A stretch of DNA of 64,000 bases from NCBI GenBank assembly GCA_000091205.1, contig AP006495.2. One strand, written 5' to 3'. The first letter of the stretch is position 1, and every line of letters starts with the position of its first letter. Both the position numbers and the translations under genes were made by a program. This document shows positions 1-64,000 of the stretch, piece by piece. The notes under the pieces are model-generated. The model saw only the letters and a list, made by a program, of their open reading frames with translations. It was not told where the DNA came from and did not search any database. The DNA is from Cyanidioschyzon merolae. Its lineage: Eukaryota.

Positions 1-253
1 TGACAGCAAGATTCCCGCGCATCCTCCAATTCGAGCTATCCGTACGAGGCTTCTTCGGCGTATGCCGCGTGATTAGCGTATGGACGAGAACGCGTTGAGA
101 CTCACCGAGCTTGCGCCATGAAAAGACTTACTGTTGCACGATCGCGGCTGCTACAGCGCAACGCAGGAATGTGCGCTTGCGAGCGTGCACGTCCGCGAAC
201 GCTGAGCGTAGCACGCGCTGGCACCTAAGGCCTCAGTTTTCGAGAACGCTCGC

Positions 254-3200
254 TCAGCGGAAACAGATATGCTTTTCTGCGGCCGTCACTGTACCTTGGG
301 CTTGCTCTGGAAAAACGGTTACGATGCCGCAACCGCATGCCACGAGCGCAGAGCAAGTTGGCACGAGCGTGAGCAGCGCGGGATCACCGACGCCCACCAG
401 TAAACTACGTGTTGTCGTCACCGATGCACTGATCACACCACGTTCCGCAGTTAGCTCGAGCCGTAACTCGTGACAGCGGAGCCAACGGTCAGTAGACCAC
501 GTCCACAGCTCCGCGTATAGATGAAAGAGCTCGTCAGCAGCGTGAACTAGCTGAACGCGACGGAGCTGCACGCCCACGAGTGCGCCGCTATGACGTCCGA
601 TGCGCTCACTACTCCAATGGCAAGCCTGGTTCGCCAGATTGCATAGATGAAACCGGAAGTGCTGATCATCGCCACCGGCAACCAAGAGTAACCAGTCATG
701 AGACTGGAGTCGGAACCAGTGGCCGTCCACTGCGTTCACCGCTGCGGCAAGGAAAGCCGACTGCTCCCAGCACGGTTCGAACGTCGCTGGATCCGCGAGT
801 GGAGCGTTCCCAGCGTCGAGCGTGCCGCGTCTCGCTCTGAGTTCAGCTGTGTGCCAGTCATGCGGCCAGACGTATAGTGCAACACTGCCACCAGTGTCGC
901 CGGCGAAAACGTACGCCGTACCTCGGATGCTACAGAGCGCTCGCGGGTAGGCGTAGGCTTGGCGTGGACGCACGGCTACCAGCGTCATCGTCGTGTACCA
1001 GTTTCGATCGGGGGAGCGTTGCTCAAACCGCTCTGTTTTGGCCCTAATGCCCGCAGGATGCCTGGCGTCGACATGCGGCTGGACCTGCAGTCGGTAAAGC
1101 GAGAGCGTACCATCGCTACGACCACAAAGCAACCAAGCCGTGAGCAGCTTGGGCTCGGTACGCTGCTCCGCAACTGCCAGTGTCGTCTGCGTCGCGTCCA
1201 GATGAGCGCCGTGCTGTCTATCGGTAGAAGACGCAGCTCCGAGCACCACAGCAGTCACGCGCGCTAACGACTCATCACTCGGTCGACATAGACTCGCGGC
1301 AAACGGTGCTCGACTGCGGGAGCGAATATACCGTGCAAGATGATTCAGGCCAGCAGCGGAAACCCGCCAGATGGCGAGGGTATCGCTACCACCACCACTG
1401 ACCAGCAGATACGCTTCAGCGTCCTGTACTGCGTCCATGGGAGTAGCAAGCGCTGCTCGGTCAGCTTCGAAATGGGGCCAAGGCAATGCGGCCAGCGTCA
1501 GTACCCCCGAAAAGTGGACCGCACTCCCTGAAGCGACGCGTTCCCAACTCGCTGCGGAGAACAGGCCTCCTTTGCTGAGACGCTGCACCTGCCACTGATA
1601 GAGATCCAGATTGGTATCCTCGGAGGCGGTTGCTATCCAGTACATGAGAGTTTCCCCTGCATGAGAGGCATATTCCCGGGTCGCTCGTGAGTGTTGCGGT
1701 ACACCCGCGACCTGTTCTCGTTGTTGTTGTGGCTGCTGCTGCTGCTGCTGCTGCTGCTGCCTTTGTTCCTTTTGTTCCAGTCGCTTTTGCCAATGCTGCG
1801 ATACCCGACTACCAGTTTCAGGTTCAAGCATCCGAGCATCCACATCGAGAGCGCACTGGCCGGACACCCGCAACACCACGAGGCCTTGGATGCGCATGCC
1901 GCTTCCTTGGAGACGTAGCCGCTGCGGCAGATACCAATAACAACGACAACAACCACCATCAGGTGACTGGAGGATGCGCTCGTACAGGTAAACGCTGCCC
2001 GCTTTCCAAAAGCCAAAACCAATCACGCGTCCGACTGCAGGTACATTGCGTTCGTAGAGCGTATGCGGTCGACGCCAACCTCCACACGGCACAAGAAACA
2101 ACGGCTGTGCGGTATCTAGGCGCCATATCCCGGCATACTGGCCCCGAAATCCCGACGCAAACAGCATCCGGGGACTTGCTGGCACCCGTGGATCACCGGG
2201 TTCCGCACACTCTGCCAGCTCCCAGAGGCAATCGCCCTGTTCGCATTCGGATGGACATTTTTCACGACTGCACTGGACAAGGCGAAGCCTAGAAGCGTCC
2301 GTTCCATATTCCAGCGCAAAGCGCGTAAAGGTCCCATCCATTGAAAGCAGACAGAGCATCGATGCGAGCGCCTGTGGCTTGCTGGAGCGAGCGCCATCGC
2401 CCGCTACCCCAGTTGGTGCGATGCTAGAGACGCGGTCGTCATGTGGTCGCACCAGTTGAATACACCCAAGTTCTGCACATGCTTCTGCACTTGACGACAA
2501 CCCGGGATGTAGGCGCACGTGACCGGAGCGATGACCTATCAGCAGGGCGATCACTGCTGCCGGTGAATGCAGTGCTGCGTCCTTTGGCGTGTTGCACGCT
2601 GCCCCTGTCAAGTTCGCAAAAAAATGGATACAAGACGGTTGCTGGACAATACCACGTGGTGCCGGAACCCGCGCAATAACGTGTGGTGCTGTTGGTGCCC
2701 GTTCGCGAGGCAGCAGCCGCTGCTCCAGCAACGACGCGATATCGAATACCAGCACGAGTCCGTCCGCAAAGGCGGCACCGAGGAGGCGATCCTGCCAGAG
2801 CTCCACCAGGGTTACGGGATGTGCCTCAGGGCGTGCGTTCCAGCATACCTGGTGCTGCAGCAGATGCCCAGATCTCGCATCCGAAGCGTTCATATGATCC
2901 AAATCCAGGCACAACGCTAAAATGGTGCTCTGGCGATGACTTGATCCCAGGAAGAGCCAGGGCCGACTCTTGGCCGCTGCGATACAGGCTGGCATGAAGT
3001 CCACGCTGTGGTCTCCGTGGAGCACCTCCGTCCACTTGAGTGCTTCCAGTTGCAGGGCGAGTACCCTTCTGGCGCTGGTGCTGATGCAGAGTAGTTGCGG
3101 GTTTGCCAAAACTGCCATAGCGCGAGCGTGCTCACGAACAGAGGGTCGTGCTGCTGCGCTGAGCGGCGGTAGCGGTGGTGCAGCAACCAAACCCTCCGGC

Positions 3201-4924
3201 CAAAAATGGAGCTGTTGACGAACCGATGCCTCCGCAGTCGTCGAGGTCAAGTTCGCCTCAGCGCTCCCGCGACCTGGGCATGCAGGATTTTCTGCAGCTG
3301 CGCGCTGCACGATTGTGGCCGGAAGTGCCGCTTCTCGCGGCCAGGGCACGGTATGGATGCTCACGGATCCATCTGCGCCGCCACTATAGAGCTTGAGCAA
3401 AGGCCATGGTCCAGCGACCGCATTTCGTGTCGAGAGAGCGGCTAGTGCGAGGTCCAGGCACCAGCAGTTGCGTTGTCGATGCCCTCGCCAGCAGTGCAGA
3501 CAGCAGTTGCGCTGCGCATCCCAGAGTCGCACAGTATCGTCTTCACCGACGCTGGCGACCATTAAATGGAGCTTTGGTGGCGACGCTTCCGACGCTGGAC
3601 AGGTGTAGGCTCGCACTGCCCAGGGACGGGCCTGGTGCCCCCGAAGGAGTGCGATTCGTTCGAGCCCAGCCACTTGGACTGCTTCAGGTGTCGAGCTGGC
3701 ACCGCATTCGCCTACACCAATGAACACAGGATCGACTGCTTGTACCGGGGTGCACGTTGTGCTCCCTGACAGGCCATTTGTAGCAACATCACACTGGACG
3801 CGAAAGCACTGTACGGTACGATCATCGCCACATGAGCACAACCAGAGCGTGTTGAGCGCTTCCGGACCAGTCCCGTTGGATAGGGAACCAGCGGGGATGC
3901 TGTCCCTGCGAATTGTGCCATTCGAAGCGGTAAGGAATGGTCTTGCCCAAACAACGCCGTAGATCGGCCCTCGATGTGCCTGATAACGTCGGCAGGATAG
4001 CGAGGATCGCTTCGGCTCGAAAACAGGCACGCTGAAGGAAGCCTCTCGCGTCAGAAACGTCGGGTTCTGCTGTGATGCCAGCGCTTGCACCAGAATAGAG
4101 CCATCCGCCGTACCGAACGCTACCAATGACGCAGTCGGTGAAAAGGCAGCAGACCAGTAACAAGCTCGCTCGAGACTACAGCAAGTCCTGATGTGGTGAA
4201 TCCGAGCGTCATTTGAACACGTTGTCGCCCTTAGGGCTAGGACACGTCCGTCCGCAAGCGCCAGGTAGAGTCGCAGACTGGCGGTATCGTTGGACTCTCG
4301 CTTCTCAGCAACGCGATGATGATGTGTTGCGTTTCTGTCCACGCTCGCAGGACAACCTGCTCCCGCAGCGGGTTCTCGTGTTCGTGATACGGACGAGGCG
4401 GAACGTGGCGACGCCTCTGCCGCCAAAGCAGGCTCTTCAACGACCCCACCTGGAGCGCTCCAGAGCTGTGGTTCGGAGACTGCGAGGATCCAAGCGTCAG
4501 CGGCATAGGTGATGCAGCGAACGGGCAGCTGTGCGTCATCGCATGGCCAGTGACACAGACAGAGGTGCCGTCCTCCAAATACCACAAGCCACTGGGACGC
4601 AGCAGTACCAGCTGCTGGTGGTGCTGGATCTAGTGATGAAGTCTCGATGCCGTGGATGAATTGACCTGCGGGCAGACAAGCAACGGTGCCCAGTAGACAC
4701 AATGGATCCTCGCGCCAAAGCTCCAGTAGGTGTCCAACGCCGACTCCAAGAATCCACTCCGTTTCTGTCGAGGTTCCTAAGCCGCACCTATTCAACCGTT
4801 TGAGTGCCGTAACAGGCCCTAGCTGTTGTTGTTGTTGCTGCTGCTGCTGCTGCTGCTGAGGTGCCATAGTCACCAGCAAAGGCCGCACTGCCGTCGTAAA
4901 GCTTCTCGCATCCCTGCTTGCCAC
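254..4924 (-). CDS. Large WD40-repeat protein (1556 aa) with polyglutamine tracts near both termini
   Basis: Single uninterrupted ORF. Several WD-repeat-like strings are present, e.g. SVGEDDTVRLWD and SGGADGSVSIHTV. Q12 and Q10-type runs are encoded by CTG/CAG tracts at about 1722-1770 and 4823-4858. Specific family not recognised. Confidence 0.55.
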   Translation of the reverse strand: MASRDARSFTTAVRPLLVTMAPQQQQQQQQQQQQLGPVTALKRLNRCGLGTSTETEWILGVGVGHLLELWREDPLCLLGTVACLPAGQFIHGIETSSLDPAPPAAGTAASQWLVVFGGRHLCLCHWPCDDAQLPVRCITYAADAWILAVSEPQLWSAPGGVVEEPALAAEASPRSASSVSRTREPAAGAGCPASVDRNATHHHRVAEKRESNDTASLRLYLALADGRVLALRATTCSNDARIHHIRTCCSLERACYWSAAFSPTASLVAFGTADGSILVQALASQQNPTFLTREASFSVPVFEPKRSSLSCRRYQAHRGPIYGVVWARPFLTASNGTIRRDSIPAGSLSNGTGPEALNTLWLCSCGDDRTVQCFRVQCDVATNGLSGSTTCTPVQAVDPVFIGVGECGASSTPEAVQVAGLERIALLRGHQARPWAVRAYTCPASEASPPKLHLMVASVGEDDTVRLWDAQRNCCLHCWRGHRQRNCWCLDLALAALSTRNAVAGPWPLLKLYSGGADGSVSIHTVPWPREAALPATIVQRAAAENPACPGRGSAEANLTSTTAEASVRQQLHFWPEGLVAAPPLPPLSAAARPSVREHARAMAVLANPQLLCISTSARRVLALQLEALKWTEVLHGDHSVDFMPACIAAAKSRPWLFLGSSHRQSTILALCLDLDHMNASDARSGHLLQHQVCWNARPEAHPVTLVELWQDRLLGAAFADGLVLVFDIASLLEQRLLPRERAPTAPHVIARVPAPRGIVQQPSCIHFFANLTGAACNTPKDAALHSPAAVIALLIGHRSGHVRLHPGLSSSAEACAELGCIQLVRPHDDRVSSIAPTGVAGDGARSSKPQALASMLCLLSMDGTFTRFALEYGTDASRLRLVQCSREKCPSECEQGDCLWELAECAEPGDPRVPASPRMLFASGFRGQYAGIWRLDTAQPLFLVPCGGWRRPHTLYERNVPAVGRVIGFGFWKAGSVYLYERILQSPDGGCCRCYWYLPQRLRLQGSGMRIQGLVVLRVSGQCALDVDARMLEPETGSRVSQHWQKRLEQKEQRQQQQQQQQQPQQQREQVAGVPQHSRATREYASHAGETLMYWIATASEDTNLDLYQWQVQRLSKGGLFSAASWERVASGSAVHFSGVLTLAALPWPHFEADRAALATPMDAVQDAEAYLLVSGGGSDTLAIWRVSAAGLNHLARYIRSRSRAPFAASLCRPSDESLARVTAVVLGAASSTDRQHGAHLDATQTTLAVAEQRTEPKLLTAWLLCGRSDGTLSLYRLQVQPHVDARHPAGIRAKTERFEQRSPDRNWYTTMTLVAVRPRQAYAYPRALCSIRGTAYVFAGDTGGSVALYVWPHDWHTAELRARRGTLDAGNAPLADPATFEPCWEQSAFLAAAVNAVDGHWFRLQSHDWLLLVAGGDDQHFRFHLCNLANQACHWSSERIGRHSGALVGVQLRRVQLVHAADELFHLYAELWTWSTDRWLRCHELRLELTAERGVISASVTTTRSLLVGVGDPALLTLVPTCSALVACGCGIVTVFPEQAQGTVTAAEKHICFR
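1722..1770. repeat. CTG/CAG trinucleotide tract (polyQ-encoding) inside the WD40 gene
   Basis: Direct reading: gttgttgttgtggctgctgctgctgctgctgctgctgctg. Confidence 0.9.
4823..4858. repeat. CTG/CAG trinucleotide tract (polyQ-encoding) at the N-terminus of the WD40 gene
   Basis: Direct reading: ctgttgttgttgttgctgctgctgctgctgctgctg, translated as Q12 in the minus-strand ORF. Confidence 0.9.
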
Positions 4925-5106
4925 CGGATCAAGGAAGCACGGGACTTATAAAATGGAGCCACCGATCGTTCCGAAAGCTGTTTTCAAGCGTGCTCTCCAG
5001 TCCTATAACGTACACCTTGTTCTGAGGCGAGCGCAAGCCCTCACTAGTCTACAACCGTACACCCATCTCCGAAACGAAATCTTCTCGATGAGGCGCTACC
5101 GATGAT

Positions 5107-5122
5107 CCCCCCCCCCCCCCCC
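5107..5122. repeat. Poly-C homopolymer (about 16 C)
   Basis: Direct reading in the intergenic region between the WD40 and SWIB genes. Confidence 0.9.
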
Positions 5123-5438
5123 AGATACCAGAGGTTCCCTGCGTCCTCTTTATGGCTGGTAGCACTACTCATGTACCACACTGCCACCGATAGAGCACTT
5201 CTTGCGGTACCTGTCGCTTCCTTGCATGATCCTGGATGCTTCCGCATAACCTCTACGGATACCATTTCGTGTTCATAGACGCATATGATCCGAGTGGCGC
5301 TCGAGCATGCGGCTACCAATCCTCGACATAGTCTCAGTGCATGAGCAGGTTTTAGCGGATAATGGTTTAAGGCGCGTGCCATAACCAAGAGCGACGACAA
5401 CATACTATTCAAGACTCGGTAAAGCGGCCCGAGCGGCC

Positions 5439-6644
5439 TCAACTTTCCGAGTCCAGTTCCGACTGAGAACCCCTACCGACCTCATCGTTGCGTTGAAGAG
5501 GTTGCAGATGTTTCCCCAGAAAGCGGTTCATCCCAAAAGCGGTGACTCGCGTCTCACCGTCGAAGACTCGCTGAAGTTTGGCATCGCATTGGATAACCTT
5601 GCGATCATTGGGATCCTGCAACTGCTGCTTCTTGATGTACTCCCAGAGGAGGCGCACCACTTCGCACCGGCTGAGGATGCGCGCGCCTCCACAGATGTCG
5701 CTCAGCGCCTCTGAGACCTGCAGCGGTTGCGCCAGTCCCGATGCTTTCCTCTTTCCCGTTGAGGGCGTCGACGAGCGGTGGCTATCCTGCGTCGACTGGG
5801 AACCACCACTCAATGGCGAAAATGATGCTCCCAGCGCTTTCTCTTTGAGATGCTGACGTCCAGCACGAACGCGTGCTCGTTTGGCTGGGATTTTCCGTCG
5901 CTGGGTGAGTCCCTTGGCTTCCCATTCCTGACGCCAGGCTTGGATTCGAGCTTGCTCCTCTGGTGCGCATTGACTTTCTTTTCGGATGTGCTGCTCGAGC
6001 AGTTTGTTCATTTCAAAGAATGATACCGAGTCGCGATCGGGAAAGAGCTTGGCAAGCGCCGCATCCGGACGAAAGCGCATCCCCTGGCTTGGATCTCGCA
6101 GTTCGTGTTCGCGAACATAAGCATGTAGCTGTTTTGCGATCCAGGGCCGCGGAAGAATATCCTGTCCGCCGCAGACTGCCGCGAGTTCGGGAGCAAGCAT
6201 GACCGGGGCCATGAGTCCAGTAAAGCGCAGCGGCGACTCGCGATAAGTGGCAGTGTCGTCGTCGTTCTCTTGCGAGCGCTTCGCTTTGTTTGATCGTCGT
6301 TTCCTGGTCGCGGACTCGATAACGCCTGGTGGACCTTCTGGGTCTGCGGTACGGTTCACCGAGGCGTTCGGCGCTGTAGCGTTGCCTCCACTGATAGGCT
6401 GCTCGCCGCTTGCGCCGCTCGCCGTTTGCATGCGCTCGCGCAGACACCGAAGAACGTGTTCTTTTATCCAGTTTTTTCGTGACGAAAAGTCGTAGCCACC
6501 GAACTTGAACGACAAATCCTGCAGTATGGAGCGCAGAGAGGCCTGCTTTATATCGGCGTGCCGCACCATCCATTCTAGCACTGGAAGCACAGCCTCGTTG
6601 GACGGACTCGCGTCGACGTGACGTTGTCCTGGAGAAGCACTCAT
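5439..6644 (-). CDS. DEK_C domain plus two SWIB/MDM2 domain protein (Uaf30/Tri1-like chromatin protein)
   Basis: The N-terminus has a DEK-C-like segment (ILQDLSFKFGG). Two SWIB-like segments follow: GLMAPVMLAPELAAVCGG...LHAYVREHELRDP and SEALSDICGGARILSRCEVVRLLWEYIKKQQLQDPNDRKVIQCDAKLQRVF. Confidence 0.7.
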   Translation of the reverse strand: MSASPGQRHVDASPSNEAVLPVLEWMVRHADIKQASLRSILQDLSFKFGGYDFSSRKNWIKEHVLRCLRERMQTASGASGEQPISGGNATAPNASVNRTADPEGPPGVIESATRKRRSNKAKRSQENDDDTATYRESPLRFTGLMAPVMLAPELAAVCGGQDILPRPWIAKQLHAYVREHELRDPSQGMRFRPDAALAKLFPDRDSVSFFEMNKLLEQHIRKESQCAPEEQARIQAWRQEWEAKGLTQRRKIPAKRARVRAGRQHLKEKALGASFSPLSGGSQSTQDSHRSSTPSTGKRKASGLAQPLQVSEALSDICGGARILSRCEVVRLLWEYIKKQQLQDPNDRKVIQCDAKLQRVFDGETRVTAFGMNRFLGKHLQPLQRNDEVGRGSQSELDSES

Positions 6645-7064
6645 GAGCAGAACGTGTTCAAGGGATTAGAGCGCCACAGCTCTGTGAGTCTGTGAAAGCT
6701 TCGGCTGCACTGGCGTGTGCCGTTCGTGCGCCAACAAAGCTCGTAGCTCGTCGTGCGCACCACAACCAGGTAGCGTTTTACTCGCTTCCCCGGGCAGCGC
6801 GTAGAGCACTGCTAGTCGCCAGACCAACAGACGCCTCACAAACCCTGAGCACTGGCAGTGCCTTGGCACACACAGTGCTGCTGTCGGAAGTTGAGGCAGC
6901 AAAAGAACCCACAAAGCAGGCGGTATGAACGAAACGGCCAGTTGCGTTTAGCGCGCGCTAGCTAGGGCTCAGCCCAGCCCAGGCCAAGCCAGGCCAGCTC
7001 CAGGAATGCCTGTTTTTGGCCATCTGGCATCCGCTGCGCTGCGCAATCCGAAACGGCTACGCAT

Positions 7065-7375
7065 GATCGATACGACTGCCCGGGGCAAGTATACAAAGAG
7101 GTATTCGCGCTGGAGGGAATGCTCTCTCTCTCTCTCTACATATATATAACGGTTCCGAGTAAGCGTGATGCGCTCGGAAACAGTGTAGGCTCGGATTGTT
7201 TTGGGGCGATACGATCGTTGATGCGCATGAAGATGTGCAAGACTGGTTTATCGATCGATACCACTGCCTGGGGCAAGTACGAAGAGGTATTCGCGCTGGA
7301 GGGAATGCACTCTCTGTCTCTCTCCATATATTTATACATAAAACGTTTCCGAGTGGGCGCGATGCGCTTACTTGA
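7065..7375. repeat. Two-copy imperfect repeat with about 186-bp period, each unit of about 120 bp, containing a (CT)n tract
   Basis: Unit 1 at about 7065-7190 and unit 2 at about 7251-7375 share the string ...ctgcc(c/t)ggggcaagta..aagaggtattcgcgctggagggaatgc.ctctct...aacg.ttccgagt..gcg.gatgcgct. The (ct)8 tract is at 7122-7137. Confidence 0.8.
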
Positions 7376-8200
7376 ATCGCACACGTGCGACGCTCCCGCA
7401 GGCTCTTCGATAAATGCACGGCACATCTTATGGTGTTGTTCGTGTACAGTTCAGACGCAGGGGTAGCTAAGAGGCTTACCCTGCTCACTCGCTCTATCTA
7501 CATTCGTGACTTTGACCTAGTCGACAGAACTAGCGGTGGAACGTGCGGCTTGAAACGTCTCCTGTCGTGGCAAGAGTACCAGCCAGGTTACCCGCGCACC
7601 ATAAGCGGAAACAGAGCACACCGTTCTCTATCCATTGTATGGAATGCAAGGGCGTTTTTACCGGCATTCCGGCGCAGAGGGATGCCGTCGAAACAACCGC
7701 ATGAAGAATCTTTCAAAACTATGGCGGTATGGCTGCGGAATCCCTACCAATTCGTAGTGACATGGTCTCATGCGATTCGCGACATGATCCCAGAGACACC
7801 GCACGGGAAAACTCAGCCATACAGGTGAAGGTTTGACTTTAGCATACGGTATGTATCTGGTCGAGAGATTGGTTGTTTCCATACCTAATTGTAAAACATA
7901 TAACATGCCGCCCGGTTCAGCGATGTGCTGCAAAGCGTACCCAAGTCATCGGGTCACAATTCATTCCAGGTTCCTTATCCTCCGTCAGAACACTGGAAAG
8001 CGCTCCAACAATGGATTCCATATCCGAACATGTTGTTCTCGGGAGAATGTCAGAAATTTGTATGCTCGTTTGCTCCCGTACACGGAAAAACCCGCCTTCC
8101 ATTCTCAAGTGCGGAGTGTCTCTCAAAAAAGCTCCGCTTCCGGGACGCGATCGATACGACGCAGCCGAGAGGCTGTCGCTTCGCATGCTGAGCATCGCAT

Positions 8201-9097
8201 TCATCTGATATCTTTGAAGGCTGCTTGTGGGCTGAGTAACTCCCATGGATACACAATCCATTCCGAACCAGCAACCTCTTTCCCGTAGAAATCAGGTGCT
8301 TCGCCCGAGCCAAAACGATTATTTTCCGGTTTGTAATGAAGGACTGCCACATGTGCGAGCGCTGCTCTCGCTCGTTCACATCGCAAGCGAACCGCTCGTG
8401 CCGTTCGACCCGAGTCGAAAACGTCGTCCACAATCAGGACCCGTTTTCCTTCGATGAGTTTCATGTCGGGAAACATGAGCGCCCGCGGTTCCTGCAGTCC
8501 GTAAAAGCGTTCTCCCGAGTCATCATAGAAAATAACAGTTGCAGTCAAAATGTTTCGATGCTCGAAGCGTTGTGCTAACAAGGTACAGGGAATGAGTCCA
8601 CCGCGTGTAATTCCAAGCAGCAGGTCGTAACAGACTCTTCCCCGACCGGGATGTGTGCTCAAGTTTTCCCCGCCAGTCGGTACTGACTTTTCCATCACTC
8701 GTGTCGCAAGGGCGTTCGCCAGCTCCTCAACTTCTGCCCAGGTCACAATCGTATACTTTCCCCGAAAGTTCGCCATTCCCGCTGCCGTATCACCGTGCGC
8801 AGGGCCCGATGCAGGTCTCACGCACGCAAAGACACCACGAAGCACTTTTCGTTCCGCATCGCTCCAAAAACTCCGCCTCCAGAAAGATCTTTCTGAGATA
8901 CATCTTTGAGCCGGCACCGGATACCGGACTCGGTGACCCGCTGCAGGTCGCCTGTCGTACCCGTGGACGCCCTTTCCGCGTGCCACAGCAGCACGAGCAT
9001 GCCAGCACAATGATGCACAGTCAGCAGTGACCGAAGCGAAAGCAGCAGCCGGAGAAACCTTCCCTCTCAAGACTGCCAAAAGCTGATCCGACGCAGT

Positions 9098-9128
<31 letters not shown>

Positions 9129-9229
9129 AAGTCGGGAACCTTCCGCTCCATAACATTGGCGTACCGGTTGCCTACCCGTGTGCCGCGTCTACAGTCCACA
9201 GACGCGCACATCTTTCGCTGTGCGTGCAC
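8201..9229 (-). CDS. gpt: Xanthine-guanine phosphoribosyltransferase, bacterial gpt-like, with an N-terminal extension of about 150 aa that includes a polyQ run
   Basis: KYTIVTW...GITRGGLIPCTLLAQRF...KRVLIVDDVFDSGRTARAV...WIVYPWE resembles the E. coli Gpt layout (KYIVTWDML...AVSRGGLVPGALLA...VIDDLVDTGGT...WIEQPWD). The catalytic core begins at an internal Met (MANFRGK, about 8776). The CTG tract at 9101-9127 encodes the Q11 run. Confidence 0.7.
9101..9127. repeat. CTG/CAG trinucleotide tract (encodes the Q11 run in the gpt N-terminal extension)
   Basis: Direct reading: (ctg)9. Confidence 0.9.
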
Positions 9230-10374
9230 GGCGCTTCGAGTGCTTCTACAAAGTACAATATATAAAAGTTTCTAGTGATAACCTAACCGGTATACTCGAG
9301 AGATGCGTCGACACACCAACGACTTTGGCGCGGGCGGCACGACACAAGCGCTTCAGACTGGAGCATTCTTCGATGACGCCGCCAACACCACCGTCGCAGA
9401 GCTTGCGTTGGTTACTTGACAGGAACAAGAGCTGTTGCAAGAGTCACTCCAGTGACTATTGCTATGGATTGGGGGAAATATAAGTTCCTGTGAAAGGGTT
9501 CATATTTGTGCGTTGCTAAGCGGCGGCGTTTATCCAACGAGTCCGGTTAGGTGCACCGAACCATCAACGTGAAGCGGGCGGGACGATCTTTCAAGCAACG
9601 CTCATGTTGCGGCACTGCCTGAAGAACCGAGTCCGCTTCTGCACCGGCGCTTCGTGCGATGAAAGGCATCGGGTAATTTCTTGATTGCCGGATCACAAGC
9701 TCAAAGTGAAACGCTCATAACGCCTAACGCCACCCTATTAGGCTCAGTTCACCGGTATCAGCTCCCGAGCGCGATGTACAGCAACGAACTTCTGTGTTGC
9801 GCTCGGCTTGCGAGCGAGTGCGCACCGAGAGCCTCGTGCTCGTCATCGCCGTTGACATGAGCGTCATCAAGCCACCAGTACTGCAACTATCCTTCCGAGG
9901 AGAATCGCATGGATCACATAGCGCTCCGCAGACAGTGTATGAAATAAGATGAAGGAACAAGCGCATCCGCAGGCAGTGTGCGTCGTCCGCTGCCGTACCG
10001 AGTAGCATGCACGCGCTCCAGTAATGCCCAGTACGATGGCAGTGAACTGAACAGTCCCCATGTTTGGCGTCTGCATCGAGCACTTCATGACAGCGTCGAA
10101 GCACACGAACTTGACCTGCCGATTATTCAAGGCTCCGCTGAAACCAGAAGCCACTTCCACGCGCAACGAAGACGCACCAACGTCGAGCGCAAAAACAACC
10201 GCCTGCGATACATGTCTGGCCTTGCATGTGAACACTCAGTGCGGAGAGACTTGTTCTCATGAGGACTTTCACCTCAATTGTTTTGCATTATCGGGTGCAT
10301 GTCATCAAATGCTCTTTCGCGGTTCATAGCAGATGCGTTCAACTTGCGTTCATTTGAAGAAACAAAAGTCCTAG

Positions 10375-10870
10375 GCTGAGGTATGGACATGGAGGTCGGG
10401 GATCCTGCAGGGCTGGTGTCCCCGGATGTTTGCGAAAAAACGACAGAAAAAATCCTCTTCCCTCCGGCCGTCGACAGAAGACGAGCAAGTGGCGACGACG
10501 AAGAAGAACAGGGCAGATGGGCGAAAAATGGTGTTTGCCCCACGAGACGATGCCGCAACTGTATTGGAAAAGAGGGCAGGAGTTCGAGGACTCCTTGCAT
10601 GGGTGCGCTCCACCAGATGCAATACATGCAAGGAGTTCCTGAACCGGGCCTTCAGCGCCGCCATCAATATCAGATGATGTGTGGTGCTGAAGACGAGACC
10701 CGAGGGGCTGAAGCGATCCAACTTTGTAGTGCAGTCTCTGATGCTCGAAGCGTACAAAGAGAAGCTGGAATCGATAGTAGACGCCCTGTCGACAAAGACT
10801 GGGACGTGTCTCCGGGTGGGTATTCATTTACCCCACATGTTCGTTGGGCAGTTTTTGTTTCACTGATCAG
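10375..10870 (+). mobile_element. 5'-truncated 3' fragment of a TnpB/Fanzor-like element (copy A)
   Basis: ...RAGVRGLLAWVRST...KEFLNRAFSAAINIR* at 10426-10677. This is followed by a conserved tail (MVLKTRPEGLKRSNFVVQ...YKEKLESIV) shared with copies at 28.2, 41.7, 52.4 and 58.8 kb. A 1-nt indel shifts frame relative to copy C. Confidence 0.6.
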
Positions 10871-13515
10871 GTGTAAGAAGACGGCTCTATATGGACAAGG
10901 TTTTTCTGACGCATTCGTTTTCGCGCAAGTCTTACTTCCAGCTTGGATACGGTCTCTCCCAGTTTCGTGATCACGTTTTGGTAGTCCCGTTGCTGACGTC
11001 GCATGTCGCGGCGGAGATTTTCTTCGTGCTCGCGCTGTTGGGCAAGTTCTACTTTGGTTTCTATCAGTTCCTGCAGGAGCGCGTGTTCATCAAACGACAA
11101 CGGGAGCACGTCAGCATTCACGGCATACGCTGTGACGCCGTGCGTACCAGAGGCTGCTTGTCCAGCGACCGCCGCTTTCTCGCCAATCTGGTTCAGCGTT
11201 GACTGCTGCGCCTGGATGGTGCAGCTGCTGGCCTTCACGTGAGCGAGACTGGCCACGACTGACGCCCACCATTGCTGCCACTGATCGATTGCTTTCGTAC
11301 AAGTGCTTTTCAGGAGCAAAAGCTCTGTTTTGAGCCTAAGGACTTGGTGACGGGGTCGCTGCATCCGGATCGAAATCCGTTCGGGAAGCGCTTCAGCGGG
11401 TGAAAACGATGCGGCATTTTGCTGCACGAACACATGCTGTGCCTTGTTTCGCTGAAGAGCGTGGTGCAGCTCCTGAAACCCTTGAAGCATGTCCTTTTCG
11501 AAGGCTTCCCACTGCAAGCGCCAGGCAAAGAGATGTGCTCGGCAGTCGCTGGTTTCTTTGGAGAGCTTCCGCGCGAGTGTCGTCTGCCTTTGAGTCACCC
11601 GCGCTAGACGACCTTCGACGCTCACGCGGCCGCGTTGCAACCGTTCGCATGCCTCTTGCGCTTGTTGCTGCATCTCGCCTTGAAACATATGCATCTTTTT
11701 TCGCAGATGTTTCAGCTCTACTTTCGCCTGCCTCAGGGTGGAGCAAATGGAATCGTTCTCGAGTCTGGGGTCTCGCTCAGATGGAACACACGCCATCGGC
11801 CGTGTTACAGACATAGAACGATGCCGTCGCAGGCGCTCCAGCAATCCTGCAATCTGAGAAGCTGTCAAATCGAAGCAATGCTCAACGTGCTGGTACAGCG
11901 CGGGCAGCTCTGTCCCGGATAAGCGCTGCAAGACAATTACCACTTTTCTCAGCTGGTGGCTGTATCGCTTCTGGAGAATCTGATCCCGCACTAGCACTGC
12001 ATCGGAGAGATCCTTGAGTTGCTTCCTCAGTGTCACCACGGAGGTAAGTGCGGGTTCCATGCCTCGGGCTAGCGGTGCTTGCGAGTTCGGGCCTTCGCCG
12101 AGGTCGCTCCTGGTCGGTTGAGACGTCCTCACAGAGCCAACTGCTCGCCCTGGAGGTTGCTGCTCGGCAAGCGCTACAGGATGTTGATGCTCGGATGCGG
12201 CCGAATGCGGTTGCAAGTGCGCCCGCATGACGGAGAGTTGATGAGAGAGTCCGCTCAGGGCAGAGACGAGTGATGCACACTTTTTCCAGGCCAGGGTCAC
12301 GGTTTCCGCCGTATCCATTTCGTCTCCGTTGATCTGTGGGGATGAGTTGGACGGGATCTCTTGTGCTACTCGCACTGTTTCATAGCCAGACTCGCTCTCT
12401 GATGCCAGAGGTGCAGTCAGCAGAGAAAGCGTACGAGCAAGCGCTGCTGCATGTGCTGCACACTGCGCAGTGGGAAGCGTGCGCTCCTCCTCTGGAGCTA
12501 TCCCGTTCGTTGTGCCGGGGGTTCTTGAGCTCGATGGTCGCGCCCCGTGGGTTCCTGTTCCTGCAAACGCGTCCTCGATGCGAACATGGCCTCCGCTGTC
12601 TTGGTCCGTCGCATATCGCGCGGATTTCTCTTGCGAGGCAGCAGTCGATGGTGACAATACCTGGGTGGCGCTGCTTGCTGATTTCCCCACGAGCGAAGCC
12701 GTCGAGATTGCCCCTTCCTTTTTCCCGAAGACTTGTTCATCTTTTCCAGGCGTCGATGGTCTCTCATCTGGACCGGAGACGGAGCTGCTCACTCGACGCT
12801 TCATCTCTGTTGCCGGGAGCGTCCCGGTCACCCCAGCATTTGCATGTCCATCAGTTGCTGAAGAGGTGGGTTCCAACACGACGGATGGCTGAACAGGCTG
12901 GGCATGCAGCTGCTCTTTACTGAGCGTCGACGCTTCGGCAGACGACTCTGAATCATCGGACCAGAGTGTCGACTCGACGCTCCACTGACTCAGCTCCGAT
13001 GGAGCATAAGAGGAGACGCTGTCACGAGATCCCGAAGGCAGCGCTGAGCCCATCCAGGACAGACAGACTCTAGCGAAGATCCGGGAACCATTGGATAGCA
13101 CGAAGACATGTTCGCGTTGAACACCACTACCGAGTTCACCCAAGAACATCACGAGGTCAAAGTGAACTTTCTCCAAAGCCTTCGACGAAAGTTCGGAACC
13201 ACGAGATGGTTGTCGTTTGCCGGGCGCTTGCCAAGTCAACAAACGCAGTTTGCAGTCCTTGGACTCAAACTTTCCGGTCTTGCGGTCTCTGTAAAGCGAG
13301 CAGATAATAGAAAGACTCTCAGCGAGCGCAACTCGTTGACCAGCAGGGTTTGTTTCGAACGGCTGACTGGTAGCCGTGCGAAGCCCGCGTTGCAGCTGCA
13401 GAACGACGGCGCGTTGACGCGGACTCCCTTGGAAGCCCACCAGCTGTACATCAAACTGAAAGGTCTGTCGCTCTTTTTGAAGTCTACTCGGGAGTTTGGA
13501 CACCCGACGGAACAT
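10867..13515 (-). CDS. NT-C2 domain (EEIG1/EHBP1-type N-terminal C2) coiled-coil protein, 882 aa
   Basis: Uninterrupted ORF. The N-terminus (QTFQFDVQLVGFQGSPRQRAVVLQLQRG...KDCKLRL) fits the NT-C2 pattern. Long predicted coiled-coil segments follow. Function unknown. Confidence 0.5.
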   Translation of the reverse strand: MFRRVSKLPSRLQKERQTFQFDVQLVGFQGSPRQRAVVLQLQRGLRTATSQPFETNPAGQRVALAESLSIICSLYRDRKTGKFESKDCKLRLLTWQAPGKRQPSRGSELSSKALEKVHFDLVMFLGELGSGVQREHVFVLSNGSRIFARVCLSWMGSALPSGSRDSVSSYAPSELSQWSVESTLWSDDSESSAEASTLSKEQLHAQPVQPSVVLEPTSSATDGHANAGVTGTLPATEMKRRVSSSVSGPDERPSTPGKDEQVFGKKEGAISTASLVGKSASSATQVLSPSTAASQEKSARYATDQDSGGHVRIEDAFAGTGTHGARPSSSRTPGTTNGIAPEEERTLPTAQCAAHAAALARTLSLLTAPLASESESGYETVRVAQEIPSNSSPQINGDEMDTAETVTLAWKKCASLVSALSGLSHQLSVMRAHLQPHSAASEHQHPVALAEQQPPGRAVGSVRTSQPTRSDLGEGPNSQAPLARGMEPALTSVVTLRKQLKDLSDAVLVRDQILQKRYSHQLRKVVIVLQRLSGTELPALYQHVEHCFDLTASQIAGLLERLRRHRSMSVTRPMACVPSERDPRLENDSICSTLRQAKVELKHLRKKMHMFQGEMQQQAQEACERLQRGRVSVEGRLARVTQRQTTLARKLSKETSDCRAHLFAWRLQWEAFEKDMLQGFQELHHALQRNKAQHVFVQQNAASFSPAEALPERISIRMQRPRHQVLRLKTELLLLKSTCTKAIDQWQQWWASVVASLAHVKASSCTIQAQQSTLNQIGEKAAVAGQAASGTHGVTAYAVNADVLPLSFDEHALLQELIETKVELAQQREHEENLRRDMRRQQRDYQNVITKLGETVSKLEVRLARKRMRQKNLVHIEPSSYT

Positions 13516-16500
13516 GAGGCTTTGCTGCTCTGCAGTGCACAGGTGGCTGCCCGAGTTCGCGTTCGGAACGGTCGCTGCGGCCGCGTTGCTTCGAGAACCC
13601 CAGAACGAACGGTGCTGAAGGCCCAGTGCCTGGTACAGGAACGCTGGGGTGTCCTTTTGTTCTGAGCAGCTGATCGGTGTTGCGTGATGGTACGAATGCT
13701 CAGGTAGGCTTCAAGTATGCATGTTTTGAACAAGCGTCGTTGAAGCGGCCTACAATAGTGAGCAGCGCAAGTTTCCGACGTAAAGGGCTCTTTCTGTTGG
13801 GCGGGTGCTGTTGCGAAAAGGACGTATCAGTTGGGACACTCTCAGCGTTCGGATTGTGTTGTTGCGAGGGATGTAAGGATGAAGCAGCGGTATAATGGTG
13901 TTTCGGTAGTAGTAAGGTGCTACATTCGAAGCAGGACAAAGCTAGTGAAGCCGTGTCGCGAGGAACGTCCGTTTTCACCAGGAGGATCGGTGCTCTACCC
14001 TACGAAGCGTTTGCATGAACTGTAGATCAGACGGCCACCAAAACCGAAGCATGCTGTCCGTAAAATGACGCTGAAATGATTGCAGGTCGACCACGTGGCA
14101 CGAATGGAAGCAGCACGGAATACAGAAGGACGCAACGCGTTGGATCTCTGTTCGACCTCCACAGCTGCCTCGTTGATTGTTCGTACGGTATCAACGGAAG
14201 CGACAAACAACTCGGATGACACTACACATCAGATCCGGAGGACATACCAGCACATATAGACCTGAACTTGAACGACACCTGTGCAGTGCCAACGTCAGAG
14301 ACTTGCAGCAAAAGAGGCGAGTACAAGACGCTTTGTCTCAATTGTGTATGGATATAACGAGGAAAGCGTCGACTTCCGCCGACGCATGAAATGCAAACAA
14401 CGCGTCCAGAAGCAAATGACATTGAATTGTTCTGCTGCATGAAGCACCGCACTTTTATCGTTTGCATAGCCTGCTTGTTGAGCTGCTTATGTCCGCGATA
14501 ATCACTGAGATGTAACTGTGTCAGAACCAATTCGGAAGCTTCTGCTTGGGTAACGCGGGCGTAGACGCTAGCATTTTCGGTTTCTTCATGCTGTCACCAA
14601 CAGCAGCCATGCGGGCTTTCCCCCGCGAAGCCAAGTCCGAGTCCCAGATACTTTTCCATGGAAACAGCAGGGACGGAGGCATCTGAAAGCATTTGCCGTC
14701 AGCGGTACCTTCCTGGGGTCGAATGATACTTCTTCGAATACTGCTTACAGAGTAGAATTCGGTTTTCGAATGGAATCGAATCTTGGACATGAGGTTCAGT
14801 GTATTTCGGCATGAGCTTGTGAGTAAGCCGTCAAGGGACGATATCTAGAATATTGAATGTCGACTATCCAGAGGCGTGAGCTGCTGTTTCCACCACTTAC
14901 CTCGAACAAGAAAGATCGAAAACTCGCAGATTGCGTGTTTTGAGCAGGCTACACGTAAGAAAGGAGAAGCTTGGAAGTTTCTATATTTGAGCAGGATGAT
15001 GATGTCAGTTACTTTACGAAACCCTGTTCAACGACTCTACGAATCATCTTGATTCAGGTGTCGCAACGAATTCCAGCGGCAAAACTTCGAAGGAGCCCAT
15101 TAAAAAAGACGCCCGATAATCCTGAATGTGCCTATGAATCCGTAAGCTCCCCTCTCCACTCTTCCATTGTCGATGCTGTGCAACTAAAATCTGGTCGGAA
15201 GAAAATGCATACAAGTGAAGAAAGCGAGTAGTCCAGTGTTCGGGATTAAACTGACGCCAGTGCCGTTGATGAGGCAGGCACTTACGCTGCCTATCCTCCT
15301 GTGCCTCTATATCTCTATTTATCTAACCATGCGTCTATGGACCCATCGTGAATTGAGTGCTTCGATCGATAAACAGTGCAATGGAATCGTAGAAGAACGT
15401 AACTGTTCACATATTGCCCCTGGAAAACCGCTTCCAGTCCATAGGTTTGACACTCCAGTCTCTTTGGTTTTTGAAGCAGACCATGCTAGTGCAGTGCACG
15501 AGGCGGAACGCCAAGGCGCTCTCTCTCCTGGCCTCTGATTCGGTTTTCAGCACAAGGTTCCGGCGTTGCAGTACACTGCCTACAATGAGTACAAGACGAT
15601 TCTTTCAAAAAATATAACTCTCGCACGAAATAAAGCCGCAGGGCGCCTTGGAAACACATTTTTTCTCTGTGCTCATCGAGATATTCATGTCGTAGTGCAG
15701 CAAGTGCGTGTTCGCAATGTTGCCGGTGGTGTCACACCAGGCACGCTTCTCGCTCTCCATTGTCTCGTCATCGAAGGTTCGGTCCGCTGCCCGTAGCGCA
15801 TCTCGCGCATCCGTATCTGTTTCACACGCTCCTTCTCGATGTGTCTCAGAGCGTACCTTTGCTCATGATGCGCGTGTATTGTCGTGAACGCATCCATGGG
15901 AATCGTCGAGCATCCACGCTAGACCACGGGAAACGCTCCCGTCGATGGAGCACGACTGCAGCCTCTGCGCGCTGCACGACGTCTAGAACTGCAGCCCAGC
16001 ACTAAGTGACGCGAGTTGTCCGTCATTCGCCCTTCCGTCTCATGGGCAAAAGTCACGAATGGACGGTTCTTGCCTCCGTACAACCGACATTGTTGCCGGA
16101 TGCAGCGCACGCTCGCCAACTCCTGTTCAAAATCGTTCGCACGAGACTTCCACGTTCCCGTATCCGATCTGAGGCAGAGCACCCCTTCAATGAGCACCAC
16201 TCGACGGGGCCGTGCAGGTTACCGCACACCTGGTACATCGGACACACCGGAGACAAGGCTTGCAGGGCGCTGCCTCACGAAGCACTTGATATGCACCTGC
16301 ATTTGCGTTTGGGGTTTGGTTTCGTCTTTTCTGGAAACCTGTGCTGTTGATGTTCCGATCGCCGGAGTGGTGCGGAGACGCCTCAACGTTCTCTAAGAAG
16401 CGGGCGTGTAAGCTTCTTACTCTACAAGCAGGTCGTGCGGCGTCATCTGCCCGACGGATCAGTTTTGTTGTCACACGAAGAGTTGATGGAAACCTTCCGG

Positions 16501-18513
16501 AGTGTCGTGGACAGCAGGCAGTCCTGGATCCGGAACCCCTGTGAGCCGTTCCTCGCCAAGGTCCATCAAGGCAAGGCAAGCGGGGCGGAGTCTTCTTCGA
16601 ATCAGAAGCTACGTGATCCCCAATGGCGCCTGCACCGCACGTTCGAGGAAATGCTCTCGCTTGTTGGGTTTTTCTATTGGAGCGAGGCCTAGCCACCGTC
16701 TCAGACGTATGGTTCCGCTCCAGCAGCTTCGCCTTCCTGTCCCTTGACGTCCTTTTCTCGAAAGCGTCTTGTCCTTCTCTGTCAGATGGGTTTCTGCTCG
16801 TTAGCCTTTCTGTGGTTGGAGTGACATGAATGCTGGCGCTGTGCCCCGTATCCGGTCGCTTTCCCCGACATGCAGACGCACGGGATGGAATGCAGTACGC
16901 AAACGCTCCTCTTCTATACATGTATATACGCTTTCTTTCGTATGTTTTCGTCCTCGTCTGCGTCGCGAGCACGACCGCCGACAGCCGCGCGCGTTTCCGC
17001 TCCTTCCTCCGCTCACATGAAGAAGCAACTGCGCAATTCAGGGTTCGTGAAGCTAGTGAACGACTCGCTCAAGAACGATGCCACAGATACAAAAAACTCG
17101 TCTATTGATCCGTCAGCGCCTCACAGCGTTTGCCAACGTAGAAGACGTCTTCGACGGGATCGAATCAACGAGAATAGGCAGGCACCACGAGCAGTCCAGC
17201 ACCGTGCCCAGCTGCGTGCTCCTTGACCCAGTACGAGGGACAGATACTGACGTTGTCTCACAACAGCACAGATGAATTTACGAACGAGAGGCCACAAAGT
17301 GTTTCCACGGAGGATCAGCTCATGGGTGATCCTGTCGGATAGGCGGTTTACAGGTGATACCACAATCGCATCTTCGCTTGTGTTGATCCCGCCGTCATGC
17401 TCGCTTGTCTCTTCGCTACGAACTCCGATTCGCCCCATTATGACGAGCAACATATAACTCTACCATTTGTCGACCATGAATTCTCATCGTGTGAAACGAA
17501 AACCCACCGCTCCTATCATAAGCGTTCCCGTCTCCGTTCGACATCCATCGTGTGTGTTGCAGACGAGCACTGGTCCCCTACAAGGGCGAGCTTCTTTCTC
17601 GTTCATCCGCCTCGCGTCATTATCTTTCGTATCAATGGTACGGAAACTTCACATCCTGTACCTTCTATGACAGTATATCGAATGCAATGCACACCGTGGA
17701 ATGGATCTACGAGCAGAACGTCCTGATAATACAGCTCGACAGATTCCGCTTTTGATGCGCTTTCAGCATCAGGTATGCGAGAAGCGTGCATCATCCATCC
17801 GCTGACTGCGGAGTAAATCTCTCGTACAAGTGAGGCTGTTTTTTCGCAAAGCGTCAATGACAACATAACGTCATTCTGCCACCTCTGTCTCTCTCCAAGC
17901 AACAGGACACATGCTTTCTGTTAAACACCTGCCAGAGGAACACAGAAAATCATAAACAGCATGCTGACGCACGTGTTCTGGACACAGGTGCTCCTAGGAT
18001 TACGCTGCCCCCGCATGACGCAGGAAGTGAACTCGCGATGCCGCCGCAGTTACATCGCAACGCATCATGCGTTCCCGATCATCGATCCGCATACATGGGG
18101 TCTGCCTCGTACACGCCCTGACCAGCTACGAGTTGACTGCACGAAGAACCATTCAGGTCGGTACCACAGAGCAGCCATTTTCCCAAGTTCCGCTGGAACC
18201 TCCCTTTACCGCACTCAAAATGCCGAAGCTCCTGTTTTGTCTCGCTGACGCATTGGAACGGAAAGCGCTTGTACGCATCTGGTGCATCAATCATCGTTCA
18301 TCGCGGCTGATGCTACCAAGTCACTTTCCTAAACCGGGGCTGACCGCACTCAAAAGCTACCTTACCTGTGAGATTCTGCAGAAATGCATGGAACGGGACC
18401 AGATCACGGCTCTGTTGCCGTCCCTACACATATACGATAGCTGACGCTTTGCTTGTCACTGACAAAGGTTGCGCGTCATCATCTCCCATTCCGCACTCGT
18501 CAAGCAGCGAAAA

Positions 18514-19275
18514 CTAAATATACAACAGCTGACGCTTCGCGAGTAACTGGCGAAGATTGGGCATCCTAATTTCCCAGTCCGCCCTGGTGAAGCAACCAAA
18601 ACGTTCAGCAGCCAGCAGCAACGCTTCCAGCGTCGCCGGACTAGGTCCGTCGTCATCCTCGACTGCGAGGAGTGCCAGCACCGGTATCCGCAGCCAACAA
18701 CCTGCTGCTAGCAGTGCAGCTGTGATTCCACCAATGCAACCAGTCTCTACCCAGCGTAGCTGGATACGGTTCTGCTGCGTGCCCTCATCACTCCACAGAG
18801 GGCGAAGCAACGGGTCATCGATCTGCACGAGGTCATTCGCCAGGACCAAGACTTGCGAAGCGTTTTCCACGTTTGATAGTGATGGATACGACGTACTCGT
18901 CAAAATCGCTGCTGCTTGGTGCGGTTCGATGGTTCGCAAGGCAACCACCAGGTGCTGCGGGCGTGTCGCTGCCAGCAAGGAAGTGGCCACCGTCGGAGCT
19001 CGTTCGAGTGGCAGCCTGTGAATGTTGACGACCTGCCGCTCCAGGTTCCCCGTACGCTTTACACGCAACGTTTGCGCGGCCGGTCCGTCCAACACAAAGA
19101 TCAAGCGTTGCTGAGGGTCCACGAGGTTCCAGAGAGCGGCTTCCTCCCCGCTGAGGGAAGCGGTGGCGGCTGCTGCTGCCTCCTCATCTGACTCGTACCC
19201 AGAATCCGTCACTGGGTCAGCAAAGTCCTGCGATAACTGCTCACTTGGATCAACTGACAACGTATGACGAAACAT
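18514..19275 (-). CDS. Hypothetical acidic protein (253 aa)
   Basis: Uninterrupted ORF with an acidic, serine-rich N-terminus. No motif recognised. Confidence 0.35.
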   Translation of the reverse strand: MFRHTLSVDPSEQLSQDFADPVTDSGYESDEEAAAAATASLSGEEAALWNLVDPQQRLIFVLDGPAAQTLRVKRTGNLERQVVNIHRLPLERAPTVATSLLAATRPQHLVVALRTIEPHQAAAILTSTSYPSLSNVENASQVLVLANDLVQIDDPLLRPLWSDEGTQQNRIQLRWVETGCIGGITAALLAAGCWLRIPVLALLAVEDDDGPSPATLEALLLAAERFGCFTRADWEIRMPNLRQLLAKRQLLYI

Positions 19276-19574
19276 GTGCCGCTTTTGTTCTCATCTGACA
19301 ACCAGAGAGCGGTCCTGCTGGCGACGAGCACCGACTTGCAATGCAGTGCAGCCAGCAACGTGTTGAAAGAGCACGAACGCGGGCATCAAAGCATCGCAGC
19401 CCAGTCTTGAGCTGCGAGTCGCATGACGCGACGCGGATGATAGACGCCATCGAGAAGATACCAAGGAAGCGAGGGTACGAGTTGTTTCGTCGATATGTTG
19501 AGAGGCATCGCTGTCGTTCGAGGAAGACGTCCGTTCGCCATGTAGACGGTACCAATTTCAGGTATGTATAGACG

Positions 19575-21117
19575 CATAGCAGACATACATGGAACGGGCC
19601 CACAGCGCTCAATCGGGCGTACACACGAAATGCGGAGCATCTCGTATTTGTCATGAACAAATGACCCGGTAGGCCTCTTCCGACACAGCGTACTTGCTCT
19701 CGTTCGCACCTCGGGATTTTTGGACACGCCAGTCTCTCTGGACCCCGCAGTTCCACGGTCTCCCGTCGAAGGATGCTCGTGGCAGCGCCCGAGTCCCGAT
19801 CTCACAGCTGCCGGCTGTTGTCGATGCAGTTCATCCACCGGCGAGACTTGCAATCCATGCTTCGCTTGCCAGCTTCGTCTTCTTCGAATACAGCGCCGAT
19901 GCGCTTTGCGCAGCGGTCGCACTCGACTGCTGTTGTCGGGTATCCCACATGTCCAGCGCACACCCGTCACCGAGTGCAGCGCTGTGCGGCGTGAAGGACT
20001 CCTCCAGTGCTCGGTGCACGCCCCTGACGAGTACAGAAGGCGTCGCTCGATGCCGTGCTCCGTTGCCGCGCCCGGTACCGTACACTGTCGTCACGAACTT
20101 GTTCAGGGCGATCCCCTCGGCGAGTACGCTGTCCGCGGCAGACGCAAGCGAAGGCTTCTGCATTACGCAGAGGATCTGTGAAACGCGGTGCTGTCCGTGA
20201 TAGAGCACGGAGCAGACGGAAGCTTCACACTCGAGAAGTCGTCGACATACTCCGAGCCGTTTCCGATCCCTGGTTGCAAAGCGGTGACACAGGCTCCGCT
20301 GGAAGCGAGTGCCGGGAGAGCTGGTATCCGAGTCCGAGACCGAGCACCCATGGACGGGCAGGAGCCGAGCACCCGTGGACGGGCAGGAGCCGAGCACCCA
20401 TGGACGGGCAGGAGCCGAGCACCCATGGACGGGCAGGAGCCGAGCACCCGTGGACGGGCAGGAGCCGAGCACCCGTGGACGGGCAGGAGCCGAGCACCCA
20501 TGGACGGGCAGGAGCCGAGCACCCATGGACGTCCGTGCCCTGTGGGGTACCGTGCTTGCGTCGAACGCCGTCTCAGCGGTGTTAGCAAGGAGCCGGGCGA
20601 TATGTCTCCTCGGCCGAGTTCGACGCTCTGACTTGCGAAGTACGGTGAGCGATCGGCTCGAGCTTGTGAGCAAGTCGTTAACGGACGGCGTCGACGAACG
20701 TTCCGAAAGCGTCCAGGTGCTTGAGGTGGCGCGCCCACTGGGTTGCCTCGGAATAGCAAGATCGAAAACCTGAAGATTGGATACTCGGAGCGGGCTGCAA
20801 GTGAAGATAGAAGAAGAGAGGCGTCTAGCGCGTATGCATACAACGGTAGTATCGATTCGTTTACGATGCCTTGTTCGCGGGTGTCCCGAATCGTCTCGAT
20901 TCTGGTGACGTAACGAGTTGCAGCGGCACATCGTTGAACGTGTCGCTCCGCGAGAAAGAAGAACCACCGACCTAGAATCCTGAGAGTGTATACGAATCCG
21001 TAAGCATTTTATTGGTGCTCCATGAAAGTCAGCGCTTTGCATCTGAACAAGTTCAGAGGGAAATCTAAATGCAGGAACAGGGTGTGCAGTTCTTTTGTAG
21101 ACTTATATCTGACGCGG
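19575..21117. repeat. Segmental duplication, copy 1 (about 1.54 kb, direct orientation)
   Basis: Near-identical to 26608-28175, with a few SNPs and one extra 25-bp unit in copy 2. The coordinate offset is 7033 before the minisatellite and 7058 after it. Divergence points were read directly at both ends. Confidence 0.9.
20338..20530. repeat. 25-bp minisatellite, about 7.7 units (ccgagcaccc[a/g]tggacgggcaggag)
   Basis: Direct reading. Because 25 is not a multiple of 3, all three frames give a 25-aa periodic pseudo-peptide (EHPWTGRSRAPMDGQEPSTHGRAGA), explaining the overlapping ORFs. Confidence 0.9.
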
Positions 21118-21718
21118 GTGTCTGCAACTGCCAACGCAGGCATTTACGTCCGAAGCTGTGGGTCTCAATATGGTTTTCCAGTAGCGATGACTGCCAGGGT
21201 TGGTTTGCGGTGCAAACCAAGGTTCCTGAGCTTAACTTGAATGCTTCTAGCGAGCGCACTGGTTTATTGTTGCTCTCGCGAGAGGCTGGCGCGCCTTGTA
21301 TGAACCTCAAACGCTCTATGTTTCCGACCAACGGCACTTGTCTCAGAACCTGCTGATTACCTCGGCACCGCTTCCCGTACACAAGCCTTCAAAGCACATT
21401 ATTAAAGGATTCATGATAGATGCTTTTCCAGGAAACTGTCGTGCGGTTGTCTACCCGATGTTGGAGCAATAGCTAGTGCCCCCATTGTATGAGCGTGAAG
21501 CGCGCTCAGCAGGTTCCTATGCGTTGCGCGTCACCTTTCCTTGCCTGTATGATAGCGCCGCCCCTACATATGTTCCTACGCTGGGTGCACGGAGTATTCT
21601 ATATGACCGAGCGAGCGTGGAGCCAAAGCGCAATTGGCAATCGAAGATGTTCAGCATAGCGAGTACCCGAAGTCGCCATACAGTGACCTGTCTATAGAAA
21701 ACACAACTTGAAGGACAG

Positions 21719-23335
21719 CTATCGACCACGACGTCGCCTTTCGGGACGTCGGCGACTGGTGGAGCGCTTTCTTACTTTTGGCGGCCGCTGCGTGAAGTCA
21801 TCATCATCATCGTCGTCGTCGTGGTCGTCGTGGTCGTCGTCTACATTGTTACCGTCTTCGACGTTGTCATCAGCATCGTCGTCATGGATCCTACCAGGGA
21901 CGTCTTCACTGCCTATTGCCTCGTCTTCCGCGGGTTCATTTCCATCACTGATCCTTTCTGTTGGCAACCGCAGTGAAACTGGGCGGCCTTCATGCTGCTC
22001 CGGCTCTTGAATGACGCCCTGGTCATGGAAACCAGTCTGCATGCCCGATACGGGACGCTGCTCCACTGACGCTTCGGGGCCTTCGTCGGGTCTTCCGGGA
22101 AACCACCGCCCTTCCCGCGGAACATTTTCGGGCTCCACAGAAGCACTCGTCTTTGTGAGCTGGCCGCCCTCATTTTTGCCAGAGGAAGCTCGAGGACCAG
22201 GACGCAGAGTGTCCGTTCCCGCAGAGCCGTTATCCTCATCCAGATGATTCCCTGTTGCTGCAGCATTCCTGGGGAGCTGCTCCGAGCTCTCGTTCACGGT
22301 TCGGGCGCTGGCCTGGCGGAGTCGCACTGCGGCGACGCGGGAACTTTGCCGTCCCCCACCACCCCAACATTTCTCCAGATGCTGCGCATACCGAGCGGCT
22401 GAAACAGAACTTTTGCAATGAAAACAGACGAGGACACCCTCACGGGCTGCTTGCCGAGCCTGCGTACATCCATTCAAAGGCGTTTCTACGGTATCTTCAT
22501 CCAACAGGCTAGTCATGCGAAGCGCTTCGAAGAGCGGACTGTGGATGCGTGCTCGATCATTGGTGCGTAGAATGCGCGAGAAGTACTCCTCTCGAAAAGC
22601 TTCCTCACAAGCTTCACGGAAGATCGCATCCGTCAAGAGGTTGTACACGTGCAGCACACAGGAGAGCTGCTCTAGCATGGACAGCCATGCAGGCCTATCA
22701 GGTTGTGGAGCCCGGCTTTGGTCGGCATCCGCAACACTTTCCCAAGTGCTCGCAGGTGCGTTCCCAGCACTGGCGAGGTCCTGCTTCTGCTTCTCGTCTG
22801 AATTGGTGACCAGCGGCATCGGATGCGGCTCAGTCACCTCTTCACAATCCATGATGGCAGAGCTTGTCCAGGGCTTTCGTTGTTTGCAGGCTCGGAGCAG
22901 CTGCTGCAGCAAGTGCAGGTCCTGCACGCGCTCTTTTTCAACGGAGGATACGCGCCGCGGCGACTGGTCGACGGCCTCGTCTTCACGGCGGCTACCATCT
23001 CGAGACTGTGTCGTCACACCGAGTCCACCAGGAGTGTGGTCCTCTTCGACGGAAACGCCTCCGTGCTTGTTCGTAGGATGCTGCTTGTGTCGGCGGGTGC
23101 GCCGTTCTGGCACTACCGGCGGCTCCGAGGCCGGCGTCTCGTCGGAGCGCCCGGGACTGGATGCCTCAGCGAGGACCGAGGAGGTATCTGCTGAGGGCGA
23201 AGGCGAGCGCGTCTCATCCTTGGCTGATTGAGCGCTAGCTGCGTCGCTCTCTAGCAGCAAACGGCCTCGTTTTGGGCGAACGCGAGAACCACGACTTAGG
23301 CCCGTTGCACGGGCACCCAATCTACCCCGCGGCAT
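21719..23335 (-). CDS. Sgf11-type zinc-finger protein with an acidic (D-rich) C-terminal tail, possibly a SAGA DUB-module-like factor
   Basis: CFHCKSSVSAARYAQHLEKC matches the Sgf11 C-x2-C-x11-H-x3-C finger. The C-terminus is DDDHDDHDDDDDDDD. Uninterrupted ORF. Confidence 0.5.
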   Translation of the reverse strand: MPRGRLGARATGLSRGSRVRPKRGRLLLESDAASAQSAKDETRSPSPSADTSSVLAEASSPGRSDETPASEPPVVPERRTRRHKQHPTNKHGGVSVEEDHTPGGLGVTTQSRDGSRREDEAVDQSPRRVSSVEKERVQDLHLLQQLLRACKQRKPWTSSAIMDCEEVTEPHPMPLVTNSDEKQKQDLASAGNAPASTWESVADADQSRAPQPDRPAWLSMLEQLSCVLHVYNLLTDAIFREACEEAFREEYFSRILRTNDRARIHSPLFEALRMTSLLDEDTVETPLNGCTQARQAAREGVLVCFHCKSSVSAARYAQHLEKCWGGGGRQSSRVAAVRLRQASARTVNESSEQLPRNAAATGNHLDEDNGSAGTDTLRPGPRASSGKNEGGQLTKTSASVEPENVPREGRWFPGRPDEGPEASVEQRPVSGMQTGFHDQGVIQEPEQHEGRPVSLRLPTERISDGNEPAEDEAIGSEDVPGRIHDDDADDNVEDGNNVDDDHDDHDDDDDDDDFTQRPPKVRKRSTSRRRPERRRRGR

Positions 23336-24035
23336 GCTCGCAGTTGTTCATAAGACAGAAGGAGTTCCCCGTATAAACGCCCCAAAACCGTTGTTCAAGA
23401 AAATACAAGAGCGTTCTTTGCGCTGAGGTAGCACGAATGTGCCTAGTCCGGCGAGAGGCGCGCTGCCTGCGGGAACCTCTGACCTCAAGCCAATAGCAGC
23501 AGCAGCAGCTGGGGCTTTACGAGACACCTGGGTCTTTCGTGTACAGGAGTGTCCAACGTCCAGATCAAAGATTCGCTTCTTATTCGTATACCGGGCGACT
23601 CGTCCGCGAACTTTCTCAAACGCAAAGCTTGAGAGTACGCGTCAAGTCGCAGGGCTAAGTGCCGGAGCGCCCGGCAGAAAGCGCTTGTACCTCGAGCCAC
23701 AGACCGGTTGCCACTCCCTTTCTTTTCGCTTGACCAGCGACTATTCCTCAGCACCGACCTGCAGATCCTGAAATCACTTATACCCAAACGCAAGGTGCGC
23801 AAGAAAAGTGCTCTCCACAGTGGAGCTGCGGTACAGCCAAAGAGCTATGGAAGCGGTATGGACGGGCGCGTCCTGCTCTGAGGCAGTCGAGCAGAGCCAC
23901 GGGCTCTACAACGTGCACCTGTCTGAACGTTGATATCCGCTTTTCCGGAGCTGTGTTGTTACTGCGTCCTTCTGGTGCCATTAAACGCTTGTAAACCAGC
24001 GAGGAGACGTTGTTCTCGCTTCGAAACTCTTTACT

Positions 24036-25784
24036 ATGAGTACAAGTCAAGTCATCGACTACATCATTCGCAAGCTCATTGAAGCCTACGAAAACGACGA
24101 GGCCGTTTCGCTGGATCGGTTAAAACTAGAAGCTGCAAAGCATTTCGGTGTTAATGGAGTACCAAAGCTCATGGACATAGTGGCTGCTGTGCCAGACGAA
24201 TACCGCGACGTACTCGTTCCACAGCTGCGCGTCAAGCCGGTACGCTCGTCGTCGGGAATCATCATCGTTGCCGTGATGTCGAAGCCGCACCGTTGCCCTC
24301 ACATCTACACGACCGGCAGCGTCTGTATTTACTGTCCAGGGGGTCCCGACTCGTCTTTCCCGTACTCTGCTCAGTCCTATACTGGGTTAGAGCCGACGAG
24401 TATGCGAGCGATTAGGGCGCGTTACGATCCCTACCTTCAGGTACGCTCTAGGATCGATCAGTTGCAATCGCTTGGTCACGCAGCTGACAAAGTGGAGTTT
24501 ATCATTCAAGGCGGTACGTTCATGAGTTTGCCTGCAGACTACCGGGATTGGTTTATTCGTAACCTTCACGACGCGCTCTCGGGACACGCGTCCATGAGTG
24601 TTGCCGAGGCGGTCCGCTACGGCGAGCAGAGCGCCAGATACAAGTGCATAGGGCTCACCATAGAGACTCGTCCAGACTTTTGCCAACGAACACATCTAGA
24701 CGCGATGCTGCAATACGGTTGCACCCGTCTAGAAATAGGGGTGCAGAGCGTCTACGAGGATATCGCGAGACTGACCAATCGGGGTCACACGGTTGAGGCC
24801 GTCATTCGCTGCTTCCAGCTCGCCAAGGATGCCGGTTACAAAGTTGTCGCCCACCTGATGCCAAACCTCCCGGATATGGATCGAGAGCGTGATGTCGAGT
24901 GCTTCCGGGAGTTCTTCGAGAACCCGGCCTTTCGCGCCGATGGTCTGAAAATATATCCGACGCTGATCCTGGCAAACACGGGCCTCTATGAGCTGTGGCG
25001 AGCGGGAAAATATCGCAGTATGCCACCTCCTGAGCTTGTTGATCACGTTGCGGAGCTCTTGTCTCTAGTACCACCATGGGTACGAGTCTACCGCGTCCAG
25101 CGTGATATTCCGATGCCGCTGGTCACCAGCGGTGTACAGTTTGGCAACCTTCGGGAACTGGTGTTAGCACGAATGCGCGACCTGGGACTACGTTGTCGAG
25201 ACGTGCGGACTCGTGAAGTTGGTATCCGGGAAATCCATGAAGCAGTTCGACCGCAATCTATTGAACTTGTTCGGCGCGATTATGTGGCGAATGGTAGCTG
25301 GGAGACCTTCTTGGCCTACGAAGATCCGGTACGGGATATTTTGGTAGCACTGCTTCGACTGCGGCGCCTCAGCAAAGAGACAACGCATCGGATGGAACTG
25401 CGTATTGAAGACACAGCTGCCGGGGATGATTCGAGCAATAGTGGCGTTGGGCAAGGCACCGGTTGCTCTGTGGTGCGCGAGCTCCACGTCTACGGGACAG
25501 TGGTGCCCGTTCACGAACGAGACCCGACTCGATTTCAGCATCGGGGCTTCGGTACGCTCCTCATGGAAGAAGCGGAGCGGATCGCTCGCGAAGAGCATCG
25601 CAGCTGCAAGCTCGCGGTTATCTCTGGCATTGGCACTCGAAACTATTATCGCAAACTGGGTTACACACTCGAAGGGCCCTATATGGTGAAGTACTTGGCA
25701 GCGGGTACTGCGAAGGTCTCGCCCAGCGGTATGTCCAGTTGTATGGGCGAACAGATACGCGCAGATATGGCTGTTTCCGTGTAG
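24036..25784 (+). CDS. ELP3: Elongator complex protein 3 (radical SAM plus GNAT acetyltransferase)
   Basis: Matches the human/yeast ELP3 sequence as I recall it across the whole length ([17 protein letters not shown], ...[13 protein letters not shown]..., ...[22 protein letters not shown]...). Uninterrupted 582-aa ORF. Confidence 0.95.
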
Positions 25785-26607
25785 GTTCCTCTATCTGCTG
25801 GCTGTGGAGCGTGGAGATAACCCCAGGCCATGCCAGACGACAGCTTCCGTTCACCAAATCAGCGTGGATGCTGGGAAGGCTCCACGCTACATCTACGGTC
25901 AAGCGGTGCACCTTGGATGCATCCAAGGTGGTATTAGACAATAGTATCCCATCATTAGCTCCGAGCATATCCAGGGAAGCTTTGAGCGCAGCATGCGAAG
26001 CCCAGCTCCTGCGTTGTAAAGGCGCTGCTCGCTAGAAACATTTTGTTTCCAGCTTCTCATGCAGATACAGGTGAAACTGGTTTTCTAAATGGTGTCATCC
26101 ATCGGCAGTGAGTGACTGAAGCACACATGACTCCTGTGCCGACTGGACGAGGTCAAGCGCTCGGTACCTATTGAGCTGGGGACGACGCATCTGCCTGGAT
26201 TCATTTTCTGCAGAACCGCGATGCTGTGATGAGGCGTTCCCATCGAGACAAGGACATCGTGCACGGCAGGCGCCTAGCTTCTTCTGCTTCCAATATAGCG
26301 CATCTCCGCACATTGCATCGCTGGAATATAAACTGCTCATCTAGAATTTATGCGGCAAAACTTGCAACGCCCAGTTCTCCGCGTCAGAACATGTACGTTT
26401 TGCGTGCCTCATCGCAACGCTCACGAAAAGTACCATGTTCAGCAGTCGCTGCAGAGGCCTGCCCGCAGTGCGCCCTCCGCCCTAGTTCGGTAAGTGGCTG
26501 CATTCGAGCGAGTCGTCATCTGTGCCGAAACCGCATGAAGGATGCGCAGACCCTACGAGAAGTTTTTCTATCCAATGGAACGCATGAAAACATGCGCCCT
26601 CGACCCC

Positions 26608-28175
26608 CATATCAGACATACATGGAACGGGCCCACAGCGCTCAATCGGGCGTACACACGAAATGCGGAGCATCTCGTATTTGTCATGAACAAATGACCC
26701 GGTAGGCCTCTTCCGACACAGCGTACTTGCTCTCGTTCGCACCTCGGGATTTTTGGACACGCCAGTCTCTCTGGACCCCGCAGTTCCACGGTCTCCCGTC
26801 GAAGGATGCTCGTGGCAGCGCCCGAGTCCCGATCTCACAGCTGCCGGCTGTTGTCGATGCAGTTCATCCACAGGCGAGACTTGCAATCCATGCTTCGCTT
26901 GCCAGCTTCGTCTTCTTCGAATACAGCGCCGATGCGCTTTGCGCAGCGGTCGCACTCGACTGCTGTTGACGGGTACGCCACATGTCCAGCGCACACCCGT
27001 CACCGAGTGCAGCGCTGTGCGGCGTGAAGGACTCCTCCAGTGCTCGGTGCACGCCCCTGACGAGTACAGAAGGCGTCGCTCGATGCCGTGCTCCGTTGCC
27101 GCGCCCGGTACCGTACACTGTCGTCACGAACTTGTTCAGGGCGATCCCCTCGGCGAGTACGCTGTCCGCGGCAGACGCAAGCGAAGGCTTCTGCATTACG
27201 CAGAGGATCTGTGAAACGCGGTGCTGTCCGTGATAGAGCACGGAGCAGACGGAAGCTTCACACTCGAGAAGTCGTCGACATACTCCGAGCCGTTTCCGAT
27301 CCCTGGTTGCAAAGCGGTGACACAGGCTCCGCTGGAAGCGAGTGCCGGGAGAGCTGGTATCCGAGTCCGAGACCGAGCACCCATGGACGGGCAGGAGCCG
27401 AGCACCCGTGGACGGGCAGGAGCCGAGCACCCGTGGACGGGCAGGAGCCGAGCACCCGTGGACGGGCAGGAGCCGAGCACCCGTGGACGGGCAGGAGCCG
27501 AGCACCCGTGGACGGGCAGGAGCCGAGCACCCATGGACGGGCAGGAGCCGAGCACCCATGGACGGGCAGGAGCCGAGCACCCCTGGACGTCCGTGCCCTG
27601 TGGGGTACCGTGCTTGCGTCGAACGCCGTCTCAGCGGTGTTAGCAAGGAGCCGGGCGATATGTCTCCTCGGCCGAGTTCGACGCTCTGACTTGCGAAGTA
27701 CGGTGAGCGATCGGCTCGAGCTTGTGAGCAAGTCGTTAACGGACGGCGTCGACGAACGTTCCGAAAGCGTCCAGGTGCTTGAGGTGGCGCGCCCACTGGG
27801 TTGCCTCGGAATAGCAAGGTCGAAAACCTGAAGATTGGATACTCGGAGCGGGCTGCAAGTGAAGATAGAAGAAGAGAGGCGTCTAGCGCGTATGCATACA
27901 ACGGTAGTATCGATTCGTTTACGATGCCTTGTTCGCGGGTGTCCCGAATCGTCTCGATTCTGGTGACGTAACGAGTTGCAGCGGCACATCGTTGAACGTG
28001 TCGCTCCGCGAGAAAGAAGAACCACCGACCTAGAATCCTGAGAGTGTATACGAATCCGTAAGCATTTTATTGGTGCTCCATGAAAGTCAGCGCTTTGCAT
28101 CTGAACAAGTTCAGAGGGAAATCTAAATGCAGGAACAGGGTGTGCAGTTCTTTTGTAGACTTATATCTGACGCGG
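26608..28175. repeat. Segmental duplication, copy 2 (about 1.57 kb)
   Basis: See copy 1. Its right end directly abuts the TnpB/Fanzor-like fragment B. Confidence 0.9.
27370..27590. repeat. 25-bp minisatellite, about 8.7 units (one unit more than in copy 1)
   Basis: Direct reading. The A/G variant pattern differs between the arrays (copy 1: a,g,a,a,g,g,a,a; copy 2: a,g,g,g,g,g,a,a). Confidence 0.9.
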
Positions 28176-28760
28176 ATGCAGGACTGTGTGAACACTGAGC
28201 AATACAAAAAAACGTTCAACGGCCATGGAGGGTATACAGACATCCTCCCTCGCAGACGCCGCCCAGCCTTCTTCGACTGGCTCCCCTGCTATCGGCTTCA
28301 GTTTCTCCTTGTACATTTCGTGTTGGAAAAGTTGCCCCACGAAGTTCGCACGTGTCAGCTTCCCCGGTCTCGTCTTCAGCACCACTCAACACCTGATATC
28401 CTTGACGGCGTTGAAGTCTCGGTTCACGAACTCCACGCGTTTTAGTCTCTCGTGGAGCTCATTCAGGCGAGGCTTCTTCGAACTCGCGCCCCCTGCGGCA
28501 TGTGCTGCTCTATCAGCTGTCCGAGGTTTTCCAACGCCGAACCGCTCCGTTGCCTTCTCTCAACATCAGCCTTCGGAAGTGTAAACCCCAGATCAGCCTG
28601 TGTTTTGCTCGTTCGGAACACAGCTATCGGTACCGCGACCAAACGCTGCGAGCTCTCCTTGTACGCGCGCGCCAAAAGAACCAATATTCTCCCTTTTTGG
28701 GGCAAGCAGTGCCCTGACCAGTTTCCCGCTAAAAGCTTTTGACCCTCATCCTCGTTTAAG
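28176..28760 (-). mobile_element. 5'-truncated and internally deleted TnpB/Fanzor-like fragment (copy B)
   Basis: Minus-strand reading gives ...SSQRLVAVPIAVFRTSKTQADLGF...RVEFVNRDFNAVKDIRC* and then VVLKTRPGKLTRANFVGQ...YKEKLKPI (ORFs 28463..28705 and 28161..28385). Confidence 0.55.
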
Positions 28761-29012
28761 GTGCTCAGCTATCTCAAGAAATCGACACTTGTACGCTTCT
28801 TCCTTTCGTACAAACACATACGGTGGCGGGGTGGGGGCCTGTCCGCCGATGCAGACCGCCTTCCACAGCTCGTCGGTATGAGTGTTTTGAACTTTCCTGT
28901 ACTCACGAACAGCTTCAAACTCCGCTCCTCGAAACGTGACTTTCTTCATCGCATCCCGGTACTTATTTAGTGCCGGTTGTTCAGTCGTAACTTGTTTCGA
29001 CGGCTCCGTCAT
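28746..29012 (-). CDS. Small hypothetical protein (88 aa)
   Basis: Clean ORF of lower GC with a plausible start and stop. No motif recognised. Confidence 0.3.
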   Translation of the reverse strand: MTEPSKQVTTEQPALNKYRDAMKKVTFRGAEFEAVREYRKVQNTHTDELWKAVCIGGQAPTPPPYVFVRKEEAYKCRFLEIAEHLKRG

Positions 29013-30027
29013 ACCCGACTATCGGTAGTTTCAAGCTCGCTAGACCTCCAACGGATGCATCTCATTCTGGCGCAGGTTGTCGCCAATACTATTTTTCCAT
29101 GGACAAAACGTTTACGTAGGTCAGTGTTCTCCGATTATGCGCATTTTCCTCTCTTTTTGTGGGTTTTTCAGTGCACGCTGAAGTATCCATCAAAACGCCC
29201 TACCTCCAAGTTGCATCACCCATACTTTTTCTCGGATATTCTGGTCGTTTCACACTTTGTATCGTGTGTGCCTAGTGCCTGCGGAAAGCGACAGCAATGG
29301 CGCCTATAGCGCCGGTGCGGTCGCTGTACGGAGACAATGGCGTTGTCGTAGTACAGAGGGCGTTGGCTCCAGGGTCGCCAATGCGATCTGCCAAATATGG
29401 AGGTGCGTTTATCGAGCGTGCTGTATGGAAAAAAAGGACAGAAACGAAACACGAACTAGCAACGAGATAACAACTTCGTTCCTGCCTCTCCGGTAAACCT
29501 TAAAATGGGGAAAAGGTTTACGTATTGGCGAAAGGTCCCGCGAGCCAGACGACTCTACCGGGCTTGCGCTCCGTGCTTCTCCCAGTAACGGATGGTGTTG
29601 TGAGATCTAAGCAGCTCGTCCGAAACGGAGTTTATTCTGAGACCCGGAGCGAGCATGCTGCATCTGGGCCTCGGCCTGGTTTCGGTAAACTCTTATGAAA
29701 TCGCTTCGCGCTGTCGCGAGCAGAAGGTCTGTCTGCGCAGCTTGCAGGCTCGCAGCATAGTTATGGATCCCGATTCCATATCGTATGAAACACACCTCGA
29801 GCGGACGCCGTCTGTGGTATGGCAATGCCGCCCTGTCTCCATGAGGCATCCGCTCCAGCTGCATAGGCGCAAAGGCGGACCCTCAAAGCAGGCACTCCGC
29901 GGCCGATAGAACGTACAAAAAGACGAGTACATCCCAGAACAGTTGATGGAACTTGGATGCAGGGTGCAGCAGCATGATCGACACTTTCCCGAAAGCCAAT
30001 ATCGGTTCCGCACTCTGGGATCCATGG

Positions 30028-31200
30028 TCAATGGAAACGATTTGTTATTGGAAGAAAATCCGTCCCACGCTTGGGCGCAGCGATGGACATGGTATCCTTC
30101 CTCCCTGGGTCCACGCTGACGACAACGTCGTTCACCTGTACTCCATACATCGCGGGGCCCGCCTCTTTCTTTTCATGCTTCGTCATAGGCGACAGCGAAG
30201 ACAGAATAGGACGAGCCACCCTCAAGCGCCAGCAGTGAACGCACATGGATATTCCGTATCGCGTTCGATCGTTCACGTGAATGCCTTTTTCTTTCTCGTG
30301 TCGAGCCGTTCCGAAACGAGGACATTCTTTCAATACGTTTCCCGCTTTTCGCCTGTGAACTCCGTGCTGCTTACATCGGACCCGGACTTGTCTCCTTCAT
30401 GATGCCGTAAAGGACTCTGGAGTTGATGGTCCCAAAGTGTGACTTGATGTTGGATGACGCAGCGACGTCAAAGCGCTTCTCCAGAAGCGCAACCTTCCGT
30501 TTCACCGAATCTGCATCATTATTTTCAACAATATCCATATTCGTCTTGCGTTCGAGCTCTCGGTTCGAAAACACGAAACAGAGCAGAATAAGGGGATAAC
30601 ATCTTTTTTCATATCCGATGCCTTTTCTGCATGGTTGACCAGCCCCAGAACCGCGCAATGCTCTTGAATAGCTGTATGGATCACAGAATCGTCATTCGTG
30701 ATACTGTGAGACGTATCGTCGTTGACGGAATCAGTTTTGCCTTCATCCCGACGATCGTTCATGATGCCATTGATACTGGCCCATATCTCTTCTTGGGAGA
30801 GAGGCCTGGTTAGAGCGCAAAGCCGGAGCGTATCATGAAGTGTTTGAGGTTCATGGTGAATACGGTTCTTCAGATTCGTGAGGTACTTCGTCGCCCCGTG
30901 TCCGCAAATACGCGAGTCAAGCCTGTATCGAGAACCGCTGGAGCGGTATTCGACGTAATCTTCGTGGAGGCGTGTACTCCCTCATTTCTCCTCAGCGTTT
31001 CCACTGTTCAAACCATAAGGTGGCCGATAAAGGTCGAGCTGACAAAGTCTCCCGGAATATCAACTGTCTGGCTGTGCTTGACGTCGTCCAGCATCTCCTT
31101 CACCAAATGCTGTAGTCATGAAGAAATCTTTTTCATACTCGTGCAGCAGGACGCGAAACGGTTTCTGATAGCCTCCCGCAAATTTTGCATGTAGGAACCC
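30028..31200 (-). pseudogene. Degenerate copy of the N-terminal (REC to RuvC-I) half of the TnpB/Fanzor-like gene (copy F)
   Basis: Minus-strand frames give VKVYLHGLIKGSYMQNLREAIRN (vs [23 protein letters not shown] in copy D). They also give NSVIHTAIQEHCAVLGLVN..., ...NRELERK...KSHFGTINSRVLYGI..., and ...VNDVVVSVDPGRKDTMSIAAPKRG (the RuvC-I-like VDPG). Frameshifts are present. Confidence 0.6.
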
Positions 31201-32532
31201 TTGATAAGCCCATGAAGATAGACTTTCACCACCCTCTCGCCGTATTGTTGTCTTTCGAATTGCTTTTGGTGTCTGGCCTCCTGCCTCAGCTTCTTCGTCG
31301 TCTCCTGTTACTCTGGGTTCGACACTGTTTTCCGTATTTTTACGGCAGCAGGCGACACCAGGTCTCTAGGATCCTCGACTTGAACGAACATACTTTTACA
31401 TTGGATTTTTATCTCTTCAAAATCAACGCACTTCTTTATGCCCATGGATGACGAACTTCCTGGAGGGTCTAGGACTTGACGAAGGAATACATCATGTGCT
31501 CCTGGTGTATTTCGGTTTGCTGAACGCTTCAGCGATTCACCCAGTGGTGCGATCATCATGTCTCACGATAGATAACGTTCCTTCGATGTGCTGAACCATG
31601 GAGAGTACGGAGGAATGAAGCGTAGCTCTATCCCGATAGAATCGGTAACAACTCCAACGCAAGAGAAAGGTGAAATGAAAGATACCCCAATGGAAGGAGC
31701 GCTGCCAGGCTTCAGGGGAAATTCTTCAATGATTCGACGAACTATGTGCTGTTGTATGAGCCTTCTCTATGCGCGAAACTGAGACCTTCAAACGAATCCA
31801 ATGCAGCTAGAACGAATAAGCGCAAGGTTCTCTCCAGTCTCAATTTTACATACAACGGGCACCCTGCTCCGCGAATACCCATATACGCTCCGATCGTTTC
31901 GTCCGAAGTGAGTCTCATCGACTGAAAAAGCAAAATAAAGTCCCTTTGTTTCGTACTGATCGGGACGTTAACGGAACCTGTCATTCTGATTTCGGTGGAA
32001 AATGGCCGTGCACGAGCTAGGATTCTATCTTGCGACTTTATCCCAGCGATTTCAGGATCTCACGAACAAGCTGTTGAGAAATCGAGACGCCCGTGGCGGC
32101 TTCAGTCGCCACCACTGCCTCCTGTAAGATGATAAACGTGTTGTTTTCTTCCATTGACAGCAAGCACGCTTTGAAAATACCGGTTTTTGACGCGGAGCGC
32201 ATCTACTTTCTTTCAGAGTTCTCTAGCCATCTGAGTACTGTGGTATGACCGACCTGAAGGAGGAATGCCGTCCTTCTTGCACTGTACAGTAAAGATATAT
32301 ACCCTAGAGACAATTTTCTACGGTCTATACGGTACATTGTATCATGATTTCGATCTCCTGCTGTACACCGCAGCGAGGATGGAACAAAACTGAGCTGGAA
32401 GACTGAAATTGGCTGTCTGACCTGGTTTGCACTGCATGACGCGGGTCGCGGGATACATTTTTCCTGTGCAACGTTCAGTCAAAACTACTTGAAAATCCAG
32501 CCGAGTTAGCTTGGCTTTGCGGACTGCAGGAG

Positions 32533-33690
32533 GTGGACGCACCCCCGCGAGGTCATCGCTTACCGCGGGGCGCACTGGACCCCAACCGGGGTTGGACTTC
32601 GTGCTCGCGCTCAACAATGGCGCTTCAATCAACTCGGGGAAAGAAAAACATTGGCATGCCAGACGCAGTCACTAGCTCGCTTGTCCCTGATGACGACTCT
32701 TTAGCGCTAAAGCAGGCTGTCTCGCTCCTCATGCGCCAGAACGGTGTGTTGGTGTTGCACTTTTGCCGCTCACGGAAAGCGAACTCGAAACACTTCCCCG
32801 AGTGGTGTGCGCTCGAGTTGCAAGCGCTATGCCTGCTGGGACGTGAAGCAGAAGCTGTTCGCTTCGCTCGGGAACTTTTACATAAGAACGACACTGTCGG
32901 GTCGGCGTGGAGGTGCCCTCCACTGGTTCGGTGTTGCTTCAGTGTTCTGGCCAATTTCTTAGAACCGGACGAGGCTGCGTCGATAGCCAAAACGTGCTTG
33001 GAATCCTTCTTCAACTCAGTGGAAGCATCGCGCTGGGGCGAAGCGGACACGAGGGACCTGCTCGAGCGGGTCTGGCTCCGTGGCGTGCTCTTCGGCGAAG
33101 CGCTGCGCTTTCCGGGTCGTGAACAGCGGCGGGCTTGGCTCGAAAGACACCTTGCAGTGCTCGAGCATGCCATGAGTACTTCTTCCGCTGAAGGTTCAGA
33201 TGCACTGACGCATGCCCTGCATCAGTGGGTCTCGAAGGAGGCGTTGCAATCCCTGGCGAAGCGATGCATGACCAGCGACGCAGAACTCGACGAGCAGTCG
33301 ACCCTCGAACGGAATGAGCTTACGAGTCGCACTTGCGCAGCGGAAGACGAGACAACCCTGCGCTATTCTACCGATGAACGCGGACAAGTTCTCAATGCGC
33401 ATGTACGAGCTGCAGATGAGTCGGGGGCTGCTTCATGGTTGCCTATGGGAGTTTCGGCATCATTGCAGCGATTACGCCACAGGTTTCAGCATGATCCTGC
33501 ATTTGTTGCCGATTTCGTAACCTACACATGTGCTGGTATTGCTGCTCTTGGCTGGCTCATCTACGCTCACCGGACCCGTCAGCGGAAGCGGCTGCAGACC
33601 CCGGGCACTCGAATCGCGGCTAGAGGTTCGAATCGTTTCTGGCGCAGTGCCCGGGACCTGCTTCGGAGCGCGCTCTTTCTCGGTGTCTAG
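32533..33690 (+). CDS. Hypothetical protein with a single C-terminal transmembrane segment (tail-anchored type)
   Basis: Uninterrupted ORF. The C-terminal hydrophobic stretch YTCAGIAALGWLIYA is followed by HRTRQRKR. The start codon is uncertain and no motif was recognised. Confidence 0.4.
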   Translation: MDAPPRGHRLPRGALDPNRGWTSCSRSTMALQSTRGKKNIGMPDAVTSSLVPDDDSLALKQAVSLLMRQNGVLVLHFCRSRKANSKHFPEWCALELQALCLLGREAEAVRFARELLHKNDTVGSAWRCPPLVRCCFSVLANFLEPDEAASIAKTCLESFFNSVEASRWGEADTRDLLERVWLRGVLFGEALRFPGREQRRAWLERHLAVLEHAMSTSSAEGSDALTHALHQWVSKEALQSLAKRCMTSDAELDEQSTLERNELTSRTCAAEDETTLRYSTDERGQVLNAHVRAADESGAASWLPMGVSASLQRLRHRFQHDPAFVADFVTYTCAGIAALGWLIYAHRTRQRKRLQTPGTRIAARGSNRFWRSARDLLRSALFLGV

Positions 33691-34572
33691 ATATGCAGCT
33701 CGTTACTTACATGCGCTGACCACAAAATCGATGTGTGATGTCTCCGAGAAATATAAGATGAATCGAATATGCTGGGGAGGCATGATGCTTCGCTTGAGAA
33801 CCTCACGCTTTACGTCAGTTTTGGGGCCTTGGTGCAGCGATGGACCAACAGGTAGCGCTTGATGCTGTCTGGGCGACAAGAGACGTTTTTGTCTCCGTGT
33901 GCTCTACCAGAAAAGCATGGACATGCGCTCAAACACAGATTCGACACACACGCACATATAGACGCACAGCATTGTACAGACATCGCAAAAACGGTGCGAC
34001 GCTTCGTCGTCCATTGTCGTGACGGTGGCGGCTACGTACTTGTCTTTGATCTACCAACCGGGTTGAAATTGGTTCGAACATCAAGGCAGCGCATGTGGCA
34101 GCATCGGATACTTACCTCGTAATCGATTCCAGTTGCTCGCTTAGCGCTATATGCAGCGGGAGACAACCGGTCATAGAGCCGGCTTTCGATCATGGTGCAC
34201 CTTCATGCCCATTGCGTTCAAGATCCCCAGGTTGACGCAGGTTCTTCGAGCACACGTGAATCGATAAACAACGCAGCCTTTGGACTCCTCGCTTACAGTT
34301 TTTTTATGCATGGCATCGGTGTCCCTATCCATGACGAGCAATGTAGCGGGCACCGGTGCAGCACTACGCCTGCTGGGGCACAGCGCAGCCGGCCCTGAGG
34401 GCACAACGCGACGTGTGCCGTCTACGCAGCCCGGTGGCGTACAGAATCTGGGACAACACTGGATAAATCTGTCTTTGCTCGATGCGCGACGTGCAGGGTG
34501 CTGGTACCATTGCCCCGTAACTCATGTGCGGAAACGAGGCGCTATAGCGCGTGTCGACGGTAAAGACAGAGG

Positions 34573-36129
34573 ATGGAGCAGATCGAGCAAGGAACTTCAA
34601 ATATATCTCTCGATGATTACTTAAAGATGAGCGAAGAAGAACGGCAACAGCTTCCGAAAACTCGCTTGAAGAAACTGCAACGACAGGCGGCTCTGGCGGA
34701 GCGCAAAGCGGCGCGAGCGGCAGAGCTTGCAGCCAACGCTGCAACAGAGCAACGCGAACGACTAGAAGAGGCCCGGCAAGTGAGGATAGAGCTTGATTCG
34801 TCCCTGCCAAAGCCGCTGATCTGCAAACTTCGGGACATTTTCGCTTCTCCGGAGAAGTTCGTCGACCAGCGTGTGTGCTTGGCCGGCTGGGTGCACCACT
34901 GGCGCATGGACGGAAAACGTCTCGCATTCCTGGAGCTGCGCGATGGAACGGGTTTCATGCAGTGCGTATTATCGAACGAGTTGTGTATGACTTATGATGC
35001 GCTGACGCTCTGCCGCGAAGCCAGCGTGCGAGTCTGGGGCACCGTTCGCCACGACGCCCGCGCCAAAGGCGGTCTCGAGCTGCATGCCGACTTTTGGGAG
35101 CTCGTGGCACCCTCCACACCCGAGATAGAGATGGTGCTCACCCATGAATCCAATCCGGATATTCTACTGAACAACCGACACCTGGTGATTCGCGGCCGCC
35201 GAACGTCGACGACCTTGCGACTCCGCTCTCTCATAACGCAATGCTTTCGTGAGCACTACTTCCAGCGCGGGTATGTGGAACTCGCTCCGCCTACGATCGT
35301 GAATACCATGTGCGAAGGCGGCAGCACGCTCTTTAAGCTTGACTACTTTGGTATCAATGCCTATTTGACCCAGAGCAGCCAGATGTATCTGGAGAGCGGC
35401 ATTCCAGCTGTCGGAGACTGCTTCTGTGTATTGCCTTCGTATCGAGCTGAGCTGAGCGATACACGCCGCCATTTGGCTGAGTTTCATCATATCGAAGCTG
35501 AAATGCCGTTCATAACGTTCGCAGACTTGCTGGACGCTATCGAAGATCTCGTATGCGACGTCATCGCTCGAGTGCTCGCCAAGGCCGGTGACCTCGTCCG
35601 GGACCTCAACCCTGAGCTCGTGGTTCCGCGACGACCGTTCCGTCGCCTGACCTACGCTGATGCGATTGCGTATTGTCGGGAGCACGAAATCTACAAGGAC
35701 GAGGAACAGAAAATTCACTTCGAATACGGAGATGACATACCTGAACGGCCGGAACGACTTATGACGGATCAGATCGGTGAGCCGATCTTCCTCACGCATT
35801 TTCCGGTTTCCATGAAGGCTTTTTACATGCAGCCGTGCACCGATCAGCCGGATTTGACGGAAAGCGTAGATTTGTTGATGCCGGGAGTCGGGGAAATCGT
35901 TGGCGGCAGTATGCGCATCTGGCGATACAAGCAGCTCATGGACGCATATGCCCGTGAGCAGATCGACCCCAAGCCGTACTACTGGTATACGGATCAACGC
36001 AAGTTTGGATCCTGCCCTCACGGCGGCTACGGGCTTGGACTCGAACGATTCTGTTGTTATGTGCTCGGAGTGCGACACGTGCGAGAAGTATGTCTGTATC
36101 CGCGATATCGTGGCCGAATTTCGCCATAA
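34573..36129 (+). CDS. Asparaginyl-tRNA synthetase (class II), cytosolic type
   Basis: N-terminal OB-fold segment (VCLAGWVHHWR...FLELRDGTGFMQCVL). Class II motif 2 (SYRAELSDTRRHLAEFHHIEAE) and motif 3 (GGYGLGLERF) are present. Uninterrupted 518 aa. Confidence 0.9.
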   Translation: MEQIEQGTSNISLDDYLKMSEEERQQLPKTRLKKLQRQAALAERKAARAAELAANAATEQRERLEEARQVRIELDSSLPKPLICKLRDIFASPEKFVDQRVCLAGWVHHWRMDGKRLAFLELRDGTGFMQCVLSNELCMTYDALTLCREASVRVWGTVRHDARAKGGLELHADFWELVAPSTPEIEMVLTHESNPDILLNNRHLVIRGRRTSTTLRLRSLITQCFREHYFQRGYVELAPPTIVNTMCEGGSTLFKLDYFGINAYLTQSSQMYLESGIPAVGDCFCVLPSYRAELSDTRRHLAEFHHIEAEMPFITFADLLDAIEDLVCDVIARVLAKAGDLVRDLNPELVVPRRPFRRLTYADAIAYCREHEIYKDEEQKIHFEYGDDIPERPERLMTDQIGEPIFLTHFPVSMKAFYMQPCTDQPDLTESVDLLMPGVGEIVGGSMRIWRYKQLMDAYAREQIDPKPYYWYTDQRKFGSCPHGGYGLGLERFCCYVLGVRHVREVCLYPRYRGRISP

Positions 36130-36830
36130 GCCAGGCGGTGTGCTCCTCGGACGCAATGACGAGGCAGAGGCGGTGCCTAGGCGATTTTGTTCTATACGTG
36201 GCGCCCGAATAATGATTCGCTACGCAGCTTCTTGGCAGTACTGATGCGTAAAAGAGGACGCACCTGGTCTGCTGTCTTTGGGGTATCCAGTACCATGACG
36301 ACCCGAGGGTCTGCCCAGAACAGCTACGGAGCATGAGCAGCACACGCGGACGTCATTGCGCATTGTCCTCGAAGCGCATTTCGGGCAACGATGCCGCTGA
36401 ACGTTAACGATGTATGAGATGGCGGGCTTCGTTCGCGAATACGGCCGCAGCTGATCAGTGTGAGTGATGCATCGCCATCGTCACGGCAATTGGTATCATC
36501 GCGGCAGCGGTCGCTGAGATGCACGTCTGCTGTCGAAGTGCGATATGCACAGGACAATGCACGCTGCTTCGACGGAAGAGACATACCTGGCGAAAATCGC
36601 TGATGACTCGTTGGAAACCCGTGGTGGACACGCTGTCTCCGACGTCAACGAAGGTCAATGCCCGGGATGCGAACACTGCAGGATAATGTAGTAGAAGCTG
36701 CAAGGCAAGGCCACGGTGCAACTGATCCCATACCGGATAGACGCGTTTCGCTGCGCTCGAGGTATACTCGTCGCGGTATCCGTCATGACTGGGTTGGACA
36801 TCAGTTCGCATTGGACAACCCGTGAACCTT

Positions 36831-38759
36831 TTACGGATCACGACGGCGGATGAACCGCTCAAGTTGGAGCTCGAGGACTCGGGATCGACGCAGTCCGTGC
36901 ACCGCATGGTGCCGCAGCGCAATATCCAGGCTGCAGAGATGGACCGCGCCCCAGAGACCCGCCAATCCAACCAGCATTTTGGCTACCCGAGTGGTAAAGA
37001 GACGACGCACGACGAGAACGCCTAGTCCAAGAATACTGACGAGCAAAAAGAGAAAAACGAGCAAAACACCATGGTAGATGCAAGTGACATAAAGCAAGGA
37101 ATCAGTGGCGATGGCGTTTTTTCCAGTTGGCTTCCTGCTCACGCGCGCTTGCGGAAACGCAAGTAACGTCGCTTCGGCTGCCCCGATGCCGATCAGCACA
37201 ACTCGCTCTATGAAAACGAGTGTTCTGGCTCGGCGCCATGGCATGACTGGAGCAGAGGCATCCGTCGCTGTGAACGACTCGGATGCCGGTGGTGTCATGC
37301 ATCCAACGAAAACCCCAAACAGGGGAACAAGCACACCCTCCGCGAGCTGAAGCCCCATCGCGATCATATTCAAGCAGATCCTGATCATGCGATTTCCGGC
37401 AGCATACCAGGAAACAGAAGTCGCGCTGGCACGTCGAAGCGCAGTCGACTCTGGTCCATCGATGCCGAAAGGATTCTTGCACCCGATGTGCAGCAGCAGA
37501 CTGCCTACTGCTGCACAAAATGCGATCATATCCGCCTTGGTTGGATCTGATGATTCCGAGTCGGGGACGCATAACGCTTTAAGACCAGCGAATCCTGCAT
37601 TTTGGTGCGCGGCCTTCGCTCGGTCTGGTGTTCGCTGCAATTCCGCAGCGCCAACTGCACTTAGTGTACTGGCGAGCGTCCAAAGCGCCGCTGGCCACCT
37701 ATCCTCGCTCAGACTATCGTTGCAGCGACGCGTTGATCGGGGCGAGTCCCCTGTACCGGTCTGGGCGCTGCACAGTGCCCCGGGCTGCGTCTGGACATCA
37801 TCACCCTGCTCGCAAGCATGTGGTTTGCGCTCGTCATTCGAGCATGAGTCATCGTATGGTGCGAAATTCTGCAGCTCATTCGCGGGCAATGCCCTTCTAG
37901 AGAAACGTAAACTGTTGACATCGGAGCGCGTTTCCCGCAAAACCGGCGTTGAACTGCAGCGCTCGTCGTTCAGCGTTCGCGATACAAACCCCAGTAATGG
38001 TATTAGAGAAGGATCTTCTGATTTGCTTTGCTGATGCTTAGCGGGCTCTCGCTCATCCCTCGGGTAAGAGCGCTGCCTCCAAGCCGTCGACTGTGCGGCA
38101 GGGGCCTCGGGAAACGCACGTGTCGAAGTTGGACGCTGAAATGCGGTTTGAAAAGAAGTCAGCTGTGCATCTGCGCAAGCTTGTGATCGCGTCCAGTACC
38201 GCGTCCCAACGGTATGGGGACGCGTAGCCGTCACCTCGGTCAGTGGCCGCGTTTCAGCCGAGCGTTGTGGAAGCGTATCCCTGAGTGCCGTTGGTGGAAA
38301 CGCACCAGCGAAGCGCTGATGAGGCGGCGCTCCCGTCAGCGTCGCTTCGCAGGCTTCTGACACCAGAGCCGCGGCCTCTAGCGGAGGACTCACCACAGAA
38401 CGGCGGCGCCGCGGAAGCACCATGAGCCTGCAAGGCACCGATCGCCGCAGTGTACCCTGATGGCTACTCAGTAGCAAGGCTTGCTTCCCTAGTGGTGCAG
38501 CAGCAGACGCTGCGTACGACAGCGTACTTGGTTTCAGTGGACCGCGAAACGACAGGAATTTCACGTAGGGTCTTCGGAGAAGTTCTTCGGAACGATTTAG
38601 AAAGTCAAGATCCAGCTCTTTTGCACTAGAAATACCGAGTAGGTTGCTAAAAAGCACCTTAATCGGACGCTTGGCTCCTGAACAGACACGACAGCAGTCG
38701 AGCGCGGAGTTTAGAAAACCCCCGCGGCAATTGCGGCTGCCGCGCGCATCGCGCATCAC
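36831..38759 (-). CDS. Hypothetical protein, possibly membrane-associated (642 aa)
   Basis: Longest ORF in this stretch, with hydrophobic segments at the C-terminus. The composition is Ala/Arg/Ser/Pro-rich and could be a GC-driven spurious ORF. Confidence 0.3.
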   Translation of the reverse strand: MMRDARGSRNCRGGFLNSALDCCRVCSGAKRPIKVLFSNLLGISSAKELDLDFLNRSEELLRRPYVKFLSFRGPLKPSTLSYAASAAAPLGKQALLLSSHQGTLRRSVPCRLMVLPRRRRSVVSPPLEAAALVSEACEATLTGAPPHQRFAGAFPPTALRDTLPQRSAETRPLTEVTATRPHTVGTRYWTRSQACADAQLTSFQTAFQRPTSTRAFPEAPAAQSTAWRQRSYPRDEREPAKHQQSKSEDPSLIPLLGFVSRTLNDERCSSTPVLRETRSDVNSLRFSRRALPANELQNFAPYDDSCSNDERKPHACEQGDDVQTQPGALCSAQTGTGDSPRSTRRCNDSLSEDRWPAALWTLASTLSAVGAAELQRTPDRAKAAHQNAGFAGLKALCVPDSESSDPTKADMIAFCAAVGSLLLHIGCKNPFGIDGPESTALRRASATSVSWYAAGNRMIRICLNMIAMGLQLAEGVLVPLFGVFVGCMTPPASESFTATDASAPVMPWRRARTLVFIERVVLIGIGAAEATLLAFPQARVSRKPTGKNAIATDSLLYVTCIYHGVLLVFLFLLVSILGLGVLVVRRLFTTRVAKMLVGLAGLWGAVHLCSLDIALRHHAVHGLRRSRVLELQLERFIRRRDP

Positions 38760-40083
38760 CTTCGGGTGGACTTTCGCTCTCGAGAAGCGTCATCTTCAGC
38801 GCGACATGTACCGCACTCCGGATACATCGTCAATGAAACAAAACATGTCCCACGCTCGTCTAGGGCAAATGAATATCCACTCGCAGACGCCTGCCAGTCT
38901 TTTTTGGTAGGCCTACTGCTATCGACTTCAGCTTCTAGTTGAATACTTCGAGCATGAGAGGCTGCCCGACAAATTTGGATCGCGTCAGCTCCTTGGTCTC
39001 GTATTCAGTAACCCATCTTTTGGTAGTGATGGCCGCGTTGAAGTCCCAGCGCACGTATTCCATGTATTAATTGCCTCTGGTTGACCTCAGTAGTGCAAGG
39101 ATTCCGAAAACTCGCGCCCCACTGTACCACTACAGACTCGTGGCCGTTGCGTCCAAGAGATACCTTTTCTGGTCTATGTCCTCGCTTGTTCGTCACTCAC
39201 TCTTCTCCGCTCGATTGTCAGCGAGAAGAGGGCTTTTGCAATTATTTGTCGAAGTCGGCAATGACAATACTCCTGGATCCTCGACTTCCATGTCCATACC
39301 TACCCAATGGATTTTCTATTTCTCCATATGAACGCACATCGAAAGCATCTACTGAGATCCGGGATAAATCAATCAATTATGCGTACGTGGGTGCAGAACA
39401 CAATGAAAGGTGAAAGCAGGAATGATGGAGAGTTAATGGCGAACGCATTGTTTGACTACGGGGTACGCAGGGCCAGCAGGATCACCGATACGTTCGCGTC
39501 CGCTGAAGCAGAAGCAGCAGGGTTCGAGCGCGCTGCAAACTACGGGGTGTTCCTGCTGGCCTCTGATCCGACGCGTAAGCGTTTCTCGACCGTATGATGC
39601 CTACAAGAAACTGTTCTTTACATGGATGCTATCTGCCGATAGATGCTGATTTGTATAGATCCACATCACCAACTTGGGCGCTCATTCTATGCAACTCGCT
39701 TCTTTCTTGCGTCCTGTACGCGTTCTGAGGCGATAGATTGCCAATCGCCACCGTTCCGTGCCCAGCGACAAGCGAGTCGAATGATGCCTACAAGCACCAT
39801 AGCACATTCGATATACGACGTCGAAACTGGATGCTTCGCGTGCCCGCGTTCGACACGTATATAGTACAGAGGCTGGCGCGTGCCTCGTGCACGATACCCT
39901 CAACATTACAGGTGCTGAATGTAGTTCGAGCGCATGCTTACGCAGCCTGAAGTGATGCACAAGAACACGCTGTCTCCAGTCGATGCTATCGCAGACTCGA
40001 CACTTGCTTCGGCTGCAGTGCAGGTTCTGCTTGTGCGTCTGTGTGCATGTCCGGTGAGATCTTCTTTGCCGCCTTCTTAGGTT

Positions 40084-41283
40084 TCATTCCAACTTGAACA
40101 GAATCTTTCCCTTTCGATTCGGGGCAAACTGTGCCCGAAAAGCATCCTCATACTGTTCGAGTGTATATTCTTGCTCAACTTGCGGTCGCATATCACCTTT
40201 GCGAATCATTTCAAACGTTTCCTCGAAAATCGTCGGCTTCTGGTTCTTCAACCAAGTTGTAAGCGAGAAACCGCGGACAACGATGCCCTTAAAGATCAGA
40301 TCACTGTTCATGACACACGTCGGTTTGCCGCTCTGCAGCCCGTATGCCATGAAAAGGCCGCCCGGGGAGAGCGCTGCCAGCGCAGCCGAGCCCATCTCGC
40401 CGCCAACAGCGTCAACGACGGCAGCGAGCCCGCGTCCATTCGTTATCGCGTTGAGACGCTCGGCGAGGTTCGGCTCCTCGCCAAAAACGATCACCTCGTC
40501 TGCCCCGAGCTGTTTCAGTTCCGCAACAGATGCTTTCGATCGCACAAAGTTCACCGTGCACAAGCCCCGCTTTTTCGCCAGCTGGATGAACATACGACCG
40601 AGAGTCGAGTTCGCCGCTGTCTGTCCGATCCACGGGTTGCCGTGAACCGGCGCCTCCGCTTCGATCTGCTCCAACATGCCGACCACGGTCAGCGGATTCA
40701 CTATCAATTGAGCGGCCTCTTTATCACCGATATCCTGTGGTACTTTGATACAGAGGTTTTCGTCCACCACGAGGTACTGTTGCCAGCAGCCCGAGCGATC
40801 CGCAAGTGTTGGAATCACACGCGTCCCGACAGGAAGCGAGGTCGCTGGACCTTGCGCCACAACTTCTCCGACACCCTCGAGGCCGCCAACAAACCCAGGA
40901 CGACGTTCGCGCACTGCGGCTACCCCAGGGTACACGCCTTGGACGACAAACACGTCGGCAGGATGGAGGCATGCATACCGCATCTTCACGAGCACCTGAC
41001 CCGGACCAGGCTTCGGGACAGAAGCAGTGGTGTTCAACCTAAGTGCTCCCTTCAGCGGATCGCCAAAACTTACAATTTCCAGAGCTTTCTGCGTTGACGG
41101 TATATGTGTTGCCATAGAGTCTGCAAATCGGTTGCGTCTTCCAGCAACGACACCGCCAGGCCTGTGTCTGGAATCAATTTTGGGGCAGGGAGTGCGCACA
41201 TCAGGCTGGCCGCGTCCACCCGCCACACCTGGACCCGTGCCGCGGTATGCGAATGAATCTGGACTGTGGGAGGCAGCGTGCAT
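40084..41283 (-). CDS. Trans-2-enoyl-CoA reductase (MECR/Etr1-type MDR-family oxidoreductase), probably mitochondrial
   Basis: MRYACLHPADVFVVQGVYPG resembles Etr1 (NPADINQIQGVYP). The MDR-type zinc-ADH fold runs throughout. The true start is more likely the internal Met at about 41115 (MATHIPSTQKALEI...), because the upstream part of the ORF overlaps the Fanzor-like fragment C on the other strand. Confidence 0.7.
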   Translation of the reverse strand: MHAASHSPDSFAYRGTGPGVAGGRGQPDVRTPCPKIDSRHRPGGVVAGRRNRFADSMATHIPSTQKALEIVSFGDPLKGALRLNTTASVPKPGPGQVLVKMRYACLHPADVFVVQGVYPGVAAVRERRPGFVGGLEGVGEVVAQGPATSLPVGTRVIPTLADRSGCWQQYLVVDENLCIKVPQDIGDKEAAQLIVNPLTVVGMLEQIEAEAPVHGNPWIGQTAANSTLGRMFIQLAKKRGLCTVNFVRSKASVAELKQLGADEVIVFGEEPNLAERLNAITNGRGLAAVVDAVGGEMGSAALAALSPGGLFMAYGLQSGKPTCVMNSDLIFKGIVVRGFSLTTWLKNQKPTIFEETFEMIRKGDMRPQVEQEYTLEQYEDAFRAQFAPNRKGKILFKLE

Positions 41284-41925
41284 TCGTCAACTTTTTCAAT
41301 CAGTTGAGCGCCTTGAAGGAGGATCAAAGTCAGAGGCTCGTAGTAGCGTACGGAGCAGGGCGCTGGAAGACCCAAAAAGGGACGAGGCCAGCTCCAACGA
41401 CAAGAATGTATGAGGCGTGCACACGGCGTTTCGTTACGATACCGATAGATGAGTTCCGAATATCCTATACACACCATGAACTGGGATGCACACTTCAGAG
41501 GGTCGAGATGGAAACGTGCCAACGGAGCCCTGAGGATATAAAAAAGCACGGACCGCTGACGGAAGAGCAAATGGAAAGGAGGGCGAAAGTTCGTGCATTG
41601 CTTGCACTAGTGAGTACAACCAATGATAGTAAGAAACGTATGGAGTTCGTGAATCGTGACTTTAATCCTGCTATCAATATAAGGAAATGTGTGGTGCTGG
41701 AGACGAGACCTCCAGAGTAGACAAGAGAGAATTTTACTGGACAACCTCTCAAGGTTGAATCATATGAGAAAAAGCTGGAAGCAGTAGTGGGTGACCCGTC
41801 GAACAAGGCCGCGAGGCGTCTGCACATCAGTTGGTGACTTCTTGTCTAGGGCGCGGTTTCTCGCCACTACTGCACACCGCCGGCGACGTCGTTCGACTGC
41901 GAGAGGCGTTCGGCGGTGTACGAGG
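41150..41925 (+). mobile_element. 5'-truncated TnpB/Fanzor-like fragment (copy C), carrying the RuvC-II-like segment, the zinc-finger region, RuvC-III and the 3' tail
   Basis: ...RQRAFVNFFNQLSALKEDQSQRLVVAYGAGRW...TRMYEACTRRFVTIPIDEFRISYTHHELGCTLQRVEMETCQRSPEDI...RRAKVRALLALVSTT...KRMEFVNRDFNPAINIRKCVVLETRPPE*. The tail is conserved with copy D up to about 41900. Confidence 0.65.
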
Positions 41926-44900
41926 GGTGTGTGCTTTAAACGCCAAGCTTGTTTCGCTGCTTTTTTTTTGAAAACTCGACCATCGCTGGGACCCAGCACT
42001 GGCAAGGATCAATGCCGTGTGTCTGCGAACGCTCTGTCCTCTAAAAGTTCGTGGTTTCGTCTGGAAATCCAAACGAGCTTCCGTCACGGGCGGGGAACGT
42101 GTCACTCGCTTCGAAGAGGTGAACGCCGTGAACCAGAGGACGGAAAACGGTGCAAGCTTCCTATGGGAGGCGCTTTCGCTGCATACGCCATGACTCAGGC
42201 GCTCATTCTTCCCGGGAGCTCTGCTTTTATCAAAATACCACCGTACGCGAACAACCGCACGACCAGTACGTACTCGAATGGAGCAAGCTGCGTTGCCAGT
42301 CGCCGCCACTGTCGGTTTTTGGGAGCCGGCTCAGGCCGGAGCCGCGCCTTGACTGCGTTTCTGGTGAAGCAGCAGTGCTGTCGCTGCGTCGACAGTTTGC
42401 GGCGCGCACAGACAGCTAAGCGCTCACCTGGTGTCGCTGCGATCCGTCTCGCGACCGAGTCCCCGGAACAGGACCCTGTTCTTGACTGGCTCCGCAAAGA
42501 GCTCAACGACGAGCAGTTTGCAGCCGCGACGGCGCCCGTTGACGCTCCAGTTTTGGTGATGGCTGGCCCCGGATCAGGCAAGACGCGGGTTCTCACTTAC
42601 CGAATGGTGTACCTCATCATCAAAGAACTCTTCAGGGCAAGGCACTTATTGGCGGTTACGTTCACGAACAAGGCTGCTGATGAGATGCGAGCACGCGTGA
42701 TCGACCTACTAAAGTCGCGACAAGGCACCGAAGTGGAATCCTCGCACAGCGTTCCCACTGTTGGTACGATTCATTCGGCCTGTTCGCGCATCTTGCATCG
42801 GTTTGGCGCAGTCATGGGCATTAGCTCCAAGTTTAACATCTATTCCGAGTCGGATGCTAAGCGGCTGCTGCACAGGATCCTCGAAGAAAATGGCGAAACG
42901 ATGATTGACCCGAAGAAGATTGCGTTGTTCGCCGCGCTTCTCTCCGAGATGAAGCAGGAACAATTTTGCGCGGAGTTTGGTTACGAGCCGTCGCCCTCTA
43001 GGTCGCCGGCCTATGATGCTCGTGGCATCACTGCATACATGGTGGAACGCGCCAAAACCCTCCTTCCGGTGTACCAGTCGGAGCTGCGACGGCTTGGGGC
43101 ACTCGACTTTGATGATTTGATCCTGGAGGCGGGACGCCTGCTTCGGAATCACCCGGCCATTCGTCTGGAGCTCCAGAAGCAATGGCAATACATCATGGTA
43201 GATGAGACTCAGGACACCAGCCAAGCTCAGTATCATGTAATTCGATTACTGGCTGAAAGAAAACGTGAAACAGAGAAGTATTTCCCGTTGTTTCTTGTGG
43301 GTGATCCCGACCAAAGTATCTATGGATGGCGCGGGGCGGACATGCACGCTGTTCGGCGTTTTCGGGATTCGCTACCGGAAACCCGTGTCTACCTATTAGA
43401 GAACAATTACCGCTCGACGAAAGCAATTGGAGATCTAGCACAATACGTCATACAACAGGATCGTGAACGGATACATCCAGAGAAACGCATGCGTACGCAG
43501 CTAGAGGGCGAACATCCCGTTCGCTTGGTCTTTTGTAGGAACAGCAAGTCGGAAGCTGAATTCGTGGTCAAGCAAATTCGAGAACTCGTCGCACGCCACA
43601 AGCTCTCTGGTCGAGATATCGCCATCATGTACCGAACAAACGTTCAAAGCCGTACGCTCGAGGAAGCCTGCATACATGCCGGTGTGCCGTACGTCTTGGT
43701 TGGCGGTCTGCCCTTCTACGAGCGGCGCGAGGTCGCAGACATGCTGGCCTGTTTGAAGCTGCTCCTCCACGAGGGCGATACAGCAAGCTTTGAACGGGTA
43801 TTGAGCTTTGCGGTCTCCGGCATTGGCAAACGAACGACCGCCGCATTGTACGAATGGGCGAAACACCTGAACTGCACACCGATCGCGGCACTTCGGGCGC
43901 TCAGCAATGTCGATGCGGATACACCAATCGTTTCCAAAGCGATACCGAGCGTACCGCGCTCGCTGCCCGTGCATGAAACCCCAGCGGTGGACGAAAACGC
44001 CTCCAACGGAACCCGGGGTGCAGCTGAACTCGAGACTACCCCGACTTTGACCGATGAACAGGTGGCCATGCTGGGTGTCACTTCGCGGAAACGCAAAATC
44101 TTGCTCAAGTTTTTGGAGATGTATGAGCGGTGGAAGAGATTACTGCGAACACCTGTGGCCGAGATGAGCCGCAGGTATTATGTGCTTCCACTCATGATTA
44201 AGACAATTTTCGCAGACACGCAATACGAGGAATACGTCCGCAAGCAAGCGCTCCACGGACCCGCTGTCAATGAGGAGACCAGCGCTCTTCGCGTCCAGGA
44301 GCGTCTAGAGAACGTCGTTGAACTCGCACGAGCCGCCTCCACAGCCGAGGAGCTCTGCCTGAAGAGGGGTGCTCAAACGGCCGGCGACGTTCTCGTGACC
44401 TTTCTGCATGAGGTTGCACTTGTGCATGGCGCTAACCGCGACGAGAACACCCCGAAAGATGCATTCGGCTGTGTGAATCTCATGACGCTGCACGCGAGCA
44501 AAGGTCTTGAATTCGAAGCAGTTTTCATCGTTGGTATGACGGAAAGTCTTCTGCCACACAAGCTGTGTCGTACCCGAGAGTCACAGATCGCGGAGGAAAG
44601 GCGGCTGGCATATGTCGGCTTGACTCGCGCCAAGCGCCACCTGACAATCACCTGGTACCCAAATGGCTCCGAATGGCTCTCCCGGTTCCTCCTGGATGCA
44701 CCTGACGAACTCGTCAGTCGACACTGCGCCCGGGATCTGATGAAAGGTCGCCTGGACCCCATTCCACGTGAAGAATATACGCTGCGGTGCAAGCAAGCAC
44801 ACGCGGGCAGCAAGGAGCCGGTACGCATCGGTGACATAGACGTACTGGGAGAAGTGAAGGCCAGGAGCAGGGCGGCGGAATCGAAACGAGCACGTGTCCA

Positions 44901-45066
44901 GGCAAACGCGGACTCCAAACTAGCCGCTGGGGTTTTTGTAAGGCATTCAAAATATGGCAAAGGTATTGTTGTCAAGAAACTAGACGGTACACCGCTCGTT
45001 GTCGTGCGATTCTTCGAGCAGCGCGGGACAAAGGCTGTTCCTGGAAACTTCTTGGAGCGGCTCTGA
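41791..45066 (+). CDS. UvrD/PcrA-type superfamily-1 DNA helicase (bacterial architecture) with an N-terminal extension of about 200 aa
   Basis: Walker A is VLVMAGPGSGKTRVL. LAVTFTNKAADEMRARV and the helicase motifs follow, ending ...LTRAKRHLTIT.... The C-terminal HSKYGKGIVVKK...VVVRFFEQRGTK resembles the UvrD/Rep C-terminal domain. The annotated start lies next to a TE fragment and is uncertain. Confidence 0.75.
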   Translation: MTRRTRPRGVCTSVGDFLSRARFLATTAHRRRRRSTARGVRRCTRGVCFKRQACFAAFFLKTRPSLGPSTGKDQCRVSANALSSKSSWFRLEIQTSFRHGRGTCHSLRRGERREPEDGKRCKLPMGGAFAAYAMTQALILPGSSAFIKIPPYANNRTTSTYSNGASCVASRRHCRFLGAGSGRSRALTAFLVKQQCCRCVDSLRRAQTAKRSPGVAAIRLATESPEQDPVLDWLRKELNDEQFAAATAPVDAPVLVMAGPGSGKTRVLTYRMVYLIIKELFRARHLLAVTFTNKAADEMRARVIDLLKSRQGTEVESSHSVPTVGTIHSACSRILHRFGAVMGISSKFNIYSESDAKRLLHRILEENGETMIDPKKIALFAALLSEMKQEQFCAEFGYEPSPSRSPAYDARGITAYMVERAKTLLPVYQSELRRLGALDFDDLILEAGRLLRNHPAIRLELQKQWQYIMVDETQDTSQAQYHVIRLLAERKRETEKYFPLFLVGDPDQSIYGWRGADMHAVRRFRDSLPETRVYLLENNYRSTKAIGDLAQYVIQQDRERIHPEKRMRTQLEGEHPVRLVFCRNSKSEAEFVVKQIRELVARHKLSGRDIAIMYRTNVQSRTLEEACIHAGVPYVLVGGLPFYERREVADMLACLKLLLHEGDTASFERVLSFAVSGIGKRTTAALYEWAKHLNCTPIAALRALSNVDADTPIVSKAIPSVPRSLPVHETPAVDENASNGTRGAAELETTPTLTDEQVAMLGVTSRKRKILLKFLEMYERWKRLLRTPVAEMSRRYYVLPLMIKTIFADTQYEEYVRKQALHGPAVNEETSALRVQERLENVVELARAASTAEELCLKRGAQTAGDVLVTFLHEVALVHGANRDENTPKDAFGCVNLMTLHASKGLEFEAVFIVGMTESLLPHKLCRTRESQIAEERRLAYVGLTRAKRHLTITWYPNGSEWLSRFLLDAPDELVSRHCARDLMKGRLDPIPREEYTLRCKQAHAGSKEPVRIGDIDVLGEVKARSRAAESKRARVQANADSKLAAGVFVRHSKYGKGIVVKKLDGTPLVVVRFFEQRGTKAVPGNFLERL

Positions 45067-45657
45067 TAAGGATAACGAGGATCGCGAAGGCGTCTCTGTA
45101 ACGTGGGTGCGTGCGTGGGTGGATAGAGCGTACCCTCAACGCGGCCTTGTCGATGGTGACTGCGTTCACAAGACCGCACACGCCGGGCCAGCGGACGATG
45201 GGTGATCATGGACCCAAAACGTGTCGGTGCAAAGACATAAGACTGTGTCATTCGATTTCCGATAGCAACGTACAGAAGGACTGCTCGTCAGCGGTCTGTT
45301 TTTCTGGTAGAGCGCCAGGGGCCGATGCTTGACGTGGCGCCGCTGCAAGATCAGCAATAGAGGAGATCTTGAGAACAACAGTACAAAGCCGGCCACGATC
45401 GCTTGCGGTTTATGCTTCTTCTGGGGTAACAAAGCGCGTGCTTGCCGCCATCAATCGTGGATGCACTTGATGTCCACGATGGGCGTGGAGTTGCACACAA
45501 TGAGCCCGCGGATGGACGAAAGAGTTTCGTGTAGCATTCCTGTGTTTTCGCGATGCCGCCAACTTTAGTGGATGCATTCGATTTACACGATCAATTGACG
45601 TCGCTCGCAATGAGCTTGCGGATAGAACGACTAGTTTCACGTGGTGCTGCAGTATGC

Positions 45658-46698
45658 TCAGGAGCGTTGTCGAAACGCTGGTTTTGTCACGATGCGCTGA
45701 CGTCGCGGCAGAATATTCTGTAGCGAGCGCTCTTCGACAGCTGACATCTGTACTTCGGGTTCCGCGAAGCGCACGGAACGTTTCGGTGTGCCGCCTGTCC
45801 GTGACGCGCTCGAGGAGACCTGCAGGCCCGGGCTGGTCGCCGCCCTCTCGTCATGCAATGGTGCAGCGTCGCCTCCAGAGCTATGCTGCTGGCCCTGGGG
45901 CTGCTTTGTAGGCGGAAGACTCGCCATGTCCGGCGTCTTGGCTGGGATCGCTCCCGTGTTGGATGCAAGGGCGGCTTTGGGCGCAGATCGAAACCGAACA
46001 CCGTCTTTTCTAGGCGGGATTGGCGGTGCTTTTGCGAGTATGCCATTCCAGTCCGGGAGGCTGGGCGTGAGACCCGCAACCGCAGCAATGGCCTTTGTTT
46101 GCGCATTTCGGATGGTTGCATGATCTTCTCTGAGAACTGGTTTCACTGCGTCCGCGTTTGTCTCGCCAGTGGGTCGCACAAGGAAGTGGTAACCGCGATC
46201 CGCCCAGCGGAAAAGCCGTACGGGCCCTCTTTCCGTATCTTTCGGTTGGACGTTCATCGGAGTTGCTGCCGAGGCAGTCCCACAATTTCTGGACTCCGCA
46301 CCTGAAACATTTTCGTTAAAGTTTGTTTTTGGAGACGCATTCCTGCGATGCTTAGACACAGCTGTTCCAGTACCTTGCCCTGCACTGTTCAGCAGTCGAA
46401 GTGGCGATCGCTCCTGACATGCCGATACCGCTGGTGCAGAAGATGTCACTGGAGCTGGTACAACGCCCGTTTGTGATCGGGAAGGTTCACCAGTGCCCTG
46501 CTCGCTGCCTTTACGAGACCTCGCAGTGGTGTCCAACGTGCGCGGACGCAACCTTGAGAGGAACAAGCGAACGGCCATTGCGCGCTTTTCTAAAACGAAT
46601 AGCTTCCGTTCCCTTTCCTCCAGTGCCTGTTCGAGGCGACAGTACACGCGTTCGGTACCGGCAGCGGCTCTGTCAACTTCACGAGCCAGCTCTTGCAT
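45658..46698 (-). CDS. Hypothetical low-complexity (Pro/Ala/Ser/Arg-rich) protein
   Basis: Long ORF only. Possibly spurious in GC-rich DNA. Confidence 0.25.
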   Translation of the reverse strand: MQELAREVDRAAAGTERVYCRLEQALEERERKLFVLEKRAMAVRLFLSRLRPRTLDTTARSRKGSEQGTGEPSRSQTGVVPAPVTSSAPAVSACQERSPLRLLNSAGQGTGTAVSKHRRNASPKTNFNENVSGAESRNCGTASAATPMNVQPKDTERGPVRLFRWADRGYHFLVRPTGETNADAVKPVLREDHATIRNAQTKAIAAVAGLTPSLPDWNGILAKAPPIPPRKDGVRFRSAPKAALASNTGAIPAKTPDMASLPPTKQPQGQQHSSGGDAAPLHDERAATSPGLQVSSSASRTGGTPKRSVRFAEPEVQMSAVEERSLQNILPRRQRIVTKPAFRQRS

Positions 46699-46822
46699 GG
46701 GTTACAAGAAGGCTGCGTTTGGAAGGGCGCAGCTAGCTTGTGCGCGTTTCGAAATCGGCAAACGTCGAGGGGAAATCGAATGCGTGTCGCTAGGCCGCGC
46801 GCGTCCGTGCACTGCGGAATAG

Positions 46823-47050
46823 TACATAACTGGATAAGATGGACAGGAGCGCCTGGCAAGCGTCGCCGATCATGCCGCATGGCTCTGCACTGCACGGCTC
46901 TTCGGGGTGCATTCAGTGGCGTCTACAGAGAAACTGTACATAACTCATTCAAATGGACAGGACTGCCTAACCAGCGTCGCCGATCATGCCGCAGGGCGCT
47001 CTGCACTGCACGGCTCCTTGAGGCATCTGCAGTGGCGTCCGCATGCGATC
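46823..47050. repeat. Tandem repeat, 2 x 114 bp, immediately upstream of and overlapping the annotated 5' end of the MPP-beta ORF
   Basis: Unit: tacataact..a..atggacaggac/agcgcctggcaagcgtcgccgatcatgccgca.gg.tctgcactgcacggctc.t.g.gg..t.cagtggcgtc. It starts at 46823 and again at 46937. Confidence 0.85.
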
Positions 47051-48733
47051 TGTCCGCCTTGGACACCAGTCGTTGTATATGGAAAGGCCGTGCGTTGGAC
47101 CCTCGCCCGGCTGACACTTGAAAACGCACCGTTCACCATGTCCGAGTGGTTACTCCCTGTTCGAGCGTCATGGATCGGCTTGACACGACGGTGTTTTGCG
47201 TTTCAGCGGCTGGGAAGTGTACGCTATGCACACACTGGCAGTGGGAGCAGTGTGAGCAGCCATTCAACGGCTGCGGCTATGCCGCTGCCGGATCCTCTGC
47301 AGACCAGCTTCCAACCGACAGGTCTGAAAAGACTCGTTAAGCAAGTTTTCGGAGAGAACGCAGCACCGCTACCTCCTGGCTACCGTGTTGAACCGCGCCT
47401 CCTGACCCAAACACCAACCCACGTGACGACACTGACAAACGGGATGCGCGTCGCAACGGAGCGCCTGGACACGCCTACGGTGACGGTAGGACTGTGGCTG
47501 GATACGGGTACTCGATTCGAACCGGCTGCTGTGAACGGCGCAGCGCACTTTTTGGAGCACATCATTTTCAAAGGCACCCAGCGCCGAACGCAACAGCAGT
47601 TGGAGATGGAGGTAGAGGATATGGGCGCGCAACTCAATGCGTACACATCCCGCGAGCAAACCGTGTATTTTGCTCGTTGCTTGAGCGATGTGCTCCCCCA
47701 GTCAGTGGACTTGCTTGCCGATATTATTCAGAACAGCCGTCTGGATGCTGCAGCGGTGGAGCGCGAGAAAGACGTCATCTTGAGAGAGATGGAGGACATC
47801 GAATCGCAGCCAGAAGAAGTCGTATTCGACTATTTGCATGGTACTGCTTTCCAAGGGACACCTCTGTCACGGACGATCCTGGGACCGGTGGAAAATATTC
47901 AGGCAATGCAGCGGGAAGCCTTGCTCGAATACATCCGGCGACATTACCGCCCGCATCGCATGGTGCTGGTCGCTGCCGGTGGGTGTCCCGAACACGAACG
48001 GTTCGTGGAGCTCGCCGAGAAGCACTTTGGCAGCATGCCTCGTGCCGAAGATGAAAGCGTGTCTTCAGAAACACTTGCAGCCGCTGAGCCCGCGTACTTT
48101 ACCGGCTCCGATGTGCGTGTTCGGAATGATGACATGCAGCTGGCGCACTTCGCGCTCGCCTTTGAGACCTGCGGCTGGGCGCATCCAGATGCGCCCGCGC
48201 TCATGGTGATGCAGGCGCTCATGGGTGCCTACGATCGCAACGCAGCCCTGAGCCGCTTCTCGTCGTCGCGCCTGTGCAGGGGACTCCACAATGTTCCGAA
48301 CGCCGTTAGCGCACAGGCCTTCAATACGTCGTATGTAGATACGGGCCTTTTCGGTGTTTATGCTATAGCGCATCCGCCTGATCTGGATGACGTCGTCTAC
48401 GAGATTCAGATGCAGTTAACCGGGATGGCGTACAAGCTCGATGAGTCCGAGGTGGAACGGGCGAAGAGGCAACTCAAAACATCGCTTTTACTCCAGCTGT
48501 CCGATTCAAACGCCGTTGCGGAGGATATTGGCCGTCAGTTGCTGACCTACAACCGTCGTGTGCCGCTGGCTGAAACGTTCGCTCGGATCGATGCGGTAAC
48601 GGCGGAAAGTCTGATTCACATTGCGAACAAGTACCTGTGTGATCGGGAGCTTGCTGTGGCCTCTTTGGGCCCGATCGCTTCGCTGCCGGATCTGCTGTGG
48701 ATGCGACGACGCACGTACTGGTTGCGGTACTAG
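46907..48733 (+). CDS. Mitochondrial processing peptidase beta subunit (M16 metallopeptidase)
   Basis: HFLEHIIFKGT carries the M16 zinc motif HxxEH. The match continues through LTNGMRVATERLDTPTVTVGLWLDTGTRFE...EMEVEDMGAQLNAYTSREQTVYF. The likely true start is the Met at about 47138 (MSEWLLPVRASWIGLTRRCFAF..., presequence-like). Confidence 0.85.
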   Translation: MHSVASTEKLYITHSNGQDCLTSVADHAAGRSALHGSLRHLQWRPHAICPPWTPVVVYGKAVRWTLARLTLENAPFTMSEWLLPVRASWIGLTRRCFAFQRLGSVRYAHTGSGSSVSSHSTAAAMPLPDPLQTSFQPTGLKRLVKQVFGENAAPLPPGYRVEPRLLTQTPTHVTTLTNGMRVATERLDTPTVTVGLWLDTGTRFEPAAVNGAAHFLEHIIFKGTQRRTQQQLEMEVEDMGAQLNAYTSREQTVYFARCLSDVLPQSVDLLADIIQNSRLDAAAVEREKDVILREMEDIESQPEEVVFDYLHGTAFQGTPLSRTILGPVENIQAMQREALLEYIRRHYRPHRMVLVAAGGCPEHERFVELAEKHFGSMPRAEDESVSSETLAAAEPAYFTGSDVRVRNDDMQLAHFALAFETCGWAHPDAPALMVMQALMGAYDRNAALSRFSSSRLCRGLHNVPNAVSAQAFNTSYVDTGLFGVYAIAHPPDLDDVVYEIQMQLTGMAYKLDESEVERAKRQLKTSLLLQLSDSNAVAEDIGRQLLTYNRRVPLAETFARIDAVTAESLIHIANKYLCDRELAVASLGPIASLPDLLWMRRRTYWLRY

Positions 48734-50387
48734 TTTGATTCTTGTGAAAGATGTTGTTACCGTGCGCATACACTGTAAAACAGGTCGCCCGTATTCGTTC
48801 CGCGCTTTTCGTAAAGACTCTGGACACACAACCGTAGCACACGTTCTGCACCGGTCTGTTGGGACGTCGTCACCAGGCGGGGGCCTTGTTTGCGTACGCA
48901 AGGCTTAACTTTAGCAATGGCAATGCATTTCGACGCCCAGGTTGCAGCAGCAGATACGAATGGCGCCCTCGGTAGGTGCCCCGCTTGCGTCACGAGATAA
49001 ACAGAAGCGGTATGCATCATCCGATGCGGGGCCTATGTACCGGTCTCAGGGTCTGTATCGAGGACGATACCTTGAACCACGGAGCGCTTCGTGTTACCAG
49101 CACGCCGTCACGTCTCCAGCGAGCAGTTTGTCGGCTGTGGTGCGGATAGGGGGCGCCTTCGCACCGCTCGGCCCTGGCCTCGTGACGCAAAGCCAGTTCA
49201 GAGCGCTGCTGCACCGATTGCAGTCGATGGTGTGCATGGTAAAAAACAGCCGTTATTGGGCAATCGCCAACAAATATCGCACGTTTTCACAGCACAATTG
49301 TGAAGCTTCCCAATACGCAAGCCGTATACGCCGTCACCGTTACCGCCACGAACAGCTACTCCAGACCGAGCAGCGGGGAAATTGCGGTACGCGAGCACCG
49401 ACGCTACCTGCATGTCGTATTGAAACGCAACAGTGGACTGTATGATTTTGTTTCCGAGCTCTGATCTTTTTCCGAGCCATTCTTAGATGTAAAGCGTCGA
49501 CATTCGAAGCGCAGCGAGATGGCTTACGGGCGCATTCGTAGCTTTCGGGTTCTAGATTGTCTTTTTCGAGTGGCTCTCGGTACGCTTTGGTGCTCGAATT
49601 CGTTGCGGCACCGGAATCTAGATGACTCACGACGCCCCCGAACACGGGTTCTCAAACTAACCGGTATCATTATCAGGTTCCTACGTACCAGCATGCACTC
49701 GTCTCCTTTCCGTGCAGGTCGCATGCTCATATGCCACCTGCTGAATGTTTTCGATCTTTCTGATTTATGGTGTAACTCGTGGGCGCAGCCATTCGCGCCG
49801 TTGGATTGACGACGAAATAAATCTTGGACGTCATCGCTTGGCGAGCTGTTCACGAGCGCATGCCGAAAGCTCCCTGAGCTCGGCACTTCAAATAATGGAT
49901 TTCGTTCGAAAGACCAATCTCCCGATCTTTGCGGTCATCCACGAAACGGCGTTCGACGGCAGTATGCTACATCTCATTGGATTTTCTCCGAAACGCTCGT
50001 GTATATTCTGTTTGCTTGAACGTGGGTTTTGGACTTGAGTCACCGCTGCGACCGCTTCCGGTGGAGCCTGCGTTATGGATAAGCACGGACGGAGCGTAGA
50101 CGGACCAGAATATCTAGAGCGCTTCTTCAACCTGAATTTTCCTTGCGGTGGTTTTCTTTTATCATGGAAATCATCGCGTTTCACAAATCATTCATGGAAT
50201 AGAGCAGCGTGCACTCGCGCGTGCAGCGGAGAGCGTATTCACCAAAGCTGACTTTCCAGAACATAACTGTTCTCGTCCGGTACTGTATTGGACCTGGAAA
50301 CGGAGAAGGACATGTCCCGAGCGAAAAAGCTCGCTTTCACGCGCCTCAGAGCGGCACTCGGAGAGGGAATTGCGATGCATGTATGTG

Positions 50388-50580
50388 AAGACCTGATCAC
50401 GACCGAATGGAACCGCTACGAGAGACGCTCCGAAGCAGTGTGCAAAAAAATGAAAATGGGAAGCGACGCATCGTTCGCAACTTCAGCTTCTGCAAGACAT
50501 GCGAAAACGGAAGCTGTAATCCGCAAAATCGGGACTTGAACGCTGCCATCGACATCGTTCGTTTGCCGGCAACGGGACCA
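50388..50580 (+). pseudogene. Remnant of a second, distinct TnpB/Fanzor-like family (C-terminal zinc finger plus RuvC-III)
   Basis: Frame-3 translation gives ...KRRIVRNFSFCKTCENGSCNPQNRDLNAAIDIVRLPATGPG*. This is the canonical F-x-C-x2-C...(N/D)RDxNAAxNI C-terminus. The upstream frame (50288..) has GIAMHVCEDLITTEW, possibly RuvC-II-like, separated by a frameshift. Confidence 0.5.
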
Positions 50581-51068
50581 GGCTGAAAACAGTGACTGAA
50601 GTATTGAAAGCCAAAGATAGACAGGGGGAAAGAAACAAGTTACAGGAAAAGTCCGCAACGGCTAGTGTTGATGTCAGTGGCAAAGGAGTCAAAGTTGAGC
50701 ATGTTCGCTCGAGTTCGTAGATCCGTTCCATTGTACGCCAATGTGGATGTAGTCCTGGGTGTCGTGCGTGCGTGCGCCGTGGAAACTCGTGCCACGGCAC
50801 TTGCGTGTCAGAAAGCGCGGGAACCCGTGGAACGCTTGCTTTCAGAGAAAATCGAGGTTTGAGGCTTTCATCTCTTCACGCCAAGACAGAGATTCCATAG
50901 GTAATTTTTCATTGCAAGGTACGATCGTTTTCACCACGGACTTTCATAGCCAATCAAGTATTTAGCGCTTTCGCGGTACATTTGGACCACGTTTCCGTAT
51001 TCAACTTTTCGTTGCAGTCCAAATAGTGCCGCGCGGTTTGGCGTTGGAGGCGGCTCGGGTAATGTATC

Positions 51069-51764
51069 TTGTCGAGCGAACGGGACACACGGTGTCGCAC
51101 CAGTTTGGTTTCCACGAGTTTCGACCAGATGGCCGCGGACGTCAACCGTGAACCATCGTTTGCGTGTAGCGCTTGCGGTGCTTCCCAGACGCTCTTCAAA
51201 CGCTACACGCTTTGTATCGGCTACGGGAATGCGAACGGTACGGAAACTGTTTTACTGGGCTTGAAACAACGAGGCTTTGGTCGAGGCAAGTGGAACGGAT
51301 TCGGCGGCAAAGTCGAAGCAGGCGAAAACGTCTGCCAGGCGGCACTCAGAGAGCTCTACGAGGAAGCCGGCGTCCACATTGTTGCCGATGGCCATCCGTC
51401 GAGTGCGCGTTGCACCACACCTCGTCATGATATACGGCGCTTCCGATGGGCTGGTTGTCTGTGCTTTACCTTCGAGGCGAAGTCCATGCCCAGAATGCAT
51501 GTAGATGTATTCAGCGGTTCCATTTGTGCATGTCGAGAGCCACGTGCCAGCGATGAAATGATTCCGCAATGGTACGCGTACTCGCAGATACCCTACGAGA
51601 GCATGTGGCCAGATGACGCGATATGGTTGCCACTTTTACTTCAGCAGGATCAGGAGCTGCATCCTCGAATTCTAATCGCGGAGTTCATTTACAATGATGA
51701 CGCGGATAACATTTTGAAAAGCAACGTTCGGCTGTTACCTCGGGAGCAAGCTGGCATCTTCTAA
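51069..51764 (+). CDS. Nudix hydrolase, NUDT1/MTH1-like (oxidised purine nucleoside triphosphatase)
   Basis: The Nudix box is GGKVEAGENVCQAALRELYEEAGV. Flanking matches to human MTH1 include GLKQRGFGRGKWNGFGG, ...DEMIPQWYAYSQIPYESMWPDDAIWLPLLLQ.... The start is probably an internal Met (about 51129). Confidence 0.8.
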   Translation: MSSERDTRCRTSLVSTSFDQMAADVNREPSFACSACGASQTLFKRYTLCIGYGNANGTETVLLGLKQRGFGRGKWNGFGGKVEAGENVCQAALRELYEEAGVHIVADGHPSSARCTTPRHDIRRFRWAGCLCFTFEAKSMPRMHVDVFSGSICACREPRASDEMIPQWYAYSQIPYESMWPDDAIWLPLLLQQDQELHPRILIAEFIYNDDADNILKSNVRLLPREQAGIF

Positions 51765-52405
51765 CGAGTGTCACTGACGCATCGTGCGCATGGTGCAAAC
51801 GTGGTGTAAACGCTTTGCGACGGTCACCGCTGGTCATTCTAAGCTCCAGGCGACACACAGAGGGGATTTGGATCCGCAGGCAGCAATGGTTTCGATGAAG
51901 CACAACGAGTCTGCTGCGCAGCAGCAGCGCGCGTTCACCTCAGCCTAGCACCCATCAGACCAGTTCAGCGCCACCCATCTGCCCGAACCGGGACACTCGC
52001 TTTTAAAGGCCTTTTCCGCTGCTCGAGGTACCACTCACCAAGGCGACGCCCAAGTACCGTACCCAGTCCAAGCATGAGTCCTGTAACTAAAGGGTACAGA
52101 ACGACTTCTTTCGCCCTTTCGAGCGCGCGCTGCGCTCGTGAACGATCGCCCGGTGCCATGGCCCTAGGTTCAGTGAGCAACAAGCCGCTCCGGCGAAAGC
52201 GCTTTCGATTAGTAGTCTAGGCACTTTTGTCGTGCGCACGTGCCGTCTTACAAGAGCGCCCCGAAGCAGCGACCTAAACGCAGTGCGTTGGCAAACGGAA
52301 CGCGATCGAGCCTGCTTTCCGCCGCTCGCTCGATTTCAGAGACCACGGACTGACCACGAATAGGCTGCCACGCAGATACCTGTGCGTGGACGTCTTTACA
52401 AGAAC

Positions 52406-53327
52406 TCAGCTCGATGATGGGGCAAACTTCGCACGAACCAGCAAGAAACGCCGTTCTAAAGTAGAACGTCGTCGGCGGTGTACAGTAGTAGCGACCGGTG
52501 CGCCTTGGACACCAAGTCGCCTACTGACGTGCAGACGCTTCCTAGGCTTTTTCGACCGGCCGCCTACTACTGCTTCCAATTGTGTCTCATATAGTAAAAC
52601 CTTAAGAGGTTGTCCAACAAAATTCTCGCGTGTCATCTCTGGAGGTCTCGTCTCCAACACCGCACATCTCCTTATATTGATGGCGGTAATAAAATCTCGG
52701 TTCACAAAATCCATCCGTTTCGTGCCGTTGGGAGTTGTACTTACTAATGCAAGCAGTCCACGAACTTTCGCTCTCCTTTCCATTTGCTCTTCCGTCAGCT
52801 GTCTATACTTTGCTATATCCTCAGGGCTCCTCTGGCACTTTTCCATCTCGACTCTCTGAAGTGTTAACCCCTGTTCATGGTGTGTGTGCTATGTTCGAAA
52901 CTCAACTACAGGTATCGTAACGAAACGCCTTGCACACTCCTTGTACATTCTTGTCGTTGGAGCTGGTGTAGTGCCTTTCTTGGGCACCCATCGTCCTGCT
53001 CCGTACGCTACGACGAGCCTCTGACTTTCCTCCTCCTTCAGGGCGCTCAACTCATTCAAAAAATTCGCGAACGCCCGCTGCCTCCCACCGTATAGATTCA
53101 TTCGCAAACGAGCCCACGGGGGTTGGTATACTCCTCCCATAGCGCATCCCGGTGCGCCATATGCGAACTTCCATGAATTTCCGGACAGCTCCAAAGTCCG
53201 CTCCTCGGCTCGTCACCTTACTCAAAGCTTCCGGGCGATCCTTCATTCCTGCATTCCGTTTCTCGATTTTCTTCCTCGCATTCATGATTCCCGATTCTCG
53301 ATAGTATCTCGCTCTCGAGATCCTCAA
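52406..53327 (-). pseudogene. Frameshifted C-terminal half of the Fanzor/TnpB-like protein (RuvC-II-like, zinc-finger, RuvC-III and C-terminal tail)
   Basis: Three different minus-strand frames (ORFs 53052..53327, 52889..53194, 52406..52846) are needed to read it. Together they are homologous to copy C. Confidence 0.65.
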
Positions 53328-54703
53328 AAAAGACGCATGTCTTTCTGACGCAAGTTACCATCAGCACCATCTTCCGTACGCTTCGGTGCTACGATGGTTA
53401 TGATATTCGTATTCCCAGGGTCCGCGCCAACGACAAGGTCGTTATCCTGCACTTTCTGCGCGGCAGGATCCTCCTCCTTCTCATCTTTATGCATCGCCGC
53501 GCCAACGACAAAGTCGTTAGCTTGCACCTCCTGCGTCGCAGCATCCTCCTCTTTGTTTTCTTCATGCTTCGCCGCGCCAACGACAAGGTCGTTATCCTGC
53601 GCTTTCTGTGTCGCGGGACCCGCCTCTTTGTTTTCTTCATGCTTCGTGACGGGCGCAGCCGATGGAGGGACTGGACGATCTTTCTTCAACCTCCGATAGT
53701 GCACACACATGGCTACTCCATCGGGTTCGATCAACCCAGTGAATACCTTTTGTTTGCTCACTTTCAGACGTTTGAAATCGAAGATGCTCATCCAGTACGT
53801 CTCCCGGTTTCCGCCGGTGAAGTCCTCCCTGCTAACATCGAACTCCGGACAGATATCCCTCGTGATGCCGTAAAGGATTCTGGAGTTGATAGTCACAAAA
53901 TGTGACTTGATCTTGCACATTGGAACCACGTTGAAGTGCTTCCCCATTAGGACAGCCTTCCGTCTCTCCCACTCTTCCTTTGACTCTTCACTCAGCTTCA
54001 TCTCCGCTTTGCGTTCGAGCTCTCGGTCCAGAAACACAAAATAGCGCAGAACGAGGCGATCGTATCTTTCCCTATCTTTTTTCAACGCTGATATCTTGTC
54101 TGTTGGATTCGCCAGCCCCAGTACCGTACGATGCTCTTCGATAACCGCACGGATGACGGAATTCTCATTCGTGCTCTGGTTTGACTCCTTGTTGTCAACG
54201 AATTCGACCTCATTTCCATAGTTTCGATCGTTCGTGATGCCATTGATAATCGCCCATATTCCTTTGCGAGACAGGCCCCGGTAGAGTGCAAACACGGCGC
54301 GTATCATGAAACGTTCGAGGTTCATTCTGAAATGGTTCTTCAGATTCGTCAGGTACTTCATCGCCCCATATGTGTAGATATCCGCGTCACCCCTGTATTG
54401 GGTACCCTCGAAGAGGAATTCCGCGAAGTTTTCGTGGAGGACTTTCACCCGCTCATTTTCCCTCCGCGCTTCCTCTGTACCAAGCATCAGCTGACGAATA
54501 AAGGTCTTATCGAAAAACTCGTCCGGAATCTCGACCGTTTCCATGTTCGTCACGTAGAGGTACATCTCCTTCACCAAATGCATCAGTCCTGAAGATGCCT
54601 TTATCCTACTCATGGGGTACAACTCGAGAAGGTTTTTGATGGCCTCTCGCAACTTTTCCTTGTACGGATCCTTGATATATTTAAGAACACAGACTTTCAC
54701 CAC
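53324..54703 (-). CDS. Intact 459-aa ORF encoding the N-terminal (REC-like to RuvC-I) portion of the Fanzor/TnpB-like protein
   Basis: Uninterrupted ORF of lower GC. The C-terminal [15 protein letters not shown] matches the TnpB/Fanzor RuvC-I (hGhDxG) pattern. It contains a 3 x 25-aa tandem repeat just upstream of that motif. Confidence 0.65.
53422..53650. repeat. Tandem repeat, 3 x 75 bp, inside the Fanzor-like ORF (encodes [25 protein letters not shown] x 3)
   Basis: The ccgcgccaacgacaa(g/a)gtcgtta.. units start at 53422, 53497 and 53572. Confidence 0.85.
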
Positions 54704-55199
54704 TATCTCGTTGTACAGTTGTCTTTCTTGCCGCCTTCGACGTAGAACCTCCCCCTTTTTGAATCTTCATCACTTCCTGTTCCTCTTTGCTCCGCCTTGT
54801 TTATCTTTTTTTCCGGCAGCGGGTGATATCGGCCCTCCGGGATCCTCCACTTCCATTTCCATGACTTTCCTTTTAATTTTTTGAAAACGAACGCTCTTTG
54901 AACGCTTCTGTTATATACTTCGAAAAAACACTTGAATATACTCAATTGAGGGTCGGAATAGGATGGAACAGAAAACCTATACTTTGCTACGACCTCAACG
55001 CGAATACAACTTTTACAGTAGAATAGCACGCCAATGATCAGGATCACTGTTCCCCTCAAGAGCGACCAGAGCGTCGTGTCTCGTGCCCGCCGGATCTGCC
55101 AGGTGCGCGTGCACGCGCAGCGGCTGACCTGCGCCCCGCCGCCGATCAGGAGATTGCTTCTGGATATGTCTATCTCAAAGCGTGATAACCTGTTGCTGA

Positions 55200-57086
55200 A
55201 TGAACGCTCACCACAATGACTGGACTCCCGATAAAGTATTGGATACAGTGAGGGAATATGTGGACGCTGGAGCACTGTCGGAGTGTGCGGCACTGGACTT
55301 GCTGGAGCGTTTGCCGTTACCGCTGCTGGGCTGGACACTGGAGGAGTACGCGGTGCGGGCGTCGCTCGAGGCTTCAGACAGCGACGCGGTACCATCCGAC
55401 AACATATTTGATTCCGTCCGGGTATTAACGAAAACAATGGAGAAACTGGTCAAGCTCTCTGCAACAAGTGCCCGAGTGCGTCACCTCGTACCTATAGAGC
55501 AGGTGCTCCAGCTCATCCAGCTCGGTCTGAGCAGCCGGTACCCGCTGGTACGCACAGCTGCGCTTCGTCTGCTTTGTCTCCTTCTTGAACGTAATGACTT
55601 GCCTGAAGCGTTTTGTCAGCAAGTTGCAGACACCATTATCGAACGTTTTGAAAGTACGAACGAGCTTCGTCCGGAGATAGAGGCCGCACAAGCGCCAGGT
55701 CCAGAAGTGAACGCTAGCAGCACAACTGCACAGCACGCCAGCGATATCCTGTCACTGGTGCTGCTGAGCTTCCGTGATGATCCATCCACCGAAGCTGCGG
55801 GACTTTGTGAAAAAATCCTGAAGAACCTGGTACAGCTGAAGCCGTTCCGCGGCGCAGTTGTGCTCTTCAGCGAAGCACGAGGCGCGCAAATCCTCGTACA
55901 GGAGATGCTCTCGGGTGCAGCGGGTGCGGTTGCGCATATCCGAGCCTTGAACTTGCTGCTTGAGATCTGCGACTACTCGTCTGTTGCAGAGATTGCCGCA
56001 CGTCGGCTGTTGCCAACCGTGCTTGTAGCCAAAATCGCAGCTCCTGTTCGTTTGGATGAGGACATGCTACTCCGCTTGAACTTGCTGGATGTGCTTGGGG
56101 CTTTTATGCAACGCAGTGCAATAGCAGCCGAGTTGCTCGACCAAATTTCGGTATTCGATGTGCTGCTACGCCAACACCTTGCCTATTTGTTGGCGCCAGA
56201 CGAGCCTGCCTCGAGCGACTTGGCGGAACGCTGGTTTATTTGGATGTGTGGGATTCTGAGGTTCGTGCGCACCAGTGCCGGGTCCAGCCGTTGCGCCTTC
56301 CACGCTTGGATGAACGCCAATCTCGTAGAGATTCTTGGGCGCTTTCTCTTGCTTCACGTGGTAGATGGCGAGACTGAGACAGCACACTGGTCCGTACAAC
56401 TTGATCAAGTTCGTCGGACGACATTGCTGGTGCATCTGATCTCCGCGGTTGGCGCTCTGGGGCTCTGTGAACGCGGCATGGACGTGCTGCTTGCGGACGT
56501 TGACACCTTGAAACTAACGCTTCGTTTCATTCAAACGGCGAGCGTGTGCGATATTCGAGTGGCCTCCTTGCGTGCTTTGAGTGTGTTCCTGGCAGGTCTC
56601 GACGAGCCGCTTTCATCAGCAGCCGTCTCAGGGTACGGAGCCGCCGAATCCGACCTCGAATTTCGGCAGCAAAGGGTGCTGCATCTGTTCACTGATGCGA
56701 TCAGGGATGCGGATCCCGTCAAGGCGTTCACGAATGCACTGCCCATTGTCCTGGACTGTGCACGGCATCCTTCGGAAGAAGAGCGGCTCGCTGCTGCGGC
56801 GGTATTCGCTGCGCTAGGTCTGTCGAGAATCGGAGTTGTCGCGTTGGCTAGTATGGCGGGCTTTGTGGAATGGCTCTGCGACCCGGCGGACGCTTCTCTC
56901 GAGGTCCTGGAAGCTAAGATGCGCGTTGCACGACGCCTAGTTGAGCTGCACGCCAGTGACGGAGAAGTCGCATTCGGTGCGCTGAAATGGTCGCGTATTG
57001 TCGCCGTGGTCTCGAATCGAAGCGATCCTCGAGCTGTGCGTCAGCAGCGCGTGCCTGCTGTCAACATTGCCACTCTGAATCGTTAG
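55200..57086 (+). CDS. Hypothetical ARM/HEAT-like helical repeat protein (628 aa)
   Basis: Uninterrupted ORF with host-like GC and Leu/Ala-rich helical repeats. No specific family recognised. Confidence 0.45.
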   Translation: MNAHHNDWTPDKVLDTVREYVDAGALSECAALDLLERLPLPLLGWTLEEYAVRASLEASDSDAVPSDNIFDSVRVLTKTMEKLVKLSATSARVRHLVPIEQVLQLIQLGLSSRYPLVRTAALRLLCLLLERNDLPEAFCQQVADTIIERFESTNELRPEIEAAQAPGPEVNASSTTAQHASDILSLVLLSFRDDPSTEAAGLCEKILKNLVQLKPFRGAVVLFSEARGAQILVQEMLSGAAGAVAHIRALNLLLEICDYSSVAEIAARRLLPTVLVAKIAAPVRLDEDMLLRLNLLDVLGAFMQRSAIAAELLDQISVFDVLLRQHLAYLLAPDEPASSDLAERWFIWMCGILRFVRTSAGSSRCAFHAWMNANLVEILGRFLLLHVVDGETETAHWSVQLDQVRRTTLLVHLISAVGALGLCERGMDVLLADVDTLKLTLRFIQTASVCDIRVASLRALSVFLAGLDEPLSSAAVSGYGAAESDLEFRQQRVLHLFTDAIRDADPVKAFTNALPIVLDCARHPSEEERLAAAAVFAALGLSRIGVVALASMAGFVEWLCDPADASLEVLEAKMRVARRLVELHASDGEVAFGALKWSRIVAVVSNRSDPRAVRQQRVPAVNIATLNR

Positions 57087-57670
57087 ACCAAGGGCAACAT
57101 CCGCGATCGACACAGCGCTCTGCAAGTTGAGCGCGACTCGTGTGCTTGCCAATGACCGGGCTTGGAGTCGCAGCGGAACCTGCTCCTCAGCTATCAGGTG
57201 CCGTGGACCTGGTCGGGATCGGTAGCATCTACACTCGTGCAGTCCAAGCGTCAGACAGCACCGTGCTGAAAACAAACGCCTACTTGGCGCGCTTGTACGA
57301 CAGGACGCTGTGCAGAAGCATGTTTGGTGTCGTTTTCGACGATCTGAGGATCGATGCAAGGTGCGTCTTCGAGGAAGGCATGCTCGGACGGCAAAACTTG
57401 GGTACCAAGGGCACTTCGATGCCTGTTCGCATCGATCGCTGGTATGCTGCGTATCTGGTAGAGGCGAATACCGTACATAGAGGTACGCGCTCGTGCGTCC
57501 GTTCACCGTCTCGATCCGCTGCTGGTACGCGGCTGCGTTAGAATTTCGAGTACCCGACGCTGTTACGACGTAGAGGCGCTTCTGTTGATAGTCTTTCAAC
57601 TCAATTTTGTTTCATCGCGGCTACGGTATATAGGAGGAGGACGAAATCACTAGGTAATGTTCTGTATAGA

Positions 57671-58165
57671 TTGTCGACGAATTGCATACGGCATATGTAT
57701 TCTTCACTGAACAATGCAATGATGATTGCATTGCTCCTCGATGTCAACCATACTGCTATACTCAGATGCTTGACGAGCACTGAAAGAAACAAGTATATGC
57801 GCTCCGGGCCGAAACCTGATATTCTCAAAGCCTGCTTGCAATCAGTGATAGAAAACGACCAGTTGATCAATTTAAGGGAAGCAAATGCGTCCATAGTAGC
57901 CACCACGGGCGTCTCTGTTTCTCAACAGCTTATTCGCGTGATCCTGAAAACACCGGGATCCAATCGCAATAAAGTGCTAGTTCATTCACGGCCAGCTTCC
58001 ACCGAAATCGCAGGCACGGTGTTCCTGGAACGTCGCGATCGGTATGAAGCACAGGAACATCAGTTTGTTTTCTCACTCGATGAGACTTGCTTCAAACGAG
58101 ACAATCGCAGTGCAGATGAATACTTGCTGAGCGGGAGCCCGTTGCACGTACGCTCGAAATCGTAG
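57671..58165 (+). pseudogene. Possible fragment of a Tc1/mariner-type (HTH plus DDE_3) transposase
   Basis: An HTH-like segment (REANASIVATTGVSVSQQLIRVILK) is followed by ...QEHQFVFSLDETCF, reminiscent of the Tc1/mariner W..V.FSDES.F block holding the first catalytic Asp. The region is AT-richer and directly adjoins Fanzor-like fragment E. Weak. Confidence 0.3.
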
Positions 58166-58544
58166 AGAACGTCGACATCATCATCTGTTCTAGCTGCGGT
58201 GGATTCATTTGGCTGCCTCAGTTCCGCTGAAGAGAACACTCATGCAGCAGCGCCCTCTTTTTGTCGAGTCATCGAAGACTTGTCCCAAACGTCTGGTGAA
58301 GTCCTTCTATTGGACATAGTGGTATTTAGCCATTCTGCTTCAGTTCGAGCATTTGCCAATTCTATCGACGGGTAGAGCTGGTTTCATTCCTTCTTCTCAC
58401 CTGTGTTTCATTCCCATAGAAGGAGAGTTTTGCGTCCTGAATCGTCACGACCGCTCCACCGGGCGAATAGATGAAGCGTTCAGCACATGGTGACCAACCG
58501 GGGCACATTTGGTCTTTATTCCGCATGTGCTGCTCGATGCGGGA

Positions 58545-59060
58545 AGGTCGTCATCTCAGGCTATAAACAAGTGCGTTCATTTTCGAAAAATCTAAGGGAC
58601 GAGCTGGAATATACACCCTAGGATGTTGAGTTGGAGCGAGGCCAGCGGAGCGTTTCGTCGACGGATCAGCACGAAGAGCTGACAGAGCACCCAATGGCAC
58701 AGCGTGCACGAGTTCGTGGTCTCCTATCATTGGTGAGATCAACCAGCGGCAACAAACGCATGGAGTCCATGAACCGAGACCTCAACGCTGGTATCAATAT
58801 CAGGAGATGCTTGTGCTGAATGCGAGGCACGCAGCGCTGCGGCAAGCTAACTTTGTTGGGCAGCCTCACAGCGTCGGAGTGTATATGGAGAAACTGAAAC
58901 CGATACCAGAACCCTGTAAGAAAAGGCTGAGAGACGTCTGCGGGTGGATATTCATTTACACGATATTGTGGCGAAACGGGTTTGCTGCACTGACGTAACG
59001 TTGTTCGCTTCGGCATTCGCGCTGTTATCTGCTCCCGAGCAAACCGCGAAAAGCAGGCAA
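58545..59060 (+). mobile_element. 5'-truncated TnpB/Fanzor-like fragment (copy E)
   Basis: ...VELERGQRSVSSTDQHEELTEHPMAQRARVRGLLSLVRSTSGNKRMESMNRDLNAGINIRRCLC* is followed by the conserved tail (LVLNARHAALRQANFVGQPHSVGVYMEKLKPIPEP). Confidence 0.6.
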
Positions 59061-59106
59061 AATCCCCTGGTTGCACGCCTGCAGCCAACTTAAGTGGTGA
59101 ACATAG

Positions 59107-59424
59107 ATGCCGAAGGCTGCTCTGGACAGACGGATAGTTCCAGAGCAGTTGTTAGCAACGCTGGCGCGCCAACAAGCCCGCGTTGAGGTCTGGTTATTCG
59201 AAAACACCAGGTACTCTCTGGAAGGCACCTTGCGCGGCTTCGACGAACACACCAATCTAGTTCTGGTCGACACCGTGGAGCAGTGGGGAAGTACTGCAAA
59301 GCATAAGCGGCGGACGGTTGCTCTAGGGACGATCCTCCTCAAAGGCGAAAACGTCGTCCTCGTTCGGTCGCTGGGGATGCCAACCCAGCGAAAAGAGGTC
59401 ACGCACAGCGCGACTCGGGAGTGA
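59107..59424 (+). CDS. Sm-like (LSm) protein
   Basis: Sm fold signature: VEVWLFENTRYSLEGTLRGFDEHTNLVLVDTVEQ...GTILLKGENVVLV. The specific LSm paralogue is not assigned. Confidence 0.65.
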   Translation: MPKAALDRRIVPEQLLATLARQQARVEVWLFENTRYSLEGTLRGFDEHTNLVLVDTVEQWGSTAKHKRRTVALGTILLKGENVVLVRSLGMPTQRKEVTHSATRE

Positions 59425-60148
59425 GGAGCCCCAAAGCTATGATCCTGGAAACTTTGCGTAAGTTTCCCGCAGACTAGGTTTGGGTGTACCGCGTGAGCCA
59501 GCGGATGGCGATAGAGAACAGCGCTGGTGCACGTTGCAGGACGCACCGGCAACTCGGCGTCTTAAACGAGAGTCGTCGCTACTAGGGAAGTGCCTAGTTC
59601 GTCTGCCTATCTCTGATGAGTTTTGCCTTTACATGCTCGTCGCACTGAACAGAGATATGAAAAATGATGATGCCCAGCTGGAGGTTTGGGCGCAGCACGA
59701 GCGAGCGGCTCCTTCCTCAGTTGAGGTTACTACCGGAAGTTCCCGCTACGGGAACAAAACACGATGCCGTGTGCGTTCTTGCGAATGGGTTGCTGGTATG
59801 AGACAGTCAAAGCATCTCGGTGGACGACGTGTACCAGCAATGCACCAGGCTACCAATCAAAATTGCCCATATGACAAATCCAAGATATGCACACGATTCG
59901 TCACCGATGACGAAGTTCTTTGCTCAGGATATGGAGGCTGCTCACAGGTGACTCGTCTATCTTCCAGACCGTTCTGCGCAGCCCAGACCCTCAATCAATC
60001 CAGATCGATCACGTTGCATTCTTTGTGCCGTTCGCGTTCAACACGCAACACTGCATTGTTTTCGATCCTCAATCGATCAAAATGGATAAAAAATTCCGTT
60101 CTTTGCGTTCTGCAGGTAATCAGTTCACCAGCGAATTCGGCAACTTTT

Positions 60149-61192
60149 CTACATCGAATCAATGCGCGCAGACGGACCCACCTGGTCCTTCATGATCCGA
60201 TACCATTGAACGATCTCCGGCACATTGGCCGCGAGCTCATGAAACGCTGTGAAACCCTCGATGCTGCGAAGGACGCCAAACATGGCCAGGTCTGCAGCAC
60301 ATGGTCGTGCACCTCCCAGAAAACGACGTTCTGGCCAACCGACAGCCTGGAGCCAGTCACGACATGCATCATAGAGTGCTTGGCGCTCATCGACGATATG
60401 ATACTTCTTCTTGAGGCGGCGACTCACAAAATACATGGCCGCAGCACCCACGTAGCGAATCGTGAAGCGCTGCCACGGCGAGAATTTCTCCTTTTCCGTG
60501 ATGTAGTCAAACGTTTCCAGCGCCTCATGACGGGTGCGGTATATATTTGGTGGTAAGGTGTGCACAAACCAGGAGTCGATCCAGTCGAACCATTGCGTGT
60601 TTAACGGACGGTCCGGGTCCGTGATGCGCGCCAGTGCTTTGATAATAGCAGCAGAGTCGTTGAGTTGTGTGCCATTCACCACCAGAATGGGTACTTTGCG
60701 ATAGGAGCTGAATTTTAGCTCCTTCTTGCCTACTGGATTCACCTCGACAACCTTGTACGGTATTCGCCAATAGTCCAGATAGGCCCGGAGTTTATTGCAG
60801 AATGGACATGTTTCATATTGGTAAAGCACGATGTCGGCCTTGCGCAGCTCTGCAAGCGAGTCAGGCAGTTGTTTCCACAGTATTGTTGCCGGTTCCGCTG
60901 CATCGCTCAAGGGTGCAACTTTTTCCGTAGCAGCCGTGAAGTTGTGTGTACTTTCTAGCGAGGTGGACGCCTCAGCGTAGCAGAGCCACGGTCGCCATTC
61001 CGGGCGTTGAACGCTCGCTAAGCTCGCCGCGATGACGGCTGCACACGTGCTCCATACCGTGACTGGCCTCCAGTGTGATCGACTTTCCGACCCAGAGAGG
61101 CGACCAGGAAAGGATCGCAGCCTCACGATCCCGAGCGCGTTGCGGCTCCCGTGCCGTATCGTTTGGCTCCAACGCTGCAACAATAGCCGCAT
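60149..61192 (-). CDS. Prostaglandin E synthase 2-like protein (glutaredoxin-like N-domain plus GST-C domain)
   Basis: IVLYQYETCPFCNKLRAYLDYWRIPYKVVEVNPVGKKELKFSSYRKVPILVV closely parallels human PTGES2 ([34 protein letters not shown]...KFSSYRKVPILV). Downstream matches include WLVH...NIYRT..EAL.FDYI and ...YMGAAAMY... Confidence 0.85.
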   Translation of the reverse strand: MRLLLQRWSQTIRHGSRNALGIVRLRSFPGRLSGSESRSHWRPVTVWSTCAAVIAASLASVQRPEWRPWLCYAEASTSLESTHNFTAATEKVAPLSDAAEPATILWKQLPDSLAELRKADIVLYQYETCPFCNKLRAYLDYWRIPYKVVEVNPVGKKELKFSSYRKVPILVVNGTQLNDSAAIIKALARITDPDRPLNTQWFDWIDSWFVHTLPPNIYRTRHEALETFDYITEKEKFSPWQRFTIRYVGAAAMYFVSRRLKKKYHIVDERQALYDACRDWLQAVGWPERRFLGGARPCAADLAMFGVLRSIEGFTAFHELAANVPEIVQWYRIMKDQVGPSARIDSM

Positions 61193-61615
61193 GCTGAGTT
61201 TACTCGTTGCAACAACACCAGTTCGGCGATAGAACGCTTGCCCAAAGCGTCGTTTTCAGCGAATCTTCTTTCGCTGCAACAGGCAGCAAATCCTGCTCCA
61301 AGCGAAAAAGCGCTTTCCTCCGCTTTTAAAGCAGCAGGCTGCGTGCAACTGTCGAACTAGAACCGTGCCGTTCAAGCTGTCGCTTGGAAACCTGTTTCGA
61401 TTCCCTACCGCAATCAGGTCTCTGCTATACCGAACAACATCCTGAAGCACTGTGTGAATAGCGCTCTCCTCCCAAAACGTTGTGATGATGCGGCGCGCCG
61501 GCGAAGGCTGCCACAATGCGGGCTCCACCCAGGGTCTTCTCACCGAGTAGCAGCAGTGTTCGGCTACGCGTTGTCTAGCACTGGTGGTGCTGTTGCGTTA
61601 AAACCAGGGTGACTC

Positions 61616-63073
61616 TTGGGCAGAGCAAAAAGCCTTCATCGCATAGAGATTACTTTTTACGCGTTCAGAGAGTCGCGTTCGTGTGCTTTCCCGCTAAGCA
61701 TGGCATCCATCACGACGGTGGCTGCTGCTGCTGTGGGCGCCGCACTGCCGTCGAACAACCACGAACAGGACGATGAGGATCGGGCGGTAACCATGTTCCG
61801 CATTAAAAAACTGCTCAAAGGCTTGGAGGCAGCACGTGGTAACGGCACGTCCATGATTTCGTTACTGATTCCACCGGGCGACCAAGTTGCAAAGGTTGGA
61901 AAACTTCTCGCAGACGAAGCGGGAACAGCCTCCAACATCAAGTCCCGTGTCAACCGACTTTCCGTGTTGTCTGCTATCACATCTACGCAACAGCGCCTTA
62001 AGCTCTACAACAAAGTTCCACCGAACGGTCTAGCAATCTACTGTGGGACTGTTCTAACGGACAAGGGCGAGAAACAAGTGACCATCGACTTCGAGCCACA
62101 CAAGCCGATCAACACGTCGTTGTATTATTGCGACTCGCGGTTCCACGTAGAACCACTGATGAATCTGCTTGAAGATGATGAAAAGTTCGGGTTCATCATT
62201 ATCGACGGGAATGGGGCGCTTTTCGCTGTACTTTCGGGGAACACGCGCGAGATTCTGCATCGTTTCACGGTCGATTTGCCGAAGAAGCATGGTCGAGGTG
62301 GTCAGTCCGCGCTCCGTTTTGCGCGTCTCCGCATGGAAAAACGGCATAACTATCTACGACGTGTTGGCGAAGATGCGGTGCGGCTCTTTATTCCCGATGG
62401 CGACAAAGTTAATGTGAGCGGCATCGTGCTGGCTGGTTCCGCGGACTTTAAGAATGAGCTCGCACGCAGCGACCTGTTCGACCCCCGTCTACAGGCCAAA
62501 GTGATCGCGGTCGTAGATATCAGCTATGGCGGTGAGGTTGGTCTCAATCAAGCGATTGAACTGGCTGCTGACAGTCTGTCAAACGTGAAATATGTACGTG
62601 AGAAGCGGCTTTTGAAGGAATTTTATGACCAGATCGCACTGGATACTGGAAAATATTGCTACGGGGTCGACGATACCATGAAGGCGCTGGAAATGGGCGC
62701 AGTGGAGAAATTAATTGTCTGGGAGAACCTCGAGTATGAGCGTGTTGTCTTGATGAACCCGCAGTCGGGCGAAGAGACTGTGCGGATCGTTCAGAAGGAG
62801 AAGCTGGATCAGTTGGCGAGTGATACGGCCAAGGACGGCGGACCAGACATGGAAATCAAAGAGTCAGAGTCCCTGGTGGACTGGCTCGCGCAAAACTACA
62901 AGCGATTTGGAGCACATCTGGACTTGGTGACAGATCGAACCGCAGAGGGCAGTCAGTTCGTGAAAGGTTTTGGTGGCATTGGAGGTATTCTGCGATACCA
63001 AATCGATATCGCATCACTAGACCAGGAAGAAGATGATGAATCTGATTTGGATGAAGATGACTGGGCGCTGTAA
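61616..63073 (+). CDS. eRF1: Eukaryotic peptide chain release factor subunit 1
   Basis: [15 protein letters not shown] (NIKS) and [22 protein letters not shown] (GGQ) are present. The match to human ETF1 runs along the whole length. The true start is probably an internal Met at about 61697 (MASITTV...). Confidence 0.95.
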
Positions 63074-64000
63074 CGAGTCCGATGGCGCAACGATGGCAGG
63101 TGGTGGAATGGTTGAGCGCGGGAGAGCCTTGCACAGCCTCTGAGGCACCGGGGCGAATACCGATCGCACCACCAGCTCTGTACGCACGGATGCGTGGTTG
63201 TGTCTATGCCAGCAGAATCCCGATACTTGAAGGAACGCAGACTGTGCGTGCCCTCTGGATGCGGCCTTGATAAACTGTCGCATGGTTTGGGAAAACGCAT
63301 CATAAACGCTGCGAGGAACACGCGCCTTTTGCATCCAGGGGTGAGCCGGTGTGCGCTGCAGTGCAGCACTCCAGCATTACTGGCATCAGAGACCCGGGTG
63401 CAGTGTGTACCCCGAGGCCTTGCCTCAGACGCAGGGACTTCTTTGTGCAATGCTACCGGGGCAAAACAATGCGCGAAGACACAGAATTGCACTGCGTTCT
63501 TTACGATGATACCAGATCCCTGAACCTAGCTGGCTCTATTGCCGCGGCAACGCACATACGTCAAATAATTACGCTTTTGAAATGATTGCCATCCGCGCTC
63601 TGTCGTGTCGCGGTTTTGGCAAAGGACTCCATCCGAAGGATGCTTTCGGATAGTGAAGTGCTCAGTGGCAATGTACGCTTCCCCATGAATTGTTGGTGGA
63701 TCTGCTTTTCAGCATAGGACACAGTGCGAGCATGCACCTACAGATGAGGTTCCTTCATCTAACTCCTCTAGTCGTGCATGCAGTCTTCAGCAATCGTTTT
63801 GATCGGATAAGGTTCTCCTTGCGGCTTCGATGCAGTGATGAATAGGTTCAGCGGTACCTGTATCGTGCACGGTGCCGAGTCAGTGCTTTTACGCTCGCGC
63901 TTCCCGGGGCTATCGTTCATCGTCAAGCTTGCGCGCGTACGAGCGTCTATGGCTATAGCTGCGTGCCCGTTTGCCATAGCGTTCCATGGTATGGCCGGAC

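Follow-up and report, generated by a model that had tools for sequence, protein, structure and literature searches.

Fanzor1 elements of the red alga Cyanidioschyzon merolae were catalogued, under the names CMe-1 and CMe-1A, in the 2013 paper that named Fanzor (Bao and Jurka, 2013; PMC3627910). That work describes about 150 copies of CMe-1A, which are approximately 80% identical to a consensus (sequences are given in its supplements), notes that the first ~645 bp of this consensus are 95% identical to TE-N2_CMe, and reports neither a transposase nor inverted repeats or target-site duplications. Fanzor1 structures have been solved for SpuFz1 (8gkh, 9ceu), Parasitella PpFz1 (9cf0) and Guillardia GtFz1 (9cer), proteins for which activity and a guide RNA have been shown. 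Their catalytic D/E/D residues are numbered D383/E541/D606 in SpuFz1 (PMC10432273), and the Glu occupies the rearranged DE[FY][RK]TS position in place of the canonical RuvC-II position, a pattern described previously (PMC10530073).

Within the window analyzed here, a 64,000-nucleotide stretch of contig AP006495.2, a 2.68-kb block on the minus strand (~52447-55123) is very probably one of these ~150 decayed CMe-1A copies. A global alignment with positions 646-3169 of the published consensus (2518 aligned nt) gives 85.5% nucleotide identity, a value at the level of other family members (~80%), and after frame repair the encoded protein shares 74% identity with the published CMe-1. The original prediction that the family may be undescribed is therefore superseded. 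The window copy shares with CMe-1/CMe-1A its host, the start of the protein (MEKEVEDPGG), the motifs and the 3' end, as well as the lack of inverted terminal repeats and of a visible target-site duplication, but it differs from CMe-1A in lacking consensus positions 1 to ~645, in carrying two extra 75-bp repeat units, and in having acquired five frameshifts and two stops. The host is established by the ELP3 gene at 24036-25784, the product of which is identical in 582 of 582 residues to C. merolae 10D BAM80969.1 (100%). The first named match, from Cyanidiococcus, reached 88% and had raised the possibility of a novel Cyanidiales host, which the full identity with strain 10D rejects. The remaining open reading frames of the window are uninterrupted eukaryotic housekeeping genes, and the proposed intron-free, protist-like locus is borne out by a host that is an intron-poor protist. 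An exact look-up of the neighboring 628-residue open reading frame returned no record, probably owing to a difference in the called start.

The ends of the element were set by homology breaks against 71 related loci, together with the published consensus. These breaks fall at ~55108-55110, followed by ~13 more conserved nucleotides, and at ~52446-52447, so that the block proposed originally is real while its limits move from 52386 and 55040 to ~52447 and ~55123. The lower GC content reported for the block is also evident (0.465-0.526 over 52-55 kb versus ~0.55-0.57 on both sides), with the minimum of the element in an AT-rich 5' non-coding leader (54863..55104, minus strand) that matches CMe-1A 658-905, a stretch lying 5' of the ATG in the consensus, and that may have acted as a promoter or 5' untranslated region. 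Immediately outside this leader, the alignment of 5' ends reveals a terminal palindrome, GCGCGT-gc-ACGCGC (55105..55118); the corresponding palindrome in other copies reads GCGCTC-ggt-GAGCGC, the arms in the window copy differing from it in a compensated way. Five or more further copies had been predicted, and six related fragments are indeed present in the window. The largest (28252-31381, minus strand) is a second, older CMe-1A copy, 65-77% identical to the consensus and split by TE-N2_CMe-like sequence inserted at 29388-30048, and another (41245-41893, plus strand) is the 3'-terminal fragment of a further copy, matching CMe-1A 2506-3153 with 87.7% identity; the others lie at 10565-10811, 58463-58905, 38883-39119 and 15730-16125. 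Fragments from the 3' terminus are overrepresented in the window, perhaps only because the best-conserved part of the element is the easiest to detect.

The longest surviving open reading frame, of 459 residues (53324..54703, minus strand), is present as first described, with a RuvC-I-like GADPGNTN motif near its end and a terminus reading MRLF-stop. It corresponds approximately to CMe-1 residues ~54-445, that is, to the WED/REC part of the protein up to the RuvC-I motif. Residue 1 of CMe-1 maps by tblastn to an ATG at 54862-54860, which opens a Lys/Arg-rich N-terminal segment (54704..54862, from tblastn and codon projection) that is disrupted in the window copy: frameshifts of -1 at ~54805 and +1 at ~54760, together with in-frame stops, cut the ATG off from the 459-residue frame, and the N-terminal segment MEMEVEDPGGPISPAAGKK stands in place of the consensus MEKEVEDPGGPVSPAAGKKRK. 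Directly preceding the RuvC-I motif is an array of three 75-bp tandem repeat units of 25 residues each (53422-53646), of which the consensus has one; the equivalent region is disordered (pLDDT <50) in an AlphaFold2 (AF2) model of the relative P0001. Beyond the RuvC-I Asp codon (53420..53422, in GADPG), which an HMM alignment to 8gkh pairs with SpuFz1 D383, three frameshifting indels (+2 at ~53331, +2 at ~53162 and -1 at ~53122; 53110..53335) break the RuvC domain before the Glu motif, as seen in the three-frame translation and the consensus alignment, and a TAG follows.

The downstream TnpB hallmarks noted in the original prediction are likewise found on the same strand, as FVTIPVVEFRT followed by the TAG (52891-52889) and as FVNRDFITAINIRRC. 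In the E-F-R-T-stop stretch (52889..52903), the codon of the alternative RuvC-II Glu (52903-52901) is kept, the preceding consensus Asp has become Val, and the premature TAG occupies what is a Ser codon in the consensus. Similarly, in the RuvC-III motif VNRDFITAINI (52682..52705) the Asp codon (52696-52694) aligns with SpuFz1 D606, and the NAA of the consensus is replaced by ITA. All three catalytic codons (53422, 52903 and 52696) are thus retained, while neighboring residues have changed. The two frameshifts counted originally understate the damage: comparison with the consensus gives five frameshifts and two premature stops. No intact coding sequence remains in this copy, and because of these lesions, the altered residues beside the catalytic Glu and Asp, and the extra repeats, the window copy cannot make the protein and is a molecular fossil.

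The near full length of this copy, its open 459-residue frame, its three surviving catalytic codons and the existence of a ~95%-identical orthologous copy (L013) in hot-spring metagenomes might be taken to mean that it is still functional or was recently active, with the frame breaks put down to sequencing error or overcome through editing or programmed frameshifting, or with the copy having moved recently. We consider this very improbable. Five sequencing errors in 2.7 kb would be implausible, as the C. merolae 10D genome is a finished assembly. Furthermore, the five frameshifts are independent of one another and are accompanied by two stops relative to the consensus, from which the copy diverges by 14.5% of its nucleotides, and nearly all of the 71 related metagenome loci are broken, at differing places. 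Copies of the family differ from each other by ~20%, as also published (PMC3627910), and stand at ~80% identity to their consensus, observations that, with the coding damage, run counter to the recently active lineage that had been suggested. No fully intact copy was found among the related loci, the best being that of locus L001, which encodes P0001. This 752-residue protein was considered as the product of an intact, active gene and rejected because, at its locus, a frameshift separates the called frame from the ATG and an early stop is present.

The N-terminal frame is long for so diverged a copy, and its ratio dN/dS against the consensus is below 1 (0.47). Domestication of the 459-residue product, which would have WED/REC domains but no nuclease and might serve in RNA binding or regulation, would fit both features, but the frame has no ATG of its own, starting with a GTG right after in-frame stops, and no NCBI or UniRef protein corresponding to it was found among the homologues. 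A further point is the comparison of dN/dS between the two halves of the protein (0.37 overall, 0.23 for the broken RuvC half and 0.47 for the N-terminal half), which is the opposite of that expected from selection on the N-terminal half alone. The overall and RuvC values indicate that selection was still acting on the protein during much of its divergence, and the low dN/dS of the N-terminal half is explained by divergence among once-active lineages; a domesticated gene is accordingly highly unlikely, and we retain the interpretation of a decayed CMe-1A copy.

The assignment of this copy to the Fanzor/TnpB-type RuvC nucleases, central to the original prediction, is upheld by sequence profiles, by fold and by the alignment of the D/E/D residues. 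A 56-member family profile searched against PDB sequences matches three solved Fanzor1 proteins, PpFz1 (9cf0, E=8e-24), SpuFz1 (8gkh, 1.9e-16) and GtFz1 (9cer, 9.5e-11), with homology spanning both the REC/WED and the RuvC domains despite a sequence identity of only 12-15%. The structural comparison employed the AF2 model of P0001 rather than one of the broken window copy (pLDDT 82.4, pTM 0.80); this model has the RuvC fold with the Fanzor1 domain arrangement and finds SpuFz as its best match in the PDB (E=4.4e-17, TM 0.60/0.72, the higher value normalized to SpuFz), the top seven Foldseek hits all being Fanzor1 chains (E 4e-17 to 8e-14), with Cas12 proteins next. Residues D484, G623, E656 and D725 (P0001 numbering) do not vary among the 56 sequences, the acidic D/E/D set aligning with SpuFz1 D383/E541/D606 in the HMM alignment to 8gkh. 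In fact, the invariant columns in both alignments (A1 and the 56-member A2) comprise the Asp, a Gly at the canonical RuvC-II position, the Glu and RD.NA.N, so that the canonical RuvC-II Glu is replaced by Gly and the Glu lies in the rearranged position (DEFRTS), as in the solved Fanzor1 proteins.

The Pfam search that had been proposed as a check gave a different picture, with no match above threshold for any of the four open reading frame pieces, for the protein after frame repair or for its close relatives. The only signal from it was Cas12f1-like_TNB, below threshold in 10 of the 56 members (best E=5.6e-05), with individually scored proteins at 12-17 bits against a cut-off of 26.3 bits; the precomputed Pfam match was a weak DUF8286 only. 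A profile of seven sequences likewise found no relative among the PDB sequences, and homology surfaced only once an exhaustive representative search had added diverse members. These negative results are what would be expected if the block were unrelated to Fanzor and its motifs a chance resemblance in another repeat, but given the 56-member profile with its aligned catalytic residues, the independent fold match to SpuFz chains and the direct match to the published CMe-1 Fanzor1, the probability of such an origin is negligible. Revealing the Fanzor homology takes a structure or a profile of the family, and Pfam fails on its own.

Compared with SpuFz1, the Fanzor1 of the window differs at the zinc finger. 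The zinc-finger start proposed originally was correctly placed, but the CCCC cysteines are missing in this clade: CPRC ... C..NPNC in SpuFz1 stands against YTHHEL ... LLALV in CMe-1, both CMe-1 and the window copy have H/L/L opposite SpuFz1 C942/C945/C980 (chain numbering), and neither A1 nor A2 contains a conserved Cys column at this site. Since the zinc finger of SpuFz1 and TnpB is not conserved, even the ancestral activity is uncertain. The 30-nt inverted repeats of SpuFz1 elements (PMC10432273) are also absent from the window element. The interpretation offered originally therefore holds for the Fanzor identity, the protist host and the further copies, and not for the undescribed family, the recent activity or the zinc finger.

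The TnpB proteins of IS200/IS605 and IS607 (e.g. ISDra2 TnpB) resemble the window element in having a RuvC nuclease with a NUC/TNB region, in the overlap of the 3' end of the gene with a conserved, structured element end, and in their lack of inverted repeats and target duplications, with hairpin-forming sequences at both ends. Unlike them, the window element has no TnpA gene, does not reach the Pfam TnpB-type models, and encodes a protein in which the Glu is rearranged, the N-terminus is rich in Lys and Arg, and the N-terminal REC region is much larger. At its 3' end, a conserved, foldable region overlaps the end of the reading frame (52447..52580, minus strand), and in 35 independent copies the terminal ~146 nt are conserved to the exact end of the element. 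The consensus of this region folds with z=-2.68. RNAalifold on the 35 independent ends recovered three pairs only and no consensus structure, a hand-drawn 34-pair structure was 83.0% paired in these copies, equal to the shuffled mean and hence without covariation signal, and Rfam gave no match for the region. The 3' region is a candidate omega-RNA scaffold, a candidate set of right-end recognition hairpins, or both, and a guide RNA from it is plausible; we infer the guide-RNA part by analogy, and do not claim an omega RNA as proven.

The 5' end is equally well delimited. The match to the consensus begins at ~646-658, the TE-N2_CMe-like segment (about 635-645 bp) being missing, and the DNA upstream of the window copy is host flank, in which a gene begins at 55200; the related loci L001 and L045 lack this segment as well. 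In related algae, at least four unrelated repeat families, one of them TE-N2_CMe, abut the ~2.5-kb Fanzor unit on its upstream side, with the junction always at the identical nucleotide. A repeat search over 52300-55250 found no terminal inverted repeats, the flanks of independent copies contained no target-site duplication and no defensible TAM-like motif on the 5' side, and neither a transposase nor a second gene was found within the element. Tentatively, and with low probability, this unit, from palindrome to structured 3' end, may move as a discrete module of a still-unclassified transposon type; the same-nucleotide junctions could reflect site-specific insertion beside other repeats, directed by hairpins or by RNA. 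As part of this tentative reading, and given the missing CCCC zinc finger, the consensus might allow reconstruction of a Fanzor1 from a thermo-acidophile in which the NUC domain is unusual.

In its ancestral state, the element encoded a single protein, the 734-residue Fanzor1 CMe-1, a eukaryotic TnpB homologue that combines WED/REC domains with a split RuvC nuclease domain in which the catalytic Glu is rearranged as is typical of Fanzors. By analogy with Fanzor1 and TnpB, the active element may have transcribed an omega RNA from its structured 3' ~150 nt into the flanking DNA, and the resulting RNA-protein complex would have cut matching DNA, helping the element to persist or spread. The locus illustrates that a Fanzor is recognizable from its motifs alone, read without tools, where Pfam alone would wrongly have dismissed it, and the sharp 5' junction and structured 3' end provide handles on how the element moves.

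The element is a copy of CMe-1A, the sole Fanzor1 family catalogued for C. merolae in the paper that named the Fanzors (Bao & Jurka 2013, PMC3627910), and the copy in the window is a pseudogene. The published DNA consensus is 3169 bp long, stands for about 150 copies that are each about 80% identical to it, and encodes a single-exon protein of 734 aa, CMe-1; it has no inverted repeats, and its target-site duplication and transposon class were left undetermined (PMC3627910). When compared with the consensus sequences from the supplements of that paper, the window element shows 85.5% identity to CMe-1A positions 646-3169 (2518 nt aligned) and its repaired protein 74% identity to CMe-1, so that the suggestion in the original prediction of an undescribed family finds no support.

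Sequence profile and fold each establish the homology to Fanzor1. Pfam searches with the ORF pieces, the repaired 734-aa protein and close relatives gave no match save sub-threshold ones to Cas12f1-like_TNB, and this proposed route to confirmation therefore fails; likewise, a seven-sequence profile found no solved relative among PDB sequences. The repaired protein has 40 metagenome homologues (28-71% identity, the best being P0001, of 752 aa), and an exhaustive profile search yielded 2508 clusters at E<=1e-3 and 394 at E<=1e-30, with lengths mostly of 600-700 aa. A profile of 56 diverse family members (alignment A2) matches three solved Fanzor1 proteins in the PDB, those of Parasitella parasitica (9cf0, E=8e-24), Spizellomyces punctatus (SpuFz1, 8gkh, E=1.9e-16) and Guillardia theta (9cer, E=9.5e-11). 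Modelled with AlphaFold2 from alignment A2, P0001 gives a confident structure (pLDDT 82.4, pTM 0.80) with disorder in the repeat region alone; the best seven PDB matches to this model are all Fanzor1 chains, followed by Cas12 proteins (SpuFz: E=4.4e-17, TM 0.60/0.72). The predicted Fanzor identity is thus correct, and the proposed structural comparison, made with this relative, bears it out.

The invariant columns in all 56 A2 sequences are exactly the Asp of DPG, the Glu of DEFRT, the Asp of NRD and a Gly at the canonical RuvC-II position (AYG). Counted along the profile alignment with the 8gkh chain, the three acidic residues correspond to D383, E541 and D606 of SpuFz1, which are reported to coordinate the two magnesium ions (Saito et al., PMC10432273); such a ‘rearranged glutamate' arrangement is known for Fanzors (Jiang et al., PMC10530073). 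Whereas SpuFz1 and TnpB have a CCCC zinc finger in common, the CMe-1 clade has none in the family and 8gkh alignments, where YTHHEL...LLALV stands in its place. After DEFRTS this Fanzor1 clade is without the first CXXC (alignments A1 and A2), and the CMe-1 lineage additionally is without the later cysteines aligned to SpuFz1 C980/C985. Judged from these alignments, the zinc finger is one defining Fanzor feature that the clade lacks.

The longest ORF of the window copy (459 aa; 53324..54703, minus strand), the downstream motifs, the low GC content (0.465-0.526 at 52-55 kb versus about 0.55-0.57 in both flanks) and the presence of further copies are all as predicted, as shown by ORF listing, translation, GC content and similarity searches; no second gene was found in the element by ORF listing. 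In three-frame translation, the original frame returns 3' of the ORF after passage through both other frames and reads ...RLVVAYGAGRW...ECARRFVTIPVVEFRT up to a TAG at 52891-52889, past which it continues as ...KVRGLLALVSTTPNGTKRMDFVNRDFITAINIRRC. Projection onto the consensus reading frame places the original ATG at 54862 (minus strand) and reveals five frameshifting indels, at ~54805 (-1), ~54760 (+1), ~53331 (+2), ~53162 (+2) and ~53122 (-1), and two premature stops, the TAA at 54803 and the TAG at 52891 (Ser in the consensus). Next to the catalytic residues, VDEF of the consensus has become VVEF and NAAINI has become ITAINI. Nearly all copies in 71 related hot-spring metagenome loci are also broken, at differing sites, and even the best of them, the P0001 locus, has a poly-A-run frameshift between ATG and called ORF as well as an early stop; a recently active lineage is therefore not supported.

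The window copy carries two additional units of a 75-bp repeat relative to the consensus (three units, 53422-53646). The encoded 25-aa repeat, present once in the consensus, three times in the window element and at least four times in P0001 (residues 388-470, predicted disordered), adjoins the RuvC-I strand on its N-terminal side, and the lead-in of the catalytic strand, ...DNDLVVGA, recurs in every unit. One metagenome locus (L014, Ga0080006_1142693), compared with window 57769-52446, is 95.6% identical across host flank and element as far as these repeats (53441), past which identity is only 81% and the 3' flank differs. Either two copies recombined at the repeat or the metagenome sequence is a chimera of assembly. 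Another, L013, is a plain ~95% orthologue of window 54827-52447.

An element was correctly predicted here, but its ends and the extent of its damage, put at two frameshifts, were not. Homology to other copies ends abruptly at ~52446-52447 (3') and ~55108-55110 (5'). Past the 5' break, about 13 further conserved bases are palindromic with the bases that open the unit (55105-55118). Most copies have GCGCTC-ggt-GAGCGC as this palindrome, whereas the window copy has GCGCGT-gc-ACGCGC, a compensated change. A repeat search found no terminal inverted repeats at the element, nor was a target duplication found.

The CMe-1A consensus itself is composite, its first ~640 bp being a separate repeat, TE-N2_CMe, that is missing from the window copy, with the Fanzor unit directly after. 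Among metagenome relatives, the unit is joined at one same nucleotide, immediately 5' of ATCGCGCTCGGTGAGCGC and with the GTTGAAGGGAAAC motif about 60 nt downstream, to upstream repeats of at least four distinct families: class A (L008, L030, L039, L043, L061), class B (L019, L023, L026, L056), class C, which is TE-N2 (L002, L041, L049, L053), and class D (L007, L050). Class A upstream sequences align over 585-597 of 600 compared nucleotides at 75-87% identity in four of six loci (L008, L030, L039, L061), and one upstream family reaches 600 nt or more. Downstream flanks are unrelated in the four comparable locus pairs, and the upstream flanks of the window copy, L001 (the P0001 locus) and L045 are unique.

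The last ~146 nt of the element overlap the ORF end, are conserved up to the terminus and could pair over a long range as a stem (CAGUAGUGG/CCACUACUG), besides forming inner hairpins and a terminal hairpin of 10 bp. Folding of the consensus gives -56.8 kcal/mol versus -47.0 +/- 3.7 for shuffles (z=-2.68). Fanzor and TnpB guide RNAs are encoded at this same location (PMC10432273, PMC10530073), and a candidate omega RNA would comprise the 3' scaffold plus ~20 nt of flank, would be bound by the Fanzor1 protein and would direct the complex to cut DNA matching the guide. Across 35 independent copies, the 34 proposed pairs are paired in 83.0% of cases, exactly the shuffled expectation, with no excess of compensatory changes, so covariation lends the omega RNA no support; a signal of this kind would, however, be lost as dead copies decay neutrally. 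RNAalifold gave no consensus structure for the 3' end and Rfam no match, and it is as likely that the hairpins serve a mobilising enzyme as recognition sites in the DNA.

Similarity searches located six further related pieces in the window. An older CMe-1A copy (28252-31381, minus strand; 65-77% identical to the consensus) is interrupted by a TE-N2_CMe-like insertion (29388-30048), which lies between consensus positions 2241 and 2245 and is adjoined by an inverted partial TE-N2 piece (29199-29373); TE-N2 therefore moved independently into a Fanzor copy. The others are 3'/RuvC-III-end fragments, at 10565-10811, 41245-41893 and 58463-58905 (plus strand) and 15730-16125 and 38883-39119 (minus strand), which may reflect 5' truncation or merely easier detection of the best-conserved part. 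Eukaryotic housekeeping genes with uninterrupted reading frames account for the other long ORFs (ELP3, eRF1, AsnRS, Sgf11, SWIB, M16 peptidase and a UvrD-type helicase). ELP3 (24036-25784) is identical to Elp3p of C. merolae strain 10D (BAM80969.1, 582/582), and 88% and 81% identical to its Cyanidiococcus and Cyanidium counterparts (Cyanidiophyceae), respectively. The window thus belongs to C. merolae or to a source that ELP3 does not distinguish from it. The mechanically listed helicase ORF (41791-45066, plus strand, 1091 aa) begins with a GTG inside the 41245-41893 fragment, so the true gene start probably lies downstream of 41791.

Between window copy and consensus, dN/dS comes to 0.37 for the whole coding sequence and to 0.23 for its RuvC half, so that a good part of the divergence predates the loss of purifying selection on the protein. 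The CMe-1A Fanzor1, already known since its publication in 2013, is thus a family that was long functional prior to the death of these copies.

Follow-up and report, generated by a model that had tools for sequence, protein, structure and literature searches.

We found that two segments reading QRLVVAYGAGRW in Cyanidioschyzon merolae DNA are very probably the RuvC-II strand of decayed Fanzor1 copies of the CMe-1A family, in which a shifted Glu completes an Asp-Glu-Asp metal site. Both segments lie in a window of 64 kb, which is the whole stretch of DNA analysed here. A sequence-only reading of this window had pointed to them, as the acidic residue of a canonical TnpB RuvC-II strand appeared to be lacking in both copies (here copy C and copy D). 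The two ORFs that it reported, 52889..53194 (-) and 41247..41720 (+), are present exactly as it gave them. In addition, QRLVVAYGAGRW was verified codon by codon in both copies, and the residue at the position of the canonical Glu is indeed non-acidic, namely a Gly encoded by GGA. However, it was wrong to expect an acidic residue there in this family, and also to restrict a rearranged active site to some Fanzor lineages. Such a site does occur in Fanzors, and according to the literature all of them carry Pro or Gly at this position (PMC10530073, PMC10711439). The downstream Glu, the pseudogene state of copy C and the 5′ truncation of copy D, which lacks RuvC-I, were absent from that reading.

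The relocated Glu is already known. It is a general property of Fanzors, for which structures and mutagenesis were published in 2023-2024. Meanwhile, the C. merolae Fanzor1 family was already catalogued in 2013.

Structure and lesions of copy C and copy D

The features of the two copies are listed below in window coordinates, with the basis of each assignment in brackets.

52450..55110 (-): copy C, near full-length pseudogenised CMe-1A-type Fanzor1 element of ~2.66 kb (alignment to the element carrying P0001)
53422..53646 (-): copy C, three 75-bp tandem repeats within the ORF (TRF and self-hits)
53414..53422 (-): copy C, RuvC-I DPG in GADPGNTNI, Asp at 53420..53422 (aligns with SpuFz1 D383-P-N385)
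53324..53326 (-): copy C, TGA directly after DMRLF (three-frame translation)
53140..53326 (-): copy C, out-of-frame stretch of ~60 codons between at least two frameshifts (three-frame translation and tblastn)
52988..53023 (-): copy C, RuvC-II strand QRLVVAYGAGRW, Gly (GGA) at 53000..53002 (aligns with SpuFz1 and GtFz1)
52889..52909 (-): copy C, VVEFRT*, predicted alternative catalytic Glu at 52901..52903 (aligns with SpuFz1 E541; invariant in alignment A2, see below)
52733..52888 (-): copy C, former TNB/zinc-finger region, with H, Q, L and P at the Zn-ligand positions (hmmalign against SpuFz1 and GtFz1 fragments)
52694..52702 (-): copy C, RuvC-III NRD, Asp at 52694..52696, followed by FITAINIRRC (aligns with SpuFz1 D606 and GtFz1 N658)
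41245..41890 (+): copy D, 5′-truncated 3′ fragment of the same element as copy C, without RuvC-I (alignment and translation)
41331..41366 (+): copy D, QRLVVAYGAGRW, Gly (GGA) at 41352..41354 (translation)
41445..41465 (+): copy D, IDEFRIS, alternative Glu at 41451..41453 (hmmalign)
41466..41650 (+): copy D, zinc-finger region, like that of copy C without CCCC (hmmalign)
41652..41660 (+): copy D, RuvC-III NRD, Asp at 41658..41660 (translation)

Copy C is 81-82% identical at the nucleotide level to the element that carries the intact relative P0001 (contig L001, 5685..8416), and its element limits recur in contigs L005, L006 and L007. The P0001 protein could be aligned along 54760..52613 of copy C using tblastn. 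Copy C spans the whole protein without a start codon, and there are stops upstream of VVKVC. Furthermore, the tblastn alignment of P0001 showed five stops in the stretch 53140..53326, and a TAG nonsense codon occupies 52889..52891, where relatives have Ser. The 75-bp repeats encode 25-aa units ending in NDLVVGA, so that the segment leading into the first RuvC strand is duplicated immediately before the DPG. The number of these units varies among paralogues from ~2 to 6, and this variable tandem repeat just before RuvC-I distinguishes the window subfamily from the solved Fanzor1 proteins.

Copy D corresponds to the final third of the gene, beginning just before the RuvC-II strand, and has an in-frame TAG at 41718..41720. 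The identity of QRLVVAYGAGRW between the two copies is not a matter of chance, because they are homologous repeat copies with 81% identity over ~650 nt. In both of them, the Gly and the alternative Glu are separated by 33 residues, and the sequence FVNRDF(I/N)(T/P)AINIR represents the RuvC-III RD..NA.N motif.

Assembly errors were considered as the source of the frameshifts and rejected. The window ELP3 and asparaginyl-tRNA synthetase are identical letter for letter to deposited C. merolae 10D proteins (BAM80969.1/XP_005537005.1 and BAM80971.1/XP_005537007.1, respectively). Thus, the lesions are real, because the adjacent host ORFs are long and intact, two of them being identical to deposited proteins, and because one lesion is a base substitution to TAG. 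Copies C and D are relics that are unable to make a functional protein.

Homology to Fanzor1 and the catalytic residues

Canonical TnpB (e.g. that of ISDra2) and Cas12f have a split RuvC of the form D..E..D, with the TNB domain between RuvC-II and RuvC-III. The window family shares this split RuvC and TNB arrangement, whereas the Glu that canonical TnpB carries in the ..hEDL.. strand is absent from it, as in every Fanzor.

Considering the window copies by themselves, one might suspect that the family is not related to TnpB or Fanzor at all and that its RuvC-like motifs arose by chance. When copy D and the reconstruction of copy C were scanned with Pfam, no family reached its threshold (PF07282 had no match at E ≤ 1), and searches of PDB sequences with a single window sequence or with a narrow 10-sequence family profile gave no match. 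P0001 matched PF07282 with an E value of 0.23 only, and the sole precomputed annotation of the relatives was PF26935 (DUF8286, a domain of unknown function). However, a profile search of 1.84 billion representatives found 2,487 clusters at E ≤ 1e-3, and the alignment A2, made of 47 diverse full-length members with 24-42% identity to P0001, gave a different result as a profile against PDB. It matched the Fanzor1 proteins of Parasitella parasitica (PpFz1, 9cf0, E = 1e-25), Spizellomyces punctatus (SpuFz1, 8gkh, E = 5e-21) and Guillardia theta (GtFz1, 9cer, E = 5e-15). These matches extended over 280-390 residues and covered all three motifs, and nothing other than Fanzor1 was matched significantly; it should be noted that the PDB homology is visible only with this broad 47-sequence profile. 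In addition, 16 of the 47 members matched PF07282 (Cas12f1-like TNB, formerly OrfB_Zn_ribbon) at E ≤ 0.01, the best with 2e-8. Homology of the family to Fanzor1 is established by these sequence comparisons, because A2 matches the solved Fanzor1 structures and a third of its members (16/47) match PF07282. Furthermore, the definers of Fanzor had already classed the C. merolae family as Fanzor1, and we give a chance resemblance practically no weight.

A second search, a word-index search with A2, returned almost only close paralogues. An AlphaFold2 model of P0001 from a shallow alignment was judged unusable (mean pLDDT 43.6, pTM 0.35).

The window family is homologous to SpuFz1 (8GKH), GtFz1 (9CER) and PpFz1 (9CF0) over WED, REC and RuvC. 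The solved Fanzor1 proteins and the window family share DP(G/N) at RuvC-I, a Gly at the position of the canonical Glu, an alternative Glu in (D/P)E(Y/H/F)xTS and RD/RN at RuvC-III. The DPG at RuvC-I is also common to ApmFz2 and TnpB2 (the latter termed 'pro-Fanzor'), which have a rearranged RuvC site (PMC10530073, PMC11832414, PMC10711439). However, the Fanzor2 and TnpB2 proteins are much smaller, resemble TnpB and are associated with IS607, and the family profile did not match them when it was run against PDB.

Alignment to the Fanzor1 structures revealed the alternative acidic residue as a Glu 33 residues downstream of the Gly. With the 8gkh numbering corrected by subtracting an MBP offset of 394 residues, the HMMER alignment places D484, E656 and D725 of P0001 on D383, E541 and D606 of SpuFz1, respectively, and hmmalign repeats this result. 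In SpuFz1, two Mg2+ are coordinated by E541, D383, N385 and D606 (Saito et al., PMC10432273). Thus, the idea of a migrated Glu, one of the two explanations in the sequence-only reading, is borne out by the V(D/V)EFRT Glu, which aligns with a Mg2+ ligand, and by the alignment of the profile to solved Fanzor1. In GtFz1, the column of D725 holds N658, a non-canonical third residue (Xu et al., PMC11423790). Meanwhile, the strand RLVVAYGAGRW aligns with FTVVMGDW of SpuFz1 and IIIGWGNW of GtFz1, and the Gly of AYG falls on the Gly at the equivalent strand position in both.

The invariant columns of A2 (P0001 numbering) include D484 (GADPG), G486, G623 (AYG), E656 (VDEFRT), and R724, D725 and N727 (FVNRDxN). 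The DPG is found in nearly all relatives, and its Asp is invariant in A2. Among the best representatives, 88 of the 98 that were scored have a Gly at the AYG position.

If the conventional RuvC-II Glu had simply been lost from copies C and D after their inactivation, intact paralogues should show it. Both copies are clearly pseudogenes, as such decay would require. However, the strand reads VVAYGAG in P0001 (752 aa, 71% identity to the reconstruction of copy C) and in P0030 (676 aa, 38%), and VIAYGAA in P0031 (623 aa, 28%). These three intact relatives all fit (V/I)(V/I)AYGA(G/A). The motif is the same in every intact or partial relative examined, and the column is also Gly in the solved Fanzor1 proteins. 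Local decay is therefore almost certainly not the explanation. The invariance of the Gly and of the triad, intact relatives with 28-42% identity included, argues that the absence of the canonical Glu is ancestral and represents the published Fanzor layout, as far as it can be read from sequence.

That layout has been described in several studies. A Pro or Gly replaces the RuvC-II Glu in Fanzor nucleases, a conserved alternative Glu lies ~45 residues away in all Fanzors as well as in the TnpB2 clade, and the mutation E467A abolishes cleavage by ApmFNuc (ApmFz2) (Jiang et al., PMC10530073). The structure of ApmFz2 shows the triad Asp324/Glu467/Asp501, with the Glu shifted by 50 residues (PMC11832414). 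The Fanzor signature was given as DPG at RuvC-I together with an alternative Glu that precedes the zinc finger by six residues (Yoon et al. 2023, PMC10711439). The window family has the same layout of DPG, Gly at the canonical position and alternative Glu, with an offset of 33 residues compared with the published ~45-50. Therefore, the acidic residue is not missing from this family and was never expected at that position. In practice, before a TnpB-like protein that lacks the ..hEDL.. Glu is declared inactive, it should be checked for the Fanzor/TnpB2 layout, i.e. DPG and a Glu that precedes the zinc-finger position by six residues.

The second explanation in the sequence-only reading was a catalytically dead family. 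The whole family would then be inactive and kept for another role, for instance in binding RNA or DNA, in regulation or after domestication, and the absence of the Glu and of the zinc finger would mark the loss of nuclease activity. The non-acidic residue at the canonical RuvC-II position is compatible with this. So are the Zn-ligand positions, which read H/L/L/S, with CCCC in only 4/103 close relatives, and the result for CrFNuc-1, a Fanzor1 that gave no cleavage in vitro (PMC10530073). However, the Asp, the alternative Glu and the second Asp are invariant in the 47 diverse relatives, down to 24% identity, and they align with the residues that bind Mg2+ in an active enzyme. Furthermore, purifying selection is strongest on the RuvC half. 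Pairwise dN/dS between copies is 0.16-0.26 for this half (~0.2) and 0.45-0.65 for the N-terminal part of copy C, and the low RuvC values indicate that the copies diverged mostly while the protein was under selection. The element is also a multi-copy mobile repeat and not a single domesticated gene. We consider inactivity of the whole family improbable.

With the shifted Glu as the preferred explanation, the active site may work as follows. In the RuvC-II strand of a Fanzor, Gly or Pro takes the place of the TnpB Glu, and the Glu of the next strand, just before the TNB domain, completes the metal site. In the putative triad of this family, GADPG and FVNRD supply the two Asp, and the Glu comes from V(D/V)EFRT, 33 residues downstream of the AYG Gly. 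In intact members, the DPG Asp, the relocated Glu and the NRD Asp would form one RuvC site that binds Mg2+. As in SpuFz1, an RNA transcribed from the element's 3′ end would select the target DNA, and this site would cut it. From these comparisons, we infer that intact family members would be active RNA-guided DNA nucleases using the 3′-end RNA of the element.

The zinc-finger region

The solved Fanzor1 proteins keep a CCCC zinc finger, whereas the window subfamily has lost these residues. According to hmmalign, the CCCC positions of SpuFz1 and GtFz1 (CxxC ... CxxxxC) are occupied by H, L/Q, L and S/P/N in P0001 and in copies C and D. We then counted the Cys in 103 close representatives, all of them with both the alternative Glu and RuvC-III. 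All four were present in 4/103, only the third in 65/103, and none in 17/103. The single Cys kept by most relatives is that of LLWC. In addition, members of the C. merolae subfamily share a conserved His-His-x3-Cys sequence (THHELGC), which might be a remnant of the zinc site or a remodelled site.

The original definition of the Fanzor motif includes a strictly conserved C4 zinc finger (Bao and Jurka 2013), and the loss of CCCC in this clade conflicts with it. The window family does not match the C4 zinc finger of that motif or of the regex of Yoon et al., and proteins of the CMe-1A clade would escape the latter (PMC10711439). CMe-1A is still placed in Fanzor1 by descent, through homology and the prior classification by the definers, and it lies outside the strict motif definition. 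A limited literature check found no discussion of zinc-finger loss in Fanzor1, and the replacement of the zinc finger may be a new side point.

The clade has largely lost the zinc-finger Cys, yet it conserves the catalytic triad, and this bears on what the TNB zinc finger does. It also bears on the existence of compact, possibly thermotolerant Fanzor1 variants. The CMe-1A clade and its many DUF8286 metagenomic relatives may form a large Fanzor1 lineage without CCCC in which the Asp/alternative-Glu/Asp set is invariant and under selection. It is conceivable, though rather doubtful at present, that this lineage still acts as an RNA-guided nuclease, its nuclease lobe being remodelled, in a thermo-acidophilic alga.

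The CMe-1A family and its 3′ end

CMe-1A is the sole Fanzor1 family listed for C. merolae by Bao and Jurka, who defined Fanzor. It was described as a Fanzor1-encoding element of ~3 kb with ~150 copies that are ~80% identical to the consensus, without terminal inverted repeats (TIRs) and with undeterminable target-site duplications (TSDs), some copies being still intact (PMC3627910). The window repeat shares with it the host, the size of ~3 kb, the multi-copy state at ~80% identity, the lack of TIRs and of determinable TSDs, the single Fanzor1 ORF and the mostly decayed copies (PMC3627910). No difference was detected in this comparison, which was made with the published description. The window repeat is assigned to CMe-1A by its match to that description.

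The window copies and those on hot-spring metagenome contigs of close relatives are 80-85% identical at the nucleotide level over ~2.7 kb, and the homology between copies ends at similar points on both sides. Exact element ends and TSDs could not be fixed from the end alignments of the copies, and no TIRs were found in the five copies searched. In contrast, the SpuFz1 elements have inverted repeats of 30 nt (PMC10432273).

Several JGI metagenomes and one SRA run contain long contigs (L001, L005-L008) with close relatives of the element and of the host genes. Of all copies seen, P0001 on L001 is the most intact, and most of the other proteins called on these contigs are pieces of disrupted copies.

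A tblastn search with the reconstructed protein detected five additional copies or fragments in the 64 kb, all of them more diverged, making seven copies or fragments in all. They are as follows (tblastn, with translation for the first).

28284..31382 (-): more diverged near full-length copy of another subfamily, with many frameshifts
10564..10818 (+): Fanzor1 fragment
58514..58905 (+): Fanzor1 fragment
15730..16125 (-): Fanzor1 fragment
38878..39192 (-): Fanzor1 fragment

The window thus also contains a second, more diverged subfamily, represented by the copy at 28284..31382 and several 3′ fragments. This copy has ~40% amino acid identity to copy C (in several frames) and 69% nucleotide identity over 1.29 kb. 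Its motifs are decayed, with LLAGNWSG for VVAYGAG and IAVFRTS for VDEFRTS. Its 3′ terminus (..GTGGATATTCATTTACCC..) differs and is common to the fragments at 10.6k, 39k and 58.7k. Five of the seven window relics are fragments without the 5′ portion of the gene, and the 3′ end is kept in at least four of these five. The five truncated relics sit in intergenic spacers and have different truncation points, and no poly(A) tail was found on them.

The 3′ end of the element has a plausible, conserved long-range stem of 13-14 bp, which was predicted using RNAalifold on six copies.

52482..52573 (-): copy C, stem formed by GCAGTAGTAGGCGG (52560..52573) and TCGCTACTACTGT (52482..52494)
41780..41870 (+): copy D, corresponding stem

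The stem (GCAGTAGTrGGyGG ... CGCyACTACTGy) encloses ~65 nt and lies just inside the 3′ boundary, where it overlaps the sequence coding for the C-terminal tail. It might serve as a guide-RNA scaffold. Single-sequence fold z-scores of the 3′ region ranged from -4.0 to -0.7, and the stem showed no covariation across the six copies (RNAalifold covariation term +0.65). Rfam and tRNA scans of the window gave no match.

Finally, other short repeats are common to the window and to L001 outside its Fanzor element. In the window they are located at 19983..20194, 27016..27227, 29092..29282 and 49744..50013. For instance, L001 13224..13435 matches two window sites with 68% identity, and L001 4402..4593 matches 29092..29282 with 81%. 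These repeats may represent further repeat families, such as TE-N2_CMe-like ones.
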